Assembly (NCBI GenBank): GCA_963731735.1
Contig: CAVSWO010000002.1
Span: forward strand, 529-64,528
Direction of reading: 5' to 3'
DNA: 64,000 bases
Origin: Candidatus Kerfeldbacteria bacterium
Lineage (GTDB): Bacteria > Patescibacteriota > Patescibacteriia > SBBC01 > CAIJZX01
Under the pieces are notes generated by a model. The model ran no database searches. It was not told where the DNA came from and saw nothing but the letters and a program-made list of their open reading frames with translations. Positions 1 through 64,000 of this stretch are shown one piece after another. The translations under genes and the position numbers were made by a program. Positions within the stretch are counted from its first letter, which is position 1. Each line of letters starts with the position of its first letter.

Positions 1-190
1 ATTCATCTTGATCAAACTTCTTTATAACCTTTGACCAATCAGCGGGTATTAATTCCGCATCGTTGTTTAATAGCATTATGTATCGACCCTTTGAACGTTG
101 AATACCAACATTTGATCCGCCTGAATAACCATGATTCTTTGTTAACAAACATACTGAACTTTCGGAAAAAGTGATTTTATATCTTCCATT
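1..190 (-). pseudogene. Fragment of a family-2 glycosyltransferase (middle region with G-S-N-V-G / KGRYIMLLNNDAEL motifs). It runs off the window start, and its upstream part is cut by an in-frame stop near 190.
   Basis: Manual minus-strand translation of 1-190 gives ...GYSGGSNVGIQRSKGRYIMLLNNDAELIPADWSKVIKKFDQDE. Region is ~35% GC versus ~57% for the window. Confidence 0.4.
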
Positions 191-345
191 CCTTTTTCTG
201 TCGATGCGTTGTCAACAACAATAATTTCAAAAGAATATATGTTTGAAGAATATATTGAATATAGGCACCGTTGAAGTAAAATAAAATTATTATAATTAAC
301 AATAACAAGGCTTACTAACAATTCTGCAGATTGTAGTGAGTTACT

Positions 346-660
346 TTACTCACGCAATGCTAATTTTCGAGTCAACTCCTCCAAGCGTCTATCAGTGCGA
401 CGTACAATAACGTAATTTCGAAACGTTGCTCCAAAAAGTATTAAAATCCCACCAGCCGTCAACAAATCAAACACCCTTGTAAAATGAAGTTTTTCGATGA
501 CGTAGCTTGTTGGCCCCGGTAATAATACAACCGCCGCTAGCCCGACCCATATAATCTGCCAAAAAGAAAACTCCCAAATGGAAAACTCTCGTGCCTATAG
601 TGTAAGAAAGAAAAGTAAGTCATCCATAACACAAAAAGCAATGCAATAATTTGAATCGCG
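346..660 (-). pseudogene. DUF2304-like small three-TM membrane protein (the usual partner of DPM1-like GT2), disrupted by a +1 frameshift.
   Basis: From the ATG at 660 the frame gives MNAIQIIALLFVLWMTYFSFLHYRHESFPFGSFLFGRLYGSG then stops. The next frame continues LAAVVLLPGPTSYVIEKLHFTRVFDLLTAGGILILFGATFRNYVIVRRTDRRLEELTRKLALRE. AT-rich. Confidence 0.4.
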
Positions 661-661
661 T

Positions 662-1321
662 TCATAGAATTCTCCAGGCTAACATATTAATAATTATTCT
701 TATACCATCAATAATGGTCGTGCCTTTATAATTGTCATGGTAGATGGTGGCAACTGGAACCTGAGAAAATGGTACTTTGTGTTTACCAGCATTCACAATC
801 ATTTCTGTTTCAACTGAGTATCGCGCCGAGAGCCAATTAATTTTATCGAATGCCGAAAGCGACAAAGCACGATAACCAGATTGAGTGTCCTCAACTTGTA
901 TTCGAAACAATAGTTGCATGGCTTTTGTTAAAAAAATATTCCCTAATCTAGCAACCAATGGCATCCTTCCGTGAAACTTTCTAATACCAAAAACTATTGC
1001 TGCCCTTCTTTCTTCAATAGGTTTCAACAAGCTTGGAATCTCGTTAGGATCGTGCTGTCCATCCGCATCAATAAATATTGCTGTATCAAAGCCCTGTTGT
1101 GTAGCCCAAACTACGCCCGTTTTTAACGCAGCGCCTTTTCCTAGATTGATAATATGTCGTAGAATATGGACTCGTGAATTTATAGGTAAAGCATCGTGTA
1201 AAGGTATTCGTGAACCATCGTCAATGATAACCACCTGATCAACATACTTCAACGAACCTTCAATTACTGATGGAAGGTGCTTGTTTTCGTTCAGGGCTGG
1301 AATAATAGCTACAGTTTTCAT
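662..1321 (-). CDS. Family-2 glycosyltransferase, dolichyl/polyprenyl-phosphate sugar transferase (DPM1-like).
   Basis: Protein MKTVAIIPALNE...IIDDGS...FIDADGQHDP has GT2 DxD motifs. Start taken at the internal MKT of the track ORF 662..1348, giving a 4-bp overlap with the next gene. Confidence 0.8.
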   Translation of the reverse strand: MKTVAIIPALNENKHLPSVIEGSLKYVDQVVIIDDGSRIPLHDALPINSRVHILRHIINLGKGAALKTGVVWATQQGFDTAIFIDADGQHDPNEIPSLLKPIEERRAAIVFGIRKFHGRMPLVARLGNIFLTKAMQLLFRIQVEDTQSGYRALSLSAFDKINWLSARYSVETEMIVNAGKHKVPFSQVPVATIYHDNYKGTTIIDGIRIIINMLAWRIL

Positions 1322-2244
1322 GCCAGGTAGTTTTCTGCCCACTCCCACGTCTGTACCAACCCTTGATCAAGTCTGACTTCCGGTGTCCATTTCAACTGCT
1401 TCTTCGCCTTTTTCCAGTCCAACGCACTTTTCATCACCTCTCCCGGTAAAGCCAATCGGTGCTTTACCTTTGCTTTCATTTTCGCCGCCTTCATTATTGC
1501 TACAGCTAACGCGTTGACTGATGTCTGTCGACCGGTTCCGATATTAACCTGTCCGTTCACGTTGCTGCGCATAGCGGCTAGATTTGCATTGACCACATCC
1601 GCCACATAGACATAATCCCGCGTCTGCCGCCCGTGACCATTAACCCACAATGGTTGGCCGCGTAAGAGTTGTTGGGCAAAGATTGCCACCACACCGGCTT
1701 CACCTTTCGGGTCTTGTCGTGGACCGTAGACGTTCGCGTACCGGAGGCTAAGAGATGAGAGTTTTTTCACTTGCTCGTAGAATTCAAGGTATTTGTCGAT
1801 CGCCAGTTTGGCAATGCCATAGGGAGCCTCAGGGCGTTCCTGGGCGCTTTCTGGGGTAGGAATTGGCTGGTAATCACCATAAATTGCCCCACCGGTAGAA
1901 GAAAAGATAAAACGCTTTACCTTGGCATCCACACAAGCCTCTAATAAGTTCAGTGTCCCTAGGACATTGACTTTGGCATCAAAGATTGGGTCCTCAATTG
2001 AAGTGCGAACATTTTTTTGTGCCGCAAGATGAAATACTATTTGCGGGCGAATTTTTTTGACAATTGTTGATAGCTTCAACGATCGAATATCAAGTTTGTG
2101 CAATTTGGCACTGGATTGAAGATTCTTTCGCTTGCCGGAAGACAAATCATCAATCACCTGGACTGCATGACCTTTTTGAATCAAAGCATCAACGAGATGT
2201 GACCCGATAAATCCTGCTCCCCCGGTGACGAGGATTCGACTCAT
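1318..2244 (-). CDS. NAD-dependent epimerase/dehydratase (UDP-sugar 4-epimerase-like, short-chain dehydrogenase/reductase (SDR) fold).
   Basis: N-terminal ILVTGGAGFIGSHL Rossmann motif, 308 aa, and the YxxxK region. Confidence 0.85.
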   Translation of the reverse strand: MSRILVTGGAGFIGSHLVDALIQKGHAVQVIDDLSSGKRKNLQSSAKLHKLDIRSLKLSTIVKKIRPQIVFHLAAQKNVRTSIEDPIFDAKVNVLGTLNLLEACVDAKVKRFIFSSTGGAIYGDYQPIPTPESAQERPEAPYGIAKLAIDKYLEFYEQVKKLSSLSLRYANVYGPRQDPKGEAGVVAIFAQQLLRGQPLWVNGHGRQTRDYVYVADVVNANLAAMRSNVNGQVNIGTGRQTSVNALAVAIMKAAKMKAKVKHRLALPGEVMKSALDWKKAKKQLKWTPEVRLDQGLVQTWEWAENYLA

Positions 2245-3278
2245 GCTTCGTTATCACTATACCCTAACGACCCTAAGCCGACTGATCGTAAGCCGCGCAT
2301 ATATTCAATCGTCCGTTTTAAGCCTTCATCCAGCGGCACGACCGGAAACCAGCCCAGTTTCTCGCGAGCTTGCCGGATGGCCGGGATCCCCTGCTTGGTG
2401 GAATACTCCAGCGGAAGTTCGTGACGGATATCCGGCCGAGAGCCGGCCAAGGAAGTAACTTGCTCAGCCACCTGCTGAAAGGTGTGCTCTTCCGGATTCC
2501 CTAAGTTGATTGGCCCGAGTTCATGCGATTGCATCATGCGGGTAATGCCCTCTATCGCGTCGGTAATGAACAGGAATGAGCTAATACTGGTCGGATCGCC
2601 GTGAATCTGGATAGGTTGGTTCTGCAGAGCCATCCGAATAAACTCCGGAATCATTCGACCGTCGTCCAGGCGCATCCGCGGACCGTAGGTATTAAAGAGA
2701 CGGACTATTTTCGCCTCCAATTTGAAACGTTGTCGGTAAGCCACCGTCAGCGCTTCGGCGAAGCGTTTGCCTTCCTGATACGGGGACTTGGGTCCGATCG
2801 GATCAACATAGCCCCAATAGTTTTCCGGGAAGGGCGTTTTTTCCACCGGCTCGCCGTAAATGCTGCCGGTCGACAGCAGTAAAAACTTAGCCCCGAATTT
2901 TTTGGCCATCTCGAGTCCATGGTGCGTCCCGCGAGCGTTGGCCAATAGAGTTTCAACGGTCAACTTGGCGTAATCTTTGGGAGACGACGGGGTGGCGAGA
3001 TGATAAATCTCCTGAATTCCCTGAAACGGCACCTGGAAAGCTTTGAGTTCCTTGAGTTGCTCAAGGTCAATCGGTTCGGTTACATCATGCCGCACGAATT
3101 CGAAATTTGGATTTGGCAGCAGGTGATGAATATTTTCTTCCTGGCCGGTGCTGAAATTATCAATGCAAATGACTTTATGTTTTTGGACCAGGGTGTCGCA
3201 CAGATGGGAACCTAAAAACCCGGCACCGCCGGTAACCACGACGTTCTTTTTTGAAAATGGCGCTTGATGGGTGGTCAT
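2241..3278 (-). CDS. NAD-dependent sugar dehydratase/decarboxylase, UDP-glucuronate decarboxylase (UXS)-like.
   Basis: VVVTGGAGFLGSHLCDTLV...VICIDNFSTG is typical of UXS / dTDP-glucose-dehydratase-like SDRs. 345 aa. Confidence 0.8.
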   Translation of the reverse strand: MTTHQAPFSKKNVVVTGGAGFLGSHLCDTLVQKHKVICIDNFSTGQEENIHHLLPNPNFEFVRHDVTEPIDLEQLKELKAFQVPFQGIQEIYHLATPSSPKDYAKLTVETLLANARGTHHGLEMAKKFGAKFLLLSTGSIYGEPVEKTPFPENYWGYVDPIGPKSPYQEGKRFAEALTVAYRQRFKLEAKIVRLFNTYGPRMRLDDGRMIPEFIRMALQNQPIQIHGDPTSISSFLFITDAIEGITRMMQSHELGPINLGNPEEHTFQQVAEQVTSLAGSRPDIRHELPLEYSTKQGIPAIRQAREKLGWFPVVPLDEGLKRTIEYMRGLRSVGLGSLGYSDNEA

Positions 3279-3985
3279 AGTTTGTTTGGATAATGTCCGC
3301 GGAGTTGATACCAGCGGATTCTAACAATGTCGAGTAAGGTATTCAGGTAATCCCAACCGGCAACTTTACTTTGGGAGTCGTTCAGCCAGCGCACCGGGAG
3401 TTCCAGCAGACGGAAGCCGAATCGACGGGCCAGCCAGAGCAGTTCGAAGTCGAAACCGAATCGGTTGAGTTGCTGGGCGGTAAAGATCGGTTGGGTGCGG
3501 GCCGCAAAGAGTTTAAACCCGCATTGACTATCGCGCACCCCCGGCACCAGCAAGCCTTGAATCAGGAAGTTGCCGAGCTGCCCGAGCAGAACTTTCCACC
3601 AGGCTTGCCGTCGCGCCACCTCGGCTCCGGTGATTCGACGTGAACCAAGGAGAATATCGGCCTGGCCGCGCTGATCCCAGAATCGGCCAAGCTCTTCAAT
3701 CGGCGTCGAAAGATCGGCGTCAGTCAGCAGGCGCCAATCGCCGCGGGCGGCTAACATGCCGGTTCGAACCGCCGCACCTTTGCCGCGATTGTGCTGATGG
3801 TGAATCAGACGAATTTCCAGGCCAGCCGAACGGACGCGTTCAGCGGTGGCATCCGTCGACCCGTCATCAACCACGACGATCTCAGCGGTCCAGGGCTGGG
3901 TTTCAAGGTACGACCGAATTCGGCGCAAACTTTGGGGTAGCCGTTCGGCTTCGTTATAGGCGGGAATGACGATTGATAAATCCAT
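3275..3985 (-). CDS. Family-2 glycosyltransferase.
   Basis: MDLSIVIPAYNEAERL...VVDDGSTD...DADLS motifs. 236 aa. Confidence 0.85.
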   Translation of the reverse strand: MDLSIVIPAYNEAERLPQSLRRIRSYLETQPWTAEIVVVDDGSTDATAERVRSAGLEIRLIHHQHNRGKGAAVRTGMLAARGDWRLLTDADLSTPIEELGRFWDQRGQADILLGSRRITGAEVARRQAWWKVLLGQLGNFLIQGLLVPGVRDSQCGFKLFAARTQPIFTAQQLNRFGFDFELLWLARRFGFRLLELPVRWLNDSQSKVAGWDYLNTLLDIVRIRWYQLRGHYPNKL

Positions 3986-4049
3986 GGACAGCTGAGCTTC
4001 GCCAATAATACAGCACCGCTCGAGACTATACTATACTGAAAAACCGCGC

Positions 4050-4517
4050 CTAACGCAAATCTTCAGGTTCAAGTCCCCCGCCGGTCACGCCCCCGAAGGT
4101 CCAGAACTTATTGGCAAAGAAATTCCAGAAGACCACGATCGTCACGGCCATGAAAAAGGCCACCAAGTCATGCAGGCCGAGTTGATGGTGGAGGAGATAG
4201 ATGATGGATTCAGACAATCCGAGGCCAATCAAGTTGACCGTAAAAAACTTCGCGTACTGGCGAGCATAGGCCCGGTGTTGGTCGCGGAACGTCCAGGATT
4301 TGTTGAGGATGAAGCTGACCGTCACCGCCACCACAAACGCCCCGGCGTTGGCGATCAACGGATCCCAACCGACCCACCGCGTCAGCAGCAGGTAAAAACT
4401 GACGCTGGTCAAGGTATTGATCACCCCGACCATCGCGAACTTAATAAACTGTCGCAAACCCGGACGGCGATGAATAAACGGATGTGATCGGACGCGATGG
4501 ACCAGGCGCTGCACCAT
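4050..4517 (-). CDS. GtrA-family membrane protein (flippase-associated).
   Basis: FIKFAMVGVINTLTSVSFYLLL...NKSWTFR is the GtrA signature. Start chosen at the internal MVQRL so it does not overlap the upstream gene. Confidence 0.7.
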   Translation of the reverse strand: MVQRLVHRVRSHPFIHRRPGLRQFIKFAMVGVINTLTSVSFYLLLTRWVGWDPLIANAGAFVVAVTVSFILNKSWTFRDQHRAYARQYAKFFTVNLIGLGLSESIIYLLHHQLGLHDLVAFFMAVTIVVFWNFFANKFWTFGGVTGGGLEPEDLR

Positions 4518-4518
4518 A

Positions 4519-6889
4519 CTAGCGTAAACCTCCGAGACTTGAGCCACGACCGTCGGTAAACAGATCGTACTGTTTATACAAGTGTCCATCCAGCGTCCAA
4601 TACTGCGCGAAGGTTGCTCCAGTCTTCCCAACCGCCACCAGTTCATCGTACCCGTCCTGATCAACATCTAACCCAAAGATGTCCATTTCGCCGTGGTAGC
4701 GACCGGTATACAAGCGCCAACTGGCCTTGACGACGCCGTGGAGGGTGGTCAAAAAGACCGGCGCGTTCCCGCCGCCTTCGCGCGGCGTGACGATTATTTC
4801 TTGATTACCGTCCCCATCCAGATCGCCGGTCGTGACCGCAAAACCGCCCGTCCATTTGCTCCCTAGCGGTGAGAAAACGCTGATGCGTTGATGTTGCCAG
4901 TTATAAACGCGAACTTCATGGCCGTGGCTCATGGTCACAATTAATTCATCCACCCCATCGCCGTCAATATCCCCGCTGGCCAGTTCCAGGCCGCCCCGAT
5001 AGTGCGCGTAGAGCGTCTGGCTGTCGGTCAGCCGGCCCTGATCATCATACCAGCGGAGCTGGGCGTCTTCGGATCGGGTGGCCACCGCCAGTTGCCCTTG
5101 ACCCGGTCGACGCAGCACGGCCGCGTCAATACTGCCGCGATAGTTCGAACCAAATGGCACCAGGTTGTGGATTTGTTGCCCTTGGGTCGATAAAATTTTC
5201 ACCGAAGTGCCGAAGTATTGTCCGGTCGCGATGATCCGAATGGTCCCATCGTTATCCAATGGCCCGGCCGCCACCTGGACAACGGCTGATTGCAACTGCG
5301 CCGGCCAAGCGCGGAAAAAGGCTGGGTCGGGCCGGTAGAAGCGGATGCCCGGGTCGGCGCTGGTTTGCCCAATGATAATCACGGGTCGTCGATAGCGCCA
5401 TGTGAATGTCCGGGCCGCCGAGGTTTGCCCGCGCGCGTCAACCGTTTGGACGGCCACCTGATAGACGCCTTCGGAATCAAGGGTCGGCGTCAGGCTGGTG
5501 GCGACTTGCTGGACCGCTGTTCCGAGGGCACCAATTTTACCCCACTGCACCAAGTAGGTGGCGCCCGTCGGACCGCTCCAGGTAAACCTGGGTTGGGCGT
5601 ACGGGTACGATTCATTTTGCTGGAGCAGCCGCGTTGTCGGAGCGGGCGAATACCCGACGAAAGAATTCGGCGGCGACGGAGCGCTGGCGCTGCAGCCGGC
5701 CGCCGCCAAGGCCGCATCCACCTGAATTAGGCCGTACCCATATTGACTGTCCCAGCCGCTGCTGCCGAGATCACGAGCGGTGGATTCCAGATACCCGATG
5801 ACCGAGCCGCTGGCGGCTCCACAGGCTTCCAGCAGAGCCGCCGCCGCGCTTACCTGAGCAGTGGCTTGCGAGGTTCCCGAGTACAGAGCCGTCCCGAAGG
5901 CGGTACAGGCGGAGGTGGTGCAGGTTTGCTGCGGAATGCCGTCCATGTAGCCATCACTATTTTGATCGACCAATAAATTCCCACCCGGGGCCATCAAATC
6001 GAGTTGGGACCCCACGTCCGAATACGGCGCCCGGGTATTGTCATACTGGGTGGCGCCGACCGCCACCACTTCGCGATAGGCGGCCGGATAGTCAATTGCT
6101 CCCCCGCCCCCATTCCCGGCCGCCGCCATGATCAAGATGCCTTTGGCGGCGGCGGCCTGCAGGGCGGCCTGCAGGACCGGATCGTCATCGTTACCACCCA
6201 GGCTCAAGTTGATAATATCAGCTCCATGCGCAGCCGCGTAATTGACCGCGGCGGCGATGGTCGTAGTGGTGCCGTTGCCCGCGCTGTTGAGGACTTTGAG
6301 CGGCATAATGGTAGTTTCAAATGCCAGGCCGGCGGCCGCCAGGCTATTGTTGGTAGATTCTGCAATCGTGCCGGTAATATGCGTACCGTGCCCGTTGTCA
6401 TCATTCGGATGGGCGTCCGAATTCACAAAATCCCAACCGTTCCGGTCATCAACATAGCCGTCACCGTCATCATCAATTCCGTTCCCGCGCGATCTCACCA
6501 CGATTGACCCAAAAATGTGTCTGCGCTAAATCAGGCGCTTGCACAAAGCTCCCGGAATTTTCGAACGCCACGCCGGTATCAAGGACGGCCACGACGATAC
6601 TCGGATCACCGCCGTATTTTGGACTGATCGTATCAGCCTCCCAGGCACTGCTCGAACCGACCGCTGAAAAATTCCATTGCAAACTATAATCCGGATCATT
6701 CGGTGTAAACGAAGCATGGTAATACCGTTCCGGCTGTGGAGCCTGGGTAGCAGCGTCGAGGGTAACCAAGCGGCCATCTGGCAAGCGGGCAATGCCGGGC
6801 AGGCCAATCACCGGTTCGGGTGCCGCCGCCTGCGCGACACTGACGGTCAGCCATACGGCGGTGGCGGCAACCAGGATTCTCCAGACCAT
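4519..6889 (-). CDS. Secreted S8-family subtilisin-like serine peptidase with FG-GAP/VCBS-like beta-propeller repeats at the C-terminus. The reading frame is broken by an apparent 1-nt frameshift around 6473-6501.
   Basis: ORF 6473..6889 carries the signal peptide and VAVLDTGV (catalytic Asp). ORF 4519..6501 carries DDNGHGTH (catalytic His), a GTS-type Ser region and repeated GD/DGDG modules. The two ORFs overlap in a CGCGCG run. Confidence 0.7.
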
Positions 6890-6891
6890 AT

Positions 6892-8043
6892 TTACAAGCC
6901 TCCCAGCTGGACGGTCACCGACCGGGTTTGTCCGTCTCGAAGGACGGTCAAAGTCAGGCTGTCACCCGGATGGTGTGCCAGCAACCAACTGAACGGATCG
7001 CCCGTCGGCGTTTGGCCGTCAACTTGGGTAATCACATCGCCGGCTTGGATAGCAGCCCCGGCCGCCGGGCTGCCATCAGTCACGGCCGGACTCGCGTCTG
7101 TGCCGCCGACTAACCAACCACTGGCGGTTGGATCACCGTCGACAATCGCTAACTGCCGGTCAAGCGTCCGGAGTCCGAGTTGCGGGCGCTCAATCACATG
7201 CTGTTGGAGCAGGGGTTTCAAAACTGGATCAATCACCGCCGTCGGCCAAACGCGTTGATCATCTCCAAGTAACCCAACCACTTGCCCGCTCCGATCAATC
7301 ACCGGCGATCCGACCGGCCAGGCCACTGTGGTCGCCAGTTGGTACCACCAATTCAGCTGATCGCTGGATTGCCAGGTATCCTGGTCCAGGCCGACGATCC
7401 GAGCCGGCAGCAACCTGGGTTGCCGAGGCTGGGATTGGATCACCCAAACATTCGGATCGGCCACCGCGGCTCTGGGGGTCAGCACTTTGGCCGAGGTCGT
7501 ACTCGAGGAAGCAATATTGAAAAAACGAAACGGCGTGCCGAGATCATCAACCGTAGTTTGCACCACCTGCGGTTGACCGGTCGGCGGGACAATCACCAGC
7601 GGAGTATCGGCCGGCAAATCACGCTTGAGTCCGACGTACCAGCCGTTACTGCTCAGCGGGACGACGCTCAGTAAGCCATCGCCGGCCGTGTATACGCTGC
7701 CGGCTTCTTTGGCAACCGCCAGCATACCAATCTGATCGGCAAAACCGCGCACCGTTGACGGAGCGGTCACCGGAGCGGCACTGCTATTGCGGATAACGGT
7801 GGTGGTCGTGCCGGCTGGCCACCAATTCGCCAGCCAGGAATCCGGGTAGCGTTGAATGATCGCGCCCAGCGCCACCAAGATCATCCCGCTGGTTACCAAA
7901 CCGATGGCCACCACCAAGAGCACGAACCTGCCCCAGGGCGTTCGCGGCGGCCGCACAAACGGCTGATCAGACCAGACCTGTTTCAGCTGTTGATCGGTCT
8001 TGAGTCGTTCTTTGGGAGCGGTCGGAGCGGGTTTGACTACCAT
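6892..8043 (-). CDS. Membrane-anchored HtrA/DegP-like trypsin-fold protein with a C-terminal PDZ domain; the catalytic motif may be degenerate.
   Basis: Single N-terminal TM, a GSPVIDRSGQVVGLL region resembling GNSGGP...GxVVGI, and a C-terminal AIQAGDVITQVDG...LTLTVLRDG PDZ-like segment. Confidence 0.5.
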   Translation of the reverse strand: MVVKPAPTAPKERLKTDQQLKQVWSDQPFVRPPRTPWGRFVLLVVAIGLVTSGMILVALGAIIQRYPDSWLANWWPAGTTTTVIRNSSAAPVTAPSTVRGFADQIGMLAVAKEAGSVYTAGDGLLSVVPLSSNGWYVGLKRDLPADTPLVIVPPTGQPQVVQTTVDDLGTPFRFFNIASSSTTSAKVLTPRAAVADPNVWVIQSQPRQPRLLPARIVGLDQDTWQSSDQLNWWYQLATTVAWPVGSPVIDRSGQVVGLLGDDQRVWPTAVIDPVLKPLLQQHVIERPQLGLRTLDRQLAIVDGDPTASGWLVGGTDASPAVTDGSPAAGAAIQAGDVITQVDGQTPTGDPFSWLLAHHPGDSLTLTVLRDGQTRSVTVQLGGL

Positions 8044-8047
8044 ATAT

Positions 8048-8884
8048 TTATACCCAGCGGGCGGTGATCAACACGGCCATGATTATCGAAAGTCCGACCG
8101 TCAAATATCGGCGGCCGCGGCCGGGTTCCCAGGTTTGTAACCAAATATGCCGGAGCGTCTGGGCCCAGAGGGTGACCAAGGTGGCGGCCAGAATCCCGCC
8201 CACGAATACGACTGTCGGCAGCCACCAGGTCGCCAGCATGATCTCAAAACCCAAAATCACCGCCAACCACAGATGGCGACGGCTGACATGCCAAGGAACG
8301 CCCGAGGTTTGCCAAATAATGACCGACATCGCGCCGGTCAGCAACGCCCCGCTGATGGCCAGCCACCACCAAGGCCAGATAAAAAATATTCCAATCCCAA
8401 AGCTCAAGAAGGTGATCCAGCCGAAGAAGACCGTCAGCGCCGCGACCACATTAATCAGCCGGCCGGCCAAGACGTCATCCGGATCCCGACGGATTGTTAG
8501 GACGGCCGCAAAAAAAATGCCCGAGGCGGCCAAAATAACGTATTGCCAAATCGCCAGGCTGATAACGCTGACCGCCGCTCCCGACGACAATAAAAATAGC
8601 AGGCTGATAATCGCTAACCAGCCCGGACGCTTGCCCGGCCACTGCCGCCAAATCAGCAACGGAAATATGATGCTCAAAAATCCGGTTACCCAAAGGCCAA
8701 ATCGTGGAAGACTGATCATCAGATACAACGCGATCATCCACAGCATCCCGGCCCACGGCCAAAATCGAACCAAAGAGGTTTGGAATGAACGGGCTGACGA
8801 CAAAACTGCCATAGCCCTAGTATACCACAAATCACCCCGATCCACGGCACCATTGATAGTCTTGTAGAGAAGCAGGCAGCGCAC
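8048..8884 (-). CDS. Polytopic Trp-rich integral membrane protein, function unknown.
   Basis: 278-aa ORF with at least 7 hydrophobic segments, co-oriented with its neighbours. The overlapping plus-strand ORF 8064..8867 is low-complexity and Arg/Pro-rich. Confidence 0.5.
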   Translation of the reverse strand: MRCLLLYKTINGAVDRGDLWYTRAMAVLSSARSFQTSLVRFWPWAGMLWMIALYLMISLPRFGLWVTGFLSIIFPLLIWRQWPGKRPGWLAIISLLFLLSSGAAVSVISLAIWQYVILAASGIFFAAVLTIRRDPDDVLAGRLINVVAALTVFFGWITFLSFGIGIFFIWPWWWLAISGALLTGAMSVIIWQTSGVPWHVSRRHLWLAVILGFEIMLATWWLPTVVFVGGILAATLVTLWAQTLRHIWLQTWEPGRGRRYLTVGLSIIMAVLITARWV

Positions 8885-9091
8885 GGTTCAATTGGCTCAA
8901 CTGGCAAGGAATACCTGGTGAGGGCGTTTTCTTTGCCAACGAGTCCTGGGAGACAATTTCAAACCGTGATGCACCGCCCCTCTACAAAAACACCACTCTG
9001 GGGACAGGGCTCGAATTGTAACGAGCTACGAGTGGAGTATCGTTCCGGCCCGAAAGACTGCGGGCGTAAGAAAATATTCAGTTGTACCTGT

Positions 9092-9119
9092 AGTATACCG
9101 CGATAATTCGGGGTGTCAA
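9092..9119 (-). promoter_or_regulatory. Sigma-70-type promoter TTGACA-N16-TATACT, about 200 nt upstream of the membrane-protein gene.
   Basis: The minus strand reads cTTGACAccccgaattatcgcggTATACTa. Confidence 0.5.
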
Positions 9120-9143
9120 GACCGAATGTGGACAGCTTGAGCC

Positions 9144-10022
9144 TTATTGTTCTAGCCGAATATGGGCGCCCCGCTGGGTCACAATTTTATGGTTTTTTAG
9201 GGCCCGAATCAGACCCGTCAGCCGCCGCAAAGGCAGCGGTCCAAATTGCTGCAGATCTTGATGAAGGCGCGGAAGTGTTTGATGCGGATGTGCCAGCAGC
9301 CGTGCCACAATTCTGCCCCGCCAAAACCGGTCTGAATCCTTGAACCTGGCCTGGCTGGAAATGTTCGGCAGTTTGGTCTGGCGGATGGCCGGATACGCCC
9401 GGCAATCGGCTTGGAGCGGACACCGTTCGCACCTTGGACGACGCTGAACACAGATCGTCGCCCCCAGATCCATCAGAGCATGCTGCCAGGTATCCGGTGC
9501 CCGCCTCGGCACCAGCTGATCAACCACGGTTTGGAGTTTTTTTTGCGTCGGCGCGCCGGCTACGCCAAACTCCACCCGACCGATTACGCGCCGAACATTC
9601 GTATCAATCAACCCGACCGGTTGACGAAAGGCGAAGGCCAGTAAAGCCTTGGCCGTGTACTCCCCGATGCCCGGCAAGGCCCGTAGCTGATCGTAGGTCT
9701 GGGGAAATTCGCGATTGTTCGTTTGGCTCAGCACTTTGGCCGCTTCGCGCAGGTGCAGGGCCCGACGATTGTAGCCGAGTCCGGACCAGGCTCGCAAAAC
9801 CTTGACCAGGGGCGCTCGAGCCAAGCTCTGAACATCCGGAAATTGTTTGAGCCAAGCGCGATACTTCGGGATGACCCGGTCAACTTGTGTTTGCTGAAGC
9901 ATCACTTCCGAAATCCAAATCGCGTACGGATCGCGAGTGGTTCTCCATGGTAAATCCCGCCGATGACGTGCGTACCAACCTAACAGACGTTTTTGGATGC
10001 GGCGAGTTCGCGGCTTGACCAT
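9144..10022 (-). CDS. mutY: A/G-specific adenine DNA glycosylase MutY.
   Basis: HhH-GPD motifs (LPGIGEYTAKALLAFAF), a 4Cys cluster (CVQRRPRCERCPLQADC) and an N-terminal LLGWYARHRRDLPWR. Start taken at the internal MVKPRTRR. Confidence 0.85.
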   Translation of the reverse strand: MVKPRTRRIQKRLLGWYARHRRDLPWRTTRDPYAIWISEVMLQQTQVDRVIPKYRAWLKQFPDVQSLARAPLVKVLRAWSGLGYNRRALHLREAAKVLSQTNNREFPQTYDQLRALPGIGEYTAKALLAFAFRQPVGLIDTNVRRVIGRVEFGVAGAPTQKKLQTVVDQLVPRRAPDTWQHALMDLGATICVQRRPRCERCPLQADCRAYPAIRQTKLPNISSQARFKDSDRFWRGRIVARLLAHPHQTLPRLHQDLQQFGPLPLRRLTGLIRALKNHKIVTQRGAHIRLEQ

Positions 10023-10102
10023 CGGCCTAGTATACCGTAGCCGGCAGCCGGGACAAAACCAAAACCCGCCGGGAATACCAGCGGGCATTGGGTCTAAGAT
10101 CC

Positions 10103-10300
10103 TTAGAACTGGCGCGGACCGCCACCGAAGTTCTTTCGGGGCTTGTGTTCGCGGCAGTACACCGGACGTGCGGGGGTTCCGTCGTCGTTCATCGCGGGCT
10201 GAAACGGCAGCTCGTTGATCGCGGTGCCACATTCGGCACACTTGAGATTGAGCGAGCTGACATCAACCATCGGACGAGGACCGCCCTGTTGAAACGCCAT
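10103..10300 (-). CDS. Small zinc-ribbon protein (CxxC...CxxH).
   Basis: 65-aa ORF with CAECGTAINELPF...VYCREH. An SD-like gaaagg lies upstream. Confidence 0.4.
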   Translation of the reverse strand: MAFQQGGPRPMVDVSSLNLKCAECGTAINELPFQPAMNDDGTPARPVYCREHKPRKNFGGGPRQF

Positions 10301-10564
10301 TGCGTCTACCTTTCACTATTTGTAAACTCAGACTCTTCTTTTGGGCCTATATCCCGAGTCTGCGGGATTCGACGAAGATTTGAGGCGTTTGTCCGGTATA
10401 GGGGCAAACCTAGCTCGTTCTTGCCCAATGGATAGCAAGATACACGAATATGGTTACAATGTCAACCCTGAGCCCAAGCCGGGTGAGTTCTCTGCCAAAG
10501 AAAAAACGCCCCTGCTTTCGCAAAGGCGTTGGTTCAAGAAAGAGCTTACTGCCATTGATCGTAG

Positions 10565-10894
10565 CTACTTGATCGGTGCGGGTACGGGCGTCCAGGTCGC
10601 ATCTTTCATAACCATCGCCACACCGCTGCGGAGTACGATGCGGTTGCTGGACAGTACCACGGCCACATCCACGATCTTGATGTCAGGCGGCAGATGGCCA
10701 CTCCGTACCCAGCCGTTCATGGTCAGGTCGTAGATATCACCATTGTTGAACAGCACCGCGGTTCCGCCACCCATCATCACCATCGAACTGTGACTTGAAG
10801 CGGCTTCCACAGGGGTGGCAGTCCTTTCGATCAGACCGAAACCGATGGGAACGGCCACCATCAAACCGAAAGCGAAGACCAGAAGTTTCTTCAT
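10565..10894 (-). CDS. Small secreted protein, hypothetical.
   Basis: MKKLLVFAFGLMVAVPIGFG signal peptide, with a GGAG SD 7 nt upstream of the ATG. Confidence 0.55.
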   Translation of the reverse strand: MKKLLVFAFGLMVAVPIGFGLIERTATPVEAASSHSSMVMMGGGTAVLFNNGDIYDLTMNGWVRSGHLPPDIKIVDVAVVLSSNRIVLRSGVAMVMKDATWTPVPAPIK

Positions 10895-11165
10895 GATGTT
10901 CTCCTTGTCGAAAGTTATGCGACGTTTCGAAGGTACTGCTTCCAAAGAGCAACCAAGTATCCAGACAGCACAATCAGCCTATCCCACGTTTTTCGGGGAC
11001 AGCCATATGCCATCTAGCCACTGCCTAGACCCTACCAAAAATCCGTCAGTTGTCAACCCCGCGCCACAACCAACGAAGAATTGACTAAAAAAGCCAACGT
11101 ATTGCGTATCCTTGTAAATTACGACCAAAAAAGATTCCCCAGAGTTGCGGTGCGGGGTCAAGTCT

Positions 11166-11194
11166 TTTGACCAACCGCCGGTTGCCCGCTACAA
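11166..11194 (+). promoter_or_regulatory. Promoter TTGACC-N17-TACAAT. The -10 ends 8 nt before the ATG, so the kinase mRNA is likely leaderless.
   Basis: TTGACCaaccgccggttgcccgcTACAAT followed by actcccATG. Confidence 0.55.
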
Positions 11195-11201
11195 TACTCC
11201 C

Positions 11202-11852
11202 ATGTTCATCGGGGTGGTTGGTTGTATGGGGGTCGGGAAATCGAGACTGACCGAGGCTCTGGCTCAGCGGCTTGGGTATCGGGCGTTCTACGAACCGGTC
11301 AAGGAAAATCCGTATTTGGATGATTTTTATGCCGACCCAAAACGCTGGGCGGTGTTGATGCAGTTCTTTATGCTGACCCGGCGGTTTCATCAGCACCTAG
11401 AAGTCCGGGAATTACAAGACAAAGATATCGGGATCGTTCAGGATCAGATAATTTTTGGCGATGTCCTATACGCCACCCTCAATCACCATCAAGGTAATAT
11501 TGATAGGCGTGATTTTGAAAATTATAAAACCCATTTTGAGGCGCTGCGTCCCCTGTTGACTTTGCCGGACGTGATCATCCACCTTGAAACATCGGTCGAT
11601 CAAGTGCTCGACCGGATTCGCGAACGCGGCCGTGCCAGCGAGCAGGCCATCAGCCGAGACTATCTCCAGGCGCTGACCGATCTGTTTGATAGCTGGGTCA
11701 GTTCAGTCGAAGACCAGACAACCGTCCTGCGATTGGATTGGACGAAGTATCAACCGGTTGATGAAGTGGTGCGAACAATCGAAGACCGCTTGCAGGTGCA
11801 GTTACCGATTCCGGTTACGACCCCGCCGAATGCTTCCCCAGCCCCGGCTTGA
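11202..11852 (+). CDS. Deoxynucleoside kinase (dAK/dGK family).
   Basis: P-loop GVVGCMGVGKS, YEPV, and the overall dNK motif order. 216 aa. Confidence 0.8.
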   Translation: MFIGVVGCMGVGKSRLTEALAQRLGYRAFYEPVKENPYLDDFYADPKRWAVLMQFFMLTRRFHQHLEVRELQDKDIGIVQDQIIFGDVLYATLNHHQGNIDRRDFENYKTHFEALRPLLTLPDVIIHLETSVDQVLDRIRERGRASEQAISRDYLQALTDLFDSWVSSVEDQTTVLRLDWTKYQPVDEVVRTIEDRLQVQLPIPVTTPPNASPAPA

Positions 11853-12363
11853 ATCGGATTGGGTTGTTTCGGTCATGTGCCCAGTTGATTGGGTTGAGAC
11901 GAATGTACTCACGAACACGCATTACATCCGATATAGATCTGAGTACGCGTTCATGAAAGGAACGTTGCCAGAGGGAGGCCCCCTGAGTGTTTCTCAGGAT
12001 ATTCACTCGAGCAGCTGCAAAGGTTTTGAATCCCCGAACAATTTCCGTCAATGGATTTTGTTTCACCTGATCGGCCCGCAGGTGGGGGTTTAAACCCCCA
12101 CCTGCGATAGAGGATGGCGCCTGAATAACAATTATTCCATGTACATGGTTTGGCATCAGGACCCAAGCATCGAGCGAACAATGATAGTGCTTTGGCAGAT
12201 CAAGCCAAACGCTCTGCACGGCCAGACCAAACTGGTTGATCAACATTCGTTGATTTTTTATCGATCCAAATAGTAGACGCTTATCTCTCGTGCAGAGAGT
12301 AACGAAATAATATCCTGGTTGTGTATAATCGTAGCCGGGTAAACGCAAAATAGGCCCTCGCAA
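11815..12363 (-). mobile_element. REP-associated tyrosine transposase (RAYT, IS200/IS605-like HUH Y1 transposase).
   Basis: LPGYDYTQPGYYFVTLCT, the HUH motif PNHVHGII and the catalytic Tyr region RVREYIRLNP. Lower GC than its surroundings. Confidence 0.75.
12077..12106. repeat. 30-bp perfect palindrome CGCAGGTGGGGGTTTAAACCCCCACCTGCG (PmeI site at the centre) embedded in the RAYT coding frame.
   Basis: Read directly; it encodes IAGGGLNPHLRA on the minus strand. Confidence 0.9.
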
Positions 12364-12416
12364 GCCACGTGCTCACCATACCAGGTTCCCAGAAGTTTAC
12401 AAGATTTCGATTTCCC

Positions 12417-13484
12417 TTACCGCTTCCCCAGCGCCTGCTTGAGATAATCGACGGTTGGAATTGGGGCCGGATTGAGCCCGCGCAGGGCGGAAAGATACCA
12501 ACTCACGTAACCCCCAAAGGTTAAGAGATCAATCGCCTTCTCCATGGTGTTTTGACCGTGCGGACGGAAGGTCGAAACGCTTAAGCCATTATTTTTCAAA
12601 ATTTTGGCAGTCAACAGCAACCGTCGTTGATTCCGCGGATGATAGGTAGCATCCAGCACCAGCAGAGCATGCATTTGACGAGTCAGGCGCCGATTGCGCA
12701 ACCCTTCGAGCAAATGATGGTTCAAATCCGGAATCAGAAACCAACTGGCCGGGGTTTTGGCATTTTCGTTAATTTGATTGTGCCAGGTATGCAGATTTCC
12801 GGCTGTCCATTCCGCCCCGATCAGCAATGGCCACTTCTTAGCAAACTTCTGGGCGAGTTGCTTGGCCAGATTATCATGACGCGAACGCGAAAAATGATAT
12901 TGCGCGGTTGCGGATCGCGCGCGTTTGATCCACGTCTCAACTTCCCGATCAGGATTCTTGATCCACTGCATTTTCCAGGCCAAGGCCACCAAGGCCATCA
13001 AATTATATCCCACCCCGAGCCGCGGTTGGCCGGATGGGTTGGCACTGGGAACAAATTGCCAGCTGGGAAGCTGGTCCGAGGCGGCCGCCTTCGCGAGCTG
13101 GCCTCCGCTCGTGATCACCACCACCCGCGCTTTACGACGAAGCGCGGCTTTCAGGCAGGTCAGGGTTTCTTCCGTGCTGCCAGAATAACTCGAGGCAATC
13201 ACCAGGGTCTGCCGATCAACCCAAGCCGGAAGTGTATAGTCGGCGATGATCGCGACCGGAACCGGAATTCGATCAGCCCAAACCGAACGAAGAATATCTG
13301 CTCCCAGATGTGATCCCCCCATTCCGCACACCGCGACTTTGGTAATTTTTCGAAAGTCCGCTGGCAGGGTAACCGGTTTGGCCTGGTGCCAGCCGTCGTG
13401 AAGTTGCTCTGAAAATAAATCAAGCGCCGCGCCGACTTTGCCAGGATCGCGTTTGAGCAACGGAAAAGTGTCGAGGGTAGGCAT
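12417..13484 (-). CDS. Bifunctional phosphoglucose/phosphomannose isomerase (SIS-domain PGI/PMI).
   Basis: VAVCGMGGSHLGADIL and SYSGSTEETL SIS motifs. Start taken at MPTLDTF. Confidence 0.8.
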   Translation of the reverse strand: MPTLDTFPLLKRDPGKVGAALDLFSEQLHDGWHQAKPVTLPADFRKITKVAVCGMGGSHLGADILRSVWADRIPVPVAIIADYTLPAWVDRQTLVIASSYSGSTEETLTCLKAALRRKARVVVITSGGQLAKAAASDQLPSWQFVPSANPSGQPRLGVGYNLMALVALAWKMQWIKNPDREVETWIKRARSATAQYHFSRSRHDNLAKQLAQKFAKKWPLLIGAEWTAGNLHTWHNQINENAKTPASWFLIPDLNHHLLEGLRNRRLTRQMHALLVLDATYHPRNQRRLLLTAKILKNNGLSVSTFRPHGQNTMEKAIDLLTFGGYVSWYLSALRGLNPAPIPTVDYLKQALGKR

Positions 13485-13488
13485 AGAA

Positions 13489-14178
13489 TTAGCTGATTTT
13501 TGGTGGAACAAGATGGTGTTTGATCCAGGGCCAAATGGCGGCCACCACAATCAGGAGTACCAGGATTGGCAGCAGGACTGTCCCCCAACTCCAACCGGCC
13601 CAAATCTGCGTGAACCACCAGCGACGTGGGTACGTTAACCAAGCCGCGACCGGATCAATCTGACGTGGAACTACGCGGAGCTGATATCGCCCCGGGGTGC
13701 TTGAGGCCGTGTAGACGGCCGCGTAGTAATCACCGTCGGCCGGTAAACGTAACTCTTTGGCCACCAATTGTTTGGCGCCGCTTTGCGTCAGCCAGGAAAA
13801 TACTTTGGTCGGATTCATGCCCGGATAGATGGTGGCCAAGGTGTTCGCCGGTTGTTCAATCGGGAGCACCGGTCCGGCCGTGATCGAATCTGGAGAAAAC
13901 ACCACCAGCCGCGGGGCGAATTTCTCGGCCGTGGAATTTGGCACTTCCAAATAAATTCGAAGATGCTGATCGGCTTGGCCAGTCCAGTGATAGACTCGGC
14001 TATCGCCGTCGCCTTGCAGGACGCCGAAACGAACCTGTTCCTGTTTGGACAAGTCGAGTGGCAAAGCCGTTTGCCAAGCGTTATGTCCGCGATCGACCCG
14101 GACCACGGCGGCCTGGGTCGCCAATGGCCACGTCAGGCCCAAAATCGCGAAAGCGAGAATCCAAGGTCGAACAAGCAT
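13489..14178 (-). CDS. Secreted protein with a C-terminal membrane anchor, hypothetical.
   Basis: Signal peptide MLVRPWILAFAILGLTWPLATQA and a C-terminal hydrophobic stretch. Confidence 0.5.
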   Translation of the reverse strand: MLVRPWILAFAILGLTWPLATQAAVVRVDRGHNAWQTALPLDLSKQEQVRFGVLQGDGDSRVYHWTGQADQHLRIYLEVPNSTAEKFAPRLVVFSPDSITAGPVLPIEQPANTLATIYPGMNPTKVFSWLTQSGAKQLVAKELRLPADGDYYAAVYTASSTPGRYQLRVVPRQIDPVAAWLTYPRRWWFTQIWAGWSWGTVLLPILVLLIVVAAIWPWIKHHLVPPKIS

Positions 14179-14210
14179 AGTCCTAGTGTAACGCAGCTGG
14201 CATGTTTTGA

Positions 14211-14726
14211 CTATTCCGCCACCGGAGTCCCGGCCCCCAGAGCCGATGTCTCCTCCGGACTGAGTCCCTTGGTCAACAACCGACTGCCGAAGCAGGCCCG
14301 GGTATCGTAACGCCCATCCGACCGGGCATGCAGAAACAATAGGTAACGACCCTGGCCACTGGCAAAATGCAATTCCCCTTCCGTATATTTTTTTGTGTCC
14401 GCGCCGGTCTGATCGGCCAAGGCGGCGATCCGGGGACTTGGCGTGGTCAAGCGGCCGCGATACAGGCGATCCGGCGCAATGATAACATCCGCCCCCGTCG
14501 CAGCCGGCAGGACCGCAAAAACCGATCCGGTGAGGACCAGGTCAGCGGCCGTGAGTTGATCCTGAATATCGGCCGTCGCGCATGATTGTCCATTGACCGT
14601 CACCGAAGTTGATCGGCCCCATACCCACCAGCCCCCAGCCAGCAACACAAGTGCCAACCCCAGCACCCCCAGCGCGAAGCGTCCGTTGGTGGCCGGGGGG
14701 TTAGTGTGGCGATTTCGGATCGGCAT
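14211..14726 (-). CDS. Membrane-anchored hypothetical protein.
   Basis: One TM (FALGVLGLALVLLAGGWWVW); co-oriented with its neighbours. Confidence 0.45.
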   Translation of the reverse strand: MPIRNRHTNPPATNGRFALGVLGLALVLLAGGWWVWGRSTSVTVNGQSCATADIQDQLTAADLVLTGSVFAVLPAATGADVIIAPDRLYRGRLTTPSPRIAALADQTGADTKKYTEGELHFASGQGRYLLFLHARSDGRYDTRACFGSRLLTKGLSPEETSALGAGTPVAE

Positions 14727-16212
14727 ACCGTTCAACCATCCGACCAAGTTGCTTGGCCAGTCTGCGAGTCAGCTGGTGCTTCGGCACCCGCCACGACCAA
14801 TTACCACGAATCGTGCCCGGACGATTCAGGCGGGCGGACGATCCCAAACCTAAGACATCTTGGATGGACACCATCGCCACCCCGGCTTGACTCTTATAGA
14901 CCGCCTCAATGCAACGCCAGTTCAACCGGCTGGTCGAGCCAAAATAGTCCTTGATGCGTTGCCGCTGCTTGTGGGTGGCCTCATCGCGCCACCAGCCCAT
15001 GACCGTGTTGGTATCATGCGTCGAGGTGTAATAATGAAAATCCGGCTGAACCGCTGTCGGGTGATGAATATTGTTATGCATCCAAACCCAGCCGAATAGG
15101 AAGACTCGCATGCCGTTGAGTCCATATTGCTGTCGCAGGCGTTCGGCGTTGGGGCTATACAACCCCAGATCCTCCACCATGAACGGCAGCTTCGGCCAGC
15201 GGCGTTTGATGCGCTGGAGAATTGCGTTGCTCGGGGTATTGACCCAGTGTCCGCTGCGCCCGTCTTTGGCCCGAATCGGAATCCACCAGGTATGGTCATA
15301 GCCGCGGAAATGATCTATCCGTAAAATATCGTAATGCTTGAGTGATTCGCGGATGCGCTGCAGCCACCAAGCGAAGCCTTCGTGCTGATGGGTCGGCCAC
15401 CGATAAACCGGGTTGCCCCATTTTTGTCCGGTGCTCGAAAAAATATCGGGCGGCACGCCGGCCACATATTTCCGGGTGTGATCCTTGGAGATCATAAAGT
15501 GCCGACGGTGGCTCCAAACCTCAACGCTCTCAAGCGGCGGATAAAACGGCAAATCGCCCATGATTTGAATTCCCTGTTTGTGGGCGTAAGTTTTCAGATC
15601 TTGCCATTGCATAAAAAACACCCACTGCATATAGGCATAAAATTTTTGCCGGTGCAGAATTTTTGGCGTTACGACTTTCATGGCCCGGGCTGGGGTGTGA
15701 TAGGCTTTCGGCCATTCGTACCAGCGGTGGTTTCGAAACGTTTGTTTCAGGGCCGCGTACAAACTGTAATTGGCCAGCCATTCGCCCTCGGCCTTCACCC
15801 AACGTGCAAAGGCTCGTCGGTCGGTCGGTCGGCCTTTGGCTTCAAACCACTCAAAGGCCTCGAATAATTCGCTTCGTTTCTGGCGCGTTAATTTTTTGTG
15901 CTGGATTGGCTGGTGACCATAGCGTTGTTTGAGGACAGGGTGATGCGGTAACAAACCTCGGGCCACCATGTGTTCAAAACTGATCAGACGCCAGTTACCA
16001 GCCAAGCTCGAGAGCGACGCATACGGCGAACCGACGTGATCGGGTAAAGTGATCGGCAGGACTTGCCAAAAACGCTGTCCGGCCGCCGCCAGCCAATCAA
16101 CAAAGTCATAGGCCACCGGTCCCAGATCGCCAATCCCGGACCGACCAGGCAGCGAGCGGATGGCGCAAAAGACACCGGCTGAACGTTTCATTTTGGGGTG
16201 GGATTTAGACAT
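14701..16212 (-). CDS. malQ: 4-alpha-glucanotransferase (amylomaltase, GH77), copy 1.
   Basis: GVFCAIRSLPGRSGIGDLGP...YASLSSLAGN is the GH77 N-terminus; DHFRGY catalytic region. 503 aa. Confidence 0.9.
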   Translation of the reverse strand: MSKSHPKMKRSAGVFCAIRSLPGRSGIGDLGPVAYDFVDWLAAAGQRFWQVLPITLPDHVGSPYASLSSLAGNWRLISFEHMVARGLLPHHPVLKQRYGHQPIQHKKLTRQKRSELFEAFEWFEAKGRPTDRRAFARWVKAEGEWLANYSLYAALKQTFRNHRWYEWPKAYHTPARAMKVVTPKILHRQKFYAYMQWVFFMQWQDLKTYAHKQGIQIMGDLPFYPPLESVEVWSHRRHFMISKDHTRKYVAGVPPDIFSSTGQKWGNPVYRWPTHQHEGFAWWLQRIRESLKHYDILRIDHFRGYDHTWWIPIRAKDGRSGHWVNTPSNAILQRIKRRWPKLPFMVEDLGLYSPNAERLRQQYGLNGMRVFLFGWVWMHNNIHHPTAVQPDFHYYTSTHDTNTVMGWWRDEATHKQRQRIKDYFGSTSRLNWRCIEAVYKSQAGVAMVSIQDVLGLGSSARLNRPGTIRGNWSWRVPKHQLTRRLAKQLGRMVERYADPKSPH

Positions 16213-17701
16213 CGGTCGTCGTCAGTTTTCGTAAACGTCGAGCGAGGGCTGGTGTACAGGCCTTGACCGGTAATCGCCAGGACCAATTCCGTTCAATCGT
16301 GCCGGGCAGATTCATCCGGTCGCGCGTCCCGCGACCGAGCAGGTCTTGGATTTGGATCATGGCCGCGAAACCGCGGCTGCGGTAGACCGCCTCAATCAGC
16401 GCCCAGTGCATACTCCGATGCGGCGGTAAGAAGGCCTTGACCCGCTGCCGTTCGGCCGCGGTGGCTTCATCACGCCACCAGCCCATGATGGTGTTGGAGT
16501 CGTGGGTCGAGGTATAAAAGTAATAATCAGCGGTGACCCGCGCCGGTTGATGTATGTTCGTCTGCGGCCAACGCCAGCCAAATTGGAAGACGCGCATCCC
16601 GCGTAATTTGTAAGCGGCGCGAATCAAGTCGGTTTTTTTTGAGTAGAGTCCCAGATCTTCGACCAGGAACGGACGGGCTGGCCAGCGGCGGACTAAACCC
16701 GCTAGCAGGGTTTTCCAGGGCGTCCTGACCCAATGGCCGGCCCGGCCATCAGTCGCTTTGGCTGGGATCCACCAGGTGTGTTCATAGCCGCGAAAATGGT
16801 CGATGCGGAGCACATCGTATAATCGCAGCGCTTGTCGGATGCGGCCATACCACCAGGCAAAGTCAGTCCGACGATGGGCTGGCCAATCAAAAACCGGATA
16901 GCCCCATTTTTGACCGAGGTCGGTAAATAATCCCGGCGGGACCCCGGCCACAAAAATTGGACGGCCGCGGTAATCAACTTTGAATAATTCCGGATGGGCC
17001 CATACGTCGACACTGTCGTGCCGGACGTAAAACGGCAGGTCACCGATCACCCGTAAACCCTGACGGTTGGCGTAGCGTTTCAGTTCCCCCCACTGCTGGA
17101 AAAATATCCACTGCATATAGGCGAAGAAGTCTTGGCGCCGGCGCAATTCGACCGACAACGAGCGTTGGGCGGAAACCGGATTTTGATAGCGCGGCGGCCA
17201 ATCGCCCCACTGGCGCCCTTGGTGGGCTTCTTCTAAGACCGCGTAGGTGGTGTATGGCGCCAACCAGCCGCGTTCGGCCTGACGCCAGCGTTCAAAGGCG
17301 CGGTGTTGGGCCGAAGTTCCGCCGGCTTGGAAATATTCGAACGAACGCTCCAGCAGTTTTTTCTTGGTTCGCTCGACGGCATCGTGATGAATGCGAGTAC
17401 TTTGGAGCCGGCCCGGCCGCCAAGCGGACCGCGGTAACAATTGCTTTCGGACCAGGAGTTCCGGACTAATTAATTTCCAGTCCCCGGCTCGGCTGGACGA
17501 CGAGGCGTACGGCGAACCGAAGGCATCCGGTAGCGTCAGCGGTAAAATTTGCCAGTAGCTTTGCCCGGCGGCGGCTAGCCAGTCAACAAATTGATAGGCG
17601 GATGGACCAAAGTCACCAATCCCGCCGCGGCTTGGCAACGAGCTGACCGCGCAAAATATCCCGGCTCGGCGCCGTCGGTTTGAACGTCGGATCTTAGGCA
17701 T
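16205..17701 (-). CDS. malQ: 4-alpha-glucanotransferase (GH77), copy 2, a diverged tandem paralog.
   Basis: GIFCAVSSLPSRGGIGDFGP... and DHFRGYEHTWWIP. 498 aa. Confidence 0.9.
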   Translation of the reverse strand: MPKIRRSNRRRRAGIFCAVSSLPSRGGIGDFGPSAYQFVDWLAAAGQSYWQILPLTLPDAFGSPYASSSSRAGDWKLISPELLVRKQLLPRSAWRPGRLQSTRIHHDAVERTKKKLLERSFEYFQAGGTSAQHRAFERWRQAERGWLAPYTTYAVLEEAHQGRQWGDWPPRYQNPVSAQRSLSVELRRRQDFFAYMQWIFFQQWGELKRYANRQGLRVIGDLPFYVRHDSVDVWAHPELFKVDYRGRPIFVAGVPPGLFTDLGQKWGYPVFDWPAHRRTDFAWWYGRIRQALRLYDVLRIDHFRGYEHTWWIPAKATDGRAGHWVRTPWKTLLAGLVRRWPARPFLVEDLGLYSKKTDLIRAAYKLRGMRVFQFGWRWPQTNIHQPARVTADYYFYTSTHDSNTIMGWWRDEATAAERQRVKAFLPPHRSMHWALIEAVYRSRGFAAMIQIQDLLGRGTRDRMNLPGTIERNWSWRLPVKACTPALARRLRKLTTTDV

Positions 17702-18473
17702 TGGCGATCGTGGTCAGATACTGGCAAAAGGGACATTCAGGTCCCGGTTCAGGTAGCGGTCCGGCCAGCAGCGTAATCGCTTGGTGAATCACCTCAGGCA
17801 CCCGGGCCGGATTTGTTTTGAGTGTTTTGACGGTTACCTGCATCGGAAAACCTTGATCAAGCCGATCCCCAAAGTCCGGAAAGAAATAGATCAGGTGGCC
17901 GATCCCGCTGACCGGTTTCCGGTTCTGTTCAAGCAACCAACTATAACTATCCAACTGAAACTGGTAGGCCGGAATCAGCGGTCGCGTGGTTGGGTCCGAG
18001 GAAGCGGTTTTATGGTCAACGGGCGTATAGGTTCCGTCCTCGCGAACCAAGCATTCATCCAACTTTCCATAAAATCCGTACTGATCATTTATGCTGGCGA
18101 AATATTTTTCCTGAAACGGACGTTCCAGCCGGCCGACCACCTGCCCTTCAATCAGTGGCGGTAGAGTTCCCAGCTGACGATATTGATCGAAGTAGTGTTT
18201 AATCACGATATCAAAACGATTGGCCAAACGCGAAACAATACCTTCCGGCTGGCGGATGCCCTGGTTATACTGTCGCCAAAAACAGCGCGGACAGCGTCGC
18301 ATATTTTCCAGGCCGGTGGCCGATAGCCAGCGTTTCTTTTTACCGGGCGTCCAGCGACGGCCGGGGGTGGCGGCTGGTGACGGCGGTTTAGCGGCTGGCT
18401 GCCTCGTCCGTTTCTGACGGGTTGGAAACAGTGATCCTTGACGACTGGATGAACTTCGTGAAGCGCGCGGCAT
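17694..18473 (-). CDS. PD-(D/E)XK nuclease-superfamily protein (Cas4/RecB-like) with 4 Cys and a Lys/Arg/Ser-rich N-terminus.
   Basis: CPRCFW near the N-terminus, GKLDECLV...VDHKTA (D...DxK) and a C-terminal CPFCQY. Start taken at the internal MPRASRSSS; the upstream extension is low-complexity. Confidence 0.5.
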   Translation of the reverse strand: MPRASRSSSSRQGSLFPTRQKRTRQPAAKPPSPAATPGRRWTPGKKKRWLSATGLENMRRCPRCFWRQYNQGIRQPEGIVSRLANRFDIVIKHYFDQYRQLGTLPPLIEGQVVGRLERPFQEKYFASINDQYGFYGKLDECLVREDGTYTPVDHKTASSDPTTRPLIPAYQFQLDSYSWLLEQNRKPVSGIGHLIYFFPDFGDRLDQGFPMQVTVKTLKTNPARVPEVIHQAITLLAGPLPEPGPECPFCQYLTTIANA

Positions 18474-18478
18474 AATAC

Positions 18479-19012
18479 TTAGCGTTGAACGATCCGTCCG
18501 ACAATCACGCCAATCAAGATCGCGGCGCCGCCCAGAAAAAACATCTTGGCCGCGCTGACCCAGCGGTTGACATGAAATCGTCGCCCGCTTTCGTAGCCCA
18601 GCAGAAACAGGGACACCAGCGAGGCCCCAATCGACCACCAAAAAGCCGTCTGCACACTCAACCACAAATAGGGTGCTAAGGGTACGAGACCCAAAATAAA
18701 GTACGAAAAGAACATAATCGTGCCGGCTCGCACGGCCATGCCGACCGGCGCTTCACTCCGGGTCAGGTATTCTTCGGCCGAATTTTCCGAGAGAAAATCA
18801 CCGACCGCCATTGATAAGGCTTCCACAAAGATTAAAATAATCCCGGCCACCACAATATCGGCTTTGGCTACCCCGGCGACCGCCACGCCGGACAATAAAC
18901 CCACCGTTGAAACCAAGCTGTCTTCGCTGCCAAATATAAAGCTTTTGACGTACAGGGCGTTCGAATACTGTTGGCTATGACCGTTAGGCGTGGGGTCGGT
19001 GATCGCTGACAT
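18479..19012 (-). CDS. VIT1/CCC1-family (vacuolar iron transporter-like) membrane protein.
   Basis: FGSEDSLVSTVGLLSGVA matches the VIT signature. 177 aa. Confidence 0.75.
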   Translation of the reverse strand: MSAITDPTPNGHSQQYSNALYVKSFIFGSEDSLVSTVGLLSGVAVAGVAKADIVVAGIILIFVEALSMAVGDFLSENSAEEYLTRSEAPVGMAVRAGTIMFFSYFILGLVPLAPYLWLSVQTAFWWSIGASLVSLFLLGYESGRRFHVNRWVSAAKMFFLGGAAILIGVIVGRIVQR

Positions 19013-19301
19013 GATTTAAGAAATTTGGCTCATCAAAGACCGGGCGAAAATACAGTAAGTCGTAATTGTGCTGGGTCAGGACTTCCGTTATACCATCCCG
19101 CAAGTGCCGCGGAATGGCCGTAATATACCCGCGCACAAGCGAATCTTCATCAACCTCTGATTTTCCGAGCTTATGGGCTTGGGATTCGGTTGAAGCTTTA
19201 ACCAAATCGGCGGACACGTATTTTTTATAGTTCATCGGGGTGTCGCCGATTAGGGCGTGCAGTTTTTCACGCATATCAGGCGACCAAAACATGGCAATCA
19301 T
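18984..19301 (-). CDS. Hypothetical protein.
   Basis: 105-aa ORF, co-oriented with its neighbours; no recognisable motif. Confidence 0.3.
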   Translation of the reverse strand: MIAMFWSPDMREKLHALIGDTPMNYKKYVSADLVKASTESQAHKLGKSEVDEDSLVRGYITAIPRHLRDGITEVLTQHNYDLLYFRPVFDEPNFLNHVSDHRPHA

Positions 19302-19978
19302 TGCGGTTGGGATTCAATTGTCGCTTGCTGTATCACGTCTCCAACCGCAATTGACTGGACGACGTCCTGACCGGCAGTCACCCGGCCAAAGATCGTATAC
19401 GCCTTGGGTAAATCGCGATCAGCCAGCATGATAAAAAATTGGGATCCGTTGGTGTTCGGTCCGGCGTTCGCCATCGCCACGGTGCCGGTGGTGTAGTCGC
19501 CGGTCACCGGTTCATCCGGAAATTGATAGCCCGGTCCGCCGGTTCCCCACCGCTCCGAACTGATCGAGGCATCCTTGGTTTGCGGATCGCCAGCCTGAAT
19601 CACAAAACCCGGTTCCACCCGGTGCCAAATAATCCCGTCGTAAAATTTCTGCTGGACCAGGTAAATAAAGTTACTGACGGCCAGCGGCGCCTGGTCGGGC
19701 AGGAGTTCGATGACGATATCGCCTTTGGTGGTGGTCAGGCGGACTTGTTTATGCTGAATTTCCTGGTCGGGTAGTTTACCCGGAAATGTATATCCCATAG
19801 TGCTTTTGGCTTGGTTAATATTGATCGGGTTGGGTGCTTGGGTATTAGTGGTATTTGTCAGGTTGGTGTTGGCCGGGGCCGGTAATCGAAAATTGGTCAG
19901 CCCCAAAATGACCGCCGCGACGATGATTACGCCGGCTCCAATTAGTTGGACTTGGCTGTCTTTGATCGGATTTTTCAT
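19298..19978 (-). CDS. Peptidyl-prolyl cis-trans isomerase, cyclophilin type, with an N-terminal TM and a Thr/Asn-rich linker.
   Basis: FHRVEPGFVIQAGDP...GTVAMANAGPNTNGSQFFI cyclophilin motifs. Confidence 0.85.
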   Translation of the reverse strand: MKNPIKDSQVQLIGAGVIIVAAVILGLTNFRLPAPANTNLTNTTNTQAPNPININQAKSTMGYTFPGKLPDQEIQHKQVRLTTTKGDIVIELLPDQAPLAVSNFIYLVQQKFYDGIIWHRVEPGFVIQAGDPQTKDASISSERWGTGGPGYQFPDEPVTGDYTTGTVAMANAGPNTNGSQFFIMLADRDLPKAYTIFGRVTAGQDVVQSIAVGDVIQQATIESQPQ

Positions 19979-21153
19979 CAGGCATTCGGTGCTTGGGCGT
20001 GCTGGGCAGACAGCCAGGCTAACGGATCATACCAAGCGGATAAATCAGACTCGTGACTGACGTAACCGCGGATATCTGTGCTTTTGCCTTTAAGCAGGCC
20101 AAAGTGTAAATGCATCCGTTCGCTGTCCGTTTCGGCCGTCCCGCCGGAACCCAAGACCGCCAGTTGTTCGGCCTGGCGGACGCTGGCGCCGGCTGGTTTA
20201 CGAACGGAAGCTAGCCGGATATGGCCGTACACGGCCGTGACGGTTTCATGATTGACCGTGTACTCGACCAACATGACGCCGCCATACCCGCTGGCCGTAC
20301 GGGCGGAACGAATCAGACCATCGGCAATCGCGTAGACCGGGACGTCGGTCCCCTGTTCGGCGGCTGTAGTTTCCGCATCAACCGCCGTGTGGTACCCGGT
20401 GAACCGCTCGGGCTGAATCGGCGAATTGGTCGGGGTAATATATTGGCCGAAAGTTTTTTTCGTGACCCGCCCGACAAAATTATCCATCGGGTAGACAACG
20501 GAACTGGTCGGGCCGGTCGAACCAAACTGCACGGATTTGACAAAGGCCTGAAATACGCTGTCCGACACGTCCGGCGCTTTGGCGAATGAATAAAAAATGG
20601 CCGGGTCCGCGTCCGAGGCGCGCAGGTCAATCACCGTATGCTGCTGCGTCCGCCAGGTCGGCTGATCGGTCAGGTCCGGGGCTGAGGATTTCTGTTGAAT
20701 TACCAGCGTCTTGGCCGGGTGATCATTGATCGTGCTGGTGGACTGCGAAATAACCTGAACCGTGTCTGGGGTTTGGAAATCGCTGGCCTGATAATACGTA
20801 ATAAAGAACTTCGAGTTCGTCAAACTCTCCCCAGCCGCGGTTGGATCATAGACATTAATGGCTCGACTGCCAGACCGGTATTCCACCACCCATCCCGAGG
20901 GAATCGAGGCCGAAAAATTAAAATTTGGATCGCGATCCTGGATATCATTGGTGGAAAATAGCGACGTATCGGTAATCGGCTGGAGATTGGTATTTTGCTG
21001 GTTGCCGTCGGTCACCTGGTCTGATTGATTTGTCACGTTTGCCAGATCGTTCAAGGTCGGGGCCACGGTTTTCCGATGCCCGACCAGCGCCCACCCGACC
21101 GCTAATACCAGGCCAATGGCCACGCCAATTACGAGATATTTCCAAGTCCGCAT
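19978..21153 (-). CDS. Membrane-anchored M23-family metallopeptidase.
   Basis: C-terminal YGHI...MHLHFGL (HxxxD / HxH) M23 motifs. Start taken at MRTWKYLVIGVAIG (TM). Confidence 0.8.
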   Translation of the reverse strand: MRTWKYLVIGVAIGLVLAVGWALVGHRKTVAPTLNDLANVTNQSDQVTDGNQQNTNLQPITDTSLFSTNDIQDRDPNFNFSASIPSGWVVEYRSGSRAINVYDPTAAGESLTNSKFFITYYQASDFQTPDTVQVISQSTSTINDHPAKTLVIQQKSSAPDLTDQPTWRTQQHTVIDLRASDADPAIFYSFAKAPDVSDSVFQAFVKSVQFGSTGPTSSVVYPMDNFVGRVTKKTFGQYITPTNSPIQPERFTGYHTAVDAETTAAEQGTDVPVYAIADGLIRSARTASGYGGVMLVEYTVNHETVTAVYGHIRLASVRKPAGASVRQAEQLAVLGSGGTAETDSERMHLHFGLLKGKSTDIRGYVSHESDLSAWYDPLAWLSAQHAQAPNA

Positions 21154-21273
21154 GCCTGTAGCATACACAATTTTAGCAATTTCATCCACGCCGATTGATT
21201 GACACTCAATTCCGACCGTGGTAAAGCAATCGCAACGTTGTGTTCCTTCCAACTCGTTGTCCTGGAGGTTCGT

Positions 21274-22779
21274 ATGGACTGCCGTCTTCGTCATCAGTTG
21301 CAACCGCTGCAACCCCTGGCGCTGTCCCCAAACTTGTCGGTGGGTCAGGTGGTAGCTCAGCTCCGTCATTGCGCCATCGGCGCCCGTCACCTCGGTGAGG
21401 TAGCCGACACGCTCACGCATTTTGTGCAAACCGGTCAACCGCCACTCTTGATTACCGATCATCGGCTCAATACGCCGCTCGGCTTGCTGCTCCGGAATTG
21501 GGTCAAAGCCGGTTGGGCCCGCGGTTTGGTCTCGCCGGATGCGCTGATCCGGGATCGCTACCGCTCCACCCCGACAGCCGTTGTGATTGGCTTGTTGCCG
21601 GAGCGGATTGAATGCGAGGTGCTCAAGCGCTGCACCCGAACGATCTTCATCAACCCATACGGGTACGCCGCGCCCGGCCAGATCCGAGACGGAAGCTTTC
21701 CGGACGTGGTCTTTTCCGACCCGACCTTTGTCTTACCGGTCTTGTCGGCCGTCTTGGATGAACGCCTGCGACACGATCCGATGAGCGTTTCCGAATTACT
21801 GCTACAGCTACAGCAGTTTGGAAAACTCGGTCAGGACGTAGCCGAAGGCGCCGAAACACTGCGGGTGATGGTCGAGGATCCCGAACTGACCGCGATCCTC
21901 ACGCTGTCTGGCATCATGACCGTCGCGAAAATGGGTCCGCTGATTTGTGACCTGATCGACCGCGGCATGGTTCAGGCCATCGTCAGCACCGGCGCACTCA
22001 TGGCGCACGGACTGGTTGAAGGCCAAGGACTGCAGCACTACCAGCACGACCCGCGATTTGATGACGCGCAGTTGGCCGCCGCCAAACTCAACCGGATTAC
22101 CGATTCGCTCGAGCCGGAAGAGAATTTGGACGAGACGGAAGCTATGATCCACCAGGTCATGCAAGCCTACGGTTCCAAGCTCGTTTCCAGTCCGGTTGAA
22201 CTCAACCACCGCATCGGTCAATACTTGACCGAACGGTATCCCGACCATCGAGCGATTCTGAAGTCTGCTTATCAGCGCGGCGTTCCAGTCCTGGTGCCGG
22301 CTCTGGTCGATTCCGAGCTCGGCAACGATATCTACGTCCGGAATCTCGAACGGGTCAAGCAGGGTTTACCGCGGCGAATCTTCGATCCATCGATTGATTC
22401 GGCCGGATTGGTCGAACTGGCCAGTCGAGCCACCCGGCTGGGAATTTTCACCATCGGGGGCGGCGTCCCTCGGAACTACGCCCAGAATGTCGCGCCCTTG
22501 ATCGAGATCATCAACGATCGGTTGATCGATAAAGTTCCGCTCTCCAAGTTTTCGATGGGTTGTCGGATTTGTCCCGACCCACAGCATCTCGGACACTTGA
22601 GCGGCTGCACCTATCACGAGGGCATGTCGTGGCGGAAGATGGAACTGGACGGCCGTTTCAGTGAGATCATGGCTGACGCGACCATGGTCTTTCCGTTCTA
22701 CGTCCAGTATCTTCTCGACCGGGCCCAAGTCCCGGCCAACAAACGCAATCATGTCTGCGAACTGCAGTTCGCGGATTAA
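21274..22779 (+). CDS. Deoxyhypusine-synthase-like family protein carrying an extra N-terminal domain of about 190 aa.
   Basis: The C-terminal ~320 aa are DHS-like (GGGVPRNYAQNVAPLIEI and others). GGAGG SD before the ATG at 21274. Confidence 0.75.
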   Translation: MDCRLRHQLQPLQPLALSPNLSVGQVVAQLRHCAIGARHLGEVADTLTHFVQTGQPPLLITDHRLNTPLGLLLRNWVKAGWARGLVSPDALIRDRYRSTPTAVVIGLLPERIECEVLKRCTRTIFINPYGYAAPGQIRDGSFPDVVFSDPTFVLPVLSAVLDERLRHDPMSVSELLLQLQQFGKLGQDVAEGAETLRVMVEDPELTAILTLSGIMTVAKMGPLICDLIDRGMVQAIVSTGALMAHGLVEGQGLQHYQHDPRFDDAQLAAAKLNRITDSLEPEENLDETEAMIHQVMQAYGSKLVSSPVELNHRIGQYLTERYPDHRAILKSAYQRGVPVLVPALVDSELGNDIYVRNLERVKQGLPRRIFDPSIDSAGLVELASRATRLGIFTIGGGVPRNYAQNVAPLIEIINDRLIDKVPLSKFSMGCRICPDPQHLGHLSGCTYHEGMSWRKMELDGRFSEIMADATMVFPFYVQYLLDRAQVPANKRNHVCELQFAD

Positions 22780-22787
22780 CCTTCACA

Positions 22788-22816
22788 CCCAGTGCCAACG
22801 GCGCTGGGTTTTTCTA
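22788..22816 (+). terminator. Rho-independent terminator after the DHS-like gene.
   Basis: cccagtgcc-aac-ggcgctggg followed by ttttt. Confidence 0.7.
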
Positions 22817-22821
22817 TCAAG

Positions 22822-22850
22822 TTGACCCGAAGGAAACTTTTCCCTATACT
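22822..22850 (+). promoter_or_regulatory. Promoter TTGACC-N17-TATACT for tRNA-Gln.
   Basis: TTGACCcgaaggaaacttttcccTATACT, 11 nt upstream of the tRNA 5' end. Confidence 0.7.
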
Positions 22851-22861
22851 CGTTCCGTCCT

Positions 22862-22935
22862 TCCGGGATCGTCTAATGGTAGGACGCCAGGTTCTGGCCC
22901 TGGTAATTGGGGTTCGAATCCCTGTCCCGGAGCCA
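22862..22935 (+). tRNA. tRNA-Gln (anticodon CUG), with an encoded CCA.
   Basis: Manual cloverleaf: acceptor TCCGGGA/TCCCGGA, anticodon stem CCAGG/CCTGG with loop TTCTGGC, T-loop GGGGTTCGAATCCC, 3' GCCA. Confidence 0.85.
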
Positions 22936-23100
22936 TAGCGAAAGCGGCCGTCCGAGTGACGGACGTCTTCGCAATCGGGAGTCGGCAGGGATTCGAACGG
23001 GCAGAAGCGACCGAGCAAAGCTCGGGAGCGTCGATGAGCCGCCAGTGGCGGGTCGGCGCTGCCCAGGACAACGAGCCCCGCGAAAGCGGGGTGAGGCGGA

Positions 23101-23119
23101 AATCCCTGTCCCGGAGCCA
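23101..23119 (+). repeat. 19-nt perfect direct repeat of the tRNA-Gln 3' end (AATCCCTGTCCCGGAGCCA), 165 nt downstream of the tRNA.
   Basis: Read directly. The intervening 22936-23100 is GC-rich with hairpins and an inverted GGATTCGAAC motif. Confidence 0.9.
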
Positions 23120-23163
23120 ATTTTGTGTACTACGAAAAGCTGGCCACCACGTTATCCCATAGG

Positions 23164-24738
23164 TCACCGGTCTGGGCTGTTTTTTTCGGACTGATCGGAT
23201 GAACTTGGCGAAGTCAAGTCAAGTTTGGCCGGTGGCGGTGGCGCGGCTTGCTGACTCTGACCGTCCACCTGGACTTCCAGATGGACCGTCGTTTTCAGCA
23301 GTTCAGATAACTTTTCCTCCAAGCCATGGCGGTTTTTCGGATCAGTCAGTCGCGCCCGATGCAGCTCAAACGGAACCCCGAGATGAATCACCCCCGGGCC
23401 GACTGATGCAATCCAGGCTTGCTGTAATGACAATCGCAGGCTCGGCTGGTCGGGTGTGAGCACGGCTTGGGCTTTGGCCCAGGCTTGCTTGACGGCCGCT
23501 AGGTCGAGCGATTTGGTTGTCGGTTTGGCGGCCTGGGGTTTTTTTGTTGGTTTGGCGTCAGCCTTCGATGCTTTTGGTCCGGCCGTCGCGCTTGGCGGAG
23601 ACGTCGGGCGATCGGGAGGCGGAATCGGTGCGGTTCGTTCTTCGACCGGTAAGCCGATGGCCGCGAAGGCCAGCTCAAGCGGCACTTCCAACATGGCCCC
23701 ACGATATAAACGTCGTTCGGCCTCGGTCAACTGCCCAACCATTTCGGTCGCCTGCGACGTGCTAATTTGTTTGCCCATTGATAAAAGTTCGGTGACCGTA
23801 TCCTGGGTATAGGTTTGCACCGCTGAGTCAATCAGACTCGGATCAACTGTCGCCAGCAGCACTGCCCGACTCATGGTAATTAATTCATGCACTAGCACCG
23901 GAATATCTCCGCCCTCATCACAATATGCATGAAAGGCCCGGATTGCCTCAGCCGCCTGGCGATTAACCAGTGATTGCATAATTTGGGTAGTCAATTGTTC
24001 GTTCGAACGGGGCAGGATCAAGTCCGCCATTTCGCCCGTGACCGTCGTATCCTGGAACGCAAACAGTTGCCCGAGCATACTTTCGGCGTCGCGCAACGAA
24101 CCGCCGGCAAACCGCGCGATGCGCTCGGCTACTCCATCTTCCAACTTGCGTTTTTCCAGCTTGGCAATTTTCTGCAGCCGCTCGGCGATTTCCGTAACCG
24201 TCAGTTTTTTAAAATCGAATCGCTGCGTTCGGGAAATAATCGTCTCGGGAACCCGGTGAATTTCGGTGGTTGCCAAGATGAACATGGCGTGGGCTGGCGG
24301 TTCTTCCAGCAGTTTCAGCAGCGCGTTGAAGGCCGCCAGGGACAGCATGTGCACTTCGTCGATAATAAAAACTTTCATTTTTCCGTAGGACGGGGACGAA
24401 CGCGCGCTTTGAATAATATTTTCGCGGACGTTATCAACGCCGGTTTGCGAGGCGGCGTCAATTTCCACGATATCTAAATTTCGTCCCTCGAGCATCCCCC
24501 GGCAAGCCGCACAGGTATTGCATGGTTCACCATCGGCCTTCCGTTCCGGACAATTTACCGCCCGCGCCAACAAGCGCGCCACCGTGGTTTTCCCGATCCC
24601 GCGCGGTCCGGTAAACAAATAGGCATGCGCTAGCCGATCATGCGCCAGCGCATTCACCAAGGTAATCCGAATATGCTGCTGATTGACGAGTTCAGCGAAG
24701 GTGGTGGGTCGGTATTTTCGGTAAAGGGTTTCGGCCAT
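23164..24738 (-). CDS. dnaX: DNA polymerase III subunit gamma/tau.
   Basis: MAETLYRKYRP...AYLFTGPRGIGKTT... AAA+ clamp-loader motifs. 524 aa. Confidence 0.9.
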   Translation of the reverse strand: MAETLYRKYRPTTFAELVNQQHIRITLVNALAHDRLAHAYLFTGPRGIGKTTVARLLARAVNCPERKADGEPCNTCAACRGMLEGRNLDIVEIDAASQTGVDNVRENIIQSARSSPSYGKMKVFIIDEVHMLSLAAFNALLKLLEEPPAHAMFILATTEIHRVPETIISRTQRFDFKKLTVTEIAERLQKIAKLEKRKLEDGVAERIARFAGGSLRDAESMLGQLFAFQDTTVTGEMADLILPRSNEQLTTQIMQSLVNRQAAEAIRAFHAYCDEGGDIPVLVHELITMSRAVLLATVDPSLIDSAVQTYTQDTVTELLSMGKQISTSQATEMVGQLTEAERRLYRGAMLEVPLELAFAAIGLPVEERTAPIPPPDRPTSPPSATAGPKASKADAKPTKKPQAAKPTTKSLDLAAVKQAWAKAQAVLTPDQPSLRLSLQQAWIASVGPGVIHLGVPFELHRARLTDPKNRHGLEEKLSELLKTTVHLEVQVDGQSQQAAPPPPAKLDLTSPSSSDQSEKNSPDR

Positions 24739-24807
24739 ACAAAAACCAAGTCAGTGGACTGAGTGTACCGTAGTCACCCGCTCGGAGCAAGCCGGCCGAG
24801 CCGAACC

Positions 24808-25449
24808 TTAGCCTTCCGGCGATTCTTGAGCCTGCTCGGATTTTTTGATGATATTTTCAACCGCCGCCCAGCGGGTATCGCCGTCTTTCGGCACCAGCAC
24901 AACTACCTCATCGCCGTTTTCACCTTTAAAATAGGTGACCGAAGCCAGTAAGACTTTATAGGGCTTGCCGCCCGCCAGCACCTTATACTCACCGGTTTCC
25001 GAATCACGAACCAATTCGCCAATCAAACGCTGACGCTCAACCGGTCCAATTTGTTTATAGATAAATGACCCGTCGCGGGTGATAGTTAACTTGAGAACGT
25101 CGCCTTCAACTAATTTCGATTTTGACGCGTAGTTGGCCGGAACGGAATATTGTTTCCCATCCGGGCCGACCATATTCTGACCGTCAAAAACACCTTCAAT
25201 CACCCGCGCCCCTTCCGGATCGGCACTGGTGCTGAGTTGGGCCGCTTTCTGGCGAACCGTTGGACCGGCGGGCATCCCGGCCTGCCCGGCTAGGGCGCGG
25301 CGCAAAGCGGACAAACTATCTTCTACCTGTTCGATATAACGTAAAATCACATCCGGTTCAAGCTGATTAGCCGTCGGAGGCGTTGGTTCAGCGGTCGGAG
25401 TATCAGTCGGTGCTTCGGGTTGTACTATTGGTTGTTGGTCTTCTTCCAT
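24808..25449 (-). CDS. Hypothetical protein (Pro/Thr/Glu-rich N-terminus, folded C-terminal domain).
   Basis: 213-aa ORF upstream of dnaX; no motif recognised. Confidence 0.45.
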   Translation of the reverse strand: MEEDQQPIVQPEAPTDTPTAEPTPPTANQLEPDVILRYIEQVEDSLSALRRALAGQAGMPAGPTVRQKAAQLSTSADPEGARVIEGVFDGQNMVGPDGKQYSVPANYASKSKLVEGDVLKLTITRDGSFIYKQIGPVERQRLIGELVRDSETGEYKVLAGGKPYKVLLASVTYFKGENGDEVVVLVPKDGDTRWAAVENIIKKSEQAQESPEG

Positions 25450-25607
25450 GCGAATGTTTTTTCAATTTTTCTTTTTGGCTTTTCCAGCCCAAGCAGAATA
25501 CCAAATTTTCGCCGCTCTGCCAAACCCCCAGGTCACTCACCGCCTATACACAGGCTCTCCACATTGGAAAAGCAAAGAAAAAGGGACGACCGTAGCCGTC
25601 CCGAACT

Positions 25608-26114
25608 TCAGCTTGATGCGCGCATGTTGTGCAATCCCTCGTGCAGGACCACCCGCTCAAGCGGATCATCCGGATCATTGATCAGCTGGCGTTGCCCAAT
25701 CAGGGTGAAGGGTCGTGAGGTGTCCCAGCCGCGTTGCCGGAGAAAGTCCAGCACTCGGCGATCAGTCCCCAGTAGCGGCAAATCGAAAACGTTTTCGACC
25801 GAAACCCGACCTAGCACCCCGTCGGATGAAGCCGGCAACAAATCCCCGTCATCAACGCCCACGAAGTAGTACAGCACCAGTTCCCAATTGATGATGCACC
25901 GGGCGAACTCTACCAGTTCACGGTCAGCAATGCCTGATTCTTCTTTGACTTCCCGGTAGGCGCCAGCCGACGGAGATTCACCCGGCTTGATCTGGCCGCC
26001 GAGTCCGGTCCAGCGCCGGGCGAATTTCTTCATCTGCGGACTTCGCTCCAGCAGTACCAGATGGGTGGCCGGCTGGTGGCGTTGAAAAAACACGATCGTA
26101 TAGGCCGATTCCAT
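25608..26114 (-). CDS. NUDIX hydrolase.
   Basis: Nudix box GGQIKPGESPSAGAYREVKEESG. Confidence 0.8.
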   Translation of the reverse strand: MESAYTIVFFQRHQPATHLVLLERSPQMKKFARRWTGLGGQIKPGESPSAGAYREVKEESGIADRELVEFARCIINWELVLYYFVGVDDGDLLPASSDGVLGRVSVENVFDLPLLGTDRRVLDFLRQRGWDTSRPFTLIGQRQLINDPDDPLERVVLHEGLHNMRASS

Positions 26115-26181
26115 GATTTCCTCCAGTTCTCAAAGGTGCAACCTCCAATGGTCGCCACCTTAGCAAGGGCCGCCCAGCCGG

Positions 26182-26706
26182 TCAAACGCGATAGCGGTAG
26201 ACCACCACCCGGCCCTCGGGTTTCTCCCGGGCTTCCGGTGTCCATCCGGCAATTGAAAAGACTGCCGAAATAATTCGCGTTCCCGGCCGGAGTTCGCGTT
26301 TGAACTTCGGACCCAATTTTTTCATAGCCTCGGGCGTCAAAAAGCAAAATACCACATCGGCTGCCGACAAGTCTTGGTGAAAAAAATCCTGCAGCCGGAT
26401 CGACGCGCGCGTCCGGAGTCCGGCCGCCGCGATTCGCATCCAGGCCGCCAACCAAACTGGCAATGACAGCTCATACCCGATCGCCCGCAGGTTCGGGAAG
26501 CGCTTGGCCGCGGTGAGCAGAATCCGTCCGTCACCGGCCCCTAAATCCACAATCGTTTCGCCGTCCTTGAGCGCGGCCATGGTTAGCATCCGTTCCACGT
26601 CTCGACTGCGGGTTGGAACATACGGTGCCGCCCGCCAGGCACCCCAAGCGGTCGTGATCGCAGACACAACGACCACCAGTAATACGACCAGCCAGATCAG
26701 ACTCAT
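26182..26706 (-). CDS. Class I SAM-dependent methyltransferase with an N-terminal TM helix.
   Basis: IVDLGAGDGRILLTAA motif I. Confidence 0.7.
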   Translation of the reverse strand: MSLIWLVVLLVVVVSAITTAWGAWRAAPYVPTRSRDVERMLTMAALKDGETIVDLGAGDGRILLTAAKRFPNLRAIGYELSLPVWLAAWMRIAAAGLRTRASIRLQDFFHQDLSAADVVFCFLTPEAMKKLGPKFKRELRPGTRIISAVFSIAGWTPEAREKPEGRVVVYRYRV

Positions 26707-29246
26707 GTGCCGCGCGGTTCAGTCATCGGCATCGGAGCCGCCGCCACAGCTCCAAGCTGCGTGCGGGATAAAATTTCTTGTTCGACATAGGCTCGATCTT
26801 TGCCGTACCGTAATCGGGCGTATTCCCGAATCGCTTCAGCCATCCGCGGGTGGCCCGGTTGCGGCGGATAGGTTTGTAAATGAAATGGCGGCGCTTGGGT
26901 ATTATTAATCAGTAACCGGATGTAGGCGGTGTAGCGTTCTTGATTGACCAGGTCGAAAGCCGAGAAGGTCGGCTCAAATTGTTTGGCTAATATTTCGGCA
27001 TCCTCGACACCAACCCGGAAGGCGATCATCGTGCCGACGTTCCCGAGTACCGCTTCTTGCACTTTAGCATCACCAGCTTGGACCAGCTGTCCCATGTATT
27101 GATGGGCCATGGTCAGGTTCAGCCGGTATTTTCGCGCTTCGGATAAAATGGTGGCGATCGAGTCGGTGATAAAATTCTGAAACTCATCCAGGTAGAGATA
27201 GAAGTCCGGCCGCTGGTCTTCCGGCACGTTGGTCCGGGCCAAGGCCGCCATTTGTAACTTCGACACAATAATCAGGCCCAGCAAGTTGGCATTGACTTCG
27301 CCGACTTTGCCTTTGGCCAAATTGACCAGCAGAATTTTTCGGCCATCCATAATCTCCCGGAAGTTAAATCCCGAGCGCGGTTGACCGATGATATTCCGCA
27401 TCATGGCATTTTCCACGAACCGCCCGACTTTCGAAATCAAGTAGCCCAGCATTTCGGATTTATGGAAATCGGAGGTCTTGGCCATTTCCTTTTCCCAGAA
27501 AGCCCGGACGACTGGGTCTTTAACCTTGGCGACCTTGGCTTGCTGAAAAGCTTTATCCGTGAACATCCGCGGAATATCGGCAATCGTACCCGGATGCTCT
27601 TCGTCTTCCATTAGGGTCAGCATGGCATTGCGCATATTGTGTTCGAACATCGGTCCGACCATCTCGGGCGGAAAGAGTTTCATGAAAATCGCAATCATTT
27701 CCTGAACCGCGAAATCTCGCTCCTCCGGCGTTTTCGCTTCGAGCATATTCAAGCCCACCGGCCGTTCGGTATCACCCGGCTCAAACATAATCACATCGTG
27801 CATCCGTTCTTTCGGAATCCCCTCCAAAATATCTTCCACCAGGCTGCCATGCGGATCGACCACGCAGACGCCTTGACCGGACGCAATGTCCTGTTTAGCC
27901 ATCTCGGCCATCAGCACCGATTTTCCGGAACCGGTGGTGCCGACGATGTAGACATGGCGCCGGCGATCTTCCGCCGCCAAGCGAATTTGGTGATCTTCGC
28001 CACGATACAGATTGTGTCCCAGTAAAATGCCCTGGACCGGTAAATCTGCCGGCGCCCCGGCGCGTTTGGCCGCCAGCCATTCAATATTCGGGGCCGGCGT
28101 GTCCGGCAACGGAAAGTGGTATAAGCTGTTGACTTCCTCACTATTGAGAATCATGCCGTTCTGCGGGCGGAAGTGCCGATAGATGAAATCGTGAATCATC
28201 TGGCCGCCGTGAGCAATCGCGCGCGGCTTGAAACCGTTGCCCGAGTCGATGGCCGTAAACTGACTGAAGGCGTTGATAATATTTTCCAGGTGTATCCGCA
28301 CGTTGCGTTCATTCGGTGAAGCGGTCACGATCCGGATGTTGACGTCAAAGCCCGGCTTGCCGGCCTTGTCTTCCAGCGAACGCACCAAGGATTGTTCCAT
28401 CGGCGTTAATTGATGAGCCCCGCCGTATGCGTAGTCTGACTGTTTGGGCGTGGATTTGAGCGAAGCCGTCAGGAATCCGGTCATTGAGCTCCCCGATGTT
28501 TTGGCCGGTTGGCCAGCCTGCATCCGGTGGGCCAGCGCTTTGCCGGCCCGTTGCCAACCGGCCGACTTGGGACGTATCAAGAGTTGGATAGCCGCCCCTT
28601 CGTCTGGCTGCACTTTGCTCATAACATTCGCAATCGCGTAGAGCGGATCGCTTTCAAGTTGCTTGTAGGTCCGAATCGGATAAGCGGCTGGTTTCGTCAG
28701 CCGCATGGAGGTAGCTAAAATATGCGTTTGCGAGGCAAACAGATTATAGTCTACGACTTCCTCAATCTGGGCGTGCGGATACTGAGCTTGAATCTGGAGT
28801 TCAACCAATTGCCGCAGATCGCGCGGGACGCCCAGGTAAAAATGAATTCGCCCGTCGTGCGCGACCAGCTCCAAAGCCAGGTGTCGCGGCGTGCTAAACC
28901 AGAATTGATGCCAAGCTCGCGCCAGCGGGTTGCCGGCTTGATTCGGCCGCAGATTCCCGAGGGTGATAAACAGCGTTTCAAATCCTGCTAAGACTTCTTG
29001 CCACTCCTTATGCTCCAATTCTTTTCGCCAGGATTCTTTGGGTAAGCGCACTTTCAGCACCAAATATTCCAGGGCGGACGGAATCAACCGTTGCCGCTGT
29101 AACCACCAGCGCAATCCAAATACCACCCCAAGCACACCGAGTACTAACCCTAACCCAACCCACAGCCACGTCAATTGCGTAGCGGCTTGATGGGCCGCGC
29201 CAGTCAGCACGTTGGTATCTGGATTAAGACCCTGGGCGAGTAGCAT
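26703..29246 (-). CDS. VirD4/TraG/TraD-like type-IV coupling-protein-family P-loop ATPase (membrane-anchored).
   Basis: N-terminal TMs and Walker A VYIVGTTGSGKS. 847 aa with conjugative-coupling-protein-like architecture. The family call rests on pattern, not on alignment. Confidence 0.55.
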   Translation of the reverse strand: MLLAQGLNPDTNVLTGAAHQAATQLTWLWVGLGLVLGVLGVVFGLRWWLQRQRLIPSALEYLVLKVRLPKESWRKELEHKEWQEVLAGFETLFITLGNLRPNQAGNPLARAWHQFWFSTPRHLALELVAHDGRIHFYLGVPRDLRQLVELQIQAQYPHAQIEEVVDYNLFASQTHILATSMRLTKPAAYPIRTYKQLESDPLYAIANVMSKVQPDEGAAIQLLIRPKSAGWQRAGKALAHRMQAGQPAKTSGSSMTGFLTASLKSTPKQSDYAYGGAHQLTPMEQSLVRSLEDKAGKPGFDVNIRIVTASPNERNVRIHLENIINAFSQFTAIDSGNGFKPRAIAHGGQMIHDFIYRHFRPQNGMILNSEEVNSLYHFPLPDTPAPNIEWLAAKRAGAPADLPVQGILLGHNLYRGEDHQIRLAAEDRRRHVYIVGTTGSGKSVLMAEMAKQDIASGQGVCVVDPHGSLVEDILEGIPKERMHDVIMFEPGDTERPVGLNMLEAKTPEERDFAVQEMIAIFMKLFPPEMVGPMFEHNMRNAMLTLMEDEEHPGTIADIPRMFTDKAFQQAKVAKVKDPVVRAFWEKEMAKTSDFHKSEMLGYLISKVGRFVENAMMRNIIGQPRSGFNFREIMDGRKILLVNLAKGKVGEVNANLLGLIIVSKLQMAALARTNVPEDQRPDFYLYLDEFQNFITDSIATILSEARKYRLNLTMAHQYMGQLVQAGDAKVQEAVLGNVGTMIAFRVGVEDAEILAKQFEPTFSAFDLVNQERYTAYIRLLINNTQAPPFHLQTYPPQPGHPRMAEAIREYARLRYGKDRAYVEQEILSRTQLGAVAAAPMPMTEPRGT

Positions 29247-29736
29247 GCGGATCGTGGGGCTGGCGCAAGGCCAGCAGTTTGTCGGTTTTAATTTTGGCTT
29301 CTTGCTCGAGGAAGAATTGGTTGACGCCCGGAATGATCTTCAGCCAGTTAACAATCAGGTCAAGAATTTTCTTGGTTTGAACTTTGGTCTGTTCCAAAAG
29401 GCCAGCCACTTTTTCAGCCGTGGCTTCGCCCAGACTGCGAAATTGCGCTTGGGTGGCTGGATCAAGTTTTTGATAGGTATCTTCCAGCCCATCCGAAAGT
29501 ACCTGTTCAACTTCTTTCACGAATAAACTTTCCGGGGCGGTTGGCGCCTCGGGCGTGGCCGCCGGCACCGGGGGTGGAACAGTCGGCGTGTTTGGTTCGT
29601 GTTCTAAAAACTCCGGTTTCCATTCCGGTTGTTCGGCTGTTTCCCGAGACTGCTCCGGCGCCGGCGGCATTTCCGGCGCGGGCATTGGTGGGTGCTCCGG
29701 TTTGGCGGGTCGTAGCGGTGATTCGGGCATGCGCAA
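29224..29736 (-). CDS. Pro/Glu-rich hypothetical protein with a C-terminal helical domain.
   Basis: 170-aa ORF immediately upstream of and overlapping the VirD4-like gene; the N-terminus is low-complexity. Confidence 0.35.
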   Translation of the reverse strand: MRMPESPLRPAKPEHPPMPAPEMPPAPEQSRETAEQPEWKPEFLEHEPNTPTVPPPVPAATPEAPTAPESLFVKEVEQVLSDGLEDTYQKLDPATQAQFRSLGEATAEKVAGLLEQTKVQTKKILDLIVNWLKIIPGVNQFFLEQEAKIKTDKLLALRQPHDPHATRPGS

Positions 29737-29782
29737 ATTATACCATATTTCACGCCTCGGAGCCGGGTTTCAGCCAGAGGGG

Positions 29783-29811
29783 TTGACAAATCTGAATACC
29801 TGTGCTAGTAT
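29783..29811 (+). promoter_or_regulatory. Promoter TTGACA-N17-TAGTAT.
   Basis: TTGACAaatctgaatacctgtgcTAGTAT upstream of the lipoprotein pair. Confidence 0.6.
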
Positions 29812-29884
29812 CACGGGTCTTTTTGAGGAGCTTCTGATCCAGATTCCCGTTCCCCAGCGGAACACTCAGTCATAGGAGGAAGTC

Positions 29885-30253
29885 ATGAAAACGTTCGTTC
29901 ATTCCATCGTGATGGTGGTGGTTTCGATCACCCTCATCGTCAGTACCGTCGGGTGTGTCGGGCAGCAACTGCTCGGACCGCCCGAGAAATGCGCCGTCTA
30001 CTTCATCAACAATCTGCCGGACCGGATCATCCTGTACTCCCCGGACAACAAGATCACCGAACTCGGACCGAACGGTATGTATCATCTGATGCTGCCCACG
30101 TCGGTCGAATCGTCCTTCCGGTGGACGTATCCGGACGGTCGCGGCGGACGAACCATCAGGTTTACGCCTGATGCCGAACTGGGCGATGCCGTCGGACCGA
30201 ATGGGTTCAAAACGGACACCATCGTCTACGCCTCTGGCGCAGTCATCCGATAG
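29885..30253 (+). CDS. Lipoprotein, hypothetical.
   Basis: Strong SD AGGAGGAAGTCATG, then a signal peptide with the lipobox-like STVGC. Confidence 0.7.
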   Translation: MKTFVHSIVMVVVSITLIVSTVGCVGQQLLGPPEKCAVYFINNLPDRIILYSPDNKITELGPNGMYHLMLPTSVESSFRWTYPDGRGGRTIRFTPDAELGDAVGPNGFKTDTIVYASGAVIR

Positions 30254-30263
30254 GAGGTTCGCG

Positions 30264-30722
30264 ATGCGTTTCATGCAAGTCAGTTTGGCCAGCATGCTGC
30301 TCGTGGCCCTGACCGGTTGCGCCGCCAATTGGCAGTCGATGGGAATCGGACTTTCCGGTTCTCCGAATCCGCCGTACGTGCACGCCGATCTGCCGATCGC
30401 GCAGGCGCTGCAGGTGTTTTCGACGCCTCGACTTGAGGTGCGCGACTGCAACGGCGGTTGGCCGACGGTCAACCAGCGCTGGTTTCTCAGCGGTACCCAG
30501 GGTGCGCAAACGTTTCGTCTGGTTCCCGGCGGTCGAGTTATCTCGGCCGAAGCCAACTACGACGGGCGGAAGATCCGACTGGGTAATGGTCACTGGGAGT
30601 TTTCAGTTCGTAACTTCCGAGACGGTGGCAACCGCTTACTGATTGTCCTGCTGACGATCCAGGAACCGGGCTACGCGCCGCGGTATTACGAGCTCGACTG
30701 TCTGGTATTCAATGGATACTAG
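30264..30722 (+). CDS. Lipoprotein, hypothetical.
   Basis: SD AGGAGGTTCGCGATG and the lipobox LTGCAAN. Start taken inside track ORF 30171..30722. Confidence 0.7.
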   Translation: MRFMQVSLASMLLVALTGCAANWQSMGIGLSGSPNPPYVHADLPIAQALQVFSTPRLEVRDCNGGWPTVNQRWFLSGTQGAQTFRLVPGGRVISAEANYDGRKIRLGNGHWEFSVRNFRDGGNRLLIVLLTIQEPGYAPRYYELDCLVFNGY

Positions 30723-30757
30723 GTGGTCACCATCACTTCCGCTTCGGCGGATACATC

Positions 30758-30796
30758 AGAGGCGACACGAAGTCTGTGTCGCCTCTTTCTTTTATT
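30758..30796 (+). terminator. Rho-independent terminator.
   Basis: agaggcgacac-gaagtct-gtgtcgcctct followed by ttcttttatt. Confidence 0.8.
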
Positions 30797-30804
30797 CATA
30801 AAAG

Positions 30805-30833
30805 TTGACAAAGAGTCAAAAACGTGCTAAAAT
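30805..30833 (+). promoter_or_regulatory. Consensus promoter TTGACA-N17-TAAAAT.
   Basis: TTGACAaagagtcaaaaacgtgcTAAAAT. Confidence 0.7.
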
Positions 30834-30873
30834 AGCATTACAAAAGTAAAAAATAAAAACACATTTCATCCGT

Positions 30874-31602
30874 ATGGCGCTGAAAGAAATCCAAACAGCG
30901 GCTGTTCGCTTGGTACACGTGACTGATCCGAATGATCGGGATGTCGCGACGCTCCAGCAACGCTTTGCACTCCATCCTCATGACGCTGAGGCGATTTTAT
31001 CCGTGCATGAAGCGAATTCGATCCGACCGTATCGGGATTATGTCCACGCCGGTTGGCTGTGGCCGAACTATGATCGGGATTACAAGGACATCACCTTGGA
31101 TGAAGTCAGCGTTATCACCGGTCCGGCTACTCTGATTCTGGTTGACCGATCGAAAGCCGATTGGATGCAGGCCTTTATTGATCGCCGAATGCAACCGGAC
31201 CAGGTCGATTGGCAGGCTACGCCCCTGACGCTGCTCGGCGAACTGCTGATCCAACGCGCCCGCGAAACTGAACGCGAAGCAGAAATTTTCAGCCAGCAAG
31301 TCGCCACCTCAATCGGCGACCGTGACGCGGTGCTCTACGGCCAGGCCCTACTCGGATTATCAGACAGCCTGGAGCAGTTGGCTGACCATGCCGCAGCTCA
31401 AGGCGAGCAGGATGGTTTGGAGCTGTTACGGATTGCGGCGCATCGATTGAATCACCGGGGCCAACAACTCCTGGCGCTCCGCCGCCAAGCGGTTCGCCAG
31501 CCGCAGGCCAGTCCCTTCGTCCTGCCTAAAGTTGTCCACGGCTATGCGGTCGCTTCGGTTATCACCGCCCTGCTGGTCTTGGGTTTTATGATTGGACGCT
31601 AA
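30874..31602 (+). CDS. CorA-N-terminal-domain-like protein with a single C-terminal TM and no GMN motif.
   Basis: LVHVTDPNDRDVATLQQRFALHPHDAEAIL resembles the CorA cytoplasmic hPLxxED segment, and the protein ends with one TM. Confidence 0.45.
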   Translation: MALKEIQTAAVRLVHVTDPNDRDVATLQQRFALHPHDAEAILSVHEANSIRPYRDYVHAGWLWPNYDRDYKDITLDEVSVITGPATLILVDRSKADWMQAFIDRRMQPDQVDWQATPLTLLGELLIQRARETEREAEIFSQQVATSIGDRDAVLYGQALLGLSDSLEQLADHAAAQGEQDGLELLRIAAHRLNHRGQQLLALRRQAVRQPQASPFVLPKVVHGYAVASVITALLVLGFMIGR

Positions 31603-31603
31603 C

Positions 31604-31738
31604 ATGAAAAAGACGCAAACCAAACTCACTGAACCAACGCTGGCCTTAAAAATTTCGGTCGGCTTCTTATTGGCCACCGGCATCGCCAGTTTACTTTTAG
31701 CAGCAATCGGGACGGTCTTAGTCTGGATCCGCGCCTAA
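31604..31738 (+). CDS. 44-aa single-TM peptide.
   Basis: Manual read: MKKTQTKLTEPTLALKISVGFLLATGIASLLLAAIGTVLVWIRA. The ATG lies 2 nt after the upstream stop. Confidence 0.35.
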   Translation: MKKTQTKLTEPTLALKISVGFLLATGIASLLLAAIGTVLVWIRA

Positions 31739-31747
31739 ACTTTCGTT

Positions 31748-32782
31748 ATGCAACTCCTCGTCGACCAACTCACCACACCCTCCGGACTGCTGCTGCTGTT
31801 CGGCTTCGCCGCCATCTTCATGTTTTTCGGCGTCGTCTTGCTGCGTGAATCAAACCGGGAAAAAATTCGCGGTTCGATATTGCATCTCTACTCCCAGGAC
31901 CTGACCGCCCTGGCCCGTCAAAATAAACTTGATCCGGTCATCGGTCGCGAACATGAAATCAATCGGGTGATTCAAATACTTTCGCGCCGAACGAAAAACA
32001 ATGCAGTCTTAGTCGGAAACTCCGGGGTCGGAAAAACCGCCATCGCCGAAGGCTTGGCGATCAAAATTGTGCATGGCGAAGTGCCGGGTCCGATTCGCAA
32101 CAAGCGGATTTTGTCGCTCGACTTATCCGGCTTAGTGGCCGGTACCAAGTACCGTGGTGAATTTGAAAAACGTCTGAAGGCGATCATGGATGAAGTCATC
32201 GCTTCGCAACGGGAAATTATTTTGTTTATCGATGAGTTACACACCTTAGCGGAAGCCGGCGAAGCCAGCGGCGCGATTGACGCGGCCGATATTTTGAAAC
32301 CGGCCTTGGCCCGCGGCGAACTGCAAGCCATCGGCGCGACCACCGAACAAGAATATCAAGATTACATTATGCAAGACGTGACGCTTGAACGCCGCTTCCA
32401 ACCGGTCATGGTGAATGAACCGGATGAAACCGAGACGCTGGAAATTTTGAAAGGTTTGCGCAGTCGCTACGAACAACATCATCATGTAAAAATTGATGAC
32501 GCGGCATTATCGGCGGCGGTTACCACCGCGGACAAATTGTTACCCGACCGTCACTTCCCGGATAAAGCGATTGACGCCATGGATGAAGCCTCGGCTAAAG
32601 TTCGCTTGGCCGCTATTCAAACTGGAAATCACCAAGAAGTTCCGCACGTCACCGCCAACGACGTGACAGGCGTGCTCGAAGAATGGGCCCGTGACCTTGC
32701 CTGCTTTGCGCAGGATCACGAGCCGAAAGGTCGAGCTCCGGCCGAGGGATCGGTTCACTCCCCCGCCCCCGGAGATAACTAA
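31748..32782 (+). CDS. Membrane-anchored AAA+ ATPase equivalent to the ClpA/B/C D1 module only (no N-domain, no D2).
   Basis: N-terminal TM, then [53 protein letters not shown] (Clp D1 hallmark) and Walker B ILFIDELH. 344 aa. Confidence 0.75.
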
Positions 32783-32845
32783 GGTGAACTATTCGTCCGT
32801 TATCCTCCGGAGACGGACGAAAAATCACAAATAAAAAATAAAAAT

Positions 32846-33037
32846 ATGGAACAATCTATGAATCCGGCGGTTCCGATGGATCCGCCCCAGCCGACGCCGA
32901 CTGAACCTTCGACTCCGACGATGAAACACGACCACTGGTTTGTCCAGATGGTCGGCGGCTTAACCATTGCCAACACGATTGTGTCGGCTCTAGCCATCTT
33001 CTGGGTCTTTATGGAATTCGGCCTGCCAACGGCCTAA
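32846..33037 (+). CDS. Small membrane protein, hypothetical.
   Basis: 63 aa, Pro-rich N-terminus then a TM helix; followed by a terminator. Confidence 0.35.
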   Translation: MEQSMNPAVPMDPPQPTPTEPSTPTMKHDHWFVQMVGGLTIANTIVSALAIFWVFMEFGLPTA

Positions 33038-33056
33038 CGCACCTTGTCCTTCAACG

Positions 33057-33087
33057 GCCCCCGGGGTCCAATCTCGGGGGCTTTTTC
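33057..33087 (+). terminator. Rho-independent terminator.
   Basis: gcccccg-gggtccaatct-cgggggc followed by ttttt. Confidence 0.75.
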
Positions 33088-33098
33088 TGTTCGAAATA

Positions 33099-33107
33099 TG
33101 CTACAAT
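33099..33107 (+). promoter_or_regulatory. Extended -10 element TGcTACAAT. It ends 6 nt before the cysS ATG, so the mRNA is leaderless or nearly so.
   Basis: atatgcTACAATaggcccATG. Confidence 0.55.
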
Positions 33108-33113
33108 AGGCCC

Positions 33114-34493
33114 ATGCTGAAGCTCTATAATACGTTGACGCGTAAACTCGAAGCCTTCAAACCGCGCCAGGGGAAGCTGGTTGGGATGTATACCTGCGGA
33201 CCGACCGTATATAACACCGCTCATCTCGGCAATCTTCGGACCTATATTTTTGAAGATATTTTACGTCGAACGCTAGAATTTGATGGGTACACCGTCAAGC
33301 ATGTCATGAATGTGACCGATGTCGGGCATTTAACCAGCGACGCGGATACCGGCGAAGATAAAATTGAGGCCCAGGCCAAAAAAGATCACCAGTCTGCGCA
33401 CGATATCGCGGCCGTGCACGCCAAAGAATTTTTTCTCGATTTAACTCGGCTGAATATTTTGAAGCCGACGACGGTACTCTATGCCACCAAAACCATTGAT
33501 CTGCAAATCGCCTTGGTCGCGCAACTGGAAAAACAAGGGTATACTTACGTGACACCCGACGGCGTCTATTTCGATACCGCAAAGTTTTCACGGTATGGTC
33601 AACTCAGCGGCCAACGGGCTCAGGATAAAAAAGCTGGCGCCCGGGTGGAAATCAATCCCGATAAACACCACCCAAGCGATTTCGCGCTTTGGAAATTTTC
33701 CAAACCCGAAGATCACCGGCAAATGGAGTGGGACAGTCCCTGGGGTCGCGGTTTCCCGGGCTGGCACCTGGAGTGCTCCGCCATGTCGATGCACGAACTC
33801 GGTCCGCAATTCGATATCCACTGCGGCGGCGTTGATCATATTCCGGTCCACCATGAAAACGAAATTGCTCAAAGCGAAGCGGCGACTGGAAAACATCCGT
33901 TCGTGAAATACTGGCTGCACGGTGAATTTATGCAGCTGCCGGACAAGCGGATGGGGAAATCCGAGGGCAACGCGATTACCCTGCAGAACGTGATTGATAA
34001 AGGGATTGATCCTTTAGCGTTCCGGTATCTCGCACTCCAAACCCATTACCGCCAAAAAATGAATTTTAGTTGGGAGGCGTTGGAAGCGGCGGCTCAGGGC
34101 CTCAAAGATTTACAGGTACGCGTTTCCGACCTGGGCTCGGAAGCGAAAATTGGTTGCGCCGAATTTGAACAAGAATTTCAATCCTCCATCAATGATGATC
34201 TCAATACCGCCAAAGCACTGGCAGTCGTTCAAGAAACACTGAAATCGGAATATCCAAATCCCGCAAAACGGCAAAGCTTGAACATCATGGATCAGATTCT
34301 TGGGCTGGGTTTCCAGACACTTCAAAAACCAGAATTTACAATTCCGGCTGAGACACAAAACCTGCTTGATCAACGCGAGCAGGCCCGCCAGCAGGGTGAC
34401 TTTGTGATGGCGGATAAGCTCCGCGCACAAATCTTGAAAGCCGGGTACGCCATCGAGGATACCGAGCAGGGTCCGCGCTTGCGGAAAAAGTAA
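33114..34493 (+). CDS. cysS: Cysteine--tRNA ligase.
   Basis: HIGH-type motif (HLGNLRTY), KMSKS-type motif (KMGKSEGN) and zinc-binding Cys residues. 459 aa. Confidence 0.9.
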   Translation: MLKLYNTLTRKLEAFKPRQGKLVGMYTCGPTVYNTAHLGNLRTYIFEDILRRTLEFDGYTVKHVMNVTDVGHLTSDADTGEDKIEAQAKKDHQSAHDIAAVHAKEFFLDLTRLNILKPTTVLYATKTIDLQIALVAQLEKQGYTYVTPDGVYFDTAKFSRYGQLSGQRAQDKKAGARVEINPDKHHPSDFALWKFSKPEDHRQMEWDSPWGRGFPGWHLECSAMSMHELGPQFDIHCGGVDHIPVHHENEIAQSEAATGKHPFVKYWLHGEFMQLPDKRMGKSEGNAITLQNVIDKGIDPLAFRYLALQTHYRQKMNFSWEALEAAAQGLKDLQVRVSDLGSEAKIGCAEFEQEFQSSINDDLNTAKALAVVQETLKSEYPNPAKRQSLNIMDQILGLGFQTLQKPEFTIPAETQNLLDQREQARQQGDFVMADKLRAQILKAGYAIEDTEQGPRLRKK

Positions 34494-34518
34494 AAACCAC
34501 GTACAGTAGCCCAGCTTT

Positions 34519-34695
34519 ATGTCTGCAAACTTTTGGCATTCATTGCCACGGCCAATCCTGGCGCTCGCACCGATGGAAGGGTCGAGCCGGTCGGCCGTAG
34601 GCCGAGCACATAAACTGCTTCATGTGCGACCGGCGAGACGGGCGCGGCGATGCTTCGCAGGAGCCGACGCGCCCCGGAAGGATTCATTGTCATGA
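34519..34695 (+). CDS. 58-aa ORF whose first 21 residues copy the Dus N-terminus (MSANFWHSLPRPILALAPMEGS...), upstream copy A.
   Basis: Manual translation. Its stop TGA overlaps the next ATG (ATGA). Confidence 0.4.
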   Translation: MSANFWHSLPRPILALAPMEGSSRSAVGRAHKLLHVRPARRARRCFAGADAPRKDSLS

Positions 34696-34874
34696 GTAAA
34701 GATTTTTGGAAAAAGTTACCAAAGCCAATACTAGCTTTAGCCCCGATGGAAGGGTCACGGCGGCCGATAGAGCGAGTGAACTGCTTCACTCGCGTGCCGC
34801 CGCGACGGGTGACGCTATGTTCCAAGGGAACGAGCGGCACCCGGGCCCCTGGAATTGGAGCGAGCATTTCATGA
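34692..34874 (+). CDS. 60-aa ORF with the Dus-like N-terminus (MSKDFWKKLPKPILALAPMEGS...), copy B.
   Basis: SD-like GGAAGGA upstream and an ATGA overlap with the dus start. Its N-terminal codons differ from copy A mostly at synonymous sites. Confidence 0.45.
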   Translation: MSKDFWKKLPKPILALAPMEGSRRPIERVNCFTRVPPRRVTLCSKGTSGTRAPGIGASIS

Positions 34875-35891
34875 ACAATTTTTGGAAATCACTCCCACGG
34901 CCAATCCTGGCGCTTGCTCCAATGGAAGGGGTCAACGACACCGCTTTCCGGCAACTGTGTAAACAGCACGGCGCGGATTTGGTGTATACCGAATTCGTCG
35001 CGGCCGACGCGATTGTGCACGAAGCCAAACGTACCATGGGTCGCTTGCGATATGACCCGGCAGAACAGCCGGTGATTGCGCAAATCTTTGGGCGTAATCC
35101 TGAATCGTTTCGGGCGGCCGCCAAAGCGATTGACCAGATGGGTTTTGCCGGCTTGGATATTAATTTCGGCTGCCCGGCTCGTAAGGTAGTGCATCGCGGA
35201 GAAGGCGTGGCCCTGCTGCGCGAACCGGCATACGCGCGCCAGCTGATCGAAATCGCGCTCGAGAGTGTGACGATTCCGGTTTCGATCAAAATCCGGACCA
35301 GTATTCGGGCCGAACGGAAAGAAGTTCAAGACGGCGCCGAAAACCACACCGCCCTGGATTTTATTGAGGCCGTCGGAGATTTACCGATCGCAGCAGTAAT
35401 GATTCACGGCCGCGCTTTCGAGCAAGGTCATCAAGGCGATGTCGACACCGCCATGATCAAAGCCGTCAAACAACACTTCAACGGTCTGGTCTTAGCCAAC
35501 GGCGGGATATTCACTCCGGAACGGGTGGTCAGTATGCTGCAGGAAACCGGTGCCGACGGCGTCGGCATCGCGCGCGGGACCTGGGGCAGTCCCTGGATTT
35601 TTTCCCAAGCCCGGCAGTTGCTTACGACCGCGCGATTATGATCCGGTTTCCTGGGAGACGATCAAGCAGACCATGCTTGAGCATGCCCGGCTGAATTTTG
35701 AACTCAAGGGCGAGCATGGACTGGTCGAATTACGGAAACATCTGGCCAAGTATATTACCGGCTGGCACGGCGCCCGCCATTTCCGAGCCCAGGCAGTTCA
35801 GGTCAAAACACTCAACGATGTCGACCAACTCGTACAAGACATTGAAGCGCGCCGTGAAGTAGCGGCAAAACAAAAAACGGATTACAGATGA
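34871..35891 (+). CDS. tRNA-dihydrouridine synthase (Dus family), with a 1-nt frameshift in a CGCGCG run near 35629-35634.
   Basis: MNNFWKSLPRPILALAPMEGVNDTAFRQLC... is a Dus TIM-barrel. The C-terminal helical domain (DYDPVSWETIKQTMLEHAR...) continues in the +1 frame as ORF 35550..35891. Confidence 0.75.
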
Positions 35892-35952
35892 TCGGACTCT
35901 GCCCGTCCTGAGTTACTCCCCTGGCTCACACCTGCTGCCGCGGCAGTTGGTG

Positions 35953-36549
35953 TTAAATTTCGTATTTATACTTTTTCTTCTCGGCCGCGCCGCCCTTTAT
36001 GAGAATCATGGCCACAATCGGCGCGATGATCCAGAAGAAGCGTCCGTTTTCCGAAACAAAGAGATTGCGCGTTAGTGGGGCTAAGCTAGTCGCCGCCGTG
36101 TCCGGCAGAAAAGATAAGGTGATAGAAATCAATAGACCGACGTGCAGAAAACTGAAGATCAAGGTTTGCCACCATGCGCCCTGGTTGTCCGACGAGGCCA
36201 CGGTCGATAACAAAGCCGAGCGCGACATCAGGAAGAACAGCGCGATAAAGACCACCACGAACATTGAAATACGAAAGACGAAAAACTGGTCAACGCCGAT
36301 ATCGGCCGAATAGTTACCAATATACGGAGCGGTGTTCACTACCGCTAAGGCCATATAGACCGAAACCAAGATGACCAACACCCGATCCCGACCGAGTGAT
36401 AAACCGTACAGCAGCGCGGCGATGATAAAGAACAGGATGATAAACAGATCCCAGGTCGGTTTTGACCAATCAATTGAAGCCACGTAATGTTGAGCGTCGG
36501 TGGCCTTTTGCGTCAGATCAACGGCCGCTAACGCGGTAACGGATTCCAT
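35953..36549 (-). CDS. Integral membrane protein, hypothetical.
   Basis: 198 aa with several TM helices. Confidence 0.5.
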   Translation of the reverse strand: MESVTALAAVDLTQKATDAQHYVASIDWSKPTWDLFIILFFIIAALLYGLSLGRDRVLVILVSVYMALAVVNTAPYIGNYSADIGVDQFFVFRISMFVVVFIALFFLMSRSALLSTVASSDNQGAWWQTLIFSFLHVGLLISITLSFLPDTAATSLAPLTRNLFVSENGRFFWIIAPIVAMILIKGGAAEKKKYKYEI

Positions 36550-36601
36550 GTGTGTGTTTCTTTACACACCTAGTATAGCACAAATTTCTTCGGTCGGCAA
36601 C

Positions 36602-37702
36602 CTAGAGGCCGGCGGATTGCAATTCTTTCAGCAGTTTTTTCTGCTGGCCCGAAAGTTTACTCGGAATTTCCACCATCACGGTTACGAAATGGCTCCCCCG
36701 TCCGGTGCCGCGGATATTGACAAGCCCTTGATTCTTCAGGGAAAAAACTTTGCCGCTTTGGGTGCCGGCCGGAATTTTCAGGGTCTGGGTGGAGTCTAAG
36801 CCCGGGACTTCGACCGTGCCGCCCAGGGCAGCTTGCGTAATCGAAATGGTAATCGTTGAGAGGAGATCCGACCCACGGCGTTTGAAAACCGGATCGGGAG
36901 CCACGCGGACACGCAGATAGAGATCACCCGGCGGTGTACCGCGTCGGCCGGCTTCGCCTTTCCCGCTCAAGCGAATCTGCTGACCTGAATCTATGCCCGC
37001 CGGAATTTTGACCGTCAACCGGTCCATCAGCGACCGTCGACCCTCGCCATGACAAACCTTGCACGGTTTTTCGATAATCGTACCCTCGCCTTTACAGGTT
37101 GGGCAGACTTGGACCGTTTGCACGGTGCCCAAGAATGTTTGTTGGGCGCGTTGCACTTGGCCGCTGCCTTGGCAGGTGGCGCAGGTTTGGCGGTGACTGC
37201 CAGGTTCGGCACCTGCTCCTTTGCAGTGCTGACAAACGACCTGGTGCTTGAGTTCAATCGTTTGACTCCCGCCAAAAGCGGCCGTCCGAAAATCAATTGA
37301 TAATTCGGCTTCAATTTCCCGGCCGCGGGCTGGTTGCCGTTGCCCACGACTCGATCGACCGAATCCGAACAGATCGCCAAAAATGTCACCCATATCACCG
37401 AAGTCAACATTCCCGGTAAATCCGCCGCCGGCCGCGTTCCCCCAGGCCGACTGGCCGCCGAACCCGCCGAAGCCACCTTGGCGCTGGGCTTGTTCGGAGG
37501 TGGTACCAAATTGGTCGTACTGTTGACGCTTCGTTTGGTTACCTAAAACTTGATAGGCCTCGTTGACCTGCTTAAACTTCTCGGCGTCGCCGCCGGCTTT
37601 GTCGGGGTGCAGTTCATGAGCCTTCTTGCGAAATGCCTTCTTGATCTCATCCGCGCTGGCGGTGCGGGCAACTCCGAGAATCGAATAATAATCCTGAGCC
37701 AT
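36602..37702 (-). CDS. dnaJ: Molecular chaperone DnaJ.
   Basis: J-domain with HPD (HELHPDK), a G/F region and four CxxCxGxG zinc-finger repeats. Confidence 0.9.
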   Translation of the reverse strand: MAQDYYSILGVARTASADEIKKAFRKKAHELHPDKAGGDAEKFKQVNEAYQVLGNQTKRQQYDQFGTTSEQAQRQGGFGGFGGQSAWGNAAGGGFTGNVDFGDMGDIFGDLFGFGRSSRGQRQPARGREIEAELSIDFRTAAFGGSQTIELKHQVVCQHCKGAGAEPGSHRQTCATCQGSGQVQRAQQTFLGTVQTVQVCPTCKGEGTIIEKPCKVCHGEGRRSLMDRLTVKIPAGIDSGQQIRLSGKGEAGRRGTPPGDLYLRVRVAPDPVFKRRGSDLLSTITISITQAALGGTVEVPGLDSTQTLKIPAGTQSGKVFSLKNQGLVNIRGTGRGSHFVTVMVEIPSKLSGQQKKLLKELQSAGL

Positions 37703-37724
37703 ACTGCCGGCTACTCTACCATAA

Positions 37725-37751
37725 TTAGCACTCTCAATGCAAGAGTGCTAA
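37725..37751. promoter_or_regulatory. CIRCE operator (HrcA binding site) upstream of dnaJ.
   Basis: TTAGCACTC-tcaatgcaa-GAGTGCTAA, a perfect 9-N9-9 inverted repeat. Confidence 0.85.
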
Positions 37752-37829
37752 GCGGTCTCGGCCGGCCAATGGCTAGCTCCCCCGCTGTCTCCCAGCCCAG
37801 CCCAGGGCCGAGCCGATCTGTCCGGCCGA

Positions 37830-38945
37830 TTACTTGCCCCACTCCAATTTTTCAGCCGGGGCAGTATCATGGACCACGTGCAAAATACGGAGATGGCGAT
37901 ACAACCAGACCAACAGCCAACCAATCCAGGTGGCCGCGAATTGAAAGACGCCGGTTAGGATTTTCAAGATGAAAAACAGACCGAGGGCCAGCAACCACGG
38001 AACTACCGAAACATATTTTTTCACATACCGGTCGTATTGGCGGTTGACCAGTTCCGTCAGAAAAGAATGAATGGTCTGGGTATCACCGATATTTTGATTA
38101 AATTGATCGCTCAAAGCCTGCCGGATATTATCCGCAACTTGGGCCCGGGCCTGAACCAACTCTTGCTCCAGTTCAGATTCAAATTGCTGTCGCGATTCGT
38201 TCGGATCAATGGTGATATCGCTCGAAAACCCTTCGATCCCGCCCAGCCGATCATTGAGCGCCTGCTGTTTGTCGAGGCTGCTGGTTAACTGATCAAATTG
38301 GATGTCGTCAAGCAATTGATGGGCGGGCGGAATTTCTGTTTCGACTAGTTTGCTGAGCGTATAGTCCGGCTGGTAGCCGTCGATGAAATTTGGCAGGAAG
38401 CGTTCGATGACCGTCACGGCTTGGTCTGACAAATGCTGGCCCAACTCTTCGGGCGTGGAACTGGTTCCGCGGAGTTGCTGGTAATACAGTGTCGATACAC
38501 TCAACATCAAGAGCGTGACCATCAGCGGTAACGCCCAGCCAGCCGTCAAATGCGGTTTGACCAACAGCCGACTATGCGCGTCGCTGACAAAACGCTCCAG
38601 TGACCACCACAGCACCAGCCAGGTAAAGACCAGCACCCCAAGCGTCAGCCAAGTTAGCGGAAAAAATATCAGCAGCGGCAGGGCTGCCAGCAGCGCTCCC
38701 ACCAATCGGATCCAGCGCGCGCTGGCCACAAATCCGCTGGTCGTTAAGCCGCCCAGCCATAATCCAAAAGCGAAAAACCCGAAGATAATGAAGAACAGTA
38801 AATTCGGCAGGCTGGCGGTGGTGAAAGCCAGGTGGCCCTGGAGCGTTTGACTGACCACATACCACCAGCCGGCCGCGGCCGCCATACTCGGCGCCCAAAA
38901 CCACAGCAGTTTCGGGTTCCAGGGATTTTGTACCTCCGCCAGCAT
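37830..38945 (-). CDS. Polytopic membrane protein, hypothetical.
   Basis: 371 aa; N-terminal half TM-rich, C-terminal half soluble. Confidence 0.5.
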   Translation of the reverse strand: MLAEVQNPWNPKLLWFWAPSMAAAAGWWYVVSQTLQGHLAFTTASLPNLLFFIIFGFFAFGLWLGGLTTSGFVASARWIRLVGALLAALPLLIFFPLTWLTLGVLVFTWLVLWWSLERFVSDAHSRLLVKPHLTAGWALPLMVTLLMLSVSTLYYQQLRGTSSTPEELGQHLSDQAVTVIERFLPNFIDGYQPDYTLSKLVETEIPPAHQLLDDIQFDQLTSSLDKQQALNDRLGGIEGFSSDITIDPNESRQQFESELEQELVQARAQVADNIRQALSDQFNQNIGDTQTIHSFLTELVNRQYDRYVKKYVSVVPWLLALGLFFILKILTGVFQFAATWIGWLLVWLYRHLRILHVVHDTAPAEKLEWGK

Positions 38946-38950
38946 CGGTG

Positions 38951-39232
38951 TTAGGCCTGAAATCCGAAATCGTTGGCCGGTGCGGCGGTGGCTTCCAACG
39001 GTCCGAATTGATGCTCGTATTTTTTCAGATTCTCTTCGAGCGCCTTCAGGAACCGTTTGGCATGGCTCGGGCTGGTGATCACTCGGCTAACCAGCTGTCC
39101 ATGCGGCGGCAGAACGTGCAAAAAGTCAAAGACGACTTCTTCCTTGGTGTGTGAGATCTGCACCATGTTGGTGTACTGGCCTTTTAGTACATCATCGCTG
39201 GCTTTGATTTGAATTTGTTGTGGTGAAGCCAT
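38951..39232 (-). CDS. DUF3467-like small protein.
   Basis: GQYTNMVQISHTKEEVVFDF resembles the DUF3467 core motif. Start taken at MASPQQ. Confidence 0.5.
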   Translation of the reverse strand: MASPQQIQIKASDDVLKGQYTNMVQISHTKEEVVFDFLHVLPPHGQLVSRVITSPSHAKRFLKALEENLKKYEHQFGPLEATAAPANDFGFQA

Positions 39233-39376
39233 AGAGATTTTGATTAACGAACGCGGGTAGTATAGCACCGCAATCCTCGCCTGCACAGCCGGTCTGTCCG
39301 CCGACACGATTCAAGAAAATTCTATCGATACAAAAACCGCCCGAGAAATTCGGGCGGTTTAAGCGTTCGAATGGTG

Positions 39377-41500
39377 TTATGGAGCCAGCTCGCCAGCCGG
39401 TAATTTGCTTGGGCCTCCGCCGCCGCCAGATCCACTGGTGCAAAGGACTGGCTTAGTCAGCAGTAAATCTTCATAGGGCTGTCCTTTGGTATCATAGTAG
39501 AAGATCTTGTACCCATCACCGGTTGATGGCGTATAGCTGAAGGCCGGCAGGCACAGGGTAGTATTTATCGGAGTTGGCGCCACGTCACTCTCGGCCGTAT
39601 ATCCTCCCTGGAAATTCAGTTTGAGGTACGGCACATGGACGGGCGTGGTAATTGAACTGTCAACTACCGGCTGCACCATCAGCGGTTCAATTGTTCCGGA
39701 AGTGGTGGTCGAGGCGGAAACGGATTGGCTCGGGAAATGTATACTCCCTAACTGGTAGGTCCGCGCAAAGTTAAAGTTGAAGGTGCCTTCAAAAGATCCG
39801 GGATTGCCATCCGCGACGGTTGCGTTCGTAAAGTGAGTTACGTGGAGACCACGGTTGTAGCTCTGGGTGCAGCTGGTCTTAAGCGCGCGGTTGGTCAAGA
39901 ATATATCAGTGTACGGTTCGCCGTTTTGGTCGAAGTAGAAGGTGGTGTCACCTTCGCCCGTCGTGCCATTCAGGCTGTAGCTCGGGGTACAGGCCGTCAC
40001 ATTAAACGTCTGAGACGGTACGTTTGGATCAGCGCTGACCCAAAGATGCCCGGCTAAGTGCATGATCGTTTGAGGCACAATCACGGAACCCTCGATGTTT
40101 CCGGCTGTCGCATGAATGCCAAATGGTCCAATCGGGTTATAGGCACTGTTGTAATACGGTCCGGTTCCGTCAGCACTTAACCCGTACAGCAGGGTCTGAT
40201 CTTGGTACAGGTCGAAGTGACCCAGGCTGAAGTTTGATGGATCGGAGGCAATCACTTGTGACATGAGATGCAGGTCGGTAAAACTTGAAACCCGCAACAT
40301 GCGTTCACGTTTGGTCACGCAATCTTCGGTCACGACTGGCTGGGTTAAGAAGACATCGGAATAAGCGTTACCCCGGGTGTCAAAGAAGTAGCGGGCCGGT
40401 ACTTCGCTTTGGGTGACATCAACGGATGGCATACACAGCGTGGCTTGCTGTGATTCCCCCTGGTAGGGCGCGCCAGTGATTCGTATCAGCGCTTCGGGAG
40501 TCGTGTAATTGTCACCGAAGGTGAATTCCGGCATCAAGGTCAGCGGGGTGTCGCTTGGATAATCAACCACTTGGCTGCCATACGAAAAACCGTTGGCGAA
40601 GTTGTACAATCCAAGGTTAGCATTGCCGACTTGGAGGATATTCAGCGAGTGCGATAGTGTGCTCGGCAAAAACGAACCTTCCGTATTCGTGACGCTGGAA
40701 AATTTCAGTGACCGGTTTTTTATATCATCACAAGATTCGGACGTAGTTCGATTGGTTAGTTTACTGTCAGTGTAGGTTGAGCCATCGCTGCCAATATACA
40801 AACGAGATTCCGAGCTCTGGCCGATACACAGCGTCAAATAATCCGGACCCGAAGTTGCGTCCCGCATGTAACTAATAGTCACCATTTGGGCTGGAAATCC
40901 GAGCGGAGGATCTTCAATGGAAAATGGTGTAGCTTGTGCAGACGCCTCGGGTATTAAATATTTTTCAATCGGAGAACGATGACTGGGTGCCATGGCGGTG
41001 TTGCCCGGAGTCAACTCTATATAGACTGGGTAGGCACTGACCGGTACCTGTGCACTGGCTTCAGGTATCAACCATTGAGCGATTGTTGAACGACCGCTGG
41101 TCTCTTGATTGAGCGGGGGAAGCATGGAGACGGGTTGTGATTCAACATTTGGCGTAGCCTGAGACTCTCCCGCCGCCGAAGTTTGTGAATAAAACGTGTA
41201 CTGGCTATTGCCGACTTTGGCTTTGTAATACAGCGAAGCAAAAGCCTGATTTTGGTCCATCATCGAAACCGCATTAGAAATCACCGTGACTTTTAAGGGC
41301 TTATTTTTCGTTCCACCGCCTCCATTCCCGGAATCAAGCAATTTGGGAAAGGCCAACATCGCAAACCCCATAGCCAGCGCGCTCATGCCGATGGCCGTAC
41401 CTAAAAAAATACGGGTGGCGCTTAAGGCGATCCCCGTTGAGGTGGTTTGCTGGGTTGCTGACGAGACCTGATTCTTATCGGTATCGATGGTCAGTCGCAT
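39377..41500 (-). CDS. Large membrane-anchored or secreted surface protein with four Cys-bracketed internal repeats.
   Basis: N-terminal TM, duplicated YLIPEASAQ, and four modules of the form TLC...(Y/F)(Y/F)(F/Y)D..G.(A/P)Y.D.(F/L)LT......C. Gly-rich C-terminus. Confidence 0.6.
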   Translation of the reverse strand: MRLTIDTDKNQVSSATQQTTSTGIALSATRIFLGTAIGMSALAMGFAMLAFPKLLDSGNGGGGTKNKPLKVTVISNAVSMMDQNQAFASLYYKAKVGNSQYTFYSQTSAAGESQATPNVESQPVSMLPPLNQETSGRSTIAQWLIPEASAQVPVSAYPVYIELTPGNTAMAPSHRSPIEKYLIPEASAQATPFSIEDPPLGFPAQMVTISYMRDATSGPDYLTLCIGQSSESRLYIGSDGSTYTDSKLTNRTTSESCDDIKNRSLKFSSVTNTEGSFLPSTLSHSLNILQVGNANLGLYNFANGFSYGSQVVDYPSDTPLTLMPEFTFGDNYTTPEALIRITGAPYQGESQQATLCMPSVDVTQSEVPARYFFDTRGNAYSDVFLTQPVVTEDCVTKRERMLRVSSFTDLHLMSQVIASDPSNFSLGHFDLYQDQTLLYGLSADGTGPYYNSAYNPIGPFGIHATAGNIEGSVIVPQTIMHLAGHLWVSADPNVPSQTFNVTACTPSYSLNGTTGEGDTTFYFDQNGEPYTDIFLTNRALKTSCTQSYNRGLHVTHFTNATVADGNPGSFEGTFNFNFARTYQLGSIHFPSQSVSASTTTSGTIEPLMVQPVVDSSITTPVHVPYLKLNFQGGYTAESDVAPTPINTTLCLPAFSYTPSTGDGYKIFYYDTKGQPYEDLLLTKPVLCTSGSGGGGGPSKLPAGELAP

Positions 41501-41580
41501 AAATGTATTTTATTGATTATTTCTTCTCTTCGACATCTAGTATAGCAAAAAATACACCGTTTGTCAATTTGCTCCTCGCC

Positions 41581-41910
41581 CTACCGATTATCGCCTGAAC
41601 CGTGGATTTGATTCCGTTCCAACCGCGACAGCAGTTTGTCTAAATTGGTCTGGGCGACGGCGTCCAGTTCCAGTCCCAGCTCGGTGGCTAACTGCGCCAA
41701 GTACCACAGCACATCACCCATTTCTTTTTGAATCTCTTGGCGAGTAACTTCGTCGATCTGGCCGCCTTTGTCCCGTAGGATCTTTTTAATTTTTTCAGCC
41801 ACCTCGCCGGCTTCGCCGACCAGGCCTAAGGTCGGGTAGACAAAGTTTTGACCGGCGTCAGGATATTTGGCGGTGGTTCGACTTGATTGTTGATAGCTTG
41901 AAAATTCCAT
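41581..41910 (-). CDS. MazG-like nucleotide pyrophosphohydrolase (small all-alpha NTP-PPase).
   Basis: YPTLGLVGEAGEVAEKIKK...EMGDVLWYLAQLA. Confidence 0.75.
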   Translation of the reverse strand: MEFSSYQQSSRTTAKYPDAGQNFVYPTLGLVGEAGEVAEKIKKILRDKGGQIDEVTRQEIQKEMGDVLWYLAQLATELGLELDAVAQTNLDKLLSRLERNQIHGSGDNR

Positions 41911-41951
41911 GATTAAGAAATCAATGACAAGATTAGGTTGAGTATAGCATA

Positions 41952-42623
41952 TCAGGGTTCATAGTCTTTGGGCGCCGACGGCTGGTTACCCGGCATTCGT
42001 TCGATCGACAGCATCAGACCGTCCACTAGAATTTTTCCCAACACCACCGCCCACAGCGCGAACCAACCAAGGCTGACATGAACTACCAGCATCAGAAAAA
42101 CCGCCAATTCAACCACTGACGCGTGGATCAAGCTGGCCCGGAATATATCATGCGATACGATAAACCCACGACGTTGATTGAGCTCGCCCGCGACCCCGAT
42201 GATCAGGAGACTCACATTCATAAGGCCAAATGTCAGCAAGCCGGGGTCGGTGGAGGTTTCGGTAAACCATCGGACATGCCGAGCCCAGGTCGCGTCGGTC
42301 AAAAAGCTGAGCGCGACAGCTCCGCCGGTCCAGGCTAAGACCATTGAGCTGATCAGCCAGAGTGAGCCGAGGCTCAAAACCACCGCCCACAATACGTGGG
42401 CCGTGGCCGGGATATCCCAAGTAGCCAATTCAACTTCAACCGCCTGGTTTTCCCGGGCGTGAACTAAACCCCGTTTCAAAAGCGCCACACTTGTTATGAG
42501 GACGCCTTCCCACCAATATGCCAACCAGAGTGTTCCGACATCCCAATTTCCGGTCTGCACAAACACCAGTGGCAAGGCGTTGACGGCCAGCCAGAACCAC
42601 CGAGTTGGAGACTGCAGCGGCAT
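41952..42623 (-). CDS. Integral membrane protein, hypothetical.
   Basis: 223 aa with 5-6 TM segments. Confidence 0.5.
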   Translation of the reverse strand: MPLQSPTRWFWLAVNALPLVFVQTGNWDVGTLWLAYWWEGVLITSVALLKRGLVHARENQAVEVELATWDIPATAHVLWAVVLSLGSLWLISSMVLAWTGGAVALSFLTDATWARHVRWFTETSTDPGLLTFGLMNVSLLIIGVAGELNQRRGFIVSHDIFRASLIHASVVELAVFLMLVVHVSLGWFALWAVVLGKILVDGLMLSIERMPGNQPSAPKDYEP

Positions 42624-42718
42624 GATAGGTTCAGCCTAGCAGTCTGCCGCGCTTTTGCCTAGCCGATTATTTGCAGGCGCTTTTTGGGCGCATATATCCA
42701 AGTTTATCGCGGCTGGAC

Positions 42719-42746
42719 TTGACAATATTTCCTACCGGTGTATACT
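42719..42746 (+). promoter_or_regulatory. Strong promoter TTGACA-N16-TATACT with no protein gene downstream.
   Basis: cTTGACAatatttcctaccggtgTATACTgg. Confidence 0.6.
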
Positions 42747-42752
42747 GGCGGT

Positions 42753-43362
42753 TGTCTTTACAGGCCATCTTTGCGTCGCCCATGGGGTGCCGGGAGGGAT
42801 AGTCGCTCATCGAAGCGAGCAATTATCGAAGCGGTTGCGCTTCTCTCTCGGCCCCCGGGCGGCCGTCGAACGACATCCCCGCGGGGCGGGGCGCTGGGAC
42901 CTGCGCGGTCTCGACCTGAATTCCAACTTCGAGTTGGAATGAAGCCAGGGATCTGCGCGCCAGAGCCTGCCATCAGGTTCCAGCCCCCGCCGTGGTGGAT
43001 GCTTCCGTTCACGCACGCGAGCCGAACGCAGGACGACAAGAGTCCTGAAAACTGCTCGCGCGAACCGGCGAGGGTTCGGGGCTTCCGTGCGCCCCACCCT
43101 CGTCCGGTCTAAGACTTCTTCCTCGATCCTTCAGCTTTCAGCTTCGCCTTCCCGGTCTGCTTCCGGCAGACCACCGTGATTCACGGCGCAACCGAGACAG
43201 CGCCGCCACCATCAACGGAAGAAAGGAGGTGACCAATGAAAGGCCGCTCTCCGCTCTCGGGTAACCGGTAGCGCGCGGCGAATACGCTCTCACATTCGGG
43301 CCACCGCCCAATCACAATTTGACGAGCCTCCCCCGTTTCCTCGGAACCGGGGGAGTTTTTTC
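42753..43362 (+). ncRNA. Candidate structured non-coding RNA or long leader: ~610 nt, ~68% GC, no credible ORF, bounded by a promoter and a terminator.
   Basis: Many perfect hairpins (ccaac-ttcga-gttgg, ggtctgc-ttccg-gcagacc, cgaaccggcgagggttcg). Only Arg/Pro-rich overlapping ORFs. An 11-codon ORF with a perfect SD lies at 43236..43271. Confidence 0.4.
43328..43362 (+). terminator. Rho-independent terminator.
   Basis: ctcccccg-tttcctcggaac-cgggggag followed by ttttttc. Confidence 0.8.
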
Positions 43363-43365
43363 TAT

Positions 43366-43394
43366 TTGACGAATGGAGCGGCTTCCGTTAGAGT
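43366..43394 (+). promoter_or_regulatory. Promoter TTGACG-N17-TAGAGT.
   Basis: TTGACGaatggagcggcttccgtTAGAGT, then a GGAGG SD and the ATG at 43428. Confidence 0.6.
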
Positions 43395-43427
43395 GCCGTT
43401 GCTCTTTTCCTTCGACCCGGAGGTTGC

Positions 43428-43775
43428 ATGACCGTTATTCGGAAGTTCGGCCCAACCCGTTTTCGTGAGTACGAAGTCGTGGCGGGCGACGAAGTCATGA
43501 CCATCAGCCAGAGCGGCGTTTCATTCAAGCTGGCCTACTTGCCGGAACTGCCTTTCACACGGTATTACGTCTGGTTCAGCTACATCAAGAGTGCCAGGGA
43601 AAACGAGTATATGCTCTCGTGCCATTACCGGTTGCGGGATGGCAAGGATCGACCGAACATGATCCAAATCATCGGCTCGTTTGCAAGCCTGACCGATGCC
43701 CAGGATTTCCTGCGCGGCGTGGCCCCGCTGCTGCCCGAGCTGCCGGCCGACCAACTCCCGAACAACCAGTCCTAG
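43428..43775 (+). CDS. Hypothetical protein.
   Basis: 115 aa with its own promoter and SD. Confidence 0.55.
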   Translation: MTVIRKFGPTRFREYEVVAGDEVMTISQSGVSFKLAYLPELPFTRYYVWFSYIKSARENEYMLSCHYRLRDGKDRPNMIQIIGSFASLTDAQDFLRGVAPLLPELPADQLPNNQS

Positions 43776-43781
43776 CCCCGG

Positions 43782-44372
43782 CTAGGACTTTTTTTCTGCC
43801 GGCAGAACGGCTGCCAATTTTTCTACCGTCGTGAAGACGTGGGTTTGAAACCCGAGTGAGCCGGCGAACGAAGACACCTCTGCCGAATGATCAATCAGCA
43901 AACAATCCGACGGTTGGTAGGCGCCTTTCTGTAACAGCAACTTATAAAATTCCTGATCATGTTTGGTCAGACCGAGATCGCAGGAAAATAACAAGGTGTC
44001 AAAAAATTCCGGCAAATTATAGGCGGTCCGGATGGCATTTTTCTTATCCGGCGAACAATCGGTGGCCAAGCCCAAGGCGACTTGCCCGTGAAGCATGTTG
44101 ATCAACCCCCAGACTTCCCGATTCGGATCAACGTGGAGAAAATATTTTTTTCCCGCCACTACCGCCTGGTTTCCAAACAATCGTTCAACCATCGCCCAAA
44201 AATCTTCCGGCGGCAAACTCCCGGTCATGTAGGCGTAACTATGCTGCTCGAGTTCTGCGCTAATCGCTTGGTGATCTGTCTGTCCGGCGACTTGGCCGAT
44301 CGCCTGCATCAAACCGGTGAAGGTTCGCCGGTCGAGCACGCCGTGATAATCGAAATATATGATCTTGGCCAT
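43782..44372 (-). CDS. HAD-superfamily hydrolase.
   Basis: Motif I IIYFDYHGVLD, with downstream ATDCSP and D-rich motifs. Confidence 0.65.
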   Translation of the reverse strand: MAKIIYFDYHGVLDRRTFTGLMQAIGQVAGQTDHQAISAELEQHSYAYMTGSLPPEDFWAMVERLFGNQAVVAGKKYFLHVDPNREVWGLINMLHGQVALGLATDCSPDKKNAIRTAYNLPEFFDTLLFSCDLGLTKHDQEFYKLLLQKGAYQPSDCLLIDHSAEVSSFAGSLGFQTHVFTTVEKLAAVLPAEKKS

Positions 44373-44472
44373 GGCGATAGTTTAGCACCGCGTTGACATT
44401 TGGGCGAGGTATGCTAGCGTCAAGTCAAGCAGCTCATTCGCAGCCTATCTCTTGGCCAAAACACGAGGAGCC

Positions 44473-44793
44473 ATGATCGAGCACGTCAAGCTGTTTGACT
44501 ACGCGCACGACGGAGCCTGTTTCCTGCACACCCGTGAAGGTTCAACGCTCTGGATTGCGCATCGCAATTTCCAGTTCCGTTTATTCACGCGCTTGAACCT
44601 CCGGATCCGGCCCAACGACCGGGTCAGTCTGACCTATCACGCCGGCGCCATCCAGCTGATCGTCGGGCAGCAATCGGCCGACCAATGTCGGACCATCGCC
44701 CTGGCCGAAGCCGAACTGACGCCGCGTTTGGCGAGCTGGATCGACCGAGCCAATCTCTACCTGGGATCGTCCCAGCCCCCGGTGCTACCGTAA
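44473..44793 (+). CDS. Hypothetical protein.
   Basis: ORF 44452..44793; start taken at MIEHVKL. Confidence 0.4.
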   Translation: MIEHVKLFDYAHDGACFLHTREGSTLWIAHRNFQFRLFTRLNLRIRPNDRVSLTYHAGAIQLIVGQQSADQCRTIALAEAELTPRLASWIDRANLYLGSSQPPVLP

Positions 44794-44796
44794 GCA

Positions 44797-44830
44797 CCGG
44801 GGTATTTTTATAAAAAAACGGAGCTCATGA
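44797..44830 (-). terminator. Terminator hairpin (cggagctcgtcatgagctccg plus a T tract on the minus strand).
   Basis: Read directly. Confidence 0.6.
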
Positions 44831-45055
44831 CGAGCTCCGAGACTTCTGAAAGAACGGCCAGCCGGTCTGCGCGAGAATTTCCCCGTAGATGGCCAACCCG
44901 ATGACAATCGCCACTCCGTTCCAGGTCAGGACTTGGCCGAACATCAGCAGGAAGATGATGGCAACAACTTCGAGCGTGCCGCCGATGGCCAAGTACTGGT
45001 TGGGCGGAAAATTTCCCTGCGCCTCCAAATCACGATAGGTCCGCGATCCTAACAT
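44825..45055 (-). CDS. Small two-TM membrane protein.
   Basis: Strong SD AGGAGGAGATAATG; 76 aa. Confidence 0.5.
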   Translation of the reverse strand: MLGSRTYRDLEAQGNFPPNQYLAIGGTLEVVAIIFLLMFGQVLTWNGVAIVIGLAIYGEILAQTGWPFFQKSRSSS

Positions 45056-45084
45056 TATCTCCTCCTAGGTGTGTGGGTAGTGGG

Positions 45085-45122
45085 AGTATACCACAATCCC
45101 CCCCCCAACCTCCGCGCGGCCG
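45085..45122. repeat. Copy R1 of a 20-bp GC-rich motif family (...CCCAACCTCCGCGCGGCCGG), fused to an extended -10 element GTATACCACA on the opposite strand.
   Basis: Read directly; compare R2-R5. Confidence 0.8.
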
Positions 45123-45394
45123 GCGCGGTACATTAAATTTCGTGAGAGTCAAGAATTATTCGACGGAAATATTAGTTCAAGTCTACTATCACAAAAACAC
45201 TCGCAGAAGTAAGAAAACTCCCGAGACGGCAGAGCCAAGTAGGAGTACTGAAGGGACGCCGACCAGACGGCGCAGTTCCAATGAAATCGATTGTTTGGTT
45301 TTGAAGGCAAACCGGTATTGACAAAAAACGGTTTTTTTGCTAGCCTGCTTGGTCAGTTAAATGACGTCAAAATCTAAACAATCTGGAGGATACG

Positions 45395-45598
45395 ATGTTC
45401 ATTCCTGTGCTTCTCCTCGCCCTGGCTACCGGTAGTGGCATTGCGCTGGGATATGGAACGCATAGCGCCGCCATCGGCTGGGCCGCTTCTTTCGGCCTCC
45501 TGATGCTCGCCGTGAGCATTATTCAGATCATGCACTACTTGGATGCCATCCTGGATTCCCAGCAGGCCATCCGCGAACTCATCAGGAATCGGATGTAG
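45395..45598 (+). CDS. Small two-TM membrane protein.
   Basis: SD GGAGGATACGATG; 67 aa; terminator downstream. Confidence 0.5.
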   Translation: MFIPVLLLALATGSGIALGYGTHSAAIGWAASFGLLMLAVSIIQIMHYLDAILDSQQAIRELIRNRM

Positions 45599-45625
45599 AA
45601 CCTTCCGACCAGGCCAACAAACTTT

Positions 45626-45656
45626 GGGAGCCCCCTCGGGGACTCCCTCTTTTTTA
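45626..45656 (+). terminator. Rho-independent terminator.
   Basis: gggagccccctcggggactccc followed by tctttttt. Confidence 0.7.
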
Positions 45657-45704
45657 CAACCTTCTTAAAAACTTTGGTCGAGGCTCCACCTGCTTTGTCT
45701 AGGC

Positions 45705-45733
45705 TTGACTAGTCACAAATAAACCGCTATCCT
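45705..45733 (+). promoter_or_regulatory. Promoter TTGACT-N17-TATCCT.
   Basis: TTGACTagtcacaaataaaccgcTATCCT. Confidence 0.5.
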
Positions 45734-45821
45734 GTGCAAGCTCTCTTCCGACTGGATGGGAGTCTTGTTCATCACTTGTCTCGGAGATACTTGCCGGGAC
45801 GCTTCTCCAGGGGGCTTTACC

Positions 45822-46610
45822 ATGAAGCGTTGCAAACTGCTGGGGGCATTTTCCATCCTGCTGATGCTGACCCTGCCCCTCTCGGCCTTCGCGGCCACGC
45901 TGACCGTCACGCCGAGCGCACCGCTCGGCTGGGGTCCGCAGAACGTGACCGGTGGCGGCACCGTCGCCATCACCACCACCTACCCGCGGACGACCGACGG
46001 TTCGCTTCAGTTCACGGGTTCCAGCGGCAGCTCCAAGGCCGACTACGAGCTCGACAACCTCAATCCCGGCGGCTTCGGGCTAGTCAAGGACATCACGTCC
46101 GTCGGCTACGAATTCTACCGGAACAGCTCGAGCAGCAACCCGGCGGTTCAGGCTCCGGCCATGCGGCTCGGCGTCTACGATCCGGTTTCGGGTGCCGCTT
46201 CGCTGCTGATCTACGAACCGGTTTACAACGGCTACCCGTCGTCGGTTCCGACCGACAGCTGGGTGACGATCGACGGTCTCAATGGGAACTGGTGGATGCG
46301 TGCTTTCGGCTCGCCCTCCTGCTCGTACGAGATCTACGACATCACCCTGGCCGAGTGGGCGACCAATTCGAACAACGGCAATCCGTTGCAGCCGTACAAC
46401 GGTTGCACACCGAACCCGGTCGGTCCGAACGCCTGGGTCTACGCCATCAACGTGGGTATCGGTTCCGGCTGGAACGGCGCCTTCGACGGCGCGGTCGACA
46501 ACGTTACCCTCGGGTTCAATGGCCTGTCGGTGACCTACAACTTCGAACCGGATCTGCCGACCCCGGATTCCAAGACCTCTTGGGGTCGGCTCAAGACCAT
46601 CTACCGCTAA
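45822..46610 (+). CDS. Secreted Gly/Ser/Asn/Thr-rich protein, hypothetical.
   Basis: Signal peptide MKRCKLLGAFSILLMLTLPLSAFA; 262 aa. The alternate-frame ORF 45734..46615 is Arg-rich junk produced by high GC. Confidence 0.6.
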   Translation: MKRCKLLGAFSILLMLTLPLSAFAATLTVTPSAPLGWGPQNVTGGGTVAITTTYPRTTDGSLQFTGSSGSSKADYELDNLNPGGFGLVKDITSVGYEFYRNSSSSNPAVQAPAMRLGVYDPVSGAASLLIYEPVYNGYPSSVPTDSWVTIDGLNGNWWMRAFGSPSCSYEIYDITLAEWATNSNNGNPLQPYNGCTPNPVGPNAWVYAINVGIGSGWNGAFDGAVDNVTLGFNGLSVTYNFEPDLPTPDSKTSWGRLKTIYR

Positions 46611-46631
46611 CCTAGCTGCACCTTCAACACC

Positions 46632-46660
46632 CCGGCCGTTGCGCGAAGCGCAACGGCCGG
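46632..46660 (+). terminator. Long GC hairpin (ccggccgttgcgc-gaa-gcgcaacggccgg) with a weak U tract.
   Basis: Read directly. Confidence 0.5.
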
Positions 46661-46666
46661 TCTTCT

Positions 46667-46692
46667 AATCCCCCAACCTTCGCCCGGACTGG
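46667..46692. repeat. Copy R2 of the motif (AATCCCCCAACCTTCGCCCGGACTGG), between convergent gene ends.
   Basis: Read directly. Confidence 0.8.
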
Positions 46693-46716
46693 GTCAGACC
46701 GCAGGCTGGAGTTGGA

Positions 46717-47136
46717 CTAATTTCCTTGTATCGCCTTTACAATTTCGTCGATGACTCCCTCCGAAACTTTCCGCTCTGTCCCCCGTTCATAATGACTACC
46801 GAAAGCCTTGTCCTCAAACAGTTCACCGGCGAACGTAACCGGTTTGTTATATCTCGGCCGAACGTGCCAATGCACGTGCGGATTCGGAGGATCGTTCCGA
46901 TAGGCGTGATTCATTAAGCAGGTCCAGTTGAACATCGTTGCACCGAATGCTTTCTTGCATGCGGATTCGAGTTGTTTCACCACCTGCGAAAAATCATTCC
47001 ATTGATCCGCAGTCAGGTTGGACATGGATCCAACTGGCTCCTTGCATACCACGATGCAACGACCGAGATAGGTTTGGTCGTCATTTTTTAGTAAGACTTT
47101 CCAATGCGGAGTTTCGAAGATCAGGTACTGCTTCAT
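46717..47136 (-). CDS. HIT-family (histidine triad) hydrolase.
   Basis: HVHWHVRPRY histidine-triad motif; 139 aa. The -10 lies 7 nt from the ATG, so the mRNA is leaderless. Confidence 0.8.
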   Translation of the reverse strand: MKQYLIFETPHWKVLLKNDDQTYLGRCIVVCKEPVGSMSNLTADQWNDFSQVVKQLESACKKAFGATMFNWTCLMNHAYRNDPPNPHVHWHVRPRYNKPVTFAGELFEDKAFGSHYERGTERKVSEGVIDEIVKAIQGN

Positions 47137-47144
47137 GGTATTGA

Positions 47145-47178
47145 GTATACCACACCCCCAACCTTCGCCCGGCCGGGG
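47145..47178. repeat. Copy R3 (GTATACCACACCCCCAACCTTCGCCCGGCCGGGG).
   Basis: Read directly. Confidence 0.8.
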
Positions 47179-47201
47179 TCACTGTGAAGGCGCGGTTAGA
47201 A

Positions 47202-47969
47202 TCATCGAATACTACGAATCCACTTTTTCAATAGTTCTTTTATTTCAGCCAAATGTCGCGGATCGATAAATGTGTGGGGTGCGCCAGCGATTGTATGAAT
47301 TTCTTTTGAACCAGGGATGGCATCAAAAAACATTTTTTGGTGCTCAGGCGGCGTAGCGTCATCAAGTTCACCAGCCAAAAGAAACACGGGCATGGTCAAT
47401 TTCCCTGCCTCGGGGAGTAAATCATATTTTAGCCGATCGGCTAGGTGAGACCATTTCAGGCGTTTGATCACGCCCGGCATTGTTCTACTCGGCCTCACGC
47501 GCCAGCCAGTAGCTTCCCAATCGCGCAAATCCTCAGGTGTATGCGTGTCAAGAGAAAGCCTGCCTGAAACGACTGTCGAGATTGGCGCCAAAGCCATAAC
47601 TTCCCGTGGAAATTTTTCGGCATAGAGTGCCACGCAAATTCCTCCAAGGCTATGCCCAGCTAATGCGAATGGCTCACGATACCATTTCTGCGTTTTTGCC
47701 CACGCGATCACCGTTTCCAAGTCCTCATAGTAACTCGTAATCGTCGCGTCCTCATAGTTCCCCTCGCTCTCCCCGAACGTATCTCGCGCGTCAAAAAGCA
47801 CGACCGTATACCCTGACTCTTTCCAAGCGTCGGCCAGTGTTTTAATGTGCTGTTGTTCCTTATTGCCTCCTAACCCATGCATCACAAATGCCAGCCCTTT
47901 CTGATTCGGTACTTCCTCAACCAACACCGCAATTTTTTCGCCCTTACTATTTTGGATGAGGGTTTTCAT
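47202..47969 (-). CDS. Alpha/beta-fold hydrolase.
   Basis: GHSLGG nucleophile elbow; 255 aa; leaderless promoter context. Confidence 0.8.
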   Translation of the reverse strand: MKTLIQNSKGEKIAVLVEEVPNQKGLAFVMHGLGGNKEQQHIKTLADAWKESGYTVVLFDARDTFGESEGNYEDATITSYYEDLETVIAWAKTQKWYREPFALAGHSLGGICVALYAEKFPREVMALAPISTVVSGRLSLDTHTPEDLRDWEATGWRVRPSRTMPGVIKRLKWSHLADRLKYDLLPEAGKLTMPVFLLAGELDDATPPEHQKMFFDAIPGSKEIHTIAGAPHTFIDPRHLAEIKELLKKWIRSIR

Positions 47970-47976
47970 GACTCAA

Positions 47977-48014
47977 GTATACCACAATCCCACCCAACCT
48001 CCGCCCGGCCGGCG
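47977..48014. repeat. Copy R4 (GTATACCACAATCCCACCCAACCTCCGCCCGGCCGGCG).
   Basis: Read directly. Confidence 0.8.
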
Positions 48015-48089
48015 TTAACTTGCGGGTGGGGGCTGGGCTTGACGCTGCAATGCTCTGGGCGTACCCTAATCGCAGGTGGCACAGAATCT

Positions 48090-48497
48090 ATGCCGCCTGT
48101 TCGTACAAGCCATAAATTAGCCGCCAGACGAAAAGCACTCCGGCACTCAATGACCGAACCGGAGATATTTTTATGGTCTCATCTGAAGAATCGTAAATTG
48201 CTTGGTTATAAGTTCAGGCGTCAACACAGTATCGGTCAATATATTCTCGATTTTTATTGTCATGAATTGTATCTAGCGGTTGAAGTTGATGGTTCGCAAC
48301 ATTTTGAACCGGCGGCTCAACGATACGACCGTCTACGCACAGAATATCTCGAGTCATTGAAGGTACAAGTTGTTCGGTACACGAACAGTGATGTGCTGAA
48401 TAATCTCGATAGGGTCTTGGAAAATCTCATGCAGGTGATTCGGCGGCGGCGAGTTCGACCTCCCCGGCGCTCGACTTCTCGCGCCACCCCTCCCTAA
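48090..48497 (+). CDS. DUF559 endonuclease-domain protein (Vsr-like fold).
   Basis: TEPEIFLWSHLKNRKLLGYKFRRQHSIGQYILDFYCHELYLAVEVDGSQH is the DUF559 signature. Confidence 0.7.
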   Translation: MPPVRTSHKLAARRKALRHSMTEPEIFLWSHLKNRKLLGYKFRRQHSIGQYILDFYCHELYLAVEVDGSQHFEPAAQRYDRLRTEYLESLKVQVVRYTNSDVLNNLDRVLENLMQVIRRRRVRPPRRSTSRATPP

Positions 48498-48616
48498 TCG
48501 GGAGGGGAAATTGTGGTCGCCGCCTCAACCCGCTCCCCTCCTTCTGCTCCCCGGGATACGGGGAGCGTTCCGCGTTAGCGGAACAGAGGGGCCGAGGAGG
48601 GGCCACCGAACGTAAT

Positions 48617-48642
48617 GCCCCCCCAACCTTCGCCCGGCCAGC
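48617..48642. repeat. Copy R5 (ATGCCCCCCCAACCTTCGCCCGGCCAG).
   Basis: Read directly. Confidence 0.8.
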
Positions 48643-48694
48643 ATAGTTTGTGACATTACAAAACGGCCCGGCTTTCGCCGGGCCGCATGATTAC

Positions 48695-50665
48695 TTATTT
48701 ACTTTCCTCTTTTCCGGCGGAGCCGGATCCGGCTTCGCCGGGCTTTTCATCCACGACTTCCCCTTCAACGGGGCCTTGTCCTGAGGCCGAACCGGAGTCG
48801 GCCGAAGGACCTCCTTGTCCACCCTGCGCCTGTTGCATGGCTGGACCAATCTTCTGAATCGCTTCGGACAGCGCCTTGGTGGCGTTTTCGATCGCCAGTT
48901 TATCGGTACCGTCTTTGACCTTTTTGAGGTCATTCATCTTGCCTTCAATATCGGCGCGCATTTCGCCCGGGACTTTGTCGCCGGCGTCTTTGAGCGCTTT
49001 TTCGGCGGTGAAGACCAGCTGTTCAGCCGCGTTCTTGGTATCAATCAATTCCTTCTTCTTGGCGTCTTCGGCCGCATGAATTTCGGCGTCCTTACGGAGT
49101 TTCTCGACTTCCGCCTTATCGAGGCCGGTTGAACCTTGAATCGTGATTGACTGCTCCTTGCCGCTGGTTTTGTCCTTGGCTTTGACGTTCAGGATGCCGT
49201 TGGCGTCAATATCGAAGGTAACTTCGATCTGCGGCGTGCCGCGCGGCGCCGGCGGAATGCCGTCCAGGATGAAGCGGCCGAGGGTTTTGTTGTCCGGTGC
49301 CATCGGGCGCTCGCCTTGCAGGACGTGAATCTCGACTTGCGGCTGGTTGTCCGCGGCGGTCGAGAAGACCTGCGACTTCGAGGTTGGAATAGTCGTATTA
49401 CGCTCGATCAGCGGGGTCATGACTTGGCCGAGGGTTTCCAGGCCGAGGGTCAACGGGGTGACGTCGAGCAGTAAGACATCTTTGACTTCACCTTGGAGTA
49501 CGCCGGCTTGGACGGCCGCCCCGAGAGCCACCACTTCGTCCGGATTGACGCTGGCGTTCGGTTCCTTGCCGAAGAATTCCTTGACGGTTTTGATCACCAG
49601 CGGCATCCGGGTCATCCCGCCGACGAGAATCACTTCGTTAATGTCGGACGGTTGGAGCCCGGCGTCGCTTAAGGCTTTCTTGGTCGGTTCGAGGGTCTTT
49701 TGGACCAGGTCGCCAACCAGGTTTTCCAGCTGGGCTCGGCTGAAGGTTTTGACTAAGTGCAGCGGACCGGCATCACCTTGGGTAATAAACGGCAAGTTGA
49801 TTTCCGTTTCCTGCGAGCTCGAGAGTTCCTGCTTGGCTTTTTCCGCGGCTTCTTTCAGGCGCTGGAGCGCCAGGTGGTCTTTCGACAAATCAATCCCCTC
49901 CTGTTTGCGGAACTCTTCAATCAGCCAGTGAATGACTAACTGGTCGAAGTCGTCGCCGCCGAGGTGCGTATCGCCATTCGTCGATTTGACTTCAACCGTG
50001 TCGGCTGAAACTTCCAATATCGAGATGTCGAAGGTTCCGCCACCCAGGTCATAGACCGCGATTTTTTCATCTTTCTTTTTGTTGAAGCCGTAGGCCAAGG
50101 CCGCGGCAGTCGGTTCGTTGATGATGCGTTTGACGTCAAATCCGGCGATCCGGCCGGCATCCTTGGTGGCTTGGCGCTGGGCATCGTCAAAATAGGCCGG
50201 CACGGTAATCACCGCTTCGGTAATTTTTTCACCCAAGCGAGCTTCGGCGTCGGCTTTGAGTTTGCCGAGGACCATGGCCGAAATTTCCTGCGGCGTGTAG
50301 TCTTTATCGCCCATGGTGACTTTGACGCCTTCGCCGGCGTGCTTGATTTCGAACGGCATGATTTTCAGGTCGCGCTGGACTTCCTCGTCGTCCCAACGGC
50401 GGCCGATCAGGCGCTTGATTGAAAACAGCGTGTTCTTCGGGTTGACCACCGCTTGGCGCTTGGCCACCTGGCCGACCAACCGTTCGTTGGTTTTTGACAG
50501 GGCCACCATCGACGGCGTGGTCCGGCTGCCTTCGGCGTTTTCAATAATTTTTGGTTCGCCACCTTCGACGACCGCCATGGCCGAGTTGGTGGTTCCGAGA
50601 TCGATTCCGAGAATTTTTGGCATAATGATGAGAGAGTTATTTAGCGATGTTGATGAAGGAGCCAC
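48695..50665 (-). CDS. dnaK: Molecular chaperone DnaK (Hsp70).
   Basis: [22 protein letters not shown] and other Hsp70 signatures. 656 aa. Confidence 0.95.
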
Positions 50666-50976
50666 GGCTGATCCTGATCCAGCTGTTCATGGATGCTGAG
50701 CAAGTCGTCGTCGCCGATCGGTTGATCCTGTTCCAGCATGACCACCTCTTCGGCCGACAAATCGGTTACCAGGCCTTGGGCCGTCAGACCGTTTGGATTG
50801 ACGGTCAGAATCGAGAGCAGGGCCGTACCGCAGACGCCACAATCGATGTGCGCCAGCAATTGCTGATCCTGTTCGCCCAGAATCCGCAGGCGTTGCCAAT
50901 CATAGATATTGGCGCAGCTTGGGCAGCGAACGCTCAGCCGCAGCATGTTATGGTTAAAGTTGGATGGAAGAGCCAT
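50641..50976 (-). CDS. Small CxxC...CxxC zinc-ribbon protein inside the heat-shock operon.
   Basis: RCPSCAN...CGVCGT; 111 aa; overlaps the dnaK start by 25 nt. Confidence 0.4.
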
Positions 50977-51092
50977 AGGTGTTCCTCGAGTGGACCCGGG
51001 AGATTCCCCTGTGCGTAGCCAGAGCCATGCTTGGAAAAATACTTCCCGGACCCGCTTGAGGCCGCGTCGCCGGCCGGCGACGCGGCTACCCG

Positions 51093-51497
51093 TTAGTCGA
51101 CTTTGACGTCGATTTTTTTGGGTTTGGCGGCTTCGGTCTTGGGAACGCTGATTTTCAACAGGCCGTCTTTATAGGCCGCCGCGGCCCGTTCGCCGGCTAC
51201 CGATTTCGGCAGGGCTACGCTGCGGAAAAATTGGCCGTAGCGGACTTCTTTGCGGAAGTACTGCTTATCGTCGACTTCCGACTTGTGCTTGGTTTCGCCG
51301 GAGATCTTCAGGATATTGTCCTCGATCTCGATCGATACATCTTTTGGATCAATGTTCGGCAACGGGGTTTCGACAATCACGTTGTCATTATCCTCGTAGA
51401 CGTCCAGGGCCGGGGTCATGACCCGGGTCGGCAGGTCGCCCCAGGACCGTTCGAAGTCATCGAAGAGATCCATCGGTGTCCATTTGATAAGTGCCAT
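51093..51497 (-). CDS. Hsp20 / alpha-crystallin family small heat-shock protein.
   Basis: ACD-domain pattern (DVYEDNDNVIVETPLPNIDPKDVSIEIEDNILKISGE). Confidence 0.85.
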   Translation of the reverse strand: MALIKWTPMDLFDDFERSWGDLPTRVMTPALDVYEDNDNVIVETPLPNIDPKDVSIEIEDNILKISGETKHKSEVDDKQYFRKEVRYGQFFRSVALPKSVAGERAAAAYKDGLLKISVPKTEAAKPKKIDVKVD

Positions 51498-51540
51498 GCG
51501 TTTGTCTCCTTATTACTTAATACGATTGGAAGCCCGGTTA

Positions 51541-52005
51541 TTATTCAGCCACCGTGACTTGGGCTGGTTCCAGCACGCGATCATCGGCCAGCCAGCCGAG
51601 TTTGACCGTGGCCACGATTGCGCCGCTCGGCTGCCCCTCAGCTTTGACCTTCGAAACGGCATGGTGCCGGTTTGGGTCGAAGGTCTCGCCGGGCTGCGGA
51701 TCAATCGCGGTCAGGCCAACGTTGGTTAAAATGTCAGCGAATTGTTTGGCAATATGGTGAAAACCTTTGACCCATTCCTGCTGTTGCTGGTCGGCTGGGA
51801 CATGATCCCAGGCCCGCTTGAGGTTGTCATAGACCGGCAGGAACTGCATGACCGCGGCGGCTTGGGAAAATTTGGCCAACTCAGACTTTTCCTTGTCCGT
51901 CTGCTTTTTGAGATTCAGGTAATCGGCTTTGGCGCGTTTCCAGCCGTCCAAGTGCGCTTGGACTTGCTGCTGGAGGTGTTCGATCTCGGCTTGTTGATCA
52001 GTCAT
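51541..52005 (-). CDS. grpE: Nucleotide exchange factor GrpE.
   Basis: The N-terminal coiled coil is followed by a C-terminal domain with the GrpE pattern (FDPNRHHAV). Confidence 0.85.
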   Translation of the reverse strand: MTDQQAEIEHLQQQVQAHLDGWKRAKADYLNLKKQTDKEKSELAKFSQAAAVMQFLPVYDNLKRAWDHVPADQQQQEWVKGFHHIAKQFADILTNVGLTAIDPQPGETFDPNRHHAVSKVKAEGQPSGAIVATVKLGWLADDRVLEPAQVTVAE

Positions 52006-52007
52006 AG

Positions 52008-52718
52008 TTAGACGGTTTGTAGCAATGATTGGGTAAAGCGGACCAGGGCGACATTATTCGGATAGTCTTGGCGCATCGGGCCGATGATGCCGAACAATCC
52101 TTCGCGTTTTGACCGCAGACGATAGCGGGCGATGATGGTACCGCAGATGGCGCTAAACGGATTTTCCTTGCCGATCCAGACGGTGACGTCCTGGCCAACT
52201 TTCGGATAGATCCGCCCGACCACGTCATCAAGATGGTCAATCACCTGGGTGAGATTTTGCATTAGATCAATATGCTCGAATTCCGGATGTTGAAAGAGAT
52301 TGGAAACCCCGGTGTAAAACGTGTCGTTTTTGTCAAAGGCGACCAGCACCGATTCTTCCGCCATTTCGGCCATGGCCTTGGCCAGGTGGCGCAGGAGTTC
52401 ATCCGGATGCGCGCCGTATTGGTCGATCAGTTGCTTGAGAGCGGTTTGCTGGGTTTTTGGCAGTGGCCGATCCGGCAGATCACGATCCAGATACCAGCGC
52501 CAGGCGCTTTCGGTCGGCACTCGGCCGGCGGATGTGTGCGGTTGCTGCAGCATGCCCGCTTCAGTCAGCGCCGCCATGTCATTCCGGACCGTGGCGGGTG
52601 AGACATCCAGGCCGGGTTGGTCCACCAATTGCCCAGAACTGACCGGCTTAGCCGTCATAACGTACTGGTTGATGATGGTGCCCAGCAGGGCTTCTTGGCG
52701 TGGGGTAATTGGAGGCAT
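52008..52718 (-). CDS. hrcA: Heat-inducible transcription repressor HrcA.
   Basis: MPPITPRQEALLGTIINQYV... wHTH N-terminus. Start taken downstream of CIRCE. Confidence 0.85.
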   Translation of the reverse strand: MPPITPRQEALLGTIINQYVMTAKPVSSGQLVDQPGLDVSPATVRNDMAALTEAGMLQQPHTSAGRVPTESAWRWYLDRDLPDRPLPKTQQTALKQLIDQYGAHPDELLRHLAKAMAEMAEESVLVAFDKNDTFYTGVSNLFQHPEFEHIDLMQNLTQVIDHLDDVVGRIYPKVGQDVTVWIGKENPFSAICGTIIARYRLRSKREGLFGIIGPMRQDYPNNVALVRFTQSLLQTV

Positions 52719-52759
52719 ACGGGCGGTTTCCAGTCCGGCGCCAGCGGCACCAACCTGGA

Positions 52760-52786
52760 TTAGCAGTCTACCATAGAGAGTGCTAA
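52760..52786. promoter_or_regulatory. CIRCE operator upstream of hrcA, overlapping a TATACT -10 element.
   Basis: TTAGCAGTC-taccataga-GAGTGCTAA. Confidence 0.8.
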
Positions 52787-52872
52787 TTTGAGTATACCCC
52801 CGCTCTTTTTTCGCGTCAAATCCCCTAGCCTGCGCCGGCTGGGGAAAGAAAAACCCCACCAAGGGTGAGGTT

Positions 52873-53385
52873 TTAGGGTTCCTGGTCCTCGCGGGGAGGC
52901 CAGTATTGGTGAATCGTGTGATATAGAATGAGCACAGATTCCGGGTAGGACAGCAGCTTGTAGTGAATCGGCACCCAGTAGGAATACTGGTTGTCGGTAT
53001 ATTGGATCAGCCCGGCCGCCGGTGAACTCGGCAACCGTCCCTGACAGACCATCCAGGAAGGCACCTCCTCCCCAAACAGCTGCGCCGCCCGGGCGTTGAT
53101 TTCTTCAGCCAGTCGGTCGAAGGCATCGGCCTCATCCAGTTTCGGCGATAGACAATGGTCGTCCGCGTACAGTTCGCCGTGCCGGCAGATTTCGGCCGTC
53201 ACGAAATACAGAATCTTCAAGCGGTGTGCCGACCGACTCAGGATGTGTTGGATGCCTTCATGACTGTGTCCAGCCATGACCAGGACGCCATCCCAGAGGG
53301 CGTCATAGACGTACCGGATTAAGGCTCGCTCAGAAGGGCGGCAAGCCAGGCGTGGCAGATCACGCTTCCATGACGTGAATTTCAT
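52873..53385 (-). CDS. Hypothetical protein.
   Basis: The C-terminal 171 aa of track ORF 52873..53811. The upstream part of that ORF overlaps the pgeF-like gene in another frame. Confidence 0.4.
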   Translation of the reverse strand: MKFTSWKRDLPRLACRPSERALIRYVYDALWDGVLVMAGHSHEGIQHILSRSAHRLKILYFVTAEICRHGELYADDHCLSPKLDEADAFDRLAEEINARAAQLFGEEVPSWMVCQGRLPSSPAAGLIQYTDNQYSYWVPIHYKLLSYPESVLILYHTIHQYWPPREDQEP

Positions 53386-53419
53386 GTGACTACGCTCCTC
53401 CCGGAGGGTGTGGGAGTGA

Positions 53420-54115
53420 CTACGTCCGGAGTTTGATCCAGCCGACCTGGACTTCCGGGGAAGCGGGACGGTCCCGCCGGTACGAGAACAATTCGGGCGT
53501 TTCGTAAGTACACCGCAGATCGAGATCAATCCGTTCACGGTGCACGCCCCGATCAAGCAACTGCTTGATGGCGATCTGGCGTAAATCCAAGTAGGCGCGA
53601 TCACCGATGACCTGGATTGCCTCCGGCCAAGCCTCGAACGGAACGGCTTGGGCTGGTTCGACCGGGTAATGGCGCTGACAGATTGCGGGGCTGATGCCGA
53701 CCTGCAAATCGCTCGGCCGCGAACCGAAGGCACTGGCCAAGCTGACCACCATTTGTTCCGGCATCCGTTCAGCCAGACCTTTGCGGCCGGCGTGGCCGAG
53801 CCCGATGGCATGGGTAGCGGGATCGTAGAAATACAGCAGCAAACAATCGGCCGCCGTCATGGCCAGCGTGATGCCAGTCTGTTCCGTGACCAGTCCGTCG
53901 ACCCCATCGAGAAACTTTCCGCCGTCCACCATTCCAACCAGGGCGACGGTCGAATTGTGGGCCAAACCGGCCTGGACGAGTTGATTGGCTGGCAAGCCCT
54001 GGGCCTGCAAATACTGCTGGCGATTCTCCCAACCGCTGGAACGCGACATGCTGCCGTCGGCCTTGGCGGAAAAACCGTAATCCAACGTCTCAGTTGGCAA
54101 GGTACGAAAACGCAT
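53420..54115 (-). CDS. pgeF: YfiH/PgeF (DUF152) laccase-domain purine nucleoside phosphorylase / peptidoglycan editing factor.
   Basis: TADCLLLYFYDP...IGLGHAGRKGL...CTYETPELFSYRRD family motifs. Confidence 0.75.
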   Translation of the reverse strand: MRFRTLPTETLDYGFSAKADGSMSRSSGWENRQQYLQAQGLPANQLVQAGLAHNSTVALVGMVDGGKFLDGVDGLVTEQTGITLAMTAADCLLLYFYDPATHAIGLGHAGRKGLAERMPEQMVVSLASAFGSRPSDLQVGISPAICQRHYPVEPAQAVPFEAWPEAIQVIGDRAYLDLRQIAIKQLLDRGVHRERIDLDLRCTYETPELFSYRRDRPASPEVQVGWIKLRT

Positions 54116-54265
54116 GGGATTCCTCCGCGGTAGGGTTGTCTGATCGTGCATGCTTGGTCGGAGTATATGATGAATTTTTGCCAGCAGTCAACTAGTTGAT
54201 TGACAGGGCGGGGACCTTAGGCTACAGTCAGCCTGCCCTTTCTCATTTGTTTCCCTTCACCCAGG

Positions 54266-54522
54266 AGCTGTCAATGCACCTCCGTATTTCTGCCCGACAG
54301 GTCCGTGAATTTATTCTGGGCCTGTTGGGGTTTGGTCTGCTGGCGCTGCTCTACTGGCTCACCAAGGACACCTTGGTAACACAGCTGATCATGCTGATTG
54401 CCATCGCGGTCTTCCTGGGCATGCTCTTGTTCATTGTCGTCAGTGCAATCTTCATCGTCATGACTTTCCTGTTTGAGAAGTGGCGGCACTTCAGGGAAGG
54501 AAAAACTTCCCTTTCCGACTGA
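54266..54522 (+). CDS. Small membrane protein.
   Basis: SD AGGAG, start MHLRISAR, two TM helices; a TTGACA-N17-TACAGT promoter lies at ~54206. Confidence 0.45.
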
Positions 54523-54567
54523 ACGAGATAGACGCCCTCGGCGATCAAAACGAACGACCTAGAACCC

Positions 54568-55701
54568 CTAGGTCGTCTTTTTTTGAATCTGCTGATAGAC
54601 CGCTTCAATCTGATCGGTAACGGTCGGCCAGGCATACTTTTTGGCGGTCGCCATTCCGGCCTGTCCCATGCTGGCCCGCCGGGCTGGATCTTTGGCCAAA
54701 TCGGTCAGCGCCCGGGCCAGGTGGCGCGCGTTTTTGGCGGGCACCAGTAAGCCCTGCTTGCCGGGTTCGACGATCCAACGATAGCCGTCGATATCGGAGG
54801 CCACCACCGGTGTGCCACAGGCCATAGCTTCAAGCAAGACGATGCCAAAACTTTCATTGCCGGTCGCCGGCGAACAATAAATGTCGGCCGTTCGATAGTA
54901 GCGCGGTAATTCATCCGGCGAGACGTATCCGGCGAATTCGACCCGATGCCGCAGGGTCAGCGGCACATACGCATCGTAGTATTTTTGCATCCAGCCGGTC
55001 CCGACCACAATGATCCGGTAGCTATCCCCTAACTCGGCCTCCAACCACGGCAAGGCCAGCAACAAAAACTTGGCGCCTTTGCGGGGGTCCATCCGCCCGA
55101 CGAATAAAATATTGGTTTTGCCGTCTTGATACTGCTCCAGCGGCGGCACCTGCGGCGAGAATCGCTGCGTATCAATGCCATTGGGAATAATCGTCATCGG
55201 TACCTGCGGGAAGTAATGGTGCACGAATTCTTCGGCCGCCGGCGAGACCGCGATGTGAGCCTGGATTTTCCTGATGGCGTCCGCGAACACCGGACGAAAA
55301 ATACGCGGCACATATTCGCCGGCGCTGCCGTTGAACTGTCGGGCGCTGTGATAGGTTCCGACCTTGGGGGTGCGCATGGATTTACTGGCGATCAGCGGCA
55401 AGCCGGGGTCGAGCGGACTTTGAACATGAACGACATCAAATTGTTCTTCGGTTTCAACCCGCTGCAATAATTTGCCAAGTTTCCATCCCAAGGTTAAGGA
55501 AATGTTGGCGCCGTTACTCATCAATGGCACCTGAAAGCCATGGCGCAAGACGCGCAATCCACGATCATCCGGCTGTTTGGTGCCGCCGGTGATGACCGTC
55601 ACCTGATGACCACGCCGTTGCAACTCCTGGCCCAGATGCCAAACATGCTCGGTCACTCCGCCGAGGACCGGATAATAGGCTTGGGTTACGAGGGCGATGT
55701 T
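54568..55701 (-). CDS. Family-4 (GT4) glycosyltransferase.
   Basis: GT-B GT4 pattern (EAMACGTPVVASDIDG). Confidence 0.8.
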   Translation of the reverse strand, partial: NIALVTQAYYPVLGGVTEHVWHLGQELQRRGHQVTVITGGTKQPDDRGLRVLRHGFQVPLMSNGANISLTLGWKLGKLLQRVETEEQFDVVHVQSPLDPGLPLIASKSMRTPKVGTYHSARQFNGSAGEYVPRIFRPVFADAIRKIQAHIAVSPAAEEFVHHYFPQVPMTIIPNGIDTQRFSPQVPPLEQYQDGKTNILFVGRMDPRKGAKFLLLALPWLEAELGDSYRIIVVGTGWMQKYYDAYVPLTLRHRVEFAGYVSPDELPRYYRTADIYCSPATGNESFGIVLLEAMACGTPVVASDIDGYRWIVEPGKQGLLVPAKNARHLARALTDLAKDPARRASMGQAGMATAKKYAWPTVTDQIEAVYQQIQKKTT

Positions 55702-55825
55702 CATCCCGTTGAAGGTTATCGGTGCTGAGTTAGCAAGCAAAACATGGTGGCGGAATCCATTCTAGCACAAATAGCCAACCGGTACTCGTGACGCTCGCAC
55801 CGGACGGCTGGTCGGCTGCTTTGGG

Positions 55826-56377
55826 TTAGAACGTCAAGTCGAATCGGTCGCCGCTGTCGCCGAATATTACTTGCAGGTCGGTGGCCGCGGTTGGCAGACT
55901 AAATTTCATGTAACCGCGATCGCCACTGACCGTATTGCTCGCGACTTTCAAACTGCTGAGGTTAGCGTTGCCGGCGCTTGAGTGCAGGACGACTAAGCCC
56001 GACAAGCCGTTCTGCACGGCCAAGACTTGATTGCTTTCGACCGCGTCAAAATAGACGACCACAAACGATTGGCCGTCGGCTGCGTCTTTGCCTTCAAACG
56101 AGGTGAGTTTTGATGCGCTCGAAAAGTGCAAGGGAACATCGGCCACGGTCACCGTTTCATCAAGCGTATGGTCACCCTTGAATTCTGTCTGCAGGGCGAG
56201 GTTGGTTGGTGCGGCATTGGTGTTGGTGGTCGCGTTTGTATTTTGGTTGGTATTCTCAGTGTTACTCTTGCCCGATACATAGCTCGAAACGGTGTCCTGA
56301 TTAAAATACCAAACCACCCCGGCCGCGATCAGGACCACGAGTAGGACTCCGAGGAGGATCAACATTCGACGATTCAT
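55826..56377 (-). CDS. Secreted or membrane-anchored hypothetical protein.
   Basis: N-terminal TM MNRRMLILLGVLLVVLIAAGVVWYF followed by an Asn/Thr-rich linker. Confidence 0.5.
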   Translation of the reverse strand: MNRRMLILLGVLLVVLIAAGVVWYFNQDTVSSYVSGKSNTENTNQNTNATTNTNAAPTNLALQTEFKGDHTLDETVTVADVPLHFSSASKLTSFEGKDAADGQSFVVVYFDAVESNQVLAVQNGLSGLVVLHSSAGNANLSSLKVASNTVSGDRGYMKFSLPTAATDLQVIFGDSGDRFDLTF

Positions 56378-56502
56378 AGCTGTGGATAGTATAGCAAATT
56401 CTCTGACAGTTGGTAATCCGGCGCCCTTGACTTCGGGCAGGTCTGTGATAACCTCCAGTCCGCCATTCCGCCGTTCATTTGACCTTTTCAGGGAGGAATT
56501 CG

Positions 56503-57120
56503 ATGGTTACCTCACCGGCTGTACCCGCCTATCCAGCGATTGGACGTCAGGAGTTCATGGAGTATTTGGAAAGCTTTTTCAGCCCCCGCCAGATGATCAA
56601 GGTCCGGGCGGCCTACGAATTTTCCAAAGCTGGCCACAAGGGTCAGCAGCGGGATGATGGAACTCGGTACTTCGAACACCTAAAGGCAGTCACCTGGATC
56701 GTCATTCATGAGCTCGGTTTCGTGCACCTGGCCACCACCATCACGGCCCTGCTCCACGACATCGTCGAGGATCAACATATCCTAACGCCCGAAAGCATCG
56801 AAATGTTTTTCGGGCTCGAAGCGGCGGTCAACGTCAACCTGTTGACCAAGCATGACGGCGATTCGACCGCCGAGTATCTGTCTCGCATGAAGCGTTCCGG
56901 TCGCTGGCGCGTGATGGTTGTCAAATTGGCCGATCGGCTGCAAAACCTTCGCTCACTCAACGCCTGCAAACCGAGCAAACGCGCTCGGACTATACAGGAA
57001 ACAATTGAACTTTATGGTCCGTTGGCCGAACACCTAACGGACATTGCGCCGCGCAAGTATCGACCGCTGGCGCTAAGTATCCAGCGACTTCTCGAGGATG
57101 AACTCGAGCAACTCCGTTAA
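56503..57120 (+). CDS. HD-domain phosphohydrolase (SpoT/RelA-type HD, small alarmone hydrolase-like).
   Basis: H...HD motif (LLHDIVED) with Rel/Spo HD-domain spacing. SD GGAGGAATTCGATG. Confidence 0.65.
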   Translation: MVTSPAVPAYPAIGRQEFMEYLESFFSPRQMIKVRAAYEFSKAGHKGQQRDDGTRYFEHLKAVTWIVIHELGFVHLATTITALLHDIVEDQHILTPESIEMFFGLEAAVNVNLLTKHDGDSTAEYLSRMKRSGRWRVMVVKLADRLQNLRSLNACKPSKRARTIQETIELYGPLAEHLTDIAPRKYRPLALSIQRLLEDELEQLR

Positions 57121-57129
57121 AACATTCCC

Positions 57130-57158
57130 CCATTGCCATGCAGTGGGGGTTTTCTTTG
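57130..57158 (+). terminator. Rho-independent terminator.
   Basis: ccccattgccatgcagtggggg followed by ttttcttt. Confidence 0.75.
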
Positions 57159-57211
57159 GTACTCCACTCCGGACGATCTTCGAACTTGGTATCTGACGAA
57201 AACGGAGTATT

Positions 57212-57979
57212 TCAGGCTGCCAGATCTTTACCAGGGCCATTCATCTTAAGGTGCTTGGAGTTTGCTTCCTTTACTTCCCTGTCGTACTTATCACACAACT
57301 CCTCGAATTCTCGAAAGTGGCCATTGTCTTTTCTTAGGGCTTGCAGCGTAAGTGTACTATTCGGGTATTGATCTTTAACAGTGTTGGAAACCAGTGACCT
57401 GAGAAGTGATCCTCCAAGAAACAGACTACGCTCTGGCTCCGGTAGCAATATCATTGAGTTAAAGAAAACAGCATCTACAACTGCCAGTTCCACTCCTAAG
57501 TTAACGGTTCGTGGGTTTGAATGGGCGTCACCAGATCCATACCTTAGGTGGTGCAAGTATTTTCCACTATTATCGCCAAACCAGTGGGCAACCCCGGTGA
57601 TTTCAGGTTCTCCAAAAACCGAATTATATTGTTGTGCCTCGACTAAAAGCTTCTGAATATTATAGCCAAACTCGTTCTTTGCTTCTGTAAATGCAGTTTC
57701 GGACTTACGTTTCACAGTAATAAAAAATTTCAATGATTTTTCCAGTACTTCGATCATCATTTTGTACATTGTGGGAGCTGTGGCATTGGGCTCTGTGTAA
57801 GCAAGAAGCCTTAGTGCAATATAATCTGAATCACACTGCATCCTAAGCGGCGCTGCAAATCCAAACCAGTTCTCTTCGTGTGGCTGCTGTTTTATACTTC
57901 TTGTCATGTAATCAATGCGGCCGTCTTGTTTGAACTCAGCCCTGACCAAGAGAATCAAGTTATAATCGACTAATGTCAT
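57212..57979 (-). CDS. AT-rich (~42% GC) hypothetical protein with an Rx6H (HEPN-like) motif; a candidate horizontally acquired gene.
   Basis: 255 aa; start taken at the internal MTLVDYNLILLV; motif HHLRYGSGDAHSNPRT. Sits beside tRNA-Glu and the 3'-end repeat. Confidence 0.4.
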   Translation of the reverse strand: MTLVDYNLILLVRAEFKQDGRIDYMTRSIKQQPHEENWFGFAAPLRMQCDSDYIALRLLAYTEPNATAPTMYKMMIEVLEKSLKFFITVKRKSETAFTEAKNEFGYNIQKLLVEAQQYNSVFGEPEITGVAHWFGDNSGKYLHHLRYGSGDAHSNPRTVNLGVELAVVDAVFFNSMILLPEPERSLFLGGSLLRSLVSNTVKDQYPNSTLTLQALRKDNGHFREFEELCDKYDREVKEANSKHLKMNGPGKDLAA

Positions 57980-57997
57980 TATGTGTAGGTATTGGTA

Positions 57998-58017
57998 CCG
58001 CCAAGGGGATTCCTTCT
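57998..58017 (-). repeat. 20-nt perfect direct repeat of the tRNA-Glu 3' end (GAATCCCCTTGGCGGTACCA in tRNA orientation), 153 nt downstream of the tRNA.
   Basis: Read directly: plus-strand TGGTACCGCCAAGGGGATTC occurs at 57998 and at 58171. Confidence 0.9.
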
Positions 58018-58170
58018 CCTCCACGACTCGCGACCCGACGGGTTCCCGCTCGTCGCTCCCCCGAAGCCGGGGTTCCTCTCCGAGTGCCACCGGCACTCGT
58101 TTCGGATACCCTTCGAATCCAGGTCTCAATCGCCAGGATGCCCGACCGCGAGGGTCGGCCACTCTGGCGA

Positions 58171-58248
58171 TGGTACCGCCAAGGGGATTCGAACCCCTGT
58201 TACCAGGATGAGAACCTGGCGTCCTAGACCGGACTAGACGATGGCGGC
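58171..58248 (-). tRNA. tRNA-Glu (anticodon CUC), with an encoded CCA.
   Basis: Minus strand GCCGCCATCGTCTAGTCCGGTCTAGGACGCCAGGTTCTCATCCTGGTAACAGGGGTTCGAATCCCCTTGGCGGTACCA; anticodon loop TTCTCAT. Confidence 0.85.
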
Positions 58249-58258
58249 AAGCAGCAGC

Positions 58259-58287
58259 ACTCTACAGGAAAAAATCCATAAAATCAA
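58259..58287 (-). promoter_or_regulatory. Promoter TTGATT-N17-TAGAGT for tRNA-Glu.
   Basis: Minus strand TTGATTttatggattttttcctgTAGAGT, 10 nt before the tRNA 5' end. Confidence 0.6.
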
Positions 58288-58417
58288 GACTGATAAGTTT
58301 ATCTGATTATGCTCGATTCCTGCTAAAACAAAACAGCTGTGACGCTTGACGTTGAGTCTTCGATCGTGAGACTCGACGCGCGGTCGACAGCCATTTTGGT
58401 TTCGTGATGTTTCGAAA

Positions 58418-58639
58418 TTAGAGCAGCCGGTTCGTCCGTTCCGTGTTCAAGAAAACACCAGCCATCACGCTCAGCATACCCATCAACAGATGGAAGACTG
58501 GGTCGCCGAAAAGCTGCTGGGTACCGATTTGGTTGATGAAACCGTACTGGACCCAGAACGCCATAAGACCGTTAACGAGACCGAACCAGAAGAAGGCTTT
58601 GGCCAAGACGGACATATCAAATTTCCACATTGCGTTCAC
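58418..58639 (-). CDS. Small membrane protein.
   Basis: 73 aa with two TM helices. Confidence 0.4.
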   Translation of the reverse strand: MNAMWKFDMSVLAKAFFWFGLVNGLMAFWVQYGFINQIGTQQLFGDPVFHLLMGMLSVMAGVFLNTERTNRLL

Positions 58640-58717
58640 CTCCTTTCGGTTTTTGGCCGAACGTATTCGGCTGGGGATAATTGCTCGTATTAGTATACCA
58701 CACTGATGCCGGACTGT

Positions 58718-59749
58718 TTACGCAAGTGCTTGCTGACCAACGGCCACGGCCTGCTCAACAAAACGGTTCGAATACCCCCATTCGTTATCATACCAGGCGC
58801 CGACTTTGACCAGATCATTATCGATCACCTTGGTCAGCGGTAAATCGACAATCGCCGAATGCGGGTTACCTTTGAAGTCCGAGGACACGAGCGGTTCGGT
58901 GTTGACCGCTAAAATGCCGCGCATGTCCGGACGCGCGGCCCAACGGGAAAAGGCTTCATTCACGGCTTCGATGGTGGTGGTCTTATTCGTCAGGAAAGTG
59001 AAATCCGTATAGGAGACGACCAGGCTCGGAACCCGGAGCGCGTACCCGTCAAACTTACCCTGTAAATCCGTCAAGACTTCGGTGGTCGAAATGGCCGCCC
59101 CGGAAGTGGTCGGAACAATATTCATGGCGGCCGCCCGCGCCCGGCGCAAATCCGGATGCAGCGGCGGAACCGGACCATCCACTAAATTCTGTTCGGCGGT
59201 GTAGGAATGAATGGTTGTCATGCCGGCTTTTTTGACCCCGAACTCATGCATCATCACGCGCGTCACCGGTGAAACGCAGTTGGTGGTACAGGAAGCGTTG
59301 GAAATAACCGCGTCGCCATGGTTGTCGCTTTCGTTCACGCCGAGCAGGTAGGTTTTGATGTCGCCGCCTTTGGTTGGCGCCGAAACGATCACCCGTTTGG
59401 TACCTGATTCGAGGTGAACCTTAGCCGCGCCGTCTTTGGTAAAGCGACCGGTGCATTCCATCACCACGTCAACCTGTAATTCCTTCCAAGGTAACTTGGC
59501 CGGATCCTTTTCCGATAAAAATTTGATGCGGTGGCCGGCGACTTCCAGCGCGTCCCCGAGAACCTTGACCGACTTCGTGTAGGGACCGTAGGCGGTGTCG
59601 TAGCGTAACAAGTGAGCCATGACTTCCAGGCTGCCAAGATCGTTGATGGCCACGATTTCAAGCTCCGGTTTTTCAATCGCGATTTTGAGTGCATTGCGAC
59701 CAATCCGGCCGAAACCGTTGAAGGCAATGCGAATAGGACGAGTCGGCAT
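58718..59749 (-). CDS. gap: Type I glyceraldehyde-3-phosphate dehydrogenase.
   Basis: NGFGRIGR, ASCTTNC, and an N-terminal Rossmann fold. 343 aa. Confidence 0.9.
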   Translation of the reverse strand: MPTRPIRIAFNGFGRIGRNALKIAIEKPELEIVAINDLGSLEVMAHLLRYDTAYGPYTKSVKVLGDALEVAGHRIKFLSEKDPAKLPWKELQVDVVMECTGRFTKDGAAKVHLESGTKRVIVSAPTKGGDIKTYLLGVNESDNHGDAVISNASCTTNCVSPVTRVMMHEFGVKKAGMTTIHSYTAEQNLVDGPVPPLHPDLRRARAAAMNIVPTTSGAAISTTEVLTDLQGKFDGYALRVPSLVVSYTDFTFLTNKTTTIEAVNEAFSRWAARPDMRGILAVNTEPLVSSDFKGNPHSAIVDLPLTKVIDNDLVKVGAWYDNEWGYSNRFVEQAVAVGQQALA

Positions 59750-59751
59750 GG

Positions 59752-60537
59752 TTACGCGTGTGAGTCGATAATAGCTGACGCCATTGTAACAAATTCTTCG
59801 GCCTTGAGGCTAGCGGTACCAACCAAGGCGCCGTCATAGCCGTCCGGAGAAATATAGCGGGTAATATTTTTCGCATCCACGCTGCCGCCATAGAGAATAC
59901 TAAAGTGCCGATCAACTACCGGTTCATCATACAAATCAACCAGCACCTGATGAATTACCTGGCGCATGTGTTCGGCGATGGCCGGGTCGGCCGGTTGGCC
60001 GGTGCCAATCGCCCAAATCGGTTCGTAGGCGATTGCCATCCGGTGTCCTCGCCCGGGCGGCGGCAGACTGCGAAAGGCGGCCTGGAGTTGCTGCCGGACG
60101 ACCGCTTCGTGCTGATGGTCGGCCCGCTGGGCGGCTGTCTCGCCGACGCACAAAATCGGCTGCAATTCATGGCCGAGTGCCGCCACCATTTTCCGGGAGA
60201 CCATCGCGTCGGTTTCGCCCAGCAACTGTCGCCGTTCGGAATGGCCGACAATCACGTAGGTCGCCCCCAGCCCTCGCAAGTCCTGGGGTGACACCTCGCC
60301 GGTAAAGGCGCCGCGTCGATCCCAAAACGTATCCTGGGCGCCGAGCTGGACCGTTGAGCCCGCTAGGATTCTCCCTACCTCCGGCAGACTGATGTAACTT
60401 GGACACAGCACTAACCGCACACCGCTGGTCAGATTGGCGGATTGCTGAACGATGGCCGCAGCCACAGCTGCCGCCTGACTGGGCGAAAGCTGCATCTTCC
60501 AATTGGCGGCCAGAATCGGCCAGTGTGAACTAGCCAT
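59752..60537 (-). CDS. tpiA: Triosephosphate isomerase.
   Basis: AANWKM, VGHSERR, YEPIWAIGTG. Confidence 0.9.
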   Translation of the reverse strand: MASSHWPILAANWKMQLSPSQAAAVAAAIVQQSANLTSGVRLVLCPSYISLPEVGRILAGSTVQLGAQDTFWDRRGAFTGEVSPQDLRGLGATYVIVGHSERRQLLGETDAMVSRKMVAALGHELQPILCVGETAAQRADHQHEAVVRQQLQAAFRSLPPPGRGHRMAIAYEPIWAIGTGQPADPAIAEHMRQVIHQVLVDLYDEPVVDRHFSILYGGSVDAKNITRYISPDGYDGALVGTASLKAEEFVTMASAIIDSHA

Positions 60538-61123
60538 CGGCAGGCGCGGATGTTTCCTGATCAGGCGTTTCAGCCTGGACGTCGATGGGCTGCGGATTCA
60601 AGAGCTGATCGAGGTTTTCATTTTGGTTGAGCTCCTGGTAATCCGGCAGTTCTTGAATCCCGTTCAAACCGAGATACCGAACAAAGTCGGCGGTGACCTG
60701 ATAGGAGGTCTGCAGTTTATCTTTGTGATGTTTGGCTTCAATCAAACCCTTGATCATCAGGTTGCGTAAAATCAAGGCGCAGTTGACGCCGCGAATCGTG
60801 TCTAACTGAATTTTCGAAATCGGACCGCGGTAGGCCACAATCGTCAACGTCTCCAGGGCCGGCCGGGTCAGTTCACCGGCCTGCTCTTCCTTCAAGAAAT
60901 CGGTGATCAGTTTGCTGTTCAGCGGGTTGGTCACCAGCTGCACGGTCGTGCTGTGTTTGAGCAGATTAATCCCCTGTTCGTCCTGGTTATATTTTTCTGT
61001 TAAGCCGGCCACGGCGGATTCGATCTGATCGGGTTTAACGCCGCAAAGTTCAGCCAGTCGTTTGATGGTCAACGGTTTGGTTGAAGCAAATAGGAGACTT
61101 TCGATTTTTCCGGACAGTTCCAT
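60530..61123 (-). CDS. scpB: Segregation and condensation protein B.
   Basis: LLFASTKPLTIKRL...tandem wHTH; 197 aa; follows scpA. Confidence 0.8.
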   Translation of the reverse strand: MELSGKIESLLFASTKPLTIKRLAELCGVKPDQIESAVAGLTEKYNQDEQGINLLKHSTTVQLVTNPLNSKLITDFLKEEQAGELTRPALETLTIVAYRGPISKIQLDTIRGVNCALILRNLMIKGLIEAKHHKDKLQTSYQVTADFVRYLGLNGIQELPDYQELNQNENLDQLLNPQPIDVQAETPDQETSAPADG

Positions 61124-61127
61124 AGGC

Positions 61128-61835
61128 TTAGGTTATCGACTCAATGATTATAGCTTGAATATCCACATCGCCGAAGCGATCGGCTTGATTGACCGTGGCG
61201 TGGCGCTGTTTGACCAGTTCCAGAACCGCCAAAAAGGTCACGATCGCCTCAGTCTTGCTTTTGGCCTCGGCCAGCAGGCTGTGCAGCGTGGCCTGGCGCC
61301 GGTCGAGCAACAGCGATTTCACTTGCTCAATTTTTTGCCGGATGTTCATCGTCCGGACCATCACCCGTTGCGGCAGCTTGACGATCGGCTCCAGTTCCAT
61401 CAACACCCCGGCGAACAAATCACGCATGGTGTCCAACGTCAGGTGCTGCGGCGGATTAAAAATCGGTTCGATCGTGGCGTATCCATCGCGCGGATAGCCA
61501 ACCCGATGCCGGTTCCAAAGTTTCGTAACTTTTTTGGACGCCTCGATGAAGGCTTGGTACATCTTGAGCTGGCGTTCCAATTCCAAGCCGGTCTCATCCT
61601 CCGGAGCATCGCCGGGCACCATTAGGCGTGACTTGATGACCAACAGCTTGGCCGCCACGACCAAAAAATCCGCCAGCTCATCGGCTGGTAATTCTTCCAA
61701 ACCTTGAAGCTCGGCAATATATTGTTCGGTCACCGTGGCCAGGGAAATCTGGCTGATATCCATCTCCTGCCGTTCAATCAGTTGGAGCAGCAGGTCGAGC
61801 GGGCCGTTGAAGGTGTGGCTTTGAACGTGTCGCAT
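61128..61835 (-). CDS. scpA: Segregation and condensation protein A.
   Basis: FNGPLDLLLQLIERQEMDI is the ScpA N-terminus. Confidence 0.85.
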   Translation of the reverse strand: MRHVQSHTFNGPLDLLLQLIERQEMDISQISLATVTEQYIAELQGLEELPADELADFLVVAAKLLVIKSRLMVPGDAPEDETGLELERQLKMYQAFIEASKKVTKLWNRHRVGYPRDGYATIEPIFNPPQHLTLDTMRDLFAGVLMELEPIVKLPQRVMVRTMNIRQKIEQVKSLLLDRRQATLHSLLAEAKSKTEAIVTFLAVLELVKQRHATVNQADRFGDVDIQAIIIESIT

Positions 61836-61841
61836 GAAATC

Positions 61842-62345
61842 CTAGCGGCGTTTGGCGCGGGTGGTTTTTGTTTTGGCCGGGGCGGCTTCGGAAACGTTGC
61901 CGACCGTCGGCTCTTCAAGTTGTACGTAGTCTTTGATCTTCATCCGGATTGAATCGGTGAACGAACCGGCGCCGAATAACGCGTCACGGAGTTTCAGCAA
62001 ACCGCGGTCCATGACCACGCTGACCCGGTGGAGTTTCCCGAACGGACTCAGGGCACCCGGTTTGACCTTAAACTGTTTGACCATCTCCCCTTCTTTGGCC
62101 AGCCGGACCGTTTTGGCTTTCAATAATTTCTTGATGGCCGGGAGATTCAATCGGCGATTGGCGGCCAGGATGACCAAGTGATAATCACGATCGGCTTTAA
62201 TTAACAATGTTTTAACGATCGCGTTGGCCTTGACCTTCGTGGTTTGGGAAAGATCATAGACGGTAAAGACCGTCTTGTGTTCCAGCGGTTCAAATTTGAG
62301 CTTGGTTTTTTTGAGATAGGTGGTAACTTTGGCGGGAATAGGCAT
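61842..62345 (-). CDS. YbaK/ProX-like aminoacyl-tRNA deacylase domain protein.
   Basis: VKTLLIKADRDYHLVILAANRRLNLPAIKKLL...SPFG pattern. Start at MPIPAKV; the upstream part of the track ORF is low-complexity. Confidence 0.65.
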   Translation of the reverse strand: MPIPAKVTTYLKKTKLKFEPLEHKTVFTVYDLSQTTKVKANAIVKTLLIKADRDYHLVILAANRRLNLPAIKKLLKAKTVRLAKEGEMVKQFKVKPGALSPFGKLHRVSVVMDRGLLKLRDALFGAGSFTDSIRMKIKDYVQLEEPTVGNVSEAAPAKTKTTRAKRR

Positions 62346-62356
62346 CGTGATGATGA

Positions 62357-62659
62357 TTAGTGAAAGGTAAGGCGTTGTTGTTGGCCGAGGGCGCGGCGGG
62401 CGGTCGCCCGGCCGAGCGGCGTCAGTTGGACTTCCTGGATAAACCACTTCTTGGGCGTCCGGCGTCCGTAGCCGATCAGCAGGCCCTTGTCGATCAGCCG
62501 CTCGAGCGAGCGCGTTAGGCTGTCGGTGGTTTCCTTGGTGGCGCTCCGGCGGTAAAAGCTTTGAAAGACCGAACGCGGGATGTGCGCTCGCGCGCGCCCG
62601 TAGCATTCCCGCAGAATAAAGCGTTGGAGAGCCGACAGACGCATGGACATCGACATCAA
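62357..62659 (-). CDS. Small winged-helix DNA-binding protein, hypothetical.
   Basis: 100 aa, 4-nt overlap with the aspS stop; LERLIDKGLLIGYGRRTPKKWF is wHTH-like. Confidence 0.45.
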   Translation of the reverse strand: MMSMSMRLSALQRFILRECYGRARAHIPRSVFQSFYRRSATKETTDSLTRSLERLIDKGLLIGYGRRTPKKWFIQEVQLTPLGRATARRALGQQQRLTFH

Positions 62660-64000
62660 TCCGGCGATTCCGATCGAATTTGGACGTGGGCCTCGCGCAG
62701 GGTAGCCGGCGGTAAGTCGCTGGGGGCGCCCATCATCAGATCCCGGGCATCACCGGTTTTTGGAAAGGCAATCACTTCACGGATGTTCGGTTCGTTGGCC
62801 AGTACCATCACCAGTCGGTCGATCCCCGGCGCCATGCCGCCGTGCGGCGGGGCGCCGTAGCGAAAAGCTTTCAGCATGTGCCCGAACCGGGCCTCAATTT
62901 CTTGGTCGCTCAAGCCGAGCACCTGAAAAACTTTTTGCTGGAGCTCGGGTTGGTGGATCCGGATCGACCCCGATGAAATTTCAAATCCGTTCAGCACCAG
63001 GTCATAGGACCAGGCGCGGACCGCCAACGGGTCATCCGCCAACTTGGCCACATCATCGGGGTGCGGCATACAGAACGGGTGGTGGAGTGATTGGATTTTC
63101 CCTTGACTGTTTTTTTCAAACATCGGGAAATCAACGATCCAGGCGAAGGCTAATTCATTCGGGTCGTTTGGATCGCGGCGGAGATCCGGCTTATCCGTTT
63201 GATACTTTTTGATCGCCTCCGCGTAGGTCAACCGCGGAAACGGATCAGCGCTCAATTTTTTTTCGGGCGTAACCGTCGCCACCAGCTCGCGCATCAGCCG
63301 TTCGTTCAATTCCAGGACGGCGGCCTGGTCAACAAATGACATTTCTAAATCGAGTTGGGTAAATTCCGGCTGGCGGTCACCGCGTTGGTCTTCATCTCGG
63401 AAACAGCGGGCGATTTGGAAATAGCGTTCAATCCCGGCCACCATTAAGAGCTGTTTAAATTGCTGCGGACTCTGCGGCAAGGTATAAAACTTTCCGGCGT
63501 GTAAGCGTGAGGGAACAATGTATTCGCGGGCACCTTCGGGCGTGCCCTTGGTCACGTACGGAGTTTCGACTTCGATGAAACCTTCCTGGTCGAGCCAAGT
63601 TCGAATAAACTGGACGACCCGGTGACGGAGCCGGAGATTGGCCTGCATCCGTTGACTGCGTAAATCCAGATACCGATGGGTCAAGCGGGTTTCTTCACTG
63701 ATCTGCCGCGTATCATCAAGCGGAAACGGCGGTGTTTCGGCGGTCGACAGAATCGTCAACCGCTTGGCCTGAATTTCGATCGCGCCGGTGGGCATTTTCT
63801 GATTGACGTTTTTCGGCGAGCGTTCGGCTACCTGGCCCTCGACCGCAATCACAAATTCATCGCGCAGCTGCTTGGCTTGCTCGTATTCCTGACATTCGCC
63901 GGGCGCGAAGACAACCTGAACTTGGCCGGTCCGGTCGCGGAGGTGGACAAAAATAATCTTGCCCATGTCGCGGCGGACGTGGACCCAGCCCTGGAGCATC
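62656..64000 (-). CDS. aspS: Aspartate--tRNA ligase; the N-terminus lies beyond the window end.
   Basis: Class II aaRS motifs (FRDEDQRGDRQPEFTQLDLEMSF, GGMAPGIDRLVM); the anticodon-binding OB fold sits at the window edge. Confidence 0.9.
   Translation of the reverse strand, partial: MLQGWVHVRRDMGKIIFVHLRDRTGQVQVVFAPGECQEYEQAKQLRDEFVIAVEGQVAERSPKNVNQKMPTGAIEIQAKRLTILSTAETPPFPLDDTRQISEETRLTHRYLDLRSQRMQANLRLRHRVVQFIRTWLDQEGFIEVETPYVTKGTPEGAREYIVPSRLHAGKFYTLPQSPQQFKQLLMVAGIERYFQIARCFRDEDQRGDRQPEFTQLDLEMSFVDQAAVLELNERLMRELVATVTPEKKLSADPFPRLTYAEAIKKYQTDKPDLRRDPNDPNELAFAWIVDFPMFEKNSQGKIQSLHHPFCMPHPDDVAKLADDPLAVRAWSYDLVLNGFEISSGSIRIHQPELQQKVFQVLGLSDQEIEARFGHMLKAFRYGAPPHGGMAPGIDRLVMVLANEPNIREVIAFPKTGDARDLMMGAPSDLPPATLREAHVQIRSESPD

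Follow-up and report, generated by a model that had tools for sequence, protein, structure and literature searches.

A perfect palindrome, very probably a REP-type hairpin, lies in frame within the variable loop of a RAYT-like gene from a CPR bacterium

The closest described system is subclass 2.4 of the TnpA-Y1 proteins (RAYT group 4) of Quentin, Siguier, Chandler, and Fichant (2018, BMC Genomics 19:475, PMC6006769). Proteins of this subclass carry the HuH motif NH[IFV]H, a WQ motif, and the Y motif YIxNNP and have a median length of 194 aa. Their median HuH-to-Y distance is 88 aa compared to 58 to 67 aa in most subclasses; the variable insertion between beta3 and alphaC is enlarged, and helix alphaB ends with an 8-aa insertion (PMC6006769). 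Their hosts are Cyanobacteria, Bacteroidetes, and various other phyla (PMC6006769). REPs inserted within tnpA-REP genes were described for this subclass and are of the “long” or “double foot” type, 5′ GT[AG]G ... C[TC]AC 3′; the insertion region was held by the authors to be a peripheral loop with little impact on activity (PMC6006769). In Table S1 of that paper, GTAGGGGC occurs 105 times, subclass 2.4 REP entries included (PMC6006769). This one short description of 2018 is the account that exists of internal REPs (PMC6006769): no later paper treating them was found in the literature, and a literature search on the string GTAGGGGC returned nothing relevant.

The E. coli TnpA-REP protein provides the biochemical reference. 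GTAG is needed for cleavage in E. coli (PMC3733652), and roles in binding the GTAG guide have been assigned to individual residues of the protein (PMC6006769). In other settings, GTAG-tagged REPs are translated in frame inside other genes (Di Nocera et al., 2013, BMC Genomics 14:522, PMC3733652), and RPEs are present in protein genes of Rickettsia (as cited in PMC3733652).

The locus considered here is part of a 64-kb stretch of DNA (64,000 nt; below, the window) from a CPR/Patescibacteria bacterium (Kerfeldbacteria-like). The DnaK encoded in the window is 100% identical to a database protein from an 822,872-bp contig, and the closest named relatives are Candidatus Kerfeldbacteria. The initial annotation had reported an intact REP-associated tyrosine transposase (RAYT) gene with a perfect 30-bp palindrome in the linker between the HUH motif and the catalytic Tyr. 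The window contains no other Y1 gene. The protein passes the gathering threshold of Pfam Y1_Tnp (PF01797; 25.4 bits, threshold 23). The best NCBIfam family is REP_Tyr_transpos (NF047646), whose score of 65.7 bits is under the curated equivalog cut-off of 80; the IS200 model NF033573 scored 18.1 and did not reach its cut-off of 55. When a profile of 42 homologs was compared to the PDB, 4ER8 (E. coli TnpA-REP) was the only sequence match. An AlphaFold2 model (pLDDT 88, pTM 0.81) gave 4ER8_A as the best Foldseek match (E = 4.7e-7), followed by IS200/IS605 transposases. Every invariant column of the family alignment is present in the protein. In a collection of 5.8 billion proteins, no entry was identical to it, and the best match had 59% identity. 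Sequence and structural model together indicate that the gene is an intact gene for a RAYT-type HUH/Y1 protein, as initially annotated.

The placement of the palindrome also agreed with the annotation. The HUH context, N72-H73-V74-H75, fits the subclass 2.4 motif NH[IFV]H, and the distance from H75 to Y153 is 78 aa. The Y motif is YIRLNP (from Y153) in the window protein and in the whole close clade, and YIxNNP in many wider homologs. Residues aligned to those that bind the GTAG guide in E. coli TnpA-REP are listed in Table 1; H101 of the E. coli protein corresponds to R139. The spacer between HUH and W comprises ~46 profile positions in the family versus ~19 residues in 4ER8. Residues 81 to 104 form the only internal low-confidence stretch of the model: block means of pLDDT are 69 and 57 for residues 81 to 100, and at least 93 for the blocks covering residues 11 to 80 and 101 to 160. 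The palindrome encodes residues 86 to 96, inside this loop. In the RAYT frame it is translated as I-A-G-G-G-L-N-P-H-L-R-A, between HVHGII (HUH) and RVREYIRLNP (Y153).

Table 1. Coordinates of the palindrome, its host gene, and neighboring genes (window positions).
Feature	Position	Strand	Basis or remark
Palindrome, 30 bp, perfect	12077..12106	strandless (identical hairpin from either strand)	sequence, hairpin scan, folding
Centre GGGTTTAAACCC	12086..12097	strandless	invariant in 8/8 of closest clade; GTTTAAAC inside at 12088-12095
Inner GTGG...CCAC segment	12082..12101	strandless	fits “double foot” wording GT[AG]G...C[TC]AC (PMC6006769)
Outermost foot GCAG/CTGC	12078-12081 and 12102-12105		GTAG/CTAC at this place in most of the family
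RAYT/TnpA-REP-like HUH Y1 gene, intact, 182 aa + stop	11815..12363	-	ORF, domain, and fold evidence
HUH motif H73-V74-H75 (CAT GTA CAT)	12139..12147	-	family alignment, alignment to 4ER8
Loop codons, residues 81-104	12052..12123	-	low pLDDT; between HUH beta-strand (73-80) and helix 105-124
W132-Q133...E138-R139...R142	11938..11970	-	aligned to GTAG-guide-binding W94, Q95, E100, H101, R104 of E. coli TnpA-REP
Y153 codon (motif REYIRLNP)	11905..11907	-	aligned to catalytic Y115 of E. coli TnpA-REP
Deoxynucleoside kinase gene (context)	11145..11852	+	convergent; overlaps RAYT 3′ end by 38 nt
SIS/bacterial PGI gene (context)	12417..13550	-	upstream, same strand, 53 nt before RAYT start

The palindrome itself, CGCAGGTGGGGGTTTAAACCCCCACCTGCG, is exactly as it had been described: two 15-nt arms, CGCAGGTGGGGGTTT and AAACCCCCACCTGCG, with a spacer of 0, 100% complementarity, and GTTTAAAC at the center. 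Its foot is a variant one. The outermost ends are GCAG...CTGC, with the GTGG...CCAC pair 5 nt further in, and across the closest clade (defined below) the foot position reads G[CT]A[GC]. The calculated folding energy is −18.4 kcal/mol as single-stranded DNA and −34.9 kcal/mol as RNA (z ~ −4.2 for both). In a scan of the 64 kb for perfect hairpins with a stem of at least 8 bp, it was the longest of the 28 found; the other 27 are unrelated to it and to one another. Two other strong hairpins of the window, both with 13-bp stems and without relation to the RAYT palindrome, are a perfect palindrome at 51061-51086, GCCGCGTCGCCGGCCGGCGACGCGGC, and CCGGCCGTTGCGC-GAA-GCGCAACGGCCGG at 46632-46660.

No second copy of the 30-mer was detected in the 64-kb window with up to 3 mismatches allowed, and none of 100 dinucleotide shuffles matched it. 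Searches of the same 64 kb with the 30-mer, a 20-mer core, and a 13-mer half-site (mismatches allowed), together with the general hairpin scan, revealed no REP family above chance. REPs are by definition repeated and dispersed, as well as extragenic, whereas the window palindrome is present as one copy in 64 kb and is located within an ORF; REPs inside genes are, however, documented (PMC6006769, PMC3733652). An Rfam search of positions 11000-13000 gave no match at E ≤ 1, so that a known structured RNA at the palindrome was rejected; in the whole window, Rfam matched two tRNAs only. Scans for promoter and terminator consensus sequences stayed at chance level. The palindrome is not an intrinsic terminator, since a T-run is missing after the hairpin.

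The gene lies between a convergent deoxynucleoside kinase gene and a PGI/SIS gene, and no REP was found within 1 kb on either flank. A lower GC content of the region had been taken as a sign that the element was acquired. The first part of this claim is weakly true: the ORF has a GC content of 0.486, the window one of 0.548 on average (z = −1.44; among stretches of the same size, 5.8% are as low), and GC3 is 0.48 compared to ~0.59 in both neighbor genes. Horizontal acquisition was set aside, as a z of −1.44 is too weak to indicate it. Elsewhere in the window, the first 4 kb (1-4000) have a GC content of 0.47 compared to the mean of 0.55, and an 847-aa protein with TrwB/TraG/VirD4-type coupling-protein domains is encoded at 26703-29246 on the minus strand and points to machinery for conjugation or type IV secretion in this CPR genome.

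To place the symmetry against a coding background, synonymous codons of the ORF were resampled by its own codon usage in 300 trials, and the longest perfect stem was scored in each. A 15-bp stem was reached in 0/300 resamples (null mean 6.1, maximum 10 bp), so that the palindrome goes beyond what the peptide sequence alone would produce. We then compared the gene to its seven closest homologs with retrievable DNA, which share 51 to 60% protein identity with the window RAYT and come from CPR-like contexts; together, these eight genes are referred to as the closest clade (n = 8). A TTTAAA-centered palindrome is kept in 8/8 genes, in the same reading frame (“GLNP”). The stems differ through compensated changes: the window stem is GGTGGGGG...CCCCCACC, that of L081 and L087 is GGCGGGGG...CCCCCGCC, that of L082 is GCTGCGGG...CCCGCAGC, and that of L088 is CCGGTGGG...CCCACCGG; in L084 the perfect stem extends to 25 bp. 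In the 30-column alignment of the clade, 99% of cells are paired and two-sided changes are present at 5/15 pairs; none of 500 shuffles equaled the observed covariation score. The linker around the palindrome is free in length and sequence across the clade, while the center is fixed. The conserved entity is thus the DNA symmetry rather than the peptide.

The wider set comprised 80 further homolog loci from Chloroflexota, Cyanobacteria, Nitrospirota, Planctomycetota, Bacteroidales, Patescibacteria, and others. A perfect in-ORF stem of at least 10 bp was found in 56/89 genes and one of at least 14 bp in 36/89; the hairpin starts 10 to 80 nt past the HUH motif in most genes. The linker comparison that the annotation had proposed therefore shows palindromic DNA at the same place in homologs. 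The usual family form is GTAGGGGC-N12/13-GCCCCTAC. In the 28-nt class, the GTAG...CTAC foot is invariant and two-sided changes occur at 9/14 pairs; these changes are real, while the percentage of paired positions is inflated in this set, which was picked for being palindromic. Approximately a quarter to a third of the family genes have no good palindrome yet appear intact.

Several family members bear additional hairpins. Two tandem palindrome copies are present in one linker in L003 (6156-6206), L017 (10256-10335), L024, L028, and L063, e.g., VGAGLRPARIKRAGLRPAPT, which marks the loop as a dynamic site at which REPs duplicate. L009 (Rhizonema) has a different hairpin, AATGCAATTGAATAATTTTGGAAGAATTATTCAATTGCATT, which is AT-rich and has a perfect stem of 17 bp around a loop of 7 nt; it is placed in frame in the N-terminal half of the RAYT gene, ~112 nt upstream of HUH.

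These comparisons bear on the idea that a Gly/Pro-rich linker peptide (AGGGLNPHLR or VGAGFKPAPT) is what selection acts on and that the symmetry of the DNA is a by-product. The motif is indeed recognizable across the alignment, and “GLNP” is kept in the close clade. However, one and the same 28-mer is read in two frames, giving the unrelated peptides VGARHAVPL in L030 and L061 and CRGTACRAPT in L073; the third frame, which gives a TAG stop, is never in use among family genes. The inner stem varies freely yet is always compensated, the loop is predicted to be disordered, and identical palindromes are present in noncoding DNA. The frame switching, together with the synonymous null (0/300), effectively excludes a peptide-level origin of the symmetry, which we consider extremely improbable.

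The core stems contain almost no wobble pairs, and stem mismatches (24 G.T versus 28 A.C) show no sense-strand bias. This pattern fits a DNA palindrome that is symmetric with respect to the two strands better than an mRNA structure, and a sense-strand RNA structure was rejected given the lack of both G.U excess and strand bias. Perfect Watson-Crick symmetry can also be produced by quasipalindrome correction, i.e., intrastrand template switching during replication. A purely mutational explanation would then hold that an ancient insertion, no longer interacting with the enzyme, is kept perfect by template switching; strict Watson-Crick symmetry, missing wobble pairs, and two-sided changes are the outcome expected from templated correction. 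Left unexplained by it are the GTAG/GGGC foot and the invariant center, both conserved across phyla, the enrichment of identical copies beside the gene, and the conserved GTAG-binding residues of the protein. We judge this explanation very unlikely.

The relation of internal palindromes to REPs outside the genes was assessed at the homolog loci. The density of double-foot palindromes is 0.71 per kb inside RAYT genes compared to 0.024 per kb outside, an ~30-fold difference. Outside the genes, 28 copies were found in 1.17 Mb, half of which (14/28) are within 300 nt of the gene; canonical REPs with a GT[AG]G foot are present within ±1000 nt at ~15/80 of the wider homolog loci but not at the window gene. 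Among the 17 loci with both kinds of copies, the inner 8-mer of the internal copy was common to an external copy in 10, while a permutation test gave a mean of 1.6, and 0/2000 permutations reached 10. In those homolog genomes, the internal copy is therefore a member of the local REP population.

A search for related copies, as the annotation had suggested, thus bore fruit in other genomes, where dispersed extragenic palindromes exist, but not in the 64-kb window. In JGI metagenomes, the exact window-type palindrome had 0 matches. A relaxed pattern, restricted to the clade-invariant positions (CG-A-N5-GGGTTTAAACCC-N5-T-CG), gave 59 matches at 58 loci. Although the N positions are free, 53 of the 59 matches are self-complementary at 14 or more of 15 positions; one match only lies within a detectable RAYT gene of this family.

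Some of these metagenomic loci deserve separate mention. The assembly JAESGF01 contains seven copies on six contigs (L105, L108, L117, L120, L121, L128, and L145). At these loci, as well as at L112 and L113, the copies are dispersed CGTAG-N5-GGGTTTAAACCC-N5-CTACG palindromes outside RAYT genes; the interior ones have perfect arms of 32 to 42 bp whose outer part is locus-specific, and T-runs follow some of them. The impression is that of a REP core placed at the tip of terminator-like hairpins that already existed. Long extensions in L106, L127, and L133, where the palindrome lies within ~60 nt of a contig end and perfect complementarity continues up to that end (arms of up to 62 nt), were discarded as probable assembler fold-back artefacts. 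A window-like palindrome with the GCAG foot, GCAGGGTGGGGTTTAAACCCCACCCTGC, is present twice, ~480 to 520 bp apart, in AT-rich noncoding DNA (L094, 82-115 and 562-592; L095, 224-254 and 742-775). One of the copies precedes an RNase P RNA gene (L094, 607-985) by 15 nt. A protein with a T9SS sorting domain is encoded on the contig, which may therefore belong to Bacteroidota. The metagenome contig L111 (Ga0154020_10006510, 6150-6600) carries the palindrome TTCGTAGCCCCGGGTTTAAACCCGGGGCTACGAAA in two identical copies, one at 6230 and one at 6519, and between them lies the N-terminal half of a Y1 gene that belongs to another subclass (…NYHLIFSTKRR…HVDHLHLLASLRPT). The ORF ends just past the second palindrome, a few residues after HUH, and is followed by a histidine-phosphatase-like gene. 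This arrangement resembles the outcome of a deletion between two REPs by which the transposase was truncated at an internal REP. It is the single hint toward the recombination hotspot that the initial annotation had listed among its options.

The flanks of the seven closest relatives (~78 kb) contained no external copy, nor did the ~142 kb that result when the window is included. This absence is only suggestive, since external copies are also sparse in the wider family (28 in 1.17 Mb). In L082/L083, L086, and L088, the RAYT gene is embedded in a conserved order of genes for UvrD helicase, RAYT, SpoU methylase, mraZ, rsmH, and PBP on CPR-like contigs; the conserved UvrD-RAYT-SpoU neighborhood points to stable vertical inheritance at these loci. 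The window gene, with its PGI/SIS and deoxynucleoside kinase neighbors, does not share this synteny. The three clade members that are syntenic orthologs (UvrD-RAYT-SpoU-mraZ) have stems that differ at several compensated positions. Persistence of the palindrome through 40 to 50% protein divergence at syntenic loci could reflect selection on the hairpin rather than passive tolerance.

An alternative is that the hairpin is a selected site, kept because the RAYT needs its cognate site in cis. Such a site could act in autoregulation, either through binding of the enzyme to the hairpin in the single-stranded DNA or mRNA of its own gene or through stalling of ribosomes or RNA polymerase by the hairpin; it could also be a “seed” REP that cannot be separated from the gene and moves along with it. 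Selection in cis would account for the preservation of palindromes in one frame in 8/8 clade genes despite the 40 to 50% divergence of the proteins, for the compensated stems of the three orthologs, for the lack of an external copy in ~142 kb, and for a linker that varies around an invariant center; the RNA hairpin, at −34.9 kcal/mol, would also be very stable. The near absence of wobble pairs and the lack of sense-strand bias nevertheless speak against a structure at the RNA level; the missing T-run does not allow an intrinsic terminator, and Rfam gave no match. Also against a selected site are the intact-looking genes without a good palindrome, approximately a quarter to a third of the family, and the internal copies of other genomes, which simply reflect the REPs found outside the gene. 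Overall, we consider a selected cis-acting site possible but rather unlikely. In its strictest form, the palindrome would be the genome's only REP copy, selected in situ as the obligatory cis site of a domesticated HUH enzyme, and the GCAG foot of the palindrome may be bound without cleavage. This version, too, appears doubtful; if it were true, internal REPs would have a function within RAYT genes instead of being insertions that are merely tolerated.

The reading that we favor, with a probability of roughly 0.7, is that the palindrome is a REP-type (“double-foot”) hairpin of the subclass 2.4 kind, located in frame in the variable loop of the RAYT gene as a tolerated, self-maintaining site. 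The identity of the element and the gene, a REP-type hairpin in a RAYT-like gene, is considerably more secure and very likely correct. Among the options offered by the initial annotation, a REP inserted and tolerated in a linker corresponds to the published description of this gene family (PMC6006769). The palindrome would mainly be a cognate site that is tolerated and maintains itself, and regulation, if there is any, would be secondary. Against this reading stand the missing second copy in ~142 kb, an outermost foot that reads GCAG although GTAG is needed for cleavage in E. coli (PMC3733652), and the protein score under the NCBIfam RAYT cut-off (65.7 bits, cut-off 80).

A plausible route to this state can be outlined by extrapolation from the biochemistry and structure of E. 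coli TnpA-REP. When the DNA is single-stranded, either strand would fold into an identical 13- to 15-bp hairpin, which is the kind of substrate that the enzyme would bind via hairpin and foot and could cleave and rejoin with the HUH motif and Y153. Given the tendency of such enzymes to act in cis, an accumulation of REP copies beside and inside their own gene would be expected. The survivors would be only those copies that are in frame within the structurally tolerant loop, and the surviving internal copies would then be homogenized with the other REPs of the genome. In the CPR lineage of the window, perfection of the palindrome is most likely maintained by hairpin-templated (quasipalindrome) correction, selection on the hairpin, or both. 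For this lineage, a REP population would be a prediction of the model; no second copy was found in ~142 kb.

The pattern of internal REPs has been known since 2018; new here are the CPR host group and the variant foot. The window provides a clean example from a small-genome CPR bacterium that mainly confirms the published pattern. What is added is comparative evidence for a conserved hairpin over a conserved peptide, consisting of compensated stems, the use of two frames, and concordance between internal and flanking copies. Should the internal copy prove to be a required cis site, it would offer a direct handle on the role of domesticated RAYTs.

Compared to known systems, the locus is closest to subclass 2.4. 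The gene has the HuH and WQ motifs, a long loop, and an internal REP; the 78 aa between H75 and Y153 and the low-pLDDT loop at residues 81 to 104 agree with a long insertion, and in homologs, long or double-foot REPs of the GTAGGGGC type occur both within the gene and next to it. It differs in the lack of a flanking REP within 1 kb and of another copy in 64 kb, in an outer foot that reads GCAG/CTGC with GTGG/CCAC only further in, in a Tyr motif that is YIRLNP and not YIxNNP, and in a CPR host, a group unnamed in the taxonomic summary of Quentin et al. The protein shares its fold with E. coli TnpA-REP (YafM; 4ER8), and HUH, the catalytic Tyr, and the W/Q/E/R guide-binding residues align; the predicted substrate class, a GC-rich hairpin with a tetranucleotide foot, is also that of the E. 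coli REP/BIME system. The two proteins are, however, only ~17% identical. In the E. coli gene, the spacer from HUH to W is short and an internal REP is missing, and the REPs of E. coli are imperfect, have a single foot, lie outside genes, and are present in high copy number (PMC6006769). With IS200/IS605 TnpA and its subterminal LE/RE hairpins, the window protein would share Y1 HUH chemistry and recognition of single-stranded DNA hairpins, and its structural matches include the ISDra2, IS608, and IS200 TnpA proteins; unlike these elements, the window gene is present in a single copy in the window, has neither a terminal or flanking hairpin pair nor tnpB, and carries its hairpin inside the ORF. 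Finally, REPs and RPEs translated in frame inside other genes are likewise short palindromic repeats that give rise to a surface peptide and do not destroy the host protein. Here, however, the repeat sits in the gene of its own presumed transposase, and its position is conserved family-wide rather than sporadic.

Follow-up and report, generated by a model that had tools for sequence, protein, structure and literature searches.

The DNA analysed here is a 64,000-nt stretch of a contig from a Candidatus Kerfeldbacteria bacterium (the window; positions are counted from its first letter). ARAGORN and Rfam detected only two tRNA genes in it, one for tRNA-Gln(CUG) and one for tRNA-Glu(CUC). Directly downstream (3′) of each, and on the same strand, lies a unit of about 180 nt that ends in an exact copy of the 3′ end of the tRNA. 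The units are flanked by housekeeping genes (coding for a deoxyhypusine-synthase-like protein, dnaX, GAPDH, TIM and ScpB) and by genes for an HD_4 protein and a glycosyltransferase. As stated for the tRNA-Gln locus in the original prediction, which was made from the sequence alone, no integrase was found among the flanking genes of either unit; no recombinase gene lies in or adjoining them, and a unit is too short to encode one. The best further match in the protein database was only 53% identical, and no close relatives of this genome were found there. The features at the tRNA-Gln locus are listed below, where A2 is an alignment of 38 units and R1 the covariance model built from it.

22822-22850, plus strand: sigma-70-like promoter, TTGACC-17-TATACT, just 5′ of tRNA-Gln (10/12 matches)
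22862-22935, plus strand: tRNA-Gln(CUG) gene, CCA encoded (ARAGORN and Rfam, 57.3 bits)
22938-22972, plus strand: hairpin H of the Gln unit (fold, and alignment with the Glu unit)
22975-22998, plus strand: IC, interrupted, made of TCGGGA (22975-22980) and CAGGGATTCGAAC (22986-22998) (sequence match)
22999-23064, plus strand: core Y (alignment A2 and model R1, covariation count)
23065-23100, plus strand: AGGACAACGAG junction, P5 hairpin CCCCGC-GAAA-GCGGGG (23076-23091) and TGAGGCGGA box (alignment A2, model R1)
23101-23119, plus strand: t3, exact 19-nt copy of the tRNA-Gln 3′ end, from A58 to CCA (sequence match, fold)

The segment copied corresponds to the last 19 nt of tRNA-Gln (22917-22935, A58 to A76). 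The window contains this 19-mer, AATCCCTGTCCCGGAGCCA, in exactly two places, 22917-22935 and 23101-23119, which are 165 nt apart. When up to three mismatches were allowed, none of 100 shuffled sequences contained two or more matches. The perfect repeat described originally, and the unit that it closes, are real and non-random. The unit has four successive parts. A hairpin (H) comes first and is followed by IC, an inverted segment complementary to the 3′ end of the tRNA; a GC-rich core with several hairpins (Y) and the direct copy of the tRNA end (t3) make up the rest. In H of the Gln unit an A-C mismatch, a G-U pair and a G-A mismatch occupy fixed positions, and no T-run is present 3′ of it. 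The IC block CAGGGATTCGAAC is an exact 13-nt complement of the tRNA-Gln positions GTTCGAATCCCTG (minus-strand match to 22912-22924). It includes the GGATTCGAAC box (22989-22998), which had been noticed before as an inverted T-loop-like sequence; the hairpins previously reported for the spacer are also present.

In the minimum-energy fold, the Gln unit is closed by helix P1, in which CAGGGAUU pairs with AAUCCCUG and CGGG with CCCG. Its 3′ strand is provided by t3, which in addition leaves a free GAGCCA tail. Helix P2, formed by GGGCAG (22999-23004) and CTGCCC (23059-23064), encloses an AAGCGA junction, the P3 hairpin (23011-23025), a GAGCGTCG box and the P4 hairpin (23034-23056). The P5 hairpin is missing from short members of the family. 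The Gln unit folded better than shuffled sequences (z = -3.7). It matched model R1 with 110.3 bits (22979-23119), a score that is not independent since the unit belongs to the training alignment A2.

The tRNA-Glu locus, on the opposite strand, showed the following features.

58171-58248, minus strand: tRNA-Glu(CUC) gene, CCA encoded (ARAGORN and Rfam, 60.8 bits)
58130-58170, minus strand: H of the Glu unit, a hairpin whose internal loops follow the design seen in the Gln unit (fold)
58112-58120, minus strand: GGATTCGAA box, complement of the tRNA T-loop and T-stem (TTCGAATCC) (sequence)
58013-58111, minus strand: core of a second subtype, without the GGGCAG/CTGCCC helix and with a GUGCCGGUGGCAC hairpin (R1 alignment)
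57993-58012, minus strand: t3, exact 20-nt copy (GAATCCCCTTGGCGGTACCA) of the tRNA-Glu 3′ end, from G57 to CCA (sequence match)

The original prediction had likened this locus to that of tRNA-Gln. The likeness held for the architecture and the 5′ hairpin, but the repeat ends at 57993 rather than at 57998, and the spacer, given as 153 nt and as equal in length to that of the Gln locus, measured 158–159 nt versus 165 nt. Alignment and folds showed the basal stem of the Glu hairpin H to covary fully relative to that of the Gln unit. The two units have the architecture and the design of the 5′ hairpin in common, while their cores differ; a GUGCCGGUGGCAC-like hairpin is found in both subtypes. The closing pairs of the Glu unit are weak (only GGAUUC with GAAUCC). 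The segment 57998-58170, which lacks the last 5 nt of the unit, folded better than shuffled sequences (z about -3.1). Model R1 gave the Glu unit 14 bits and aligned only its two ends, so the unit is not a Gln-type member. The sole relative found of the Glu-type core is the first unit downstream of a tRNA-Arg gene at locus L279, where it forms a tandem with a unit of the Gln type, both behind that tRNA-Arg.

Neither unit matched an Rfam family. ARAGORN and Rfam called no tRNA at the second copy of the Gln repeat, in agreement with the earlier remark that no cloverleaf could be drawn for it. The check with these programs that had been proposed at the time, carried to E ≤ 10, called the second regions neither tRNA nor tmRNA nor tRNA pseudogene; RF00005 and ARAGORN likewise gave no tRNA or tRNA pseudogene over the second copies. 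Over both window units, Rfam searches at the gathering threshold and at E ≤ 10 returned chance matches only, and no family. For tmRNA and Y RNA there was no match over the units (ARAGORN, Rfam), the sole tmRNA match being a 9.9-bit tmRNA_permuted fragment inside tRNA-Glu. The RtT model RF00391 (gathering threshold 45 bits) matched neither window unit even at E ≤ 10; the positive controls scored 133–137 bits (Escherichia coli units) and 51 bits (Thioalkalivibrio versutus unit). The Gln and Glu subtypes are absent from Rfam 15. Comparison of the Gln unit by blastn with plasmid and phage collections gave no match, and a motif scan of viral contigs gave 0 matches. The literature searches that could be run found no description of this family beyond the RtT of E. 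coli.

Scanning of a genome collection revealed, among the matches listed, many tRNA genes whose 3′ end is repeated exactly further downstream; the spacing from tRNA to copy in the relatives was 130–190 nt. The partner tRNAs among these listed matches were Ser, Gln, Ala, Tyr and Thr, with the order H-IC-Y-t3 in each, and the contig labels were those of Gammaproteobacteria, Patescibacteria, Spirochaetes, Actinobacteria and Acidobacteria. The matches listed were dominated by one Collinsella locus, which on inspection proved to be a real, though often truncated, unit. A metagenome scan with the Gln-type core motif yielded 58 loci with 60 motif matches, at least 35 of which had a same-strand tRNA ending 2–98 nt upstream; the partners were Ser, Gln, Glu, Tyr, Asn, Arg, Lys and Ala. 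In 22 units that adjoin a partner tRNA, 16 nt of its 3′ end were found again downstream, as a block with at most two mismatches and mostly with none; over the family, most of the t3 copies that were compared with an adjacent partner tRNA matched it. Two other patterns were of little use: GGCCG...GGATTCGAA was too unspecific for finding relatives, and most matches to tRNA-CCA-N-AGYGGCCG were tRNA genes with a class II tRNA behind them, whose D-arm reads GTGGCCGAG.

Model R1 detected 63 members in the loci collected (31–129 bits). The Gln unit, for which the absence of any homolog elsewhere had been considered, has 63 relatives by pattern scan and R1, located 3′ of at least 10 tRNA species and on the tRNA strand. 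The suggestion of a recurring element, as opposed to a chance duplication, is borne out by this conserved folded module at many different tRNAs. Several core types occur across the family, and orthologous units are kept across species in a tRNA-Arg/tRNA-Lys operon (L269, L275, L279). How homologous cores came to lie behind ten tRNA species is a point for which a reading of the units as RNA offers no explanation.

The fold is conserved as well. In the R1-derived alignment (60 sequences), 93.6% of the cells were standard pairs versus 82.1% when shuffled, a value not reached in any of 500 shuffles, and 165 cells had changed on both sides, as against 55 in shuffles. In controls in which the partners were slid, at most 45% of the cells were paired. 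All six pairs of P4 covary, as do P1 pairs in the family. G-U pairs are frequent on the tRNA strand (e.g. 13 and 10 at two positions), and a 2×2 G-A/A-G internal loop (tandem G-A motif) is conserved at the base of P3. The GC content of the units is 50–70%, even in AT-rich contigs. Since GGATTCGAA and GGGCAGRAGCGA formed part of the collecting patterns, their conservation is partly a matter of ascertainment; the GAGCGUCG and GAGGCGGA boxes and the CTGCCC strand of P2, however, were absent from the search pattern and are conserved too. As modelled, these data show the predicted junction structure and its conservation. The acceptor 5′ strand is often missing from the units, so that their tail is largely single-stranded.

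The tRNA, t3 and IC change together. The tRNA-Gln locus L180 is homologous to that of the window from the promoter through t3, hairpin H included, and does not share the flanking proteins. The 3′ strand of the tRNA-Gln T-stem reads CCCTG in the window versus CCAGG in L180; t3 carries the same two changes, and IC the compensating ones (CAGGG to CCTGG). Further, the variant T-loop TTCGATC is matched by a box GGGGATCGAA in L279, and the variant T-loop TTCAATCC by a box GGATTGAA in L190. These joint changes and variant-loop boxes indicate that tRNA, t3 and IC are kept matched. Where the tRNA gene does not encode CCA, the copy follows the gene and not the mature tRNA (L153, L312 and L294; L277 is an exception), which suggests that it was copied from DNA or from the primary transcript. 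Reverse transcription of mature tRNA up to position 58 was accordingly rejected. In several relatives (L185, L206) IC complements CCA itself, and this looks like plain copying rather than the design of a free tRNA-like tail.

With regard to transcription, TTGACC-17-TATACT resembles a strong promoter and was the only promoter-like site on either strand of positions 22700-23350. Since no T-run follows H of the Gln unit, the unit should be co-transcribed with tRNA-Gln and would lie inside its transcription unit. At L275 and L262, which are tRNA operons, the next tRNA gene begins right after the copy; at other loci the copy is followed by a terminator. Many AT-rich relatives have a true terminator (A-run, stem, T-run) between tRNA and unit, with no separate promoter visible, so that transcription of the unit would there need read-through. 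For both window units the plus strand folded better than the minus strand. A minus-strand tRNA-like gene was considered and rejected on this ground, together with the G-U pairs on the plus strand and the terminators that follow the plus-strand unit.

The closest known counterpart is RtT, or RttR RNA (RF00391). The repeat at tyrT of E. coli has been recognised since the late 1970s as an unexplained curiosity, and the only functional proposal for rtT in this species that we know of is the modulation of the stringent response. The tyrT-tyrV locus (L136) contains four RtT units after tyrT and tyrV (Rfam, 133–137 bits), the three after tyrV showing a 178-bp period. Like the window units, RtT units lie 3′ of a tRNA gene on its strand, measure about 180 nt, have a GC-rich hairpin interior and can be repeated in tandem. 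In E. coli the 3′ end of every unit is AATCCTTCCCCCACCACCA, which equals the final 19 nt of tRNA-Tyr and shares the boundary at A58, and an internal GGGGAAGGAU in the RtT consensus pairs with the copy of the tRNA end, as in P1 of the Gln unit. However, the E. coli units lack the long 5′ hairpin H of the window units, and the RtT core lacks the GGGCAG/CTGCCC, AAGCGA and GAGCGUCG elements of the Gln type. Model R1 found no match in the E. coli RtT units at E ≤ 1.

A unit located 3′ of tRNA-Ser(CGA) in T. versutus AL2, and ending in the tRNA-Ser tail, was recognised by RF00391 (51 bits; cut-off 45) and, weakly, by R1 (20.9 bits). It links the two models and, since it passes the RF00391 cut-off, indicates that RtT is not specific to tRNA-Tyr. 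Homology between RtT and the window units is supported through one intermediate only (L208). An RtT sRNA of T. versutus AL2 is reported to be expressed and cold-induced (PMC8092127), and expression of the RtT sRNA in E. coli is cited in PMC3318445.

Taken together, the upstream promoter, the hairpin H lacking a T-run, the covariation with G-U pairs, the retained GC content and the RtT-like architecture are best fitted by a reading of each unit as a structured, non-coding RNA that forms a module of its tRNA's transcription unit, an RtT-like ‘tRNA-trailer’ RNA; we give it a probability of about 0.6. The window elements are best described as a variant of the RtT kind: a structured RNA with a 3′ end that repeats the tail of the partner tRNA and evolves together with it. 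Among the three candidates of the original prediction, the best fit is thus the small RNA that is co-transcribed and has a tRNA-like T-stem, acceptor and CCA at its end.

The RNA would be transcribed from the tRNA promoter, on the tRNA strand, and would fold into a multi-helix junction in which P1 joins IC, antisense to the 3′ strand of T-stem and acceptor, to the terminal t3 (positions 58–76). Because P1 is built from IC and the terminal t3, the 3′ end of the RNA would be the same as that of the partner tRNA, with its T-stem strand, acceptor strand, discriminator base and CCA. Such an RNA might be matured by the same 3′-end machinery, and could be a mimic or decoy of the partner-tRNA 3′ end. 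As to the evolution in concert of tRNA, t3 and IC, which the comparisons above show, its likely causes would be selection on P1 together with homogenisation by template switching in the nested quasi-palindromes tRNA-3′-end/H/IC and IC/Y/t3.

A further reading, in which the unit is an RNA device acting on the 3′ end of the partner tRNA, either as a splint or donor of a new tail or as a partner-specific decoy, is a long shot. The GGAUU|CGAAC box complements both sides of the G57/A58 junction of the tRNA and might act as a guide, while the 3′ end of the unit, which equals tRNA positions 58–76, might act as a replacement ‘3′ exon’. With this layout of guide and exon the unit could splint or donate a tRNA 3′ end. 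As a donor it would supply new 3′ ends to tRNAs with cut tails or T-loops; as a decoy it would act against nucleases or nucleotidyltransferases that attack tRNA tails.

The likeliest of the alternatives takes the unit for DNA: a small, non-autonomous, mobile or cassette-like element targeting tRNA 3′ ends, the folded unit being a recombination site, possibly in single-stranded form as in attC, the t3 repeats a crossover point or duplicated target, and the recombinase being encoded elsewhere. This explanation is live, if doubtful. It is kept so by the terminators between tRNA and unit, the truncations in Collinsella, the IC versions complementing CCA, the inserted genes and the tolerance of single-stranded DNA for G-T pairs. 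Since single-stranded DNA would likewise allow G-T pairs and stable mini-hairpins, covariation alone cannot separate an RNA from a folded DNA site, and the G-T-tolerant helices and recurrent GCGAAGC mini-hairpins of the family fit folded DNA. The direct repeats of the tRNA 3′ end that flank the unit, and the homologous cores at many tRNA species in distant phyla, are also as expected for a mobile element, as are the tandem arrays of differing size. Arrays of 1.0, 1.2, 1.3, at least 2 and about 4 units were observed, the last being the four RtT units of E. coli.

Integron cassettes and their attC sites likewise are repeated, folded sites with conserved ends and variable centres, and genes lie between the repeats at L274 and L284. 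However, the units have a multi-branch junction rather than a simple imperfect hairpin, are anchored to tRNA 3′ ends, mostly carry no gene and come with no integron integrase. Indeed, no recombinase was found in or near the window units, nor in short units generally, and neither the plasmid nor the phage collection gave a match. It would be unusual for a recombination site to contain a conserved junction of several helices with GNRA loops and tandem G-A motifs, and the persistence of orthologous units across species in the tRNA-Arg/tRNA-Lys operon also speaks against mobility. The ‘miniature integrative element’ proposed earlier keeps some probability, given the tandem arrays and the few loci that have genes between tRNA and unit.

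Collinsella and the inserted genes provide evidence on both sides. In the 64 Collinsella genomes among the matches listed, H and IC were always kept, while Y and t3 were often truncated. Such decay fits a mobile element and argues against an essential RNA; nevertheless, no empty site was found among the 64 orthologous loci listed, which showed only internal truncations. At L284 (1.5 kb), L274 and L291 (5.8 kb), genes separate the tRNA from a unit that still carries the matching t3. At L274 a pilin-like gene is found between two units. The insert at L291, which codes for a large serine recombinase, a Rep protein, a DUF2726 protein and a ThsB-TIR protein, lies 3′ of the terminator and 5′ of IC and does not have t3 repeats on both sides; it is an ordinary serine-recombinase island, which counts against the mobile element. 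A MITE with fixed terminal repeats was rejected, the inverted repeats being specific to the partner tRNA.

It is improbable that the unit is a functionless remnant of a tandem and inverted duplication of the tRNA gene, in which the second tRNA would have lost its 5′ part, gained insertions in the T-loop and been amplified by unequal crossing-over. The RtT-type block CTTCGAccAAGGTTCGA does match the variable arm and the 5′ half of the T-arm of tRNA-Tyr, GGGTTCGA-like blocks are present in L145, L152 and L208, and copy number differs between loci. Nonetheless, neutral decay would not be expected to leave the observed level of pairing (93.6%) and number of compensatory cells (165) over 60 sequences, GC-rich segments in AT-rich genomes, or conserved junction sequences behind ten tRNA species, and ARAGORN and Rfam called none of the second copies a tRNA or pseudogene.

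Integrases that target tRNA genes leave behind direct repeats that begin in the T-loop and span the tRNA 3′ end. The window units resemble attL/attR sites in this respect: a whole tRNA gene is present and, some way downstream, its 3′ end appears again from the T-loop on, in direct orientation. The original prediction had called this arrangement the classic signature of such integration. It does not stand as such, given that there is no recombinase nearby or cargo, that the flanks are housekeeping genes, that the spacing is constant at about 160–190 nt, and that the repeats enclose both a conserved folded core and the tRNA end in inverted form. A T-loop-centred integrase crossover was rejected, as the repeat begins in the middle of the T-loop. 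It is extremely unlikely that the repeats, although of the kind left by an integrase, are attL/attR scars of an island integrated in the tRNA 3′ end and later internally deleted: two loci in a single window are alike in length (about 180 nt) and in hairpin design, 63 loci on unrelated contigs have one and the same conserved core between their repeats, the inverted copy is unexplained by att scars, no integrase remnants were found, and the conserved covarying core tells against scars as it does against duplication remnants. The scars of excised or deleted islands listed among the original candidates fall for the same reasons, a conserved folded module being present at many tRNAs.

The design, in which a hairpin is followed by an antisense version of the tRNA tail, then by a folded core and lastly by the tail in sense orientation, recurs far beyond the enterobacteria. 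That it tracks the partner tRNA base for base suggests either a function needing the exact tail or an unusual homogenising or copying process; either of them, if true, would be new biology of tRNA loci. The set of sequences and the covariance model make the old question of RtT testable. Programs that find islands by relying on repeats of tRNA fragments will mistake these units for integration scars.

The end of the unit is also reminiscent of the tRNA-like domain of tmRNA, of minihelix RNAs and of YrlA, with which it shares the 3′ strand of the T-stem, the acceptor strand, the discriminator base and CCA. It differs in that the end is specific to the neighbouring tRNA and not to alanine identity, and ARAGORN and Rfam gave no match; further, the acceptor 5′ strand is frequently absent. 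A box of the unit, GGAUUCGAAC-GGG, may resemble the conserved 5′ motif of tmRNA, GGAUUCGAC-GGG.

In several loci from other genomes and metagenomes (L-numbers), genes were found between a tRNA and its unit, or between units:
L291, 1967-8268: tRNA-Gln(TTG) and its terminator, followed by a 5.8-kb island
L284, 380-2130, and L274, 4217-5993: single-gene, cassette-like layouts

The island of L291, which codes for a large serine recombinase, a Rep (ORF2/G2P) protein, a DUF2726 protein and a ThsB-TIR protein, was inserted exactly between the tRNA-Gln(TTG) terminator and the inverted complement (IC) of the tRNA 3′-end in the unit. The tail copy of that 3′-end (t3) in the unit beyond the island still matched tRNA-Gln(TTG), and a second unit followed. 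In L284 and L274 one gene separated the tRNA from the matching unit, or one unit from another; that of L284 was a cysteine-rich ORF of 215 aa that had a separate promoter and matched nothing in Pfam, and that of L274 was pilin-like (N_methyl and DUF4215 domains).

Units also occurred in tandem or mixed arrays:
L279, 8680-9627: units interleaved with tRNA-Arg(TCG) and tRNA-Lys(CTT)
L305 and L309, about 6480-6742 in L305: tandem units with differing tails

The L279 array contained at least four units, with at least three core types, alternating with the two tRNAs; in each unit the IC and t3 fitted the preceding tRNA, including the variant T-loop TTCGATC. In L305 and L309, a unit with an Asn-type tail (AATCCCGCCCTCGGAGC) was followed by one whose tail was of the Gln type (AATCCCTGTCCCCGAGC), and no tRNA separated the two. 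For the tRNA-Glu(TTC) of L277 and L287, the gene read GGTACAA after the acceptor stem and the downstream copy GGTACCA, the sole case in which CCA was present in the copy but not in the tRNA gene.

The mini-hairpin motifs GCGAAAGC and GCGAAGC recurred within units at many loci, including E. coli RtT, L164, L145, L276 and L298. The Gln unit contained two:
window 22938-22947 and 23080-23089: mini-hairpin motifs

The unit box GGAUUCGAAC-GGG presumably resembles the conserved tmRNA 5′ motif GGAUUCGAC-GGG.

Three ORFs of the window lie near the tRNA-Gln locus or around the Glu unit:
26703-29246, minus strand: TraG/VirD4-type coupling-protein ORF, 847 aa (TrwB_AAD_bind and T4SS-DNA_transf domains)
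56479-57120, plus strand: ORF of 213 aa with an HD_4 domain match
57212-58162, minus strand: open frame of 316 aa, overlapping the Glu unit over 57993-58162

Between the first and the tRNA-Gln locus, a distance of about 3.5 kb, lie dnaX, a NUDIX gene and a methyltransferase gene; this ORF could be the marker of a nearby conjugative element. The HD_4 ORF, which has a RelA/SpoT-type hydrolase fold, lies just downstream of the tRNA-Glu unit in convergent orientation. Its position is notable because an effect of E. coli rtT RNA on the stringent response has reportedly been proposed; the presence of this ORF beside the Glu unit may be a coincidence. The 316-aa frame, for which Pfam gave no match, is probably spurious, a product of the GC-rich structured sequence, and a gene caller could annotate it wrongly.

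Finally, in a gammaproteobacterium and a spirochaete MAG, the unit behind tRNA-Ser(GGA) was directly followed by the SRP RNA gene:
L145, 4084-4180, minus strand: SRP RNA gene
L153, 7210-7308, plus strand: SRP RNA gene

Follow-up and report, generated by a model that had tools for sequence, protein, structure and literature searches.

To our knowledge, the described Clp/Hsp100 unfoldases are either two-tier machines (ClpA, ClpB, ClpC, ClpE, ClpL, ClpV and ClpG) or single-tier machines with a D2-like ring (ClpX, HslU and Skd3). The IGF/L-type loop that docks onto ClpP is located in D2 in ClpA and ClpC, and assembly of ClpC requires MecA and the N and M domains of ClpC, which bears against a D1-only ring acting alone. 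In eukaryotes, Msp1/ATAD1 is a membrane-anchored AAA extractase of tail-anchored proteins (PMC7018516, PMC5633344), and in the Pex15-Pex1/Pex6 system a tail-anchored protein recruits an AAA unfoldase to the membrane (PMC5762779). Here we describe a bacterial operon whose gene C encodes a Clp D1 ATPase with a transmembrane (TM) helix of its own, accompanied by genes for up to three further membrane proteins, A, B and D.

The DNA analysed, called the window, comprises 64,000 nt of Candidatus Kerfeldbacteria bacterium (GCA_963731735.1, contig CAVSWO010000002.1, positions 529-64,528, forward strand). The following features in it define the unit and its surroundings:

26703-29246, minus strand: TraG/VirD4-like DUF8128 ATPase gene, 1.6 kb upstream of the unit and divergent from it, as in every locus
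30758-30786, plus strand: intrinsic terminator, a 12-bp stem followed by a T-run, belonging to the upstream lipoprotein-like gene and forming the 5´ boundary of the unit
30805-30833, plus strand: near-consensus sigma-70-type promoter (TTGACA, 17 nt, TAAAAT; 11 of 12 matches)
30874-31602, plus strand: gene A, 242 aa, CorA-derived cytoplasmic domain and one C-terminal TM helix
31604-31738, plus strand: gene B, 44 aa from ATG, tail-anchored TM peptide
31748-32782, plus strand: gene C, 344 aa, TM helix and complete ClpC-type D1 AAA+ module
32846-33037, plus strand: gene D, 63 aa (59 aa from the second ATG), TM protein
33056-33082, plus strand: strong intrinsic terminator, a 12-bp stem with 8 G-C pairs followed by a T-run, forming the 3´ boundary of the unit before cysS

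The first-pass annotation of this DNA had proposed a unit of three genes, A, B and C, separated by 1 nt and 9 nt and preceded by a consensus promoter. The ORFs, their spacing and the promoter, which also has an extended -10 TG (TGCTAAAAT), all hold. The unit has four genes, however, since the conserved gene D had been overlooked, and no terminator was found on the plus strand between C and D. A search of the leader and the spaces between the genes gave no Rfam match, riboswitch or other, at E <= 1. A-(B)-C-D is a lineage-specific operon of Kerfeldbacteria-type Patescibacteria with its own conserved promoter, and the anatomy of the four-gene unit and of C, as described here, is in our view close to certain.

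Gene C carries the D1 signature of class I Clp/Hsp100 proteins (KLDPVIGR and what follows, with AAA_lid_9), and its best matches are exclusively Clp D1 rather than the classical-clade AAA of the Msp1 type. It matches the ClpB model TIGR03346 at positions 154-399 only (E 1e-114), and Pfam assigns AAA and AAA_lid_9. The D1 module corresponds to ClpC residues 164-413, with an alignment to residues 164-410 of Bacillus subtilis ClpC (E 6e-93). Pfam gave no Clp_N match; residues 1-43 instead form a TM helix, oriented N-out, that spans residues about 11-33, stays helical on to residue 41 and runs straight into D1. At the other end, the ORF stops 50 residues past the end of D1, where the HMM and PDB matches also end. 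The site of the M-domain is occupied by a short, variable loop of 7 residues (293-299) between the PDKAID...VRL helix and a predicted closing helix (303-323, pLDDT 95-98), whose counterpart in ClpC is the helix behind the M-domain (alignment z about 4) and which is followed by a disordered tail (324-344) with K327-G328-R329. The AF2 model (pLDDT 88.6) superposes in Foldseek on D1 of ClpC, ClpC1 and ClpB over 270 columns, exceeding the 249 available up to the M-domain site, at an rmsd of 2-3 Å and 57-58% identity. Searches with three full-length ClpC proteins (tblastn) across all frames of the window found neither a D2 nor an N- or M-domain, and C gave no peptidase match that would indicate the M41 zinc-peptidase domain of FtsH. 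The earlier description of C as a TM helix joined to a Clp D1, lacking both Clp N-domain and D2, is borne out. A "DL.CF" motif of C was considered as a free docking peptide and rejected, because AF2 places it inside the ordered closing helix.

The catalytic motifs are all readable: Walker A at G90-T97 (GNSGVGKT), the pore loop at K134-Y135-R136, Walker B at I158-E163, sensor-1 at T198/T199, Arg fingers at R215/R216 and the sensor-2 region from R268 to PDKAID. The family comprises at least 117 homologues of 314-367 aa (58-80% identity) from many samples and assemblers. The TM helix is present in 117 of 117, the pore loop KYRGEFE and a Walker A of the form GxSGVGKT occur in all, and LERRFQ and PDKAID occur in nearly all. 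Invariant residues are G90, S92-T97, K134-E140, D162, E163, R215, R216, R268 and P271-K273, and K96, D162, E163, T199, R215, R216, R268 and Y135 are invariant in 59 aligned members. Judged by its sequence, C keeps all catalytic and pore elements of D1 that are expected of a catalytically competent AAA+ ATPase. Within subclade 1, conservation along one face of the TM helix also reaches 94% or more (P11, G13, F20, A21, F24, F27, G28 and L31). C has evolved from a Clp/Hsp100 protein and is not a damaged copy of one: a TM helix stands in for the N-domain and a 7-residue loop for the M-domain, and D2 has been removed. We know of no described Clp type with this TM-anchored D1-only architecture, and found no description of the family in the literature on Clp/AAA+ themes. 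Database entries name its members "ATP-dependent Clp protease ATP-binding subunit" or "AAA family ATPase". When genome contigs were searched with C, the only true D1-only relatives were three, in loci L015-L017; the other matches were canonical two-tier ClpC, ClpB and ClpE of other phyla, so that the phylogenetic range of the family grew no wider and no same-genome paralogues were revealed. Other Patescibacteria have a ClpE-like form with a Zn ribbon.

Gene A encodes an alpha/beta domain (residues 1-106) followed by three helices (117-200); a flexible linker rich in Pro (201-218) then leads to a TM helix (219-241), and the protein ends in LVLGFMIGR with neither a second TM helix nor a GMN motif. 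It matches Pfam CorA (PF01544) over profile positions 7-141 of 292 (E 2.6e-5; 24.1 bits against a cut-off of 27) and TIGR00383 at 22.2 bits against a threshold of 200.75. The AF2 model of A (pLDDT 91.2, pTM 0.80) finds Thermotoga maritima CorA (TmCorA) in Foldseek with probability 1.00 (E 1.8e-10, TM-score 0.63-0.65, about 215 columns), so that A is predicted to have the fold of the CorA cytoplasmic domain. The first-pass annotation had recognised a CorA-like protein without GMN, while warning that structure prediction might show the likeness to be spurious. Model and Foldseek rule this out; its restriction of the likeness to the CorA N-terminus does not stand, since nearly the whole cytoplasmic domain matches. 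Homologues of 215-245 aa form about 40 clusters; a word-based search had given 2 proteins, and the family came from an exhaustive HMMER search. Of the six full-length CorAs that were aligned, four have the GMN motif, as does the CorA of L005; none of 31 truncated homologues has it. A40 aligns to TmCorA D89, a column marked by the D89K and D89R mutant chains, which is Asp in all six full-length CorAs and in one of the 31 truncated homologues.

Genes B and D encode small tail-anchored proteins. B has a polar N-terminus rich in Lys, Thr and Gln, the motif K-I-S-V-G-F and a TM helix; it is annotated as a gene on the source contig and has an alternative TTG start at 31592. Homologous peptides with lengths of 41-72 aa separate A from C in L002-L004, L005, L014, L017, L078 and L079. 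B is missing in L001, L009, L011, L015 and L016; its absence from five of nine subclade-1 loci (window included) makes it a dispensable, optional member of the unit. D has a Pro-rich cytoplasmic N-terminus, a juxtamembrane HW-x-V-(E/Q)-x-VGG and a C-terminal TM helix, with the conserved motif VGG..A.T.VSALA. Its homologues, all of 40-74 aa, form 63 clusters, and for at least 27 of these the longest contig has the same length as that of a C-family cluster, which points to D and C occurring on the same contig. D, a conserved protein of 58-70 aa, is encoded downstream of C in all nine subclade-1 loci and in L079. Neither D nor its homologues belong to a Pfam family, and the database name for D is "hypothetical protein". 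PADLOC defence-system models gave nothing for A, B or D and generic local AAA similarity only for C (IetA and TRIP13; E 1e-7 to 3e-6). Membership in an anti-phage defence system, considered in view of CorA-type effectors and AAA+ defence ATPases, was rejected for want of a relevant PADLOC match and because the locus is core-genome syntenic.

Conservation in related genomes, which the first-pass annotation had named as a check, was found, with B as the optional member. The A/B/C spacing in 12 loci ranges from a 4-nt overlap (ATGA) to 37 nt, despite the saturation of synonymous sites. A TTGAC.-17-TGCTAnAAT-like promoter can be read upstream of A in 13 of 13 loci with A, and in the two loci without A (L007 and L077) it lies upstream of C, close in L007 and about 125 nt away in L077 (-10 TGTTACAAT), so that the promoter is conserved in 15 loci. 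In most related loci it is preceded by a hairpin and T-rich stretch equivalent to the terminator at 30758-30786. The gene upstream of C forms a series: a 309-aa CorA with IFGMNM in L005, a gene with two TM helices and no GMN in L078 and L079, the one-TM form, and absence. A did not arise as a new fusion: sister lineages have a bona fide CorA upstream of C, and A stands where the decay from such a CorA ends. It corresponds to the cytoplasmic part of the CorA channel that the ancestor encoded beside C, with fold and membrane anchor retained. The two loci without A are also without B and D, and the tails of C there lack DL.(C/A)F, a covariation that may go back to a single evolutionary loss.

The anatomy fits a membrane-tethered unfoldase or remodeller, as we infer and as the first-pass annotation had supposed, and its "unknown partner" can be narrowed to A, B and D as candidates. 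As the best explanation for the whole, we propose, with a probability of roughly 40%, that C is a membrane-bound hexameric unfoldase or extractase with dedicated tail-anchored partners. Six N-terminal helices would hold the C ring at the cytoplasmic face of the membrane, and the short distance between juxtamembrane helix and D1 (about 2-3 residues) would turn the substrate-entry face, the side where the N-domain sits in ClpC, toward the bilayer. ATP hydrolysis would drive the KYR pore loops to pull on the cytoplasmic ends of membrane proteins, leading to their extraction or remodelling, in a manner like that of Msp1/ATAD1 or the AAA ring of FtsH, with no built-in protease and no ClpP-docking D2 loop. 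A, B and D, tail-anchored with cytoplasmic N-termini, could be membrane partners held through conserved helix faces and could act as adaptors, regulators or clients. We lean slightly toward a physical cooperation of A and D with C, and offer the extractase mechanism of C itself more tentatively. The loss of A in one sub-group and of B in many indicates that C can work without them, and a symmetric complex of A with C is not obvious, since CorA is pentameric and AAA+ rings are hexameric.

The alternative that fares best is that the association is inherited synteny and nothing else: C would be a self-sufficient chaperone or ATPase close to the membrane, A a slowly decaying relic of the adjacent corA without a functional tie to C, and B and D small membrane proteins unrelated to either. 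All loci belong to one lineage and share about 15 kb of gene order (the TraG-like ATPase through to cysS, dus and dnaJ), so adjacency alone could be inherited. Every locus examined shows synteny across the entire neighbourhood, the CorA decay series ends in loss, B has been lost repeatedly, and A diverges far faster than C (24-49% identity among loci for A, 69-83% for C). Between all available loci, synonymous substitution has reached saturation (pS 0.65-0.8), which makes dN/dS unusable, and we relied instead on pN against pS and on ORF intactness. Against this alternative, the ORF of A is, despite the saturation, intact at 215-245 codons in about 40 clusters, with a pN of 0.29 against a pS of 0.74 in the closest pair. 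The fold of A is predicted with a pLDDT of 91, and its TM helix conserves a GYAxAS motif. In every locus the stop codon of A touches or overlaps the start of the following gene, and wherever A is present the promoter lies upstream of A, not of C. We regard synteny alone as rather unlikely.

A function linked to Mg2+ would have C extract or remodel a CorA-type channel, with A as a Mg2+-sensing regulator. There is an analogy in Salmonella, where FtsH with the small peptide MgtR controls the levels of MgtC and MgtA. A functional-looking CorA with an intact GMN motif and a small TM peptide do lie directly upstream of C in L005/L006, and the cytoplasmic domain of CorA is the Mg2+ sensor in TmCorA, for which the titles of PDB entries name D89/D253 mutants. 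The subclade of the window, however, has no pore motif, second TM helix or D89 equivalent, the GMN motif is already gone in the two-TM forms of L078 and L079, one sub-group has C and no CorA-like gene, and the leader contains no Mg2+ riboswitch or other Rfam element. We consider this reading improbable.

We think just as little of the idea that C is an accessory unfoldase of an adjacent type-IV-secretion-like apparatus, preparing substrates for export. Secretion-linked unfoldases exist for comparison (ClpV, EccA and Plasmodium HSP101), and the TraG/VirD4-like ATPase neighbours the unit in every locus. That gene is nonetheless on the opposite strand in a separate transcription unit, with two lipoprotein-like genes and a terminator in between, and the nearby cysS, dus and dnaJ speak for core-genome synteny, not a secretion island. 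The modelled N-terminal anchor would also put the entry face, not the exit, at the membrane, which is the wrong way round for pushing outward.

Slimmer still are the chances of a split Clp machine, in which C would contribute the D1 part and act in trans together with a D2-type ATPase encoded separately, or else dock onto a protease encoded elsewhere in the genome. C has no protease-docking element of its own, and the search for D2 covered 64 kb of a genome of 822,872 bp. Yet those 64 kb contain no D2-like sequence, no second Clp-type gene lies within roughly 10-13 kb around C in any locus, and C has a membrane anchor of its own as well as a C-terminal helix and tail that are conserved. Finally, the possibility raised by the first-pass annotation that C is a ClpB or ClpC cut by an assembly frameshift, or else a pseudogene, has nothing but the short length of C in its favour and can be dismissed in the face of at least 117 independent homologues of similar length, which all have the TM helix and almost all have the catalytic motifs, a pN of 0.11-0.22 against saturated pS, and the absence of any N-, M- or D2-domain remnant from all frames of the window.

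If C is a membrane-bound unfoldase with tail-anchored partners, it would add to the known bacterial enzymes one that is tethered to the membrane and free of a protease, and the conserved, anchored D1-only form would show what D1 can do alone. It also gives a handle on membrane-protein quality control in the CPR/Patescibacteria, whose episymbiotic lifestyle and reduced genomes are little understood. The CorA series is a clean natural case of a channel gene stripped to its soluble domain and still linked to one neighbour. A bolder version, which we find rather doubtful, would make the C family an undescribed Hsp100 class, a single-tier, D1-only membrane-integral ring serving as a bacterial Msp1 counterpart and dislocating tail-anchored or other membrane proteins, with A and D co-opted as a membrane-embedded adaptor or gate. 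Were it true, a D1 ring alone could be a working translocase, and the sensor domain of an ion channel could be recycled into an AAA+ cofactor.

Among known systems, C most resembles D1 of ClpC and ClpC1, with 57-63% identity, a fold that agrees at 2-3 Å rmsd, and the same Walker A and B motifs, KYR pore loop, Arg fingers, sensor-2 and closing helix of the D1 small domain. Unlike ClpC, it is membrane-integral, with a TM helix instead of Clp_N, and the Walker A of its family is GxSGVGKT in place of GEPGVGKT. The lack of an M-domain leaves no control point for MecA or DnaK, and the lack of D2 leaves one ATPase tier and no ClpP-docking loop. A, for its part, shares with CorA (T. maritima; PF01544) the alpha/beta and helical fold, an HP(L/H)D-x-E motif and a TM helix located where TM1 would be, and sister lineages have the full version at the same locus. 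It differs from CorA in having no GMN or TM2, in the replacement of the D89 ligand by Ala or Gly, and in an HMM score below the Pfam gathering threshold; the Pro-rich linker separates the stalk from the TM helix, so that there is no continuous pore-lining helix.

In its layout, C can be set beside FtsH, which likewise is anchored in the membrane by its N-terminus and has one AAA+ ring on the inner face of that membrane. FtsH with modulators such as MgtR also has small TM peptides as accessories and a link to Mg2+ transporters, which here is ancestral. C belongs to another AAA+ clade than FtsH, however, and has no M41 peptidase, one TM helix rather than two and no periplasmic domain. Pex1/Pex6 shows no homology to C and is not itself membrane-anchored, as C is; the concept of Pex15, in which an AAA+ translocase is tethered to a membrane or regulated there by a tail-anchored partner, is nevertheless the one we envisage for the putative interaction of A, B and D with C. 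The homology to Msp1, a classical-clade AAA protein, is limited to the AAA+ fold, and C, whose activity is predicted, is bacterial and encoded with fixed partner genes. With Msp1/ATAD1 it shares one N-terminal TM helix and a single AAA ring whose entry side, in the model of C, would likewise face the membrane, and just as Msp1 handles tail-anchored proteins, A, B and D, encoded together with C, are all tail-anchored.

The operon proved to be a four-gene unit, longer than first noted. The first-pass annotation had described three genes behind a consensus promoter, and the three ORFs (A, B and C), the gaps of 1 nt (A-B) and 9 nt (B-C), and the promoter were all confirmed. The count was not, since a fourth ORF, gene D, had gone unlisted ahead of the next terminator. 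Gene A encodes a CorA-derived domain with one transmembrane (TM) helix, gene B an optional TM peptide, gene C a TM helix with a Clp/Hsp100 D1 AAA+ module, and gene D a small conserved TM protein. All four are called on the 822,872 bp source contig, without names, and no Rfam family matched in the operon region. The unit and its upstream neighbors comprise:

26703-29246, minus strand: TraG/VirD4-like coupling-protein ATPase, 847 aa (TrwB_AAD_bind, T4SS-DNA_transf, TraG-D_C; DUF8128 in homologues)
29224-29736, minus strand: Pro-rich 170-aa protein adjoining the TraG/VirD4-like ATPase; no Pfam family
29885-30253 and 30171-30722, plus strand: two lipoprotein-like genes; no Pfam family
30758-30786, plus strand: intrinsic terminator of the upstream gene, preceding the promoter
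30805-30833, plus strand: promoter, TTGACA-17-TAAAAT, 11/12 matches, extended -10 TG
30874-31602, plus strand: gene A, ORF of 242 aa
31604-31738, plus strand: gene B, ORF of 44 aa counted from ATG; alternative TTG start at 31592
31748-32782, plus strand: gene C, ORF of 344 aa
32846-33037, plus strand: gene D, ORF of 63 aa
33056-33082, plus strand: strong terminator, the next on this strand, downstream of gene D

Pfam recognized AAA and AAA_lid_9 in C and nothing else, and the NCBIfam models for ClpB, ClpV, ClpA, ClpG and ClpK matched it through their D1 segment only (for ClpB, positions 154-399 of 853, E 1e-114). The top PDB sequence match was B. subtilis ClpC residues 164-410 (E 6e-93). Residues 34 to 289 align locally with a full-length ClpC from another genome (L019), the alignment ending where the M-domain starts, and residues 298-315 align with the ClpC helix after the M-domain (PEVGENEIADIVSEWTK), at a modest score (40 versus 25 +/- 3.7 in shuffles) but where expected in each of three different ClpCs. 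AlphaFold2, run on a 59-sequence alignment (pLDDT 88.6, pTM 0.79), predicted an unbroken helix at 11-41, made up of the TM segment and a basic juxtamembrane stretch, then a hinge of 2-3 residues, the D1 fold, closed by a well-ordered helix (303-323, pLDDT 95-98), and a disordered tail (324-344). A Foldseek check, proposed in the first-pass annotation, matched this model to the D1 of ClpC, ClpC1 and ClpB over 270 aligned columns (rmsd 2-3 A, 57-58% identity). When three full-length ClpC-type proteins were compared with the six frames of the 64-kb window by tblastn, matches were confined to 31850-32620, and the D2 halves gave no match except a weak P-loop one in dnaX. C is therefore a cleanly excised D1, with a TM helix for the N-domain, a 7-residue loop for the M-domain, and no D2, bearing out the earlier reading of a D1 signature lacking the Clp N-domain and D2. 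That C is a ClpB or ClpC truncated by an assembly artefact is excluded by the lack of D2 in six frames and by a family of same-length homologues.

Among the 120 matches listed, homologues of C are 299-367 aa long and 58-100% identical, one fragment of a two-tier Clp excepted; those that have a name are called 'ATP-dependent Clp protease ATP-binding subunit [Candidatus Kerfeldbacteria]' or 'AAA family ATPase [Patescibacteria group]'. The N-terminal hydrophobic helix, Walker A (GxSGVGKT) and pore loop (KYRGEFE) are found in 117/117 full-length members, and the Arg-finger motif LERRFQ and PDKAID in nearly all of these; K96, Y135, D162, E163, T199, R215, R216 and R268 are invariant in the 59-sequence alignment. 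The family has two subclades. Members of subclade 1 (335-367 aa) are at least 63% identical to the window protein and have a conserved C-terminus, W313..D316-L-x-C319-F320....K327-G-R329; those of subclade 2 (314-346 aa) are without the KGR. Along one face of the subclade 1 TM helix (P11, G13, F20, A21, F24, F27, G28, L31) conservation is at least 94%, and R33-E34 and G42-S-I-L45 reach the same level. Such conservation exceeds the needs of a passive anchor.

Kerfeldbacteria fall within the Parcubacteria group of Patescibacteria (NCBI taxonomy). Species-representative genomes held only three further D1-only loci (L015-L017), the remaining matches being canonical two-tier ClpC, ClpB or ClpE of other phyla whose D1 is 50-65% identical to C. 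L015 (CAYLHT010000015.1) and L017 (CAZFGG010000002.1) are from MAGs labelled 'uncultured Gammaproteobacteria bacterium', yet carry a Kerfeldbacteria-type A-(B)-C-D operon with C at 73-74% identity to that of the window; the labels are probably wrong. Loci from WWE3 (L020, 6001-6810) and Saccharibacteria (L023, 6001-6753) encode a two-tier Clp ATPase (about 702 aa) in which a CxxC...CxxC zinc-ribbon (ClpE/ClpX-like N-terminus) takes the place of the N-domain and D1 is about 60% identical to C; it is a candidate for the closest full-length relative of the D1-only family.

For gene A, HMM support alone is weak (Pfam CorA, E 2.6e-5, under the gathering score; TIGR00383, 22 bits), and PDB sequence matches to T. 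maritima CorA (TmCorA) reached E of about 0.06. A word-based search returned one homologue and an exhaustive search 48, namely about 40 cluster representatives of 215-245 aa and a few ordinary CorAs (305-320 aa), the latter marginal. With the exhaustive-search alignment, AlphaFold2 (pLDDT 91.2, pTM 0.80) predicted an alpha/beta domain (1-106), three helices (117-200), a Pro-rich linker at lower confidence (201-218), and a terminal TM helix (219-241). Foldseek matched this model to TmCorA with probability 1.00, E 1.8e-10 and a TM-score of 0.63-0.65 over about 215 columns. The CorA call is therefore correct on the predicted structure; the likeness, earlier limited to the CorA N-terminus, spans the whole cytoplasmic domain. 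The reported lack of the GMN pore was upheld, as no truncated homologue in the alignment has the motif. A also has one TM helix versus two in CorA channels, and in the model the stalk is broken from the TM helix, with no continuity. Its residue A40 aligns with TmCorA D89, in a column that the D89K and D89R mutant chains, together with PDB entry titles, identify without ambiguity; Asp occupies that column in 6/6 full-length CorAs versus 1/31 truncated A proteins. A fails the defining features of a CorA channel, so it is CorA-derived rather than a CorA.

We read twenty related loci. Subclade 1 comprises nine loci, the window included (the window, L001, L002, L009, L011, L014-L017). The three-gene unit had been offered for a conservation check, and A, C and D are kept in all nine, with truncated A directly upstream of C and a D homologue 41-180 nt downstream. 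B is present in 4/9 (the window, L002, L014, L017); in the other five (L001, L009, L011, L015, L016) the stop codon of A adjoins or overlaps the start codon of C. The upstream genes of subclade 2 give the CorA-like call an evolutionary explanation. L005/L006 have a 309-aa CorA with IFGMNM intact and a 53-aa B, L078 a 309-aa two-TM protein with FGLGAR replacing GMN and a 62-aa B, and L079 a 280-aa two-TM protein without GMN, a 72-aa B, and a D homologue downstream. In L007 and L077 (the 'GKSGVGKT' sub-group), A, B and D are all absent and the C tails are without the DL.(C/A)F motif. B peptides of both subclades have in common K-(I/V)-(S/A)-(V/L)-G-F at the TM-helix start. Those of L078 (4806-4994) and L079 (4759-4977) have an extra C-terminal (extracytoplasmic) extension ending in D-R-T-(F/I)-Q-(T/L)-A-P, missing from the versions of 41-53 aa. 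The D homologues fall into 63 clusters (40-74 aa, annotated 'hypothetical protein') with no Pfam family, at least 27 of them on the same contigs as a C-family cluster (matching longest contigs). A promoter resembling TTGAC.-17-TGCTAnAAT can be recognized upstream of A in 13/13 loci with A, usually behind a terminator-like hairpin; in both loci without A, this promoter lies upstream of C. Comparisons among all the loci show saturation at synonymous sites (pS 0.65-0.8), and non-synonymous divergence rises from 0.11-0.22 in C through 0.19-0.31 in D to 0.29-0.55 in A. Without constraint, a sequence would not remain an open frame of 220-245 codons with a confidently predicted fold across such divergence.

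The wider neighborhood is also conserved in every locus, with a divergent TraG/VirD4-like DUF8128 ATPase, two lipoprotein-like genes, the unit, cysS, dus and dnaJ; the loci therefore all belong to a single lineage in which gene order is stable, and being adjacent is not in itself proof of a functional link. Beyond synteny, there are the conserved common promoter and tight or overlapping junctions, a folded A that has been kept despite losing every channel feature, the conserved TM helix faces in C, A (GYAxAS) and D (VGG..A.T.VSALA), and the joint absence of A, B, D and the C-tail motif in one sub-group, which may be a single evolutionary event. The proposed function of the unit and a partnership of A, B and D with C are plausible.

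Several other features were observed in the window and its relatives. Almost all related loci that extend far enough have the TraG-like ATPase block beside the Clp-D1 operon. At 34528-34930, three copies (100%, 70% and 85% identity; spacing 173 and 176 nt) of a 54-nt segment coding for the Dus N-terminus 'NFWxxLPRPILALAPMEG' suggest that the dus 5' end has been partly triplicated in tandem, a repeat unreported by Tandem Repeats Finder; the third is the start of the real dus gene (ORF 34706-35641; Pfam Dus domain from residue 70). Two large minus-strand ORFs adjoin dnaJ (37830-38945 and 39377-41500; 371 and 707 aa) and had no Pfam match at E <= 0.001; L005 has at the equivalent position an unannotated 380-aa gene between dnaJ and a DUF3467 gene adjoining dnaK. 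Overlapping GH77 4-alpha-glucanotransferase paralogues (14701-16212 and 16205-17701, minus strand; 503 and 498 aa) both match the full Pfam model (E about 1e-137). Positions 1-2000, with NAD-dependent sugar epimerase/dehydratase genes and a G+C of 0.416 versus 0.49-0.60 in the remainder, may be a horizontally acquired cell-surface sugar cluster.

The motifs of C make up the full set for an active, substrate-threading AAA+ module, and the protein also has a membrane anchor. The positive-inside rule places its D1 in the cytoplasm, given the acidic or neutral N-terminus and the RESNREKIR after the helix. In Clp/Hsp100 rings the N-domain sits above the D1 pore entry. Because a TM helix and a 2-3 residue hinge replace that domain in C, the entry face would lie against the membrane, like Msp1 and FtsH. 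Lacking D2, C has no ClpP-docking loop; lacking the M-domain, no DnaK or MecA control point; and lacking a peptidase domain, it is not an FtsH. On the simplest interpretation, C would be a membrane-bound hexameric unfoldase that pulls membrane proteins by their cytoplasmic ends. In the window's subclade, A, B and D are all tail-anchored, with cytoplasmic N-termini and 1-6 residues past the TM helix, the class easiest to extract from the cytoplasmic side. Tail-anchored proteins also tether AAA machines, as for Pex15 with Pex1/6 (PMC5762779) and Msp1 (PMC7018516), and A, B and D could be adaptors, regulators or clients of this putative unfoldase.

FtsH with MgtR acts on Mg2+ transporters, and the ancestral order of a working CorA, a small peptide and C recalls that pair by analogy. 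Loss of GMN, TM2 and D89 argues that the module in the window's lineage is no longer in Mg2+ transport or sensing via the canonical site. The operon proteins are already in databases under generic names; PADLOC gave no relevant match for them, and in the full-text literature we found no description of a Clp that is D1-only or membrane-anchored, of an operon combining CorA and AAA+ genes, or of Kerfeldbacteria Clp biology. The architecture is a novel variation on known Clp/AAA+ types and, in the genomes covered here, is confined to a single CPR lineage. The class I Clp/Hsp100 proteins have a D2, an N-domain and an M-domain, all missing from C, so C is a D1-derived relative of that class and not a ClpA, ClpB or ClpC.
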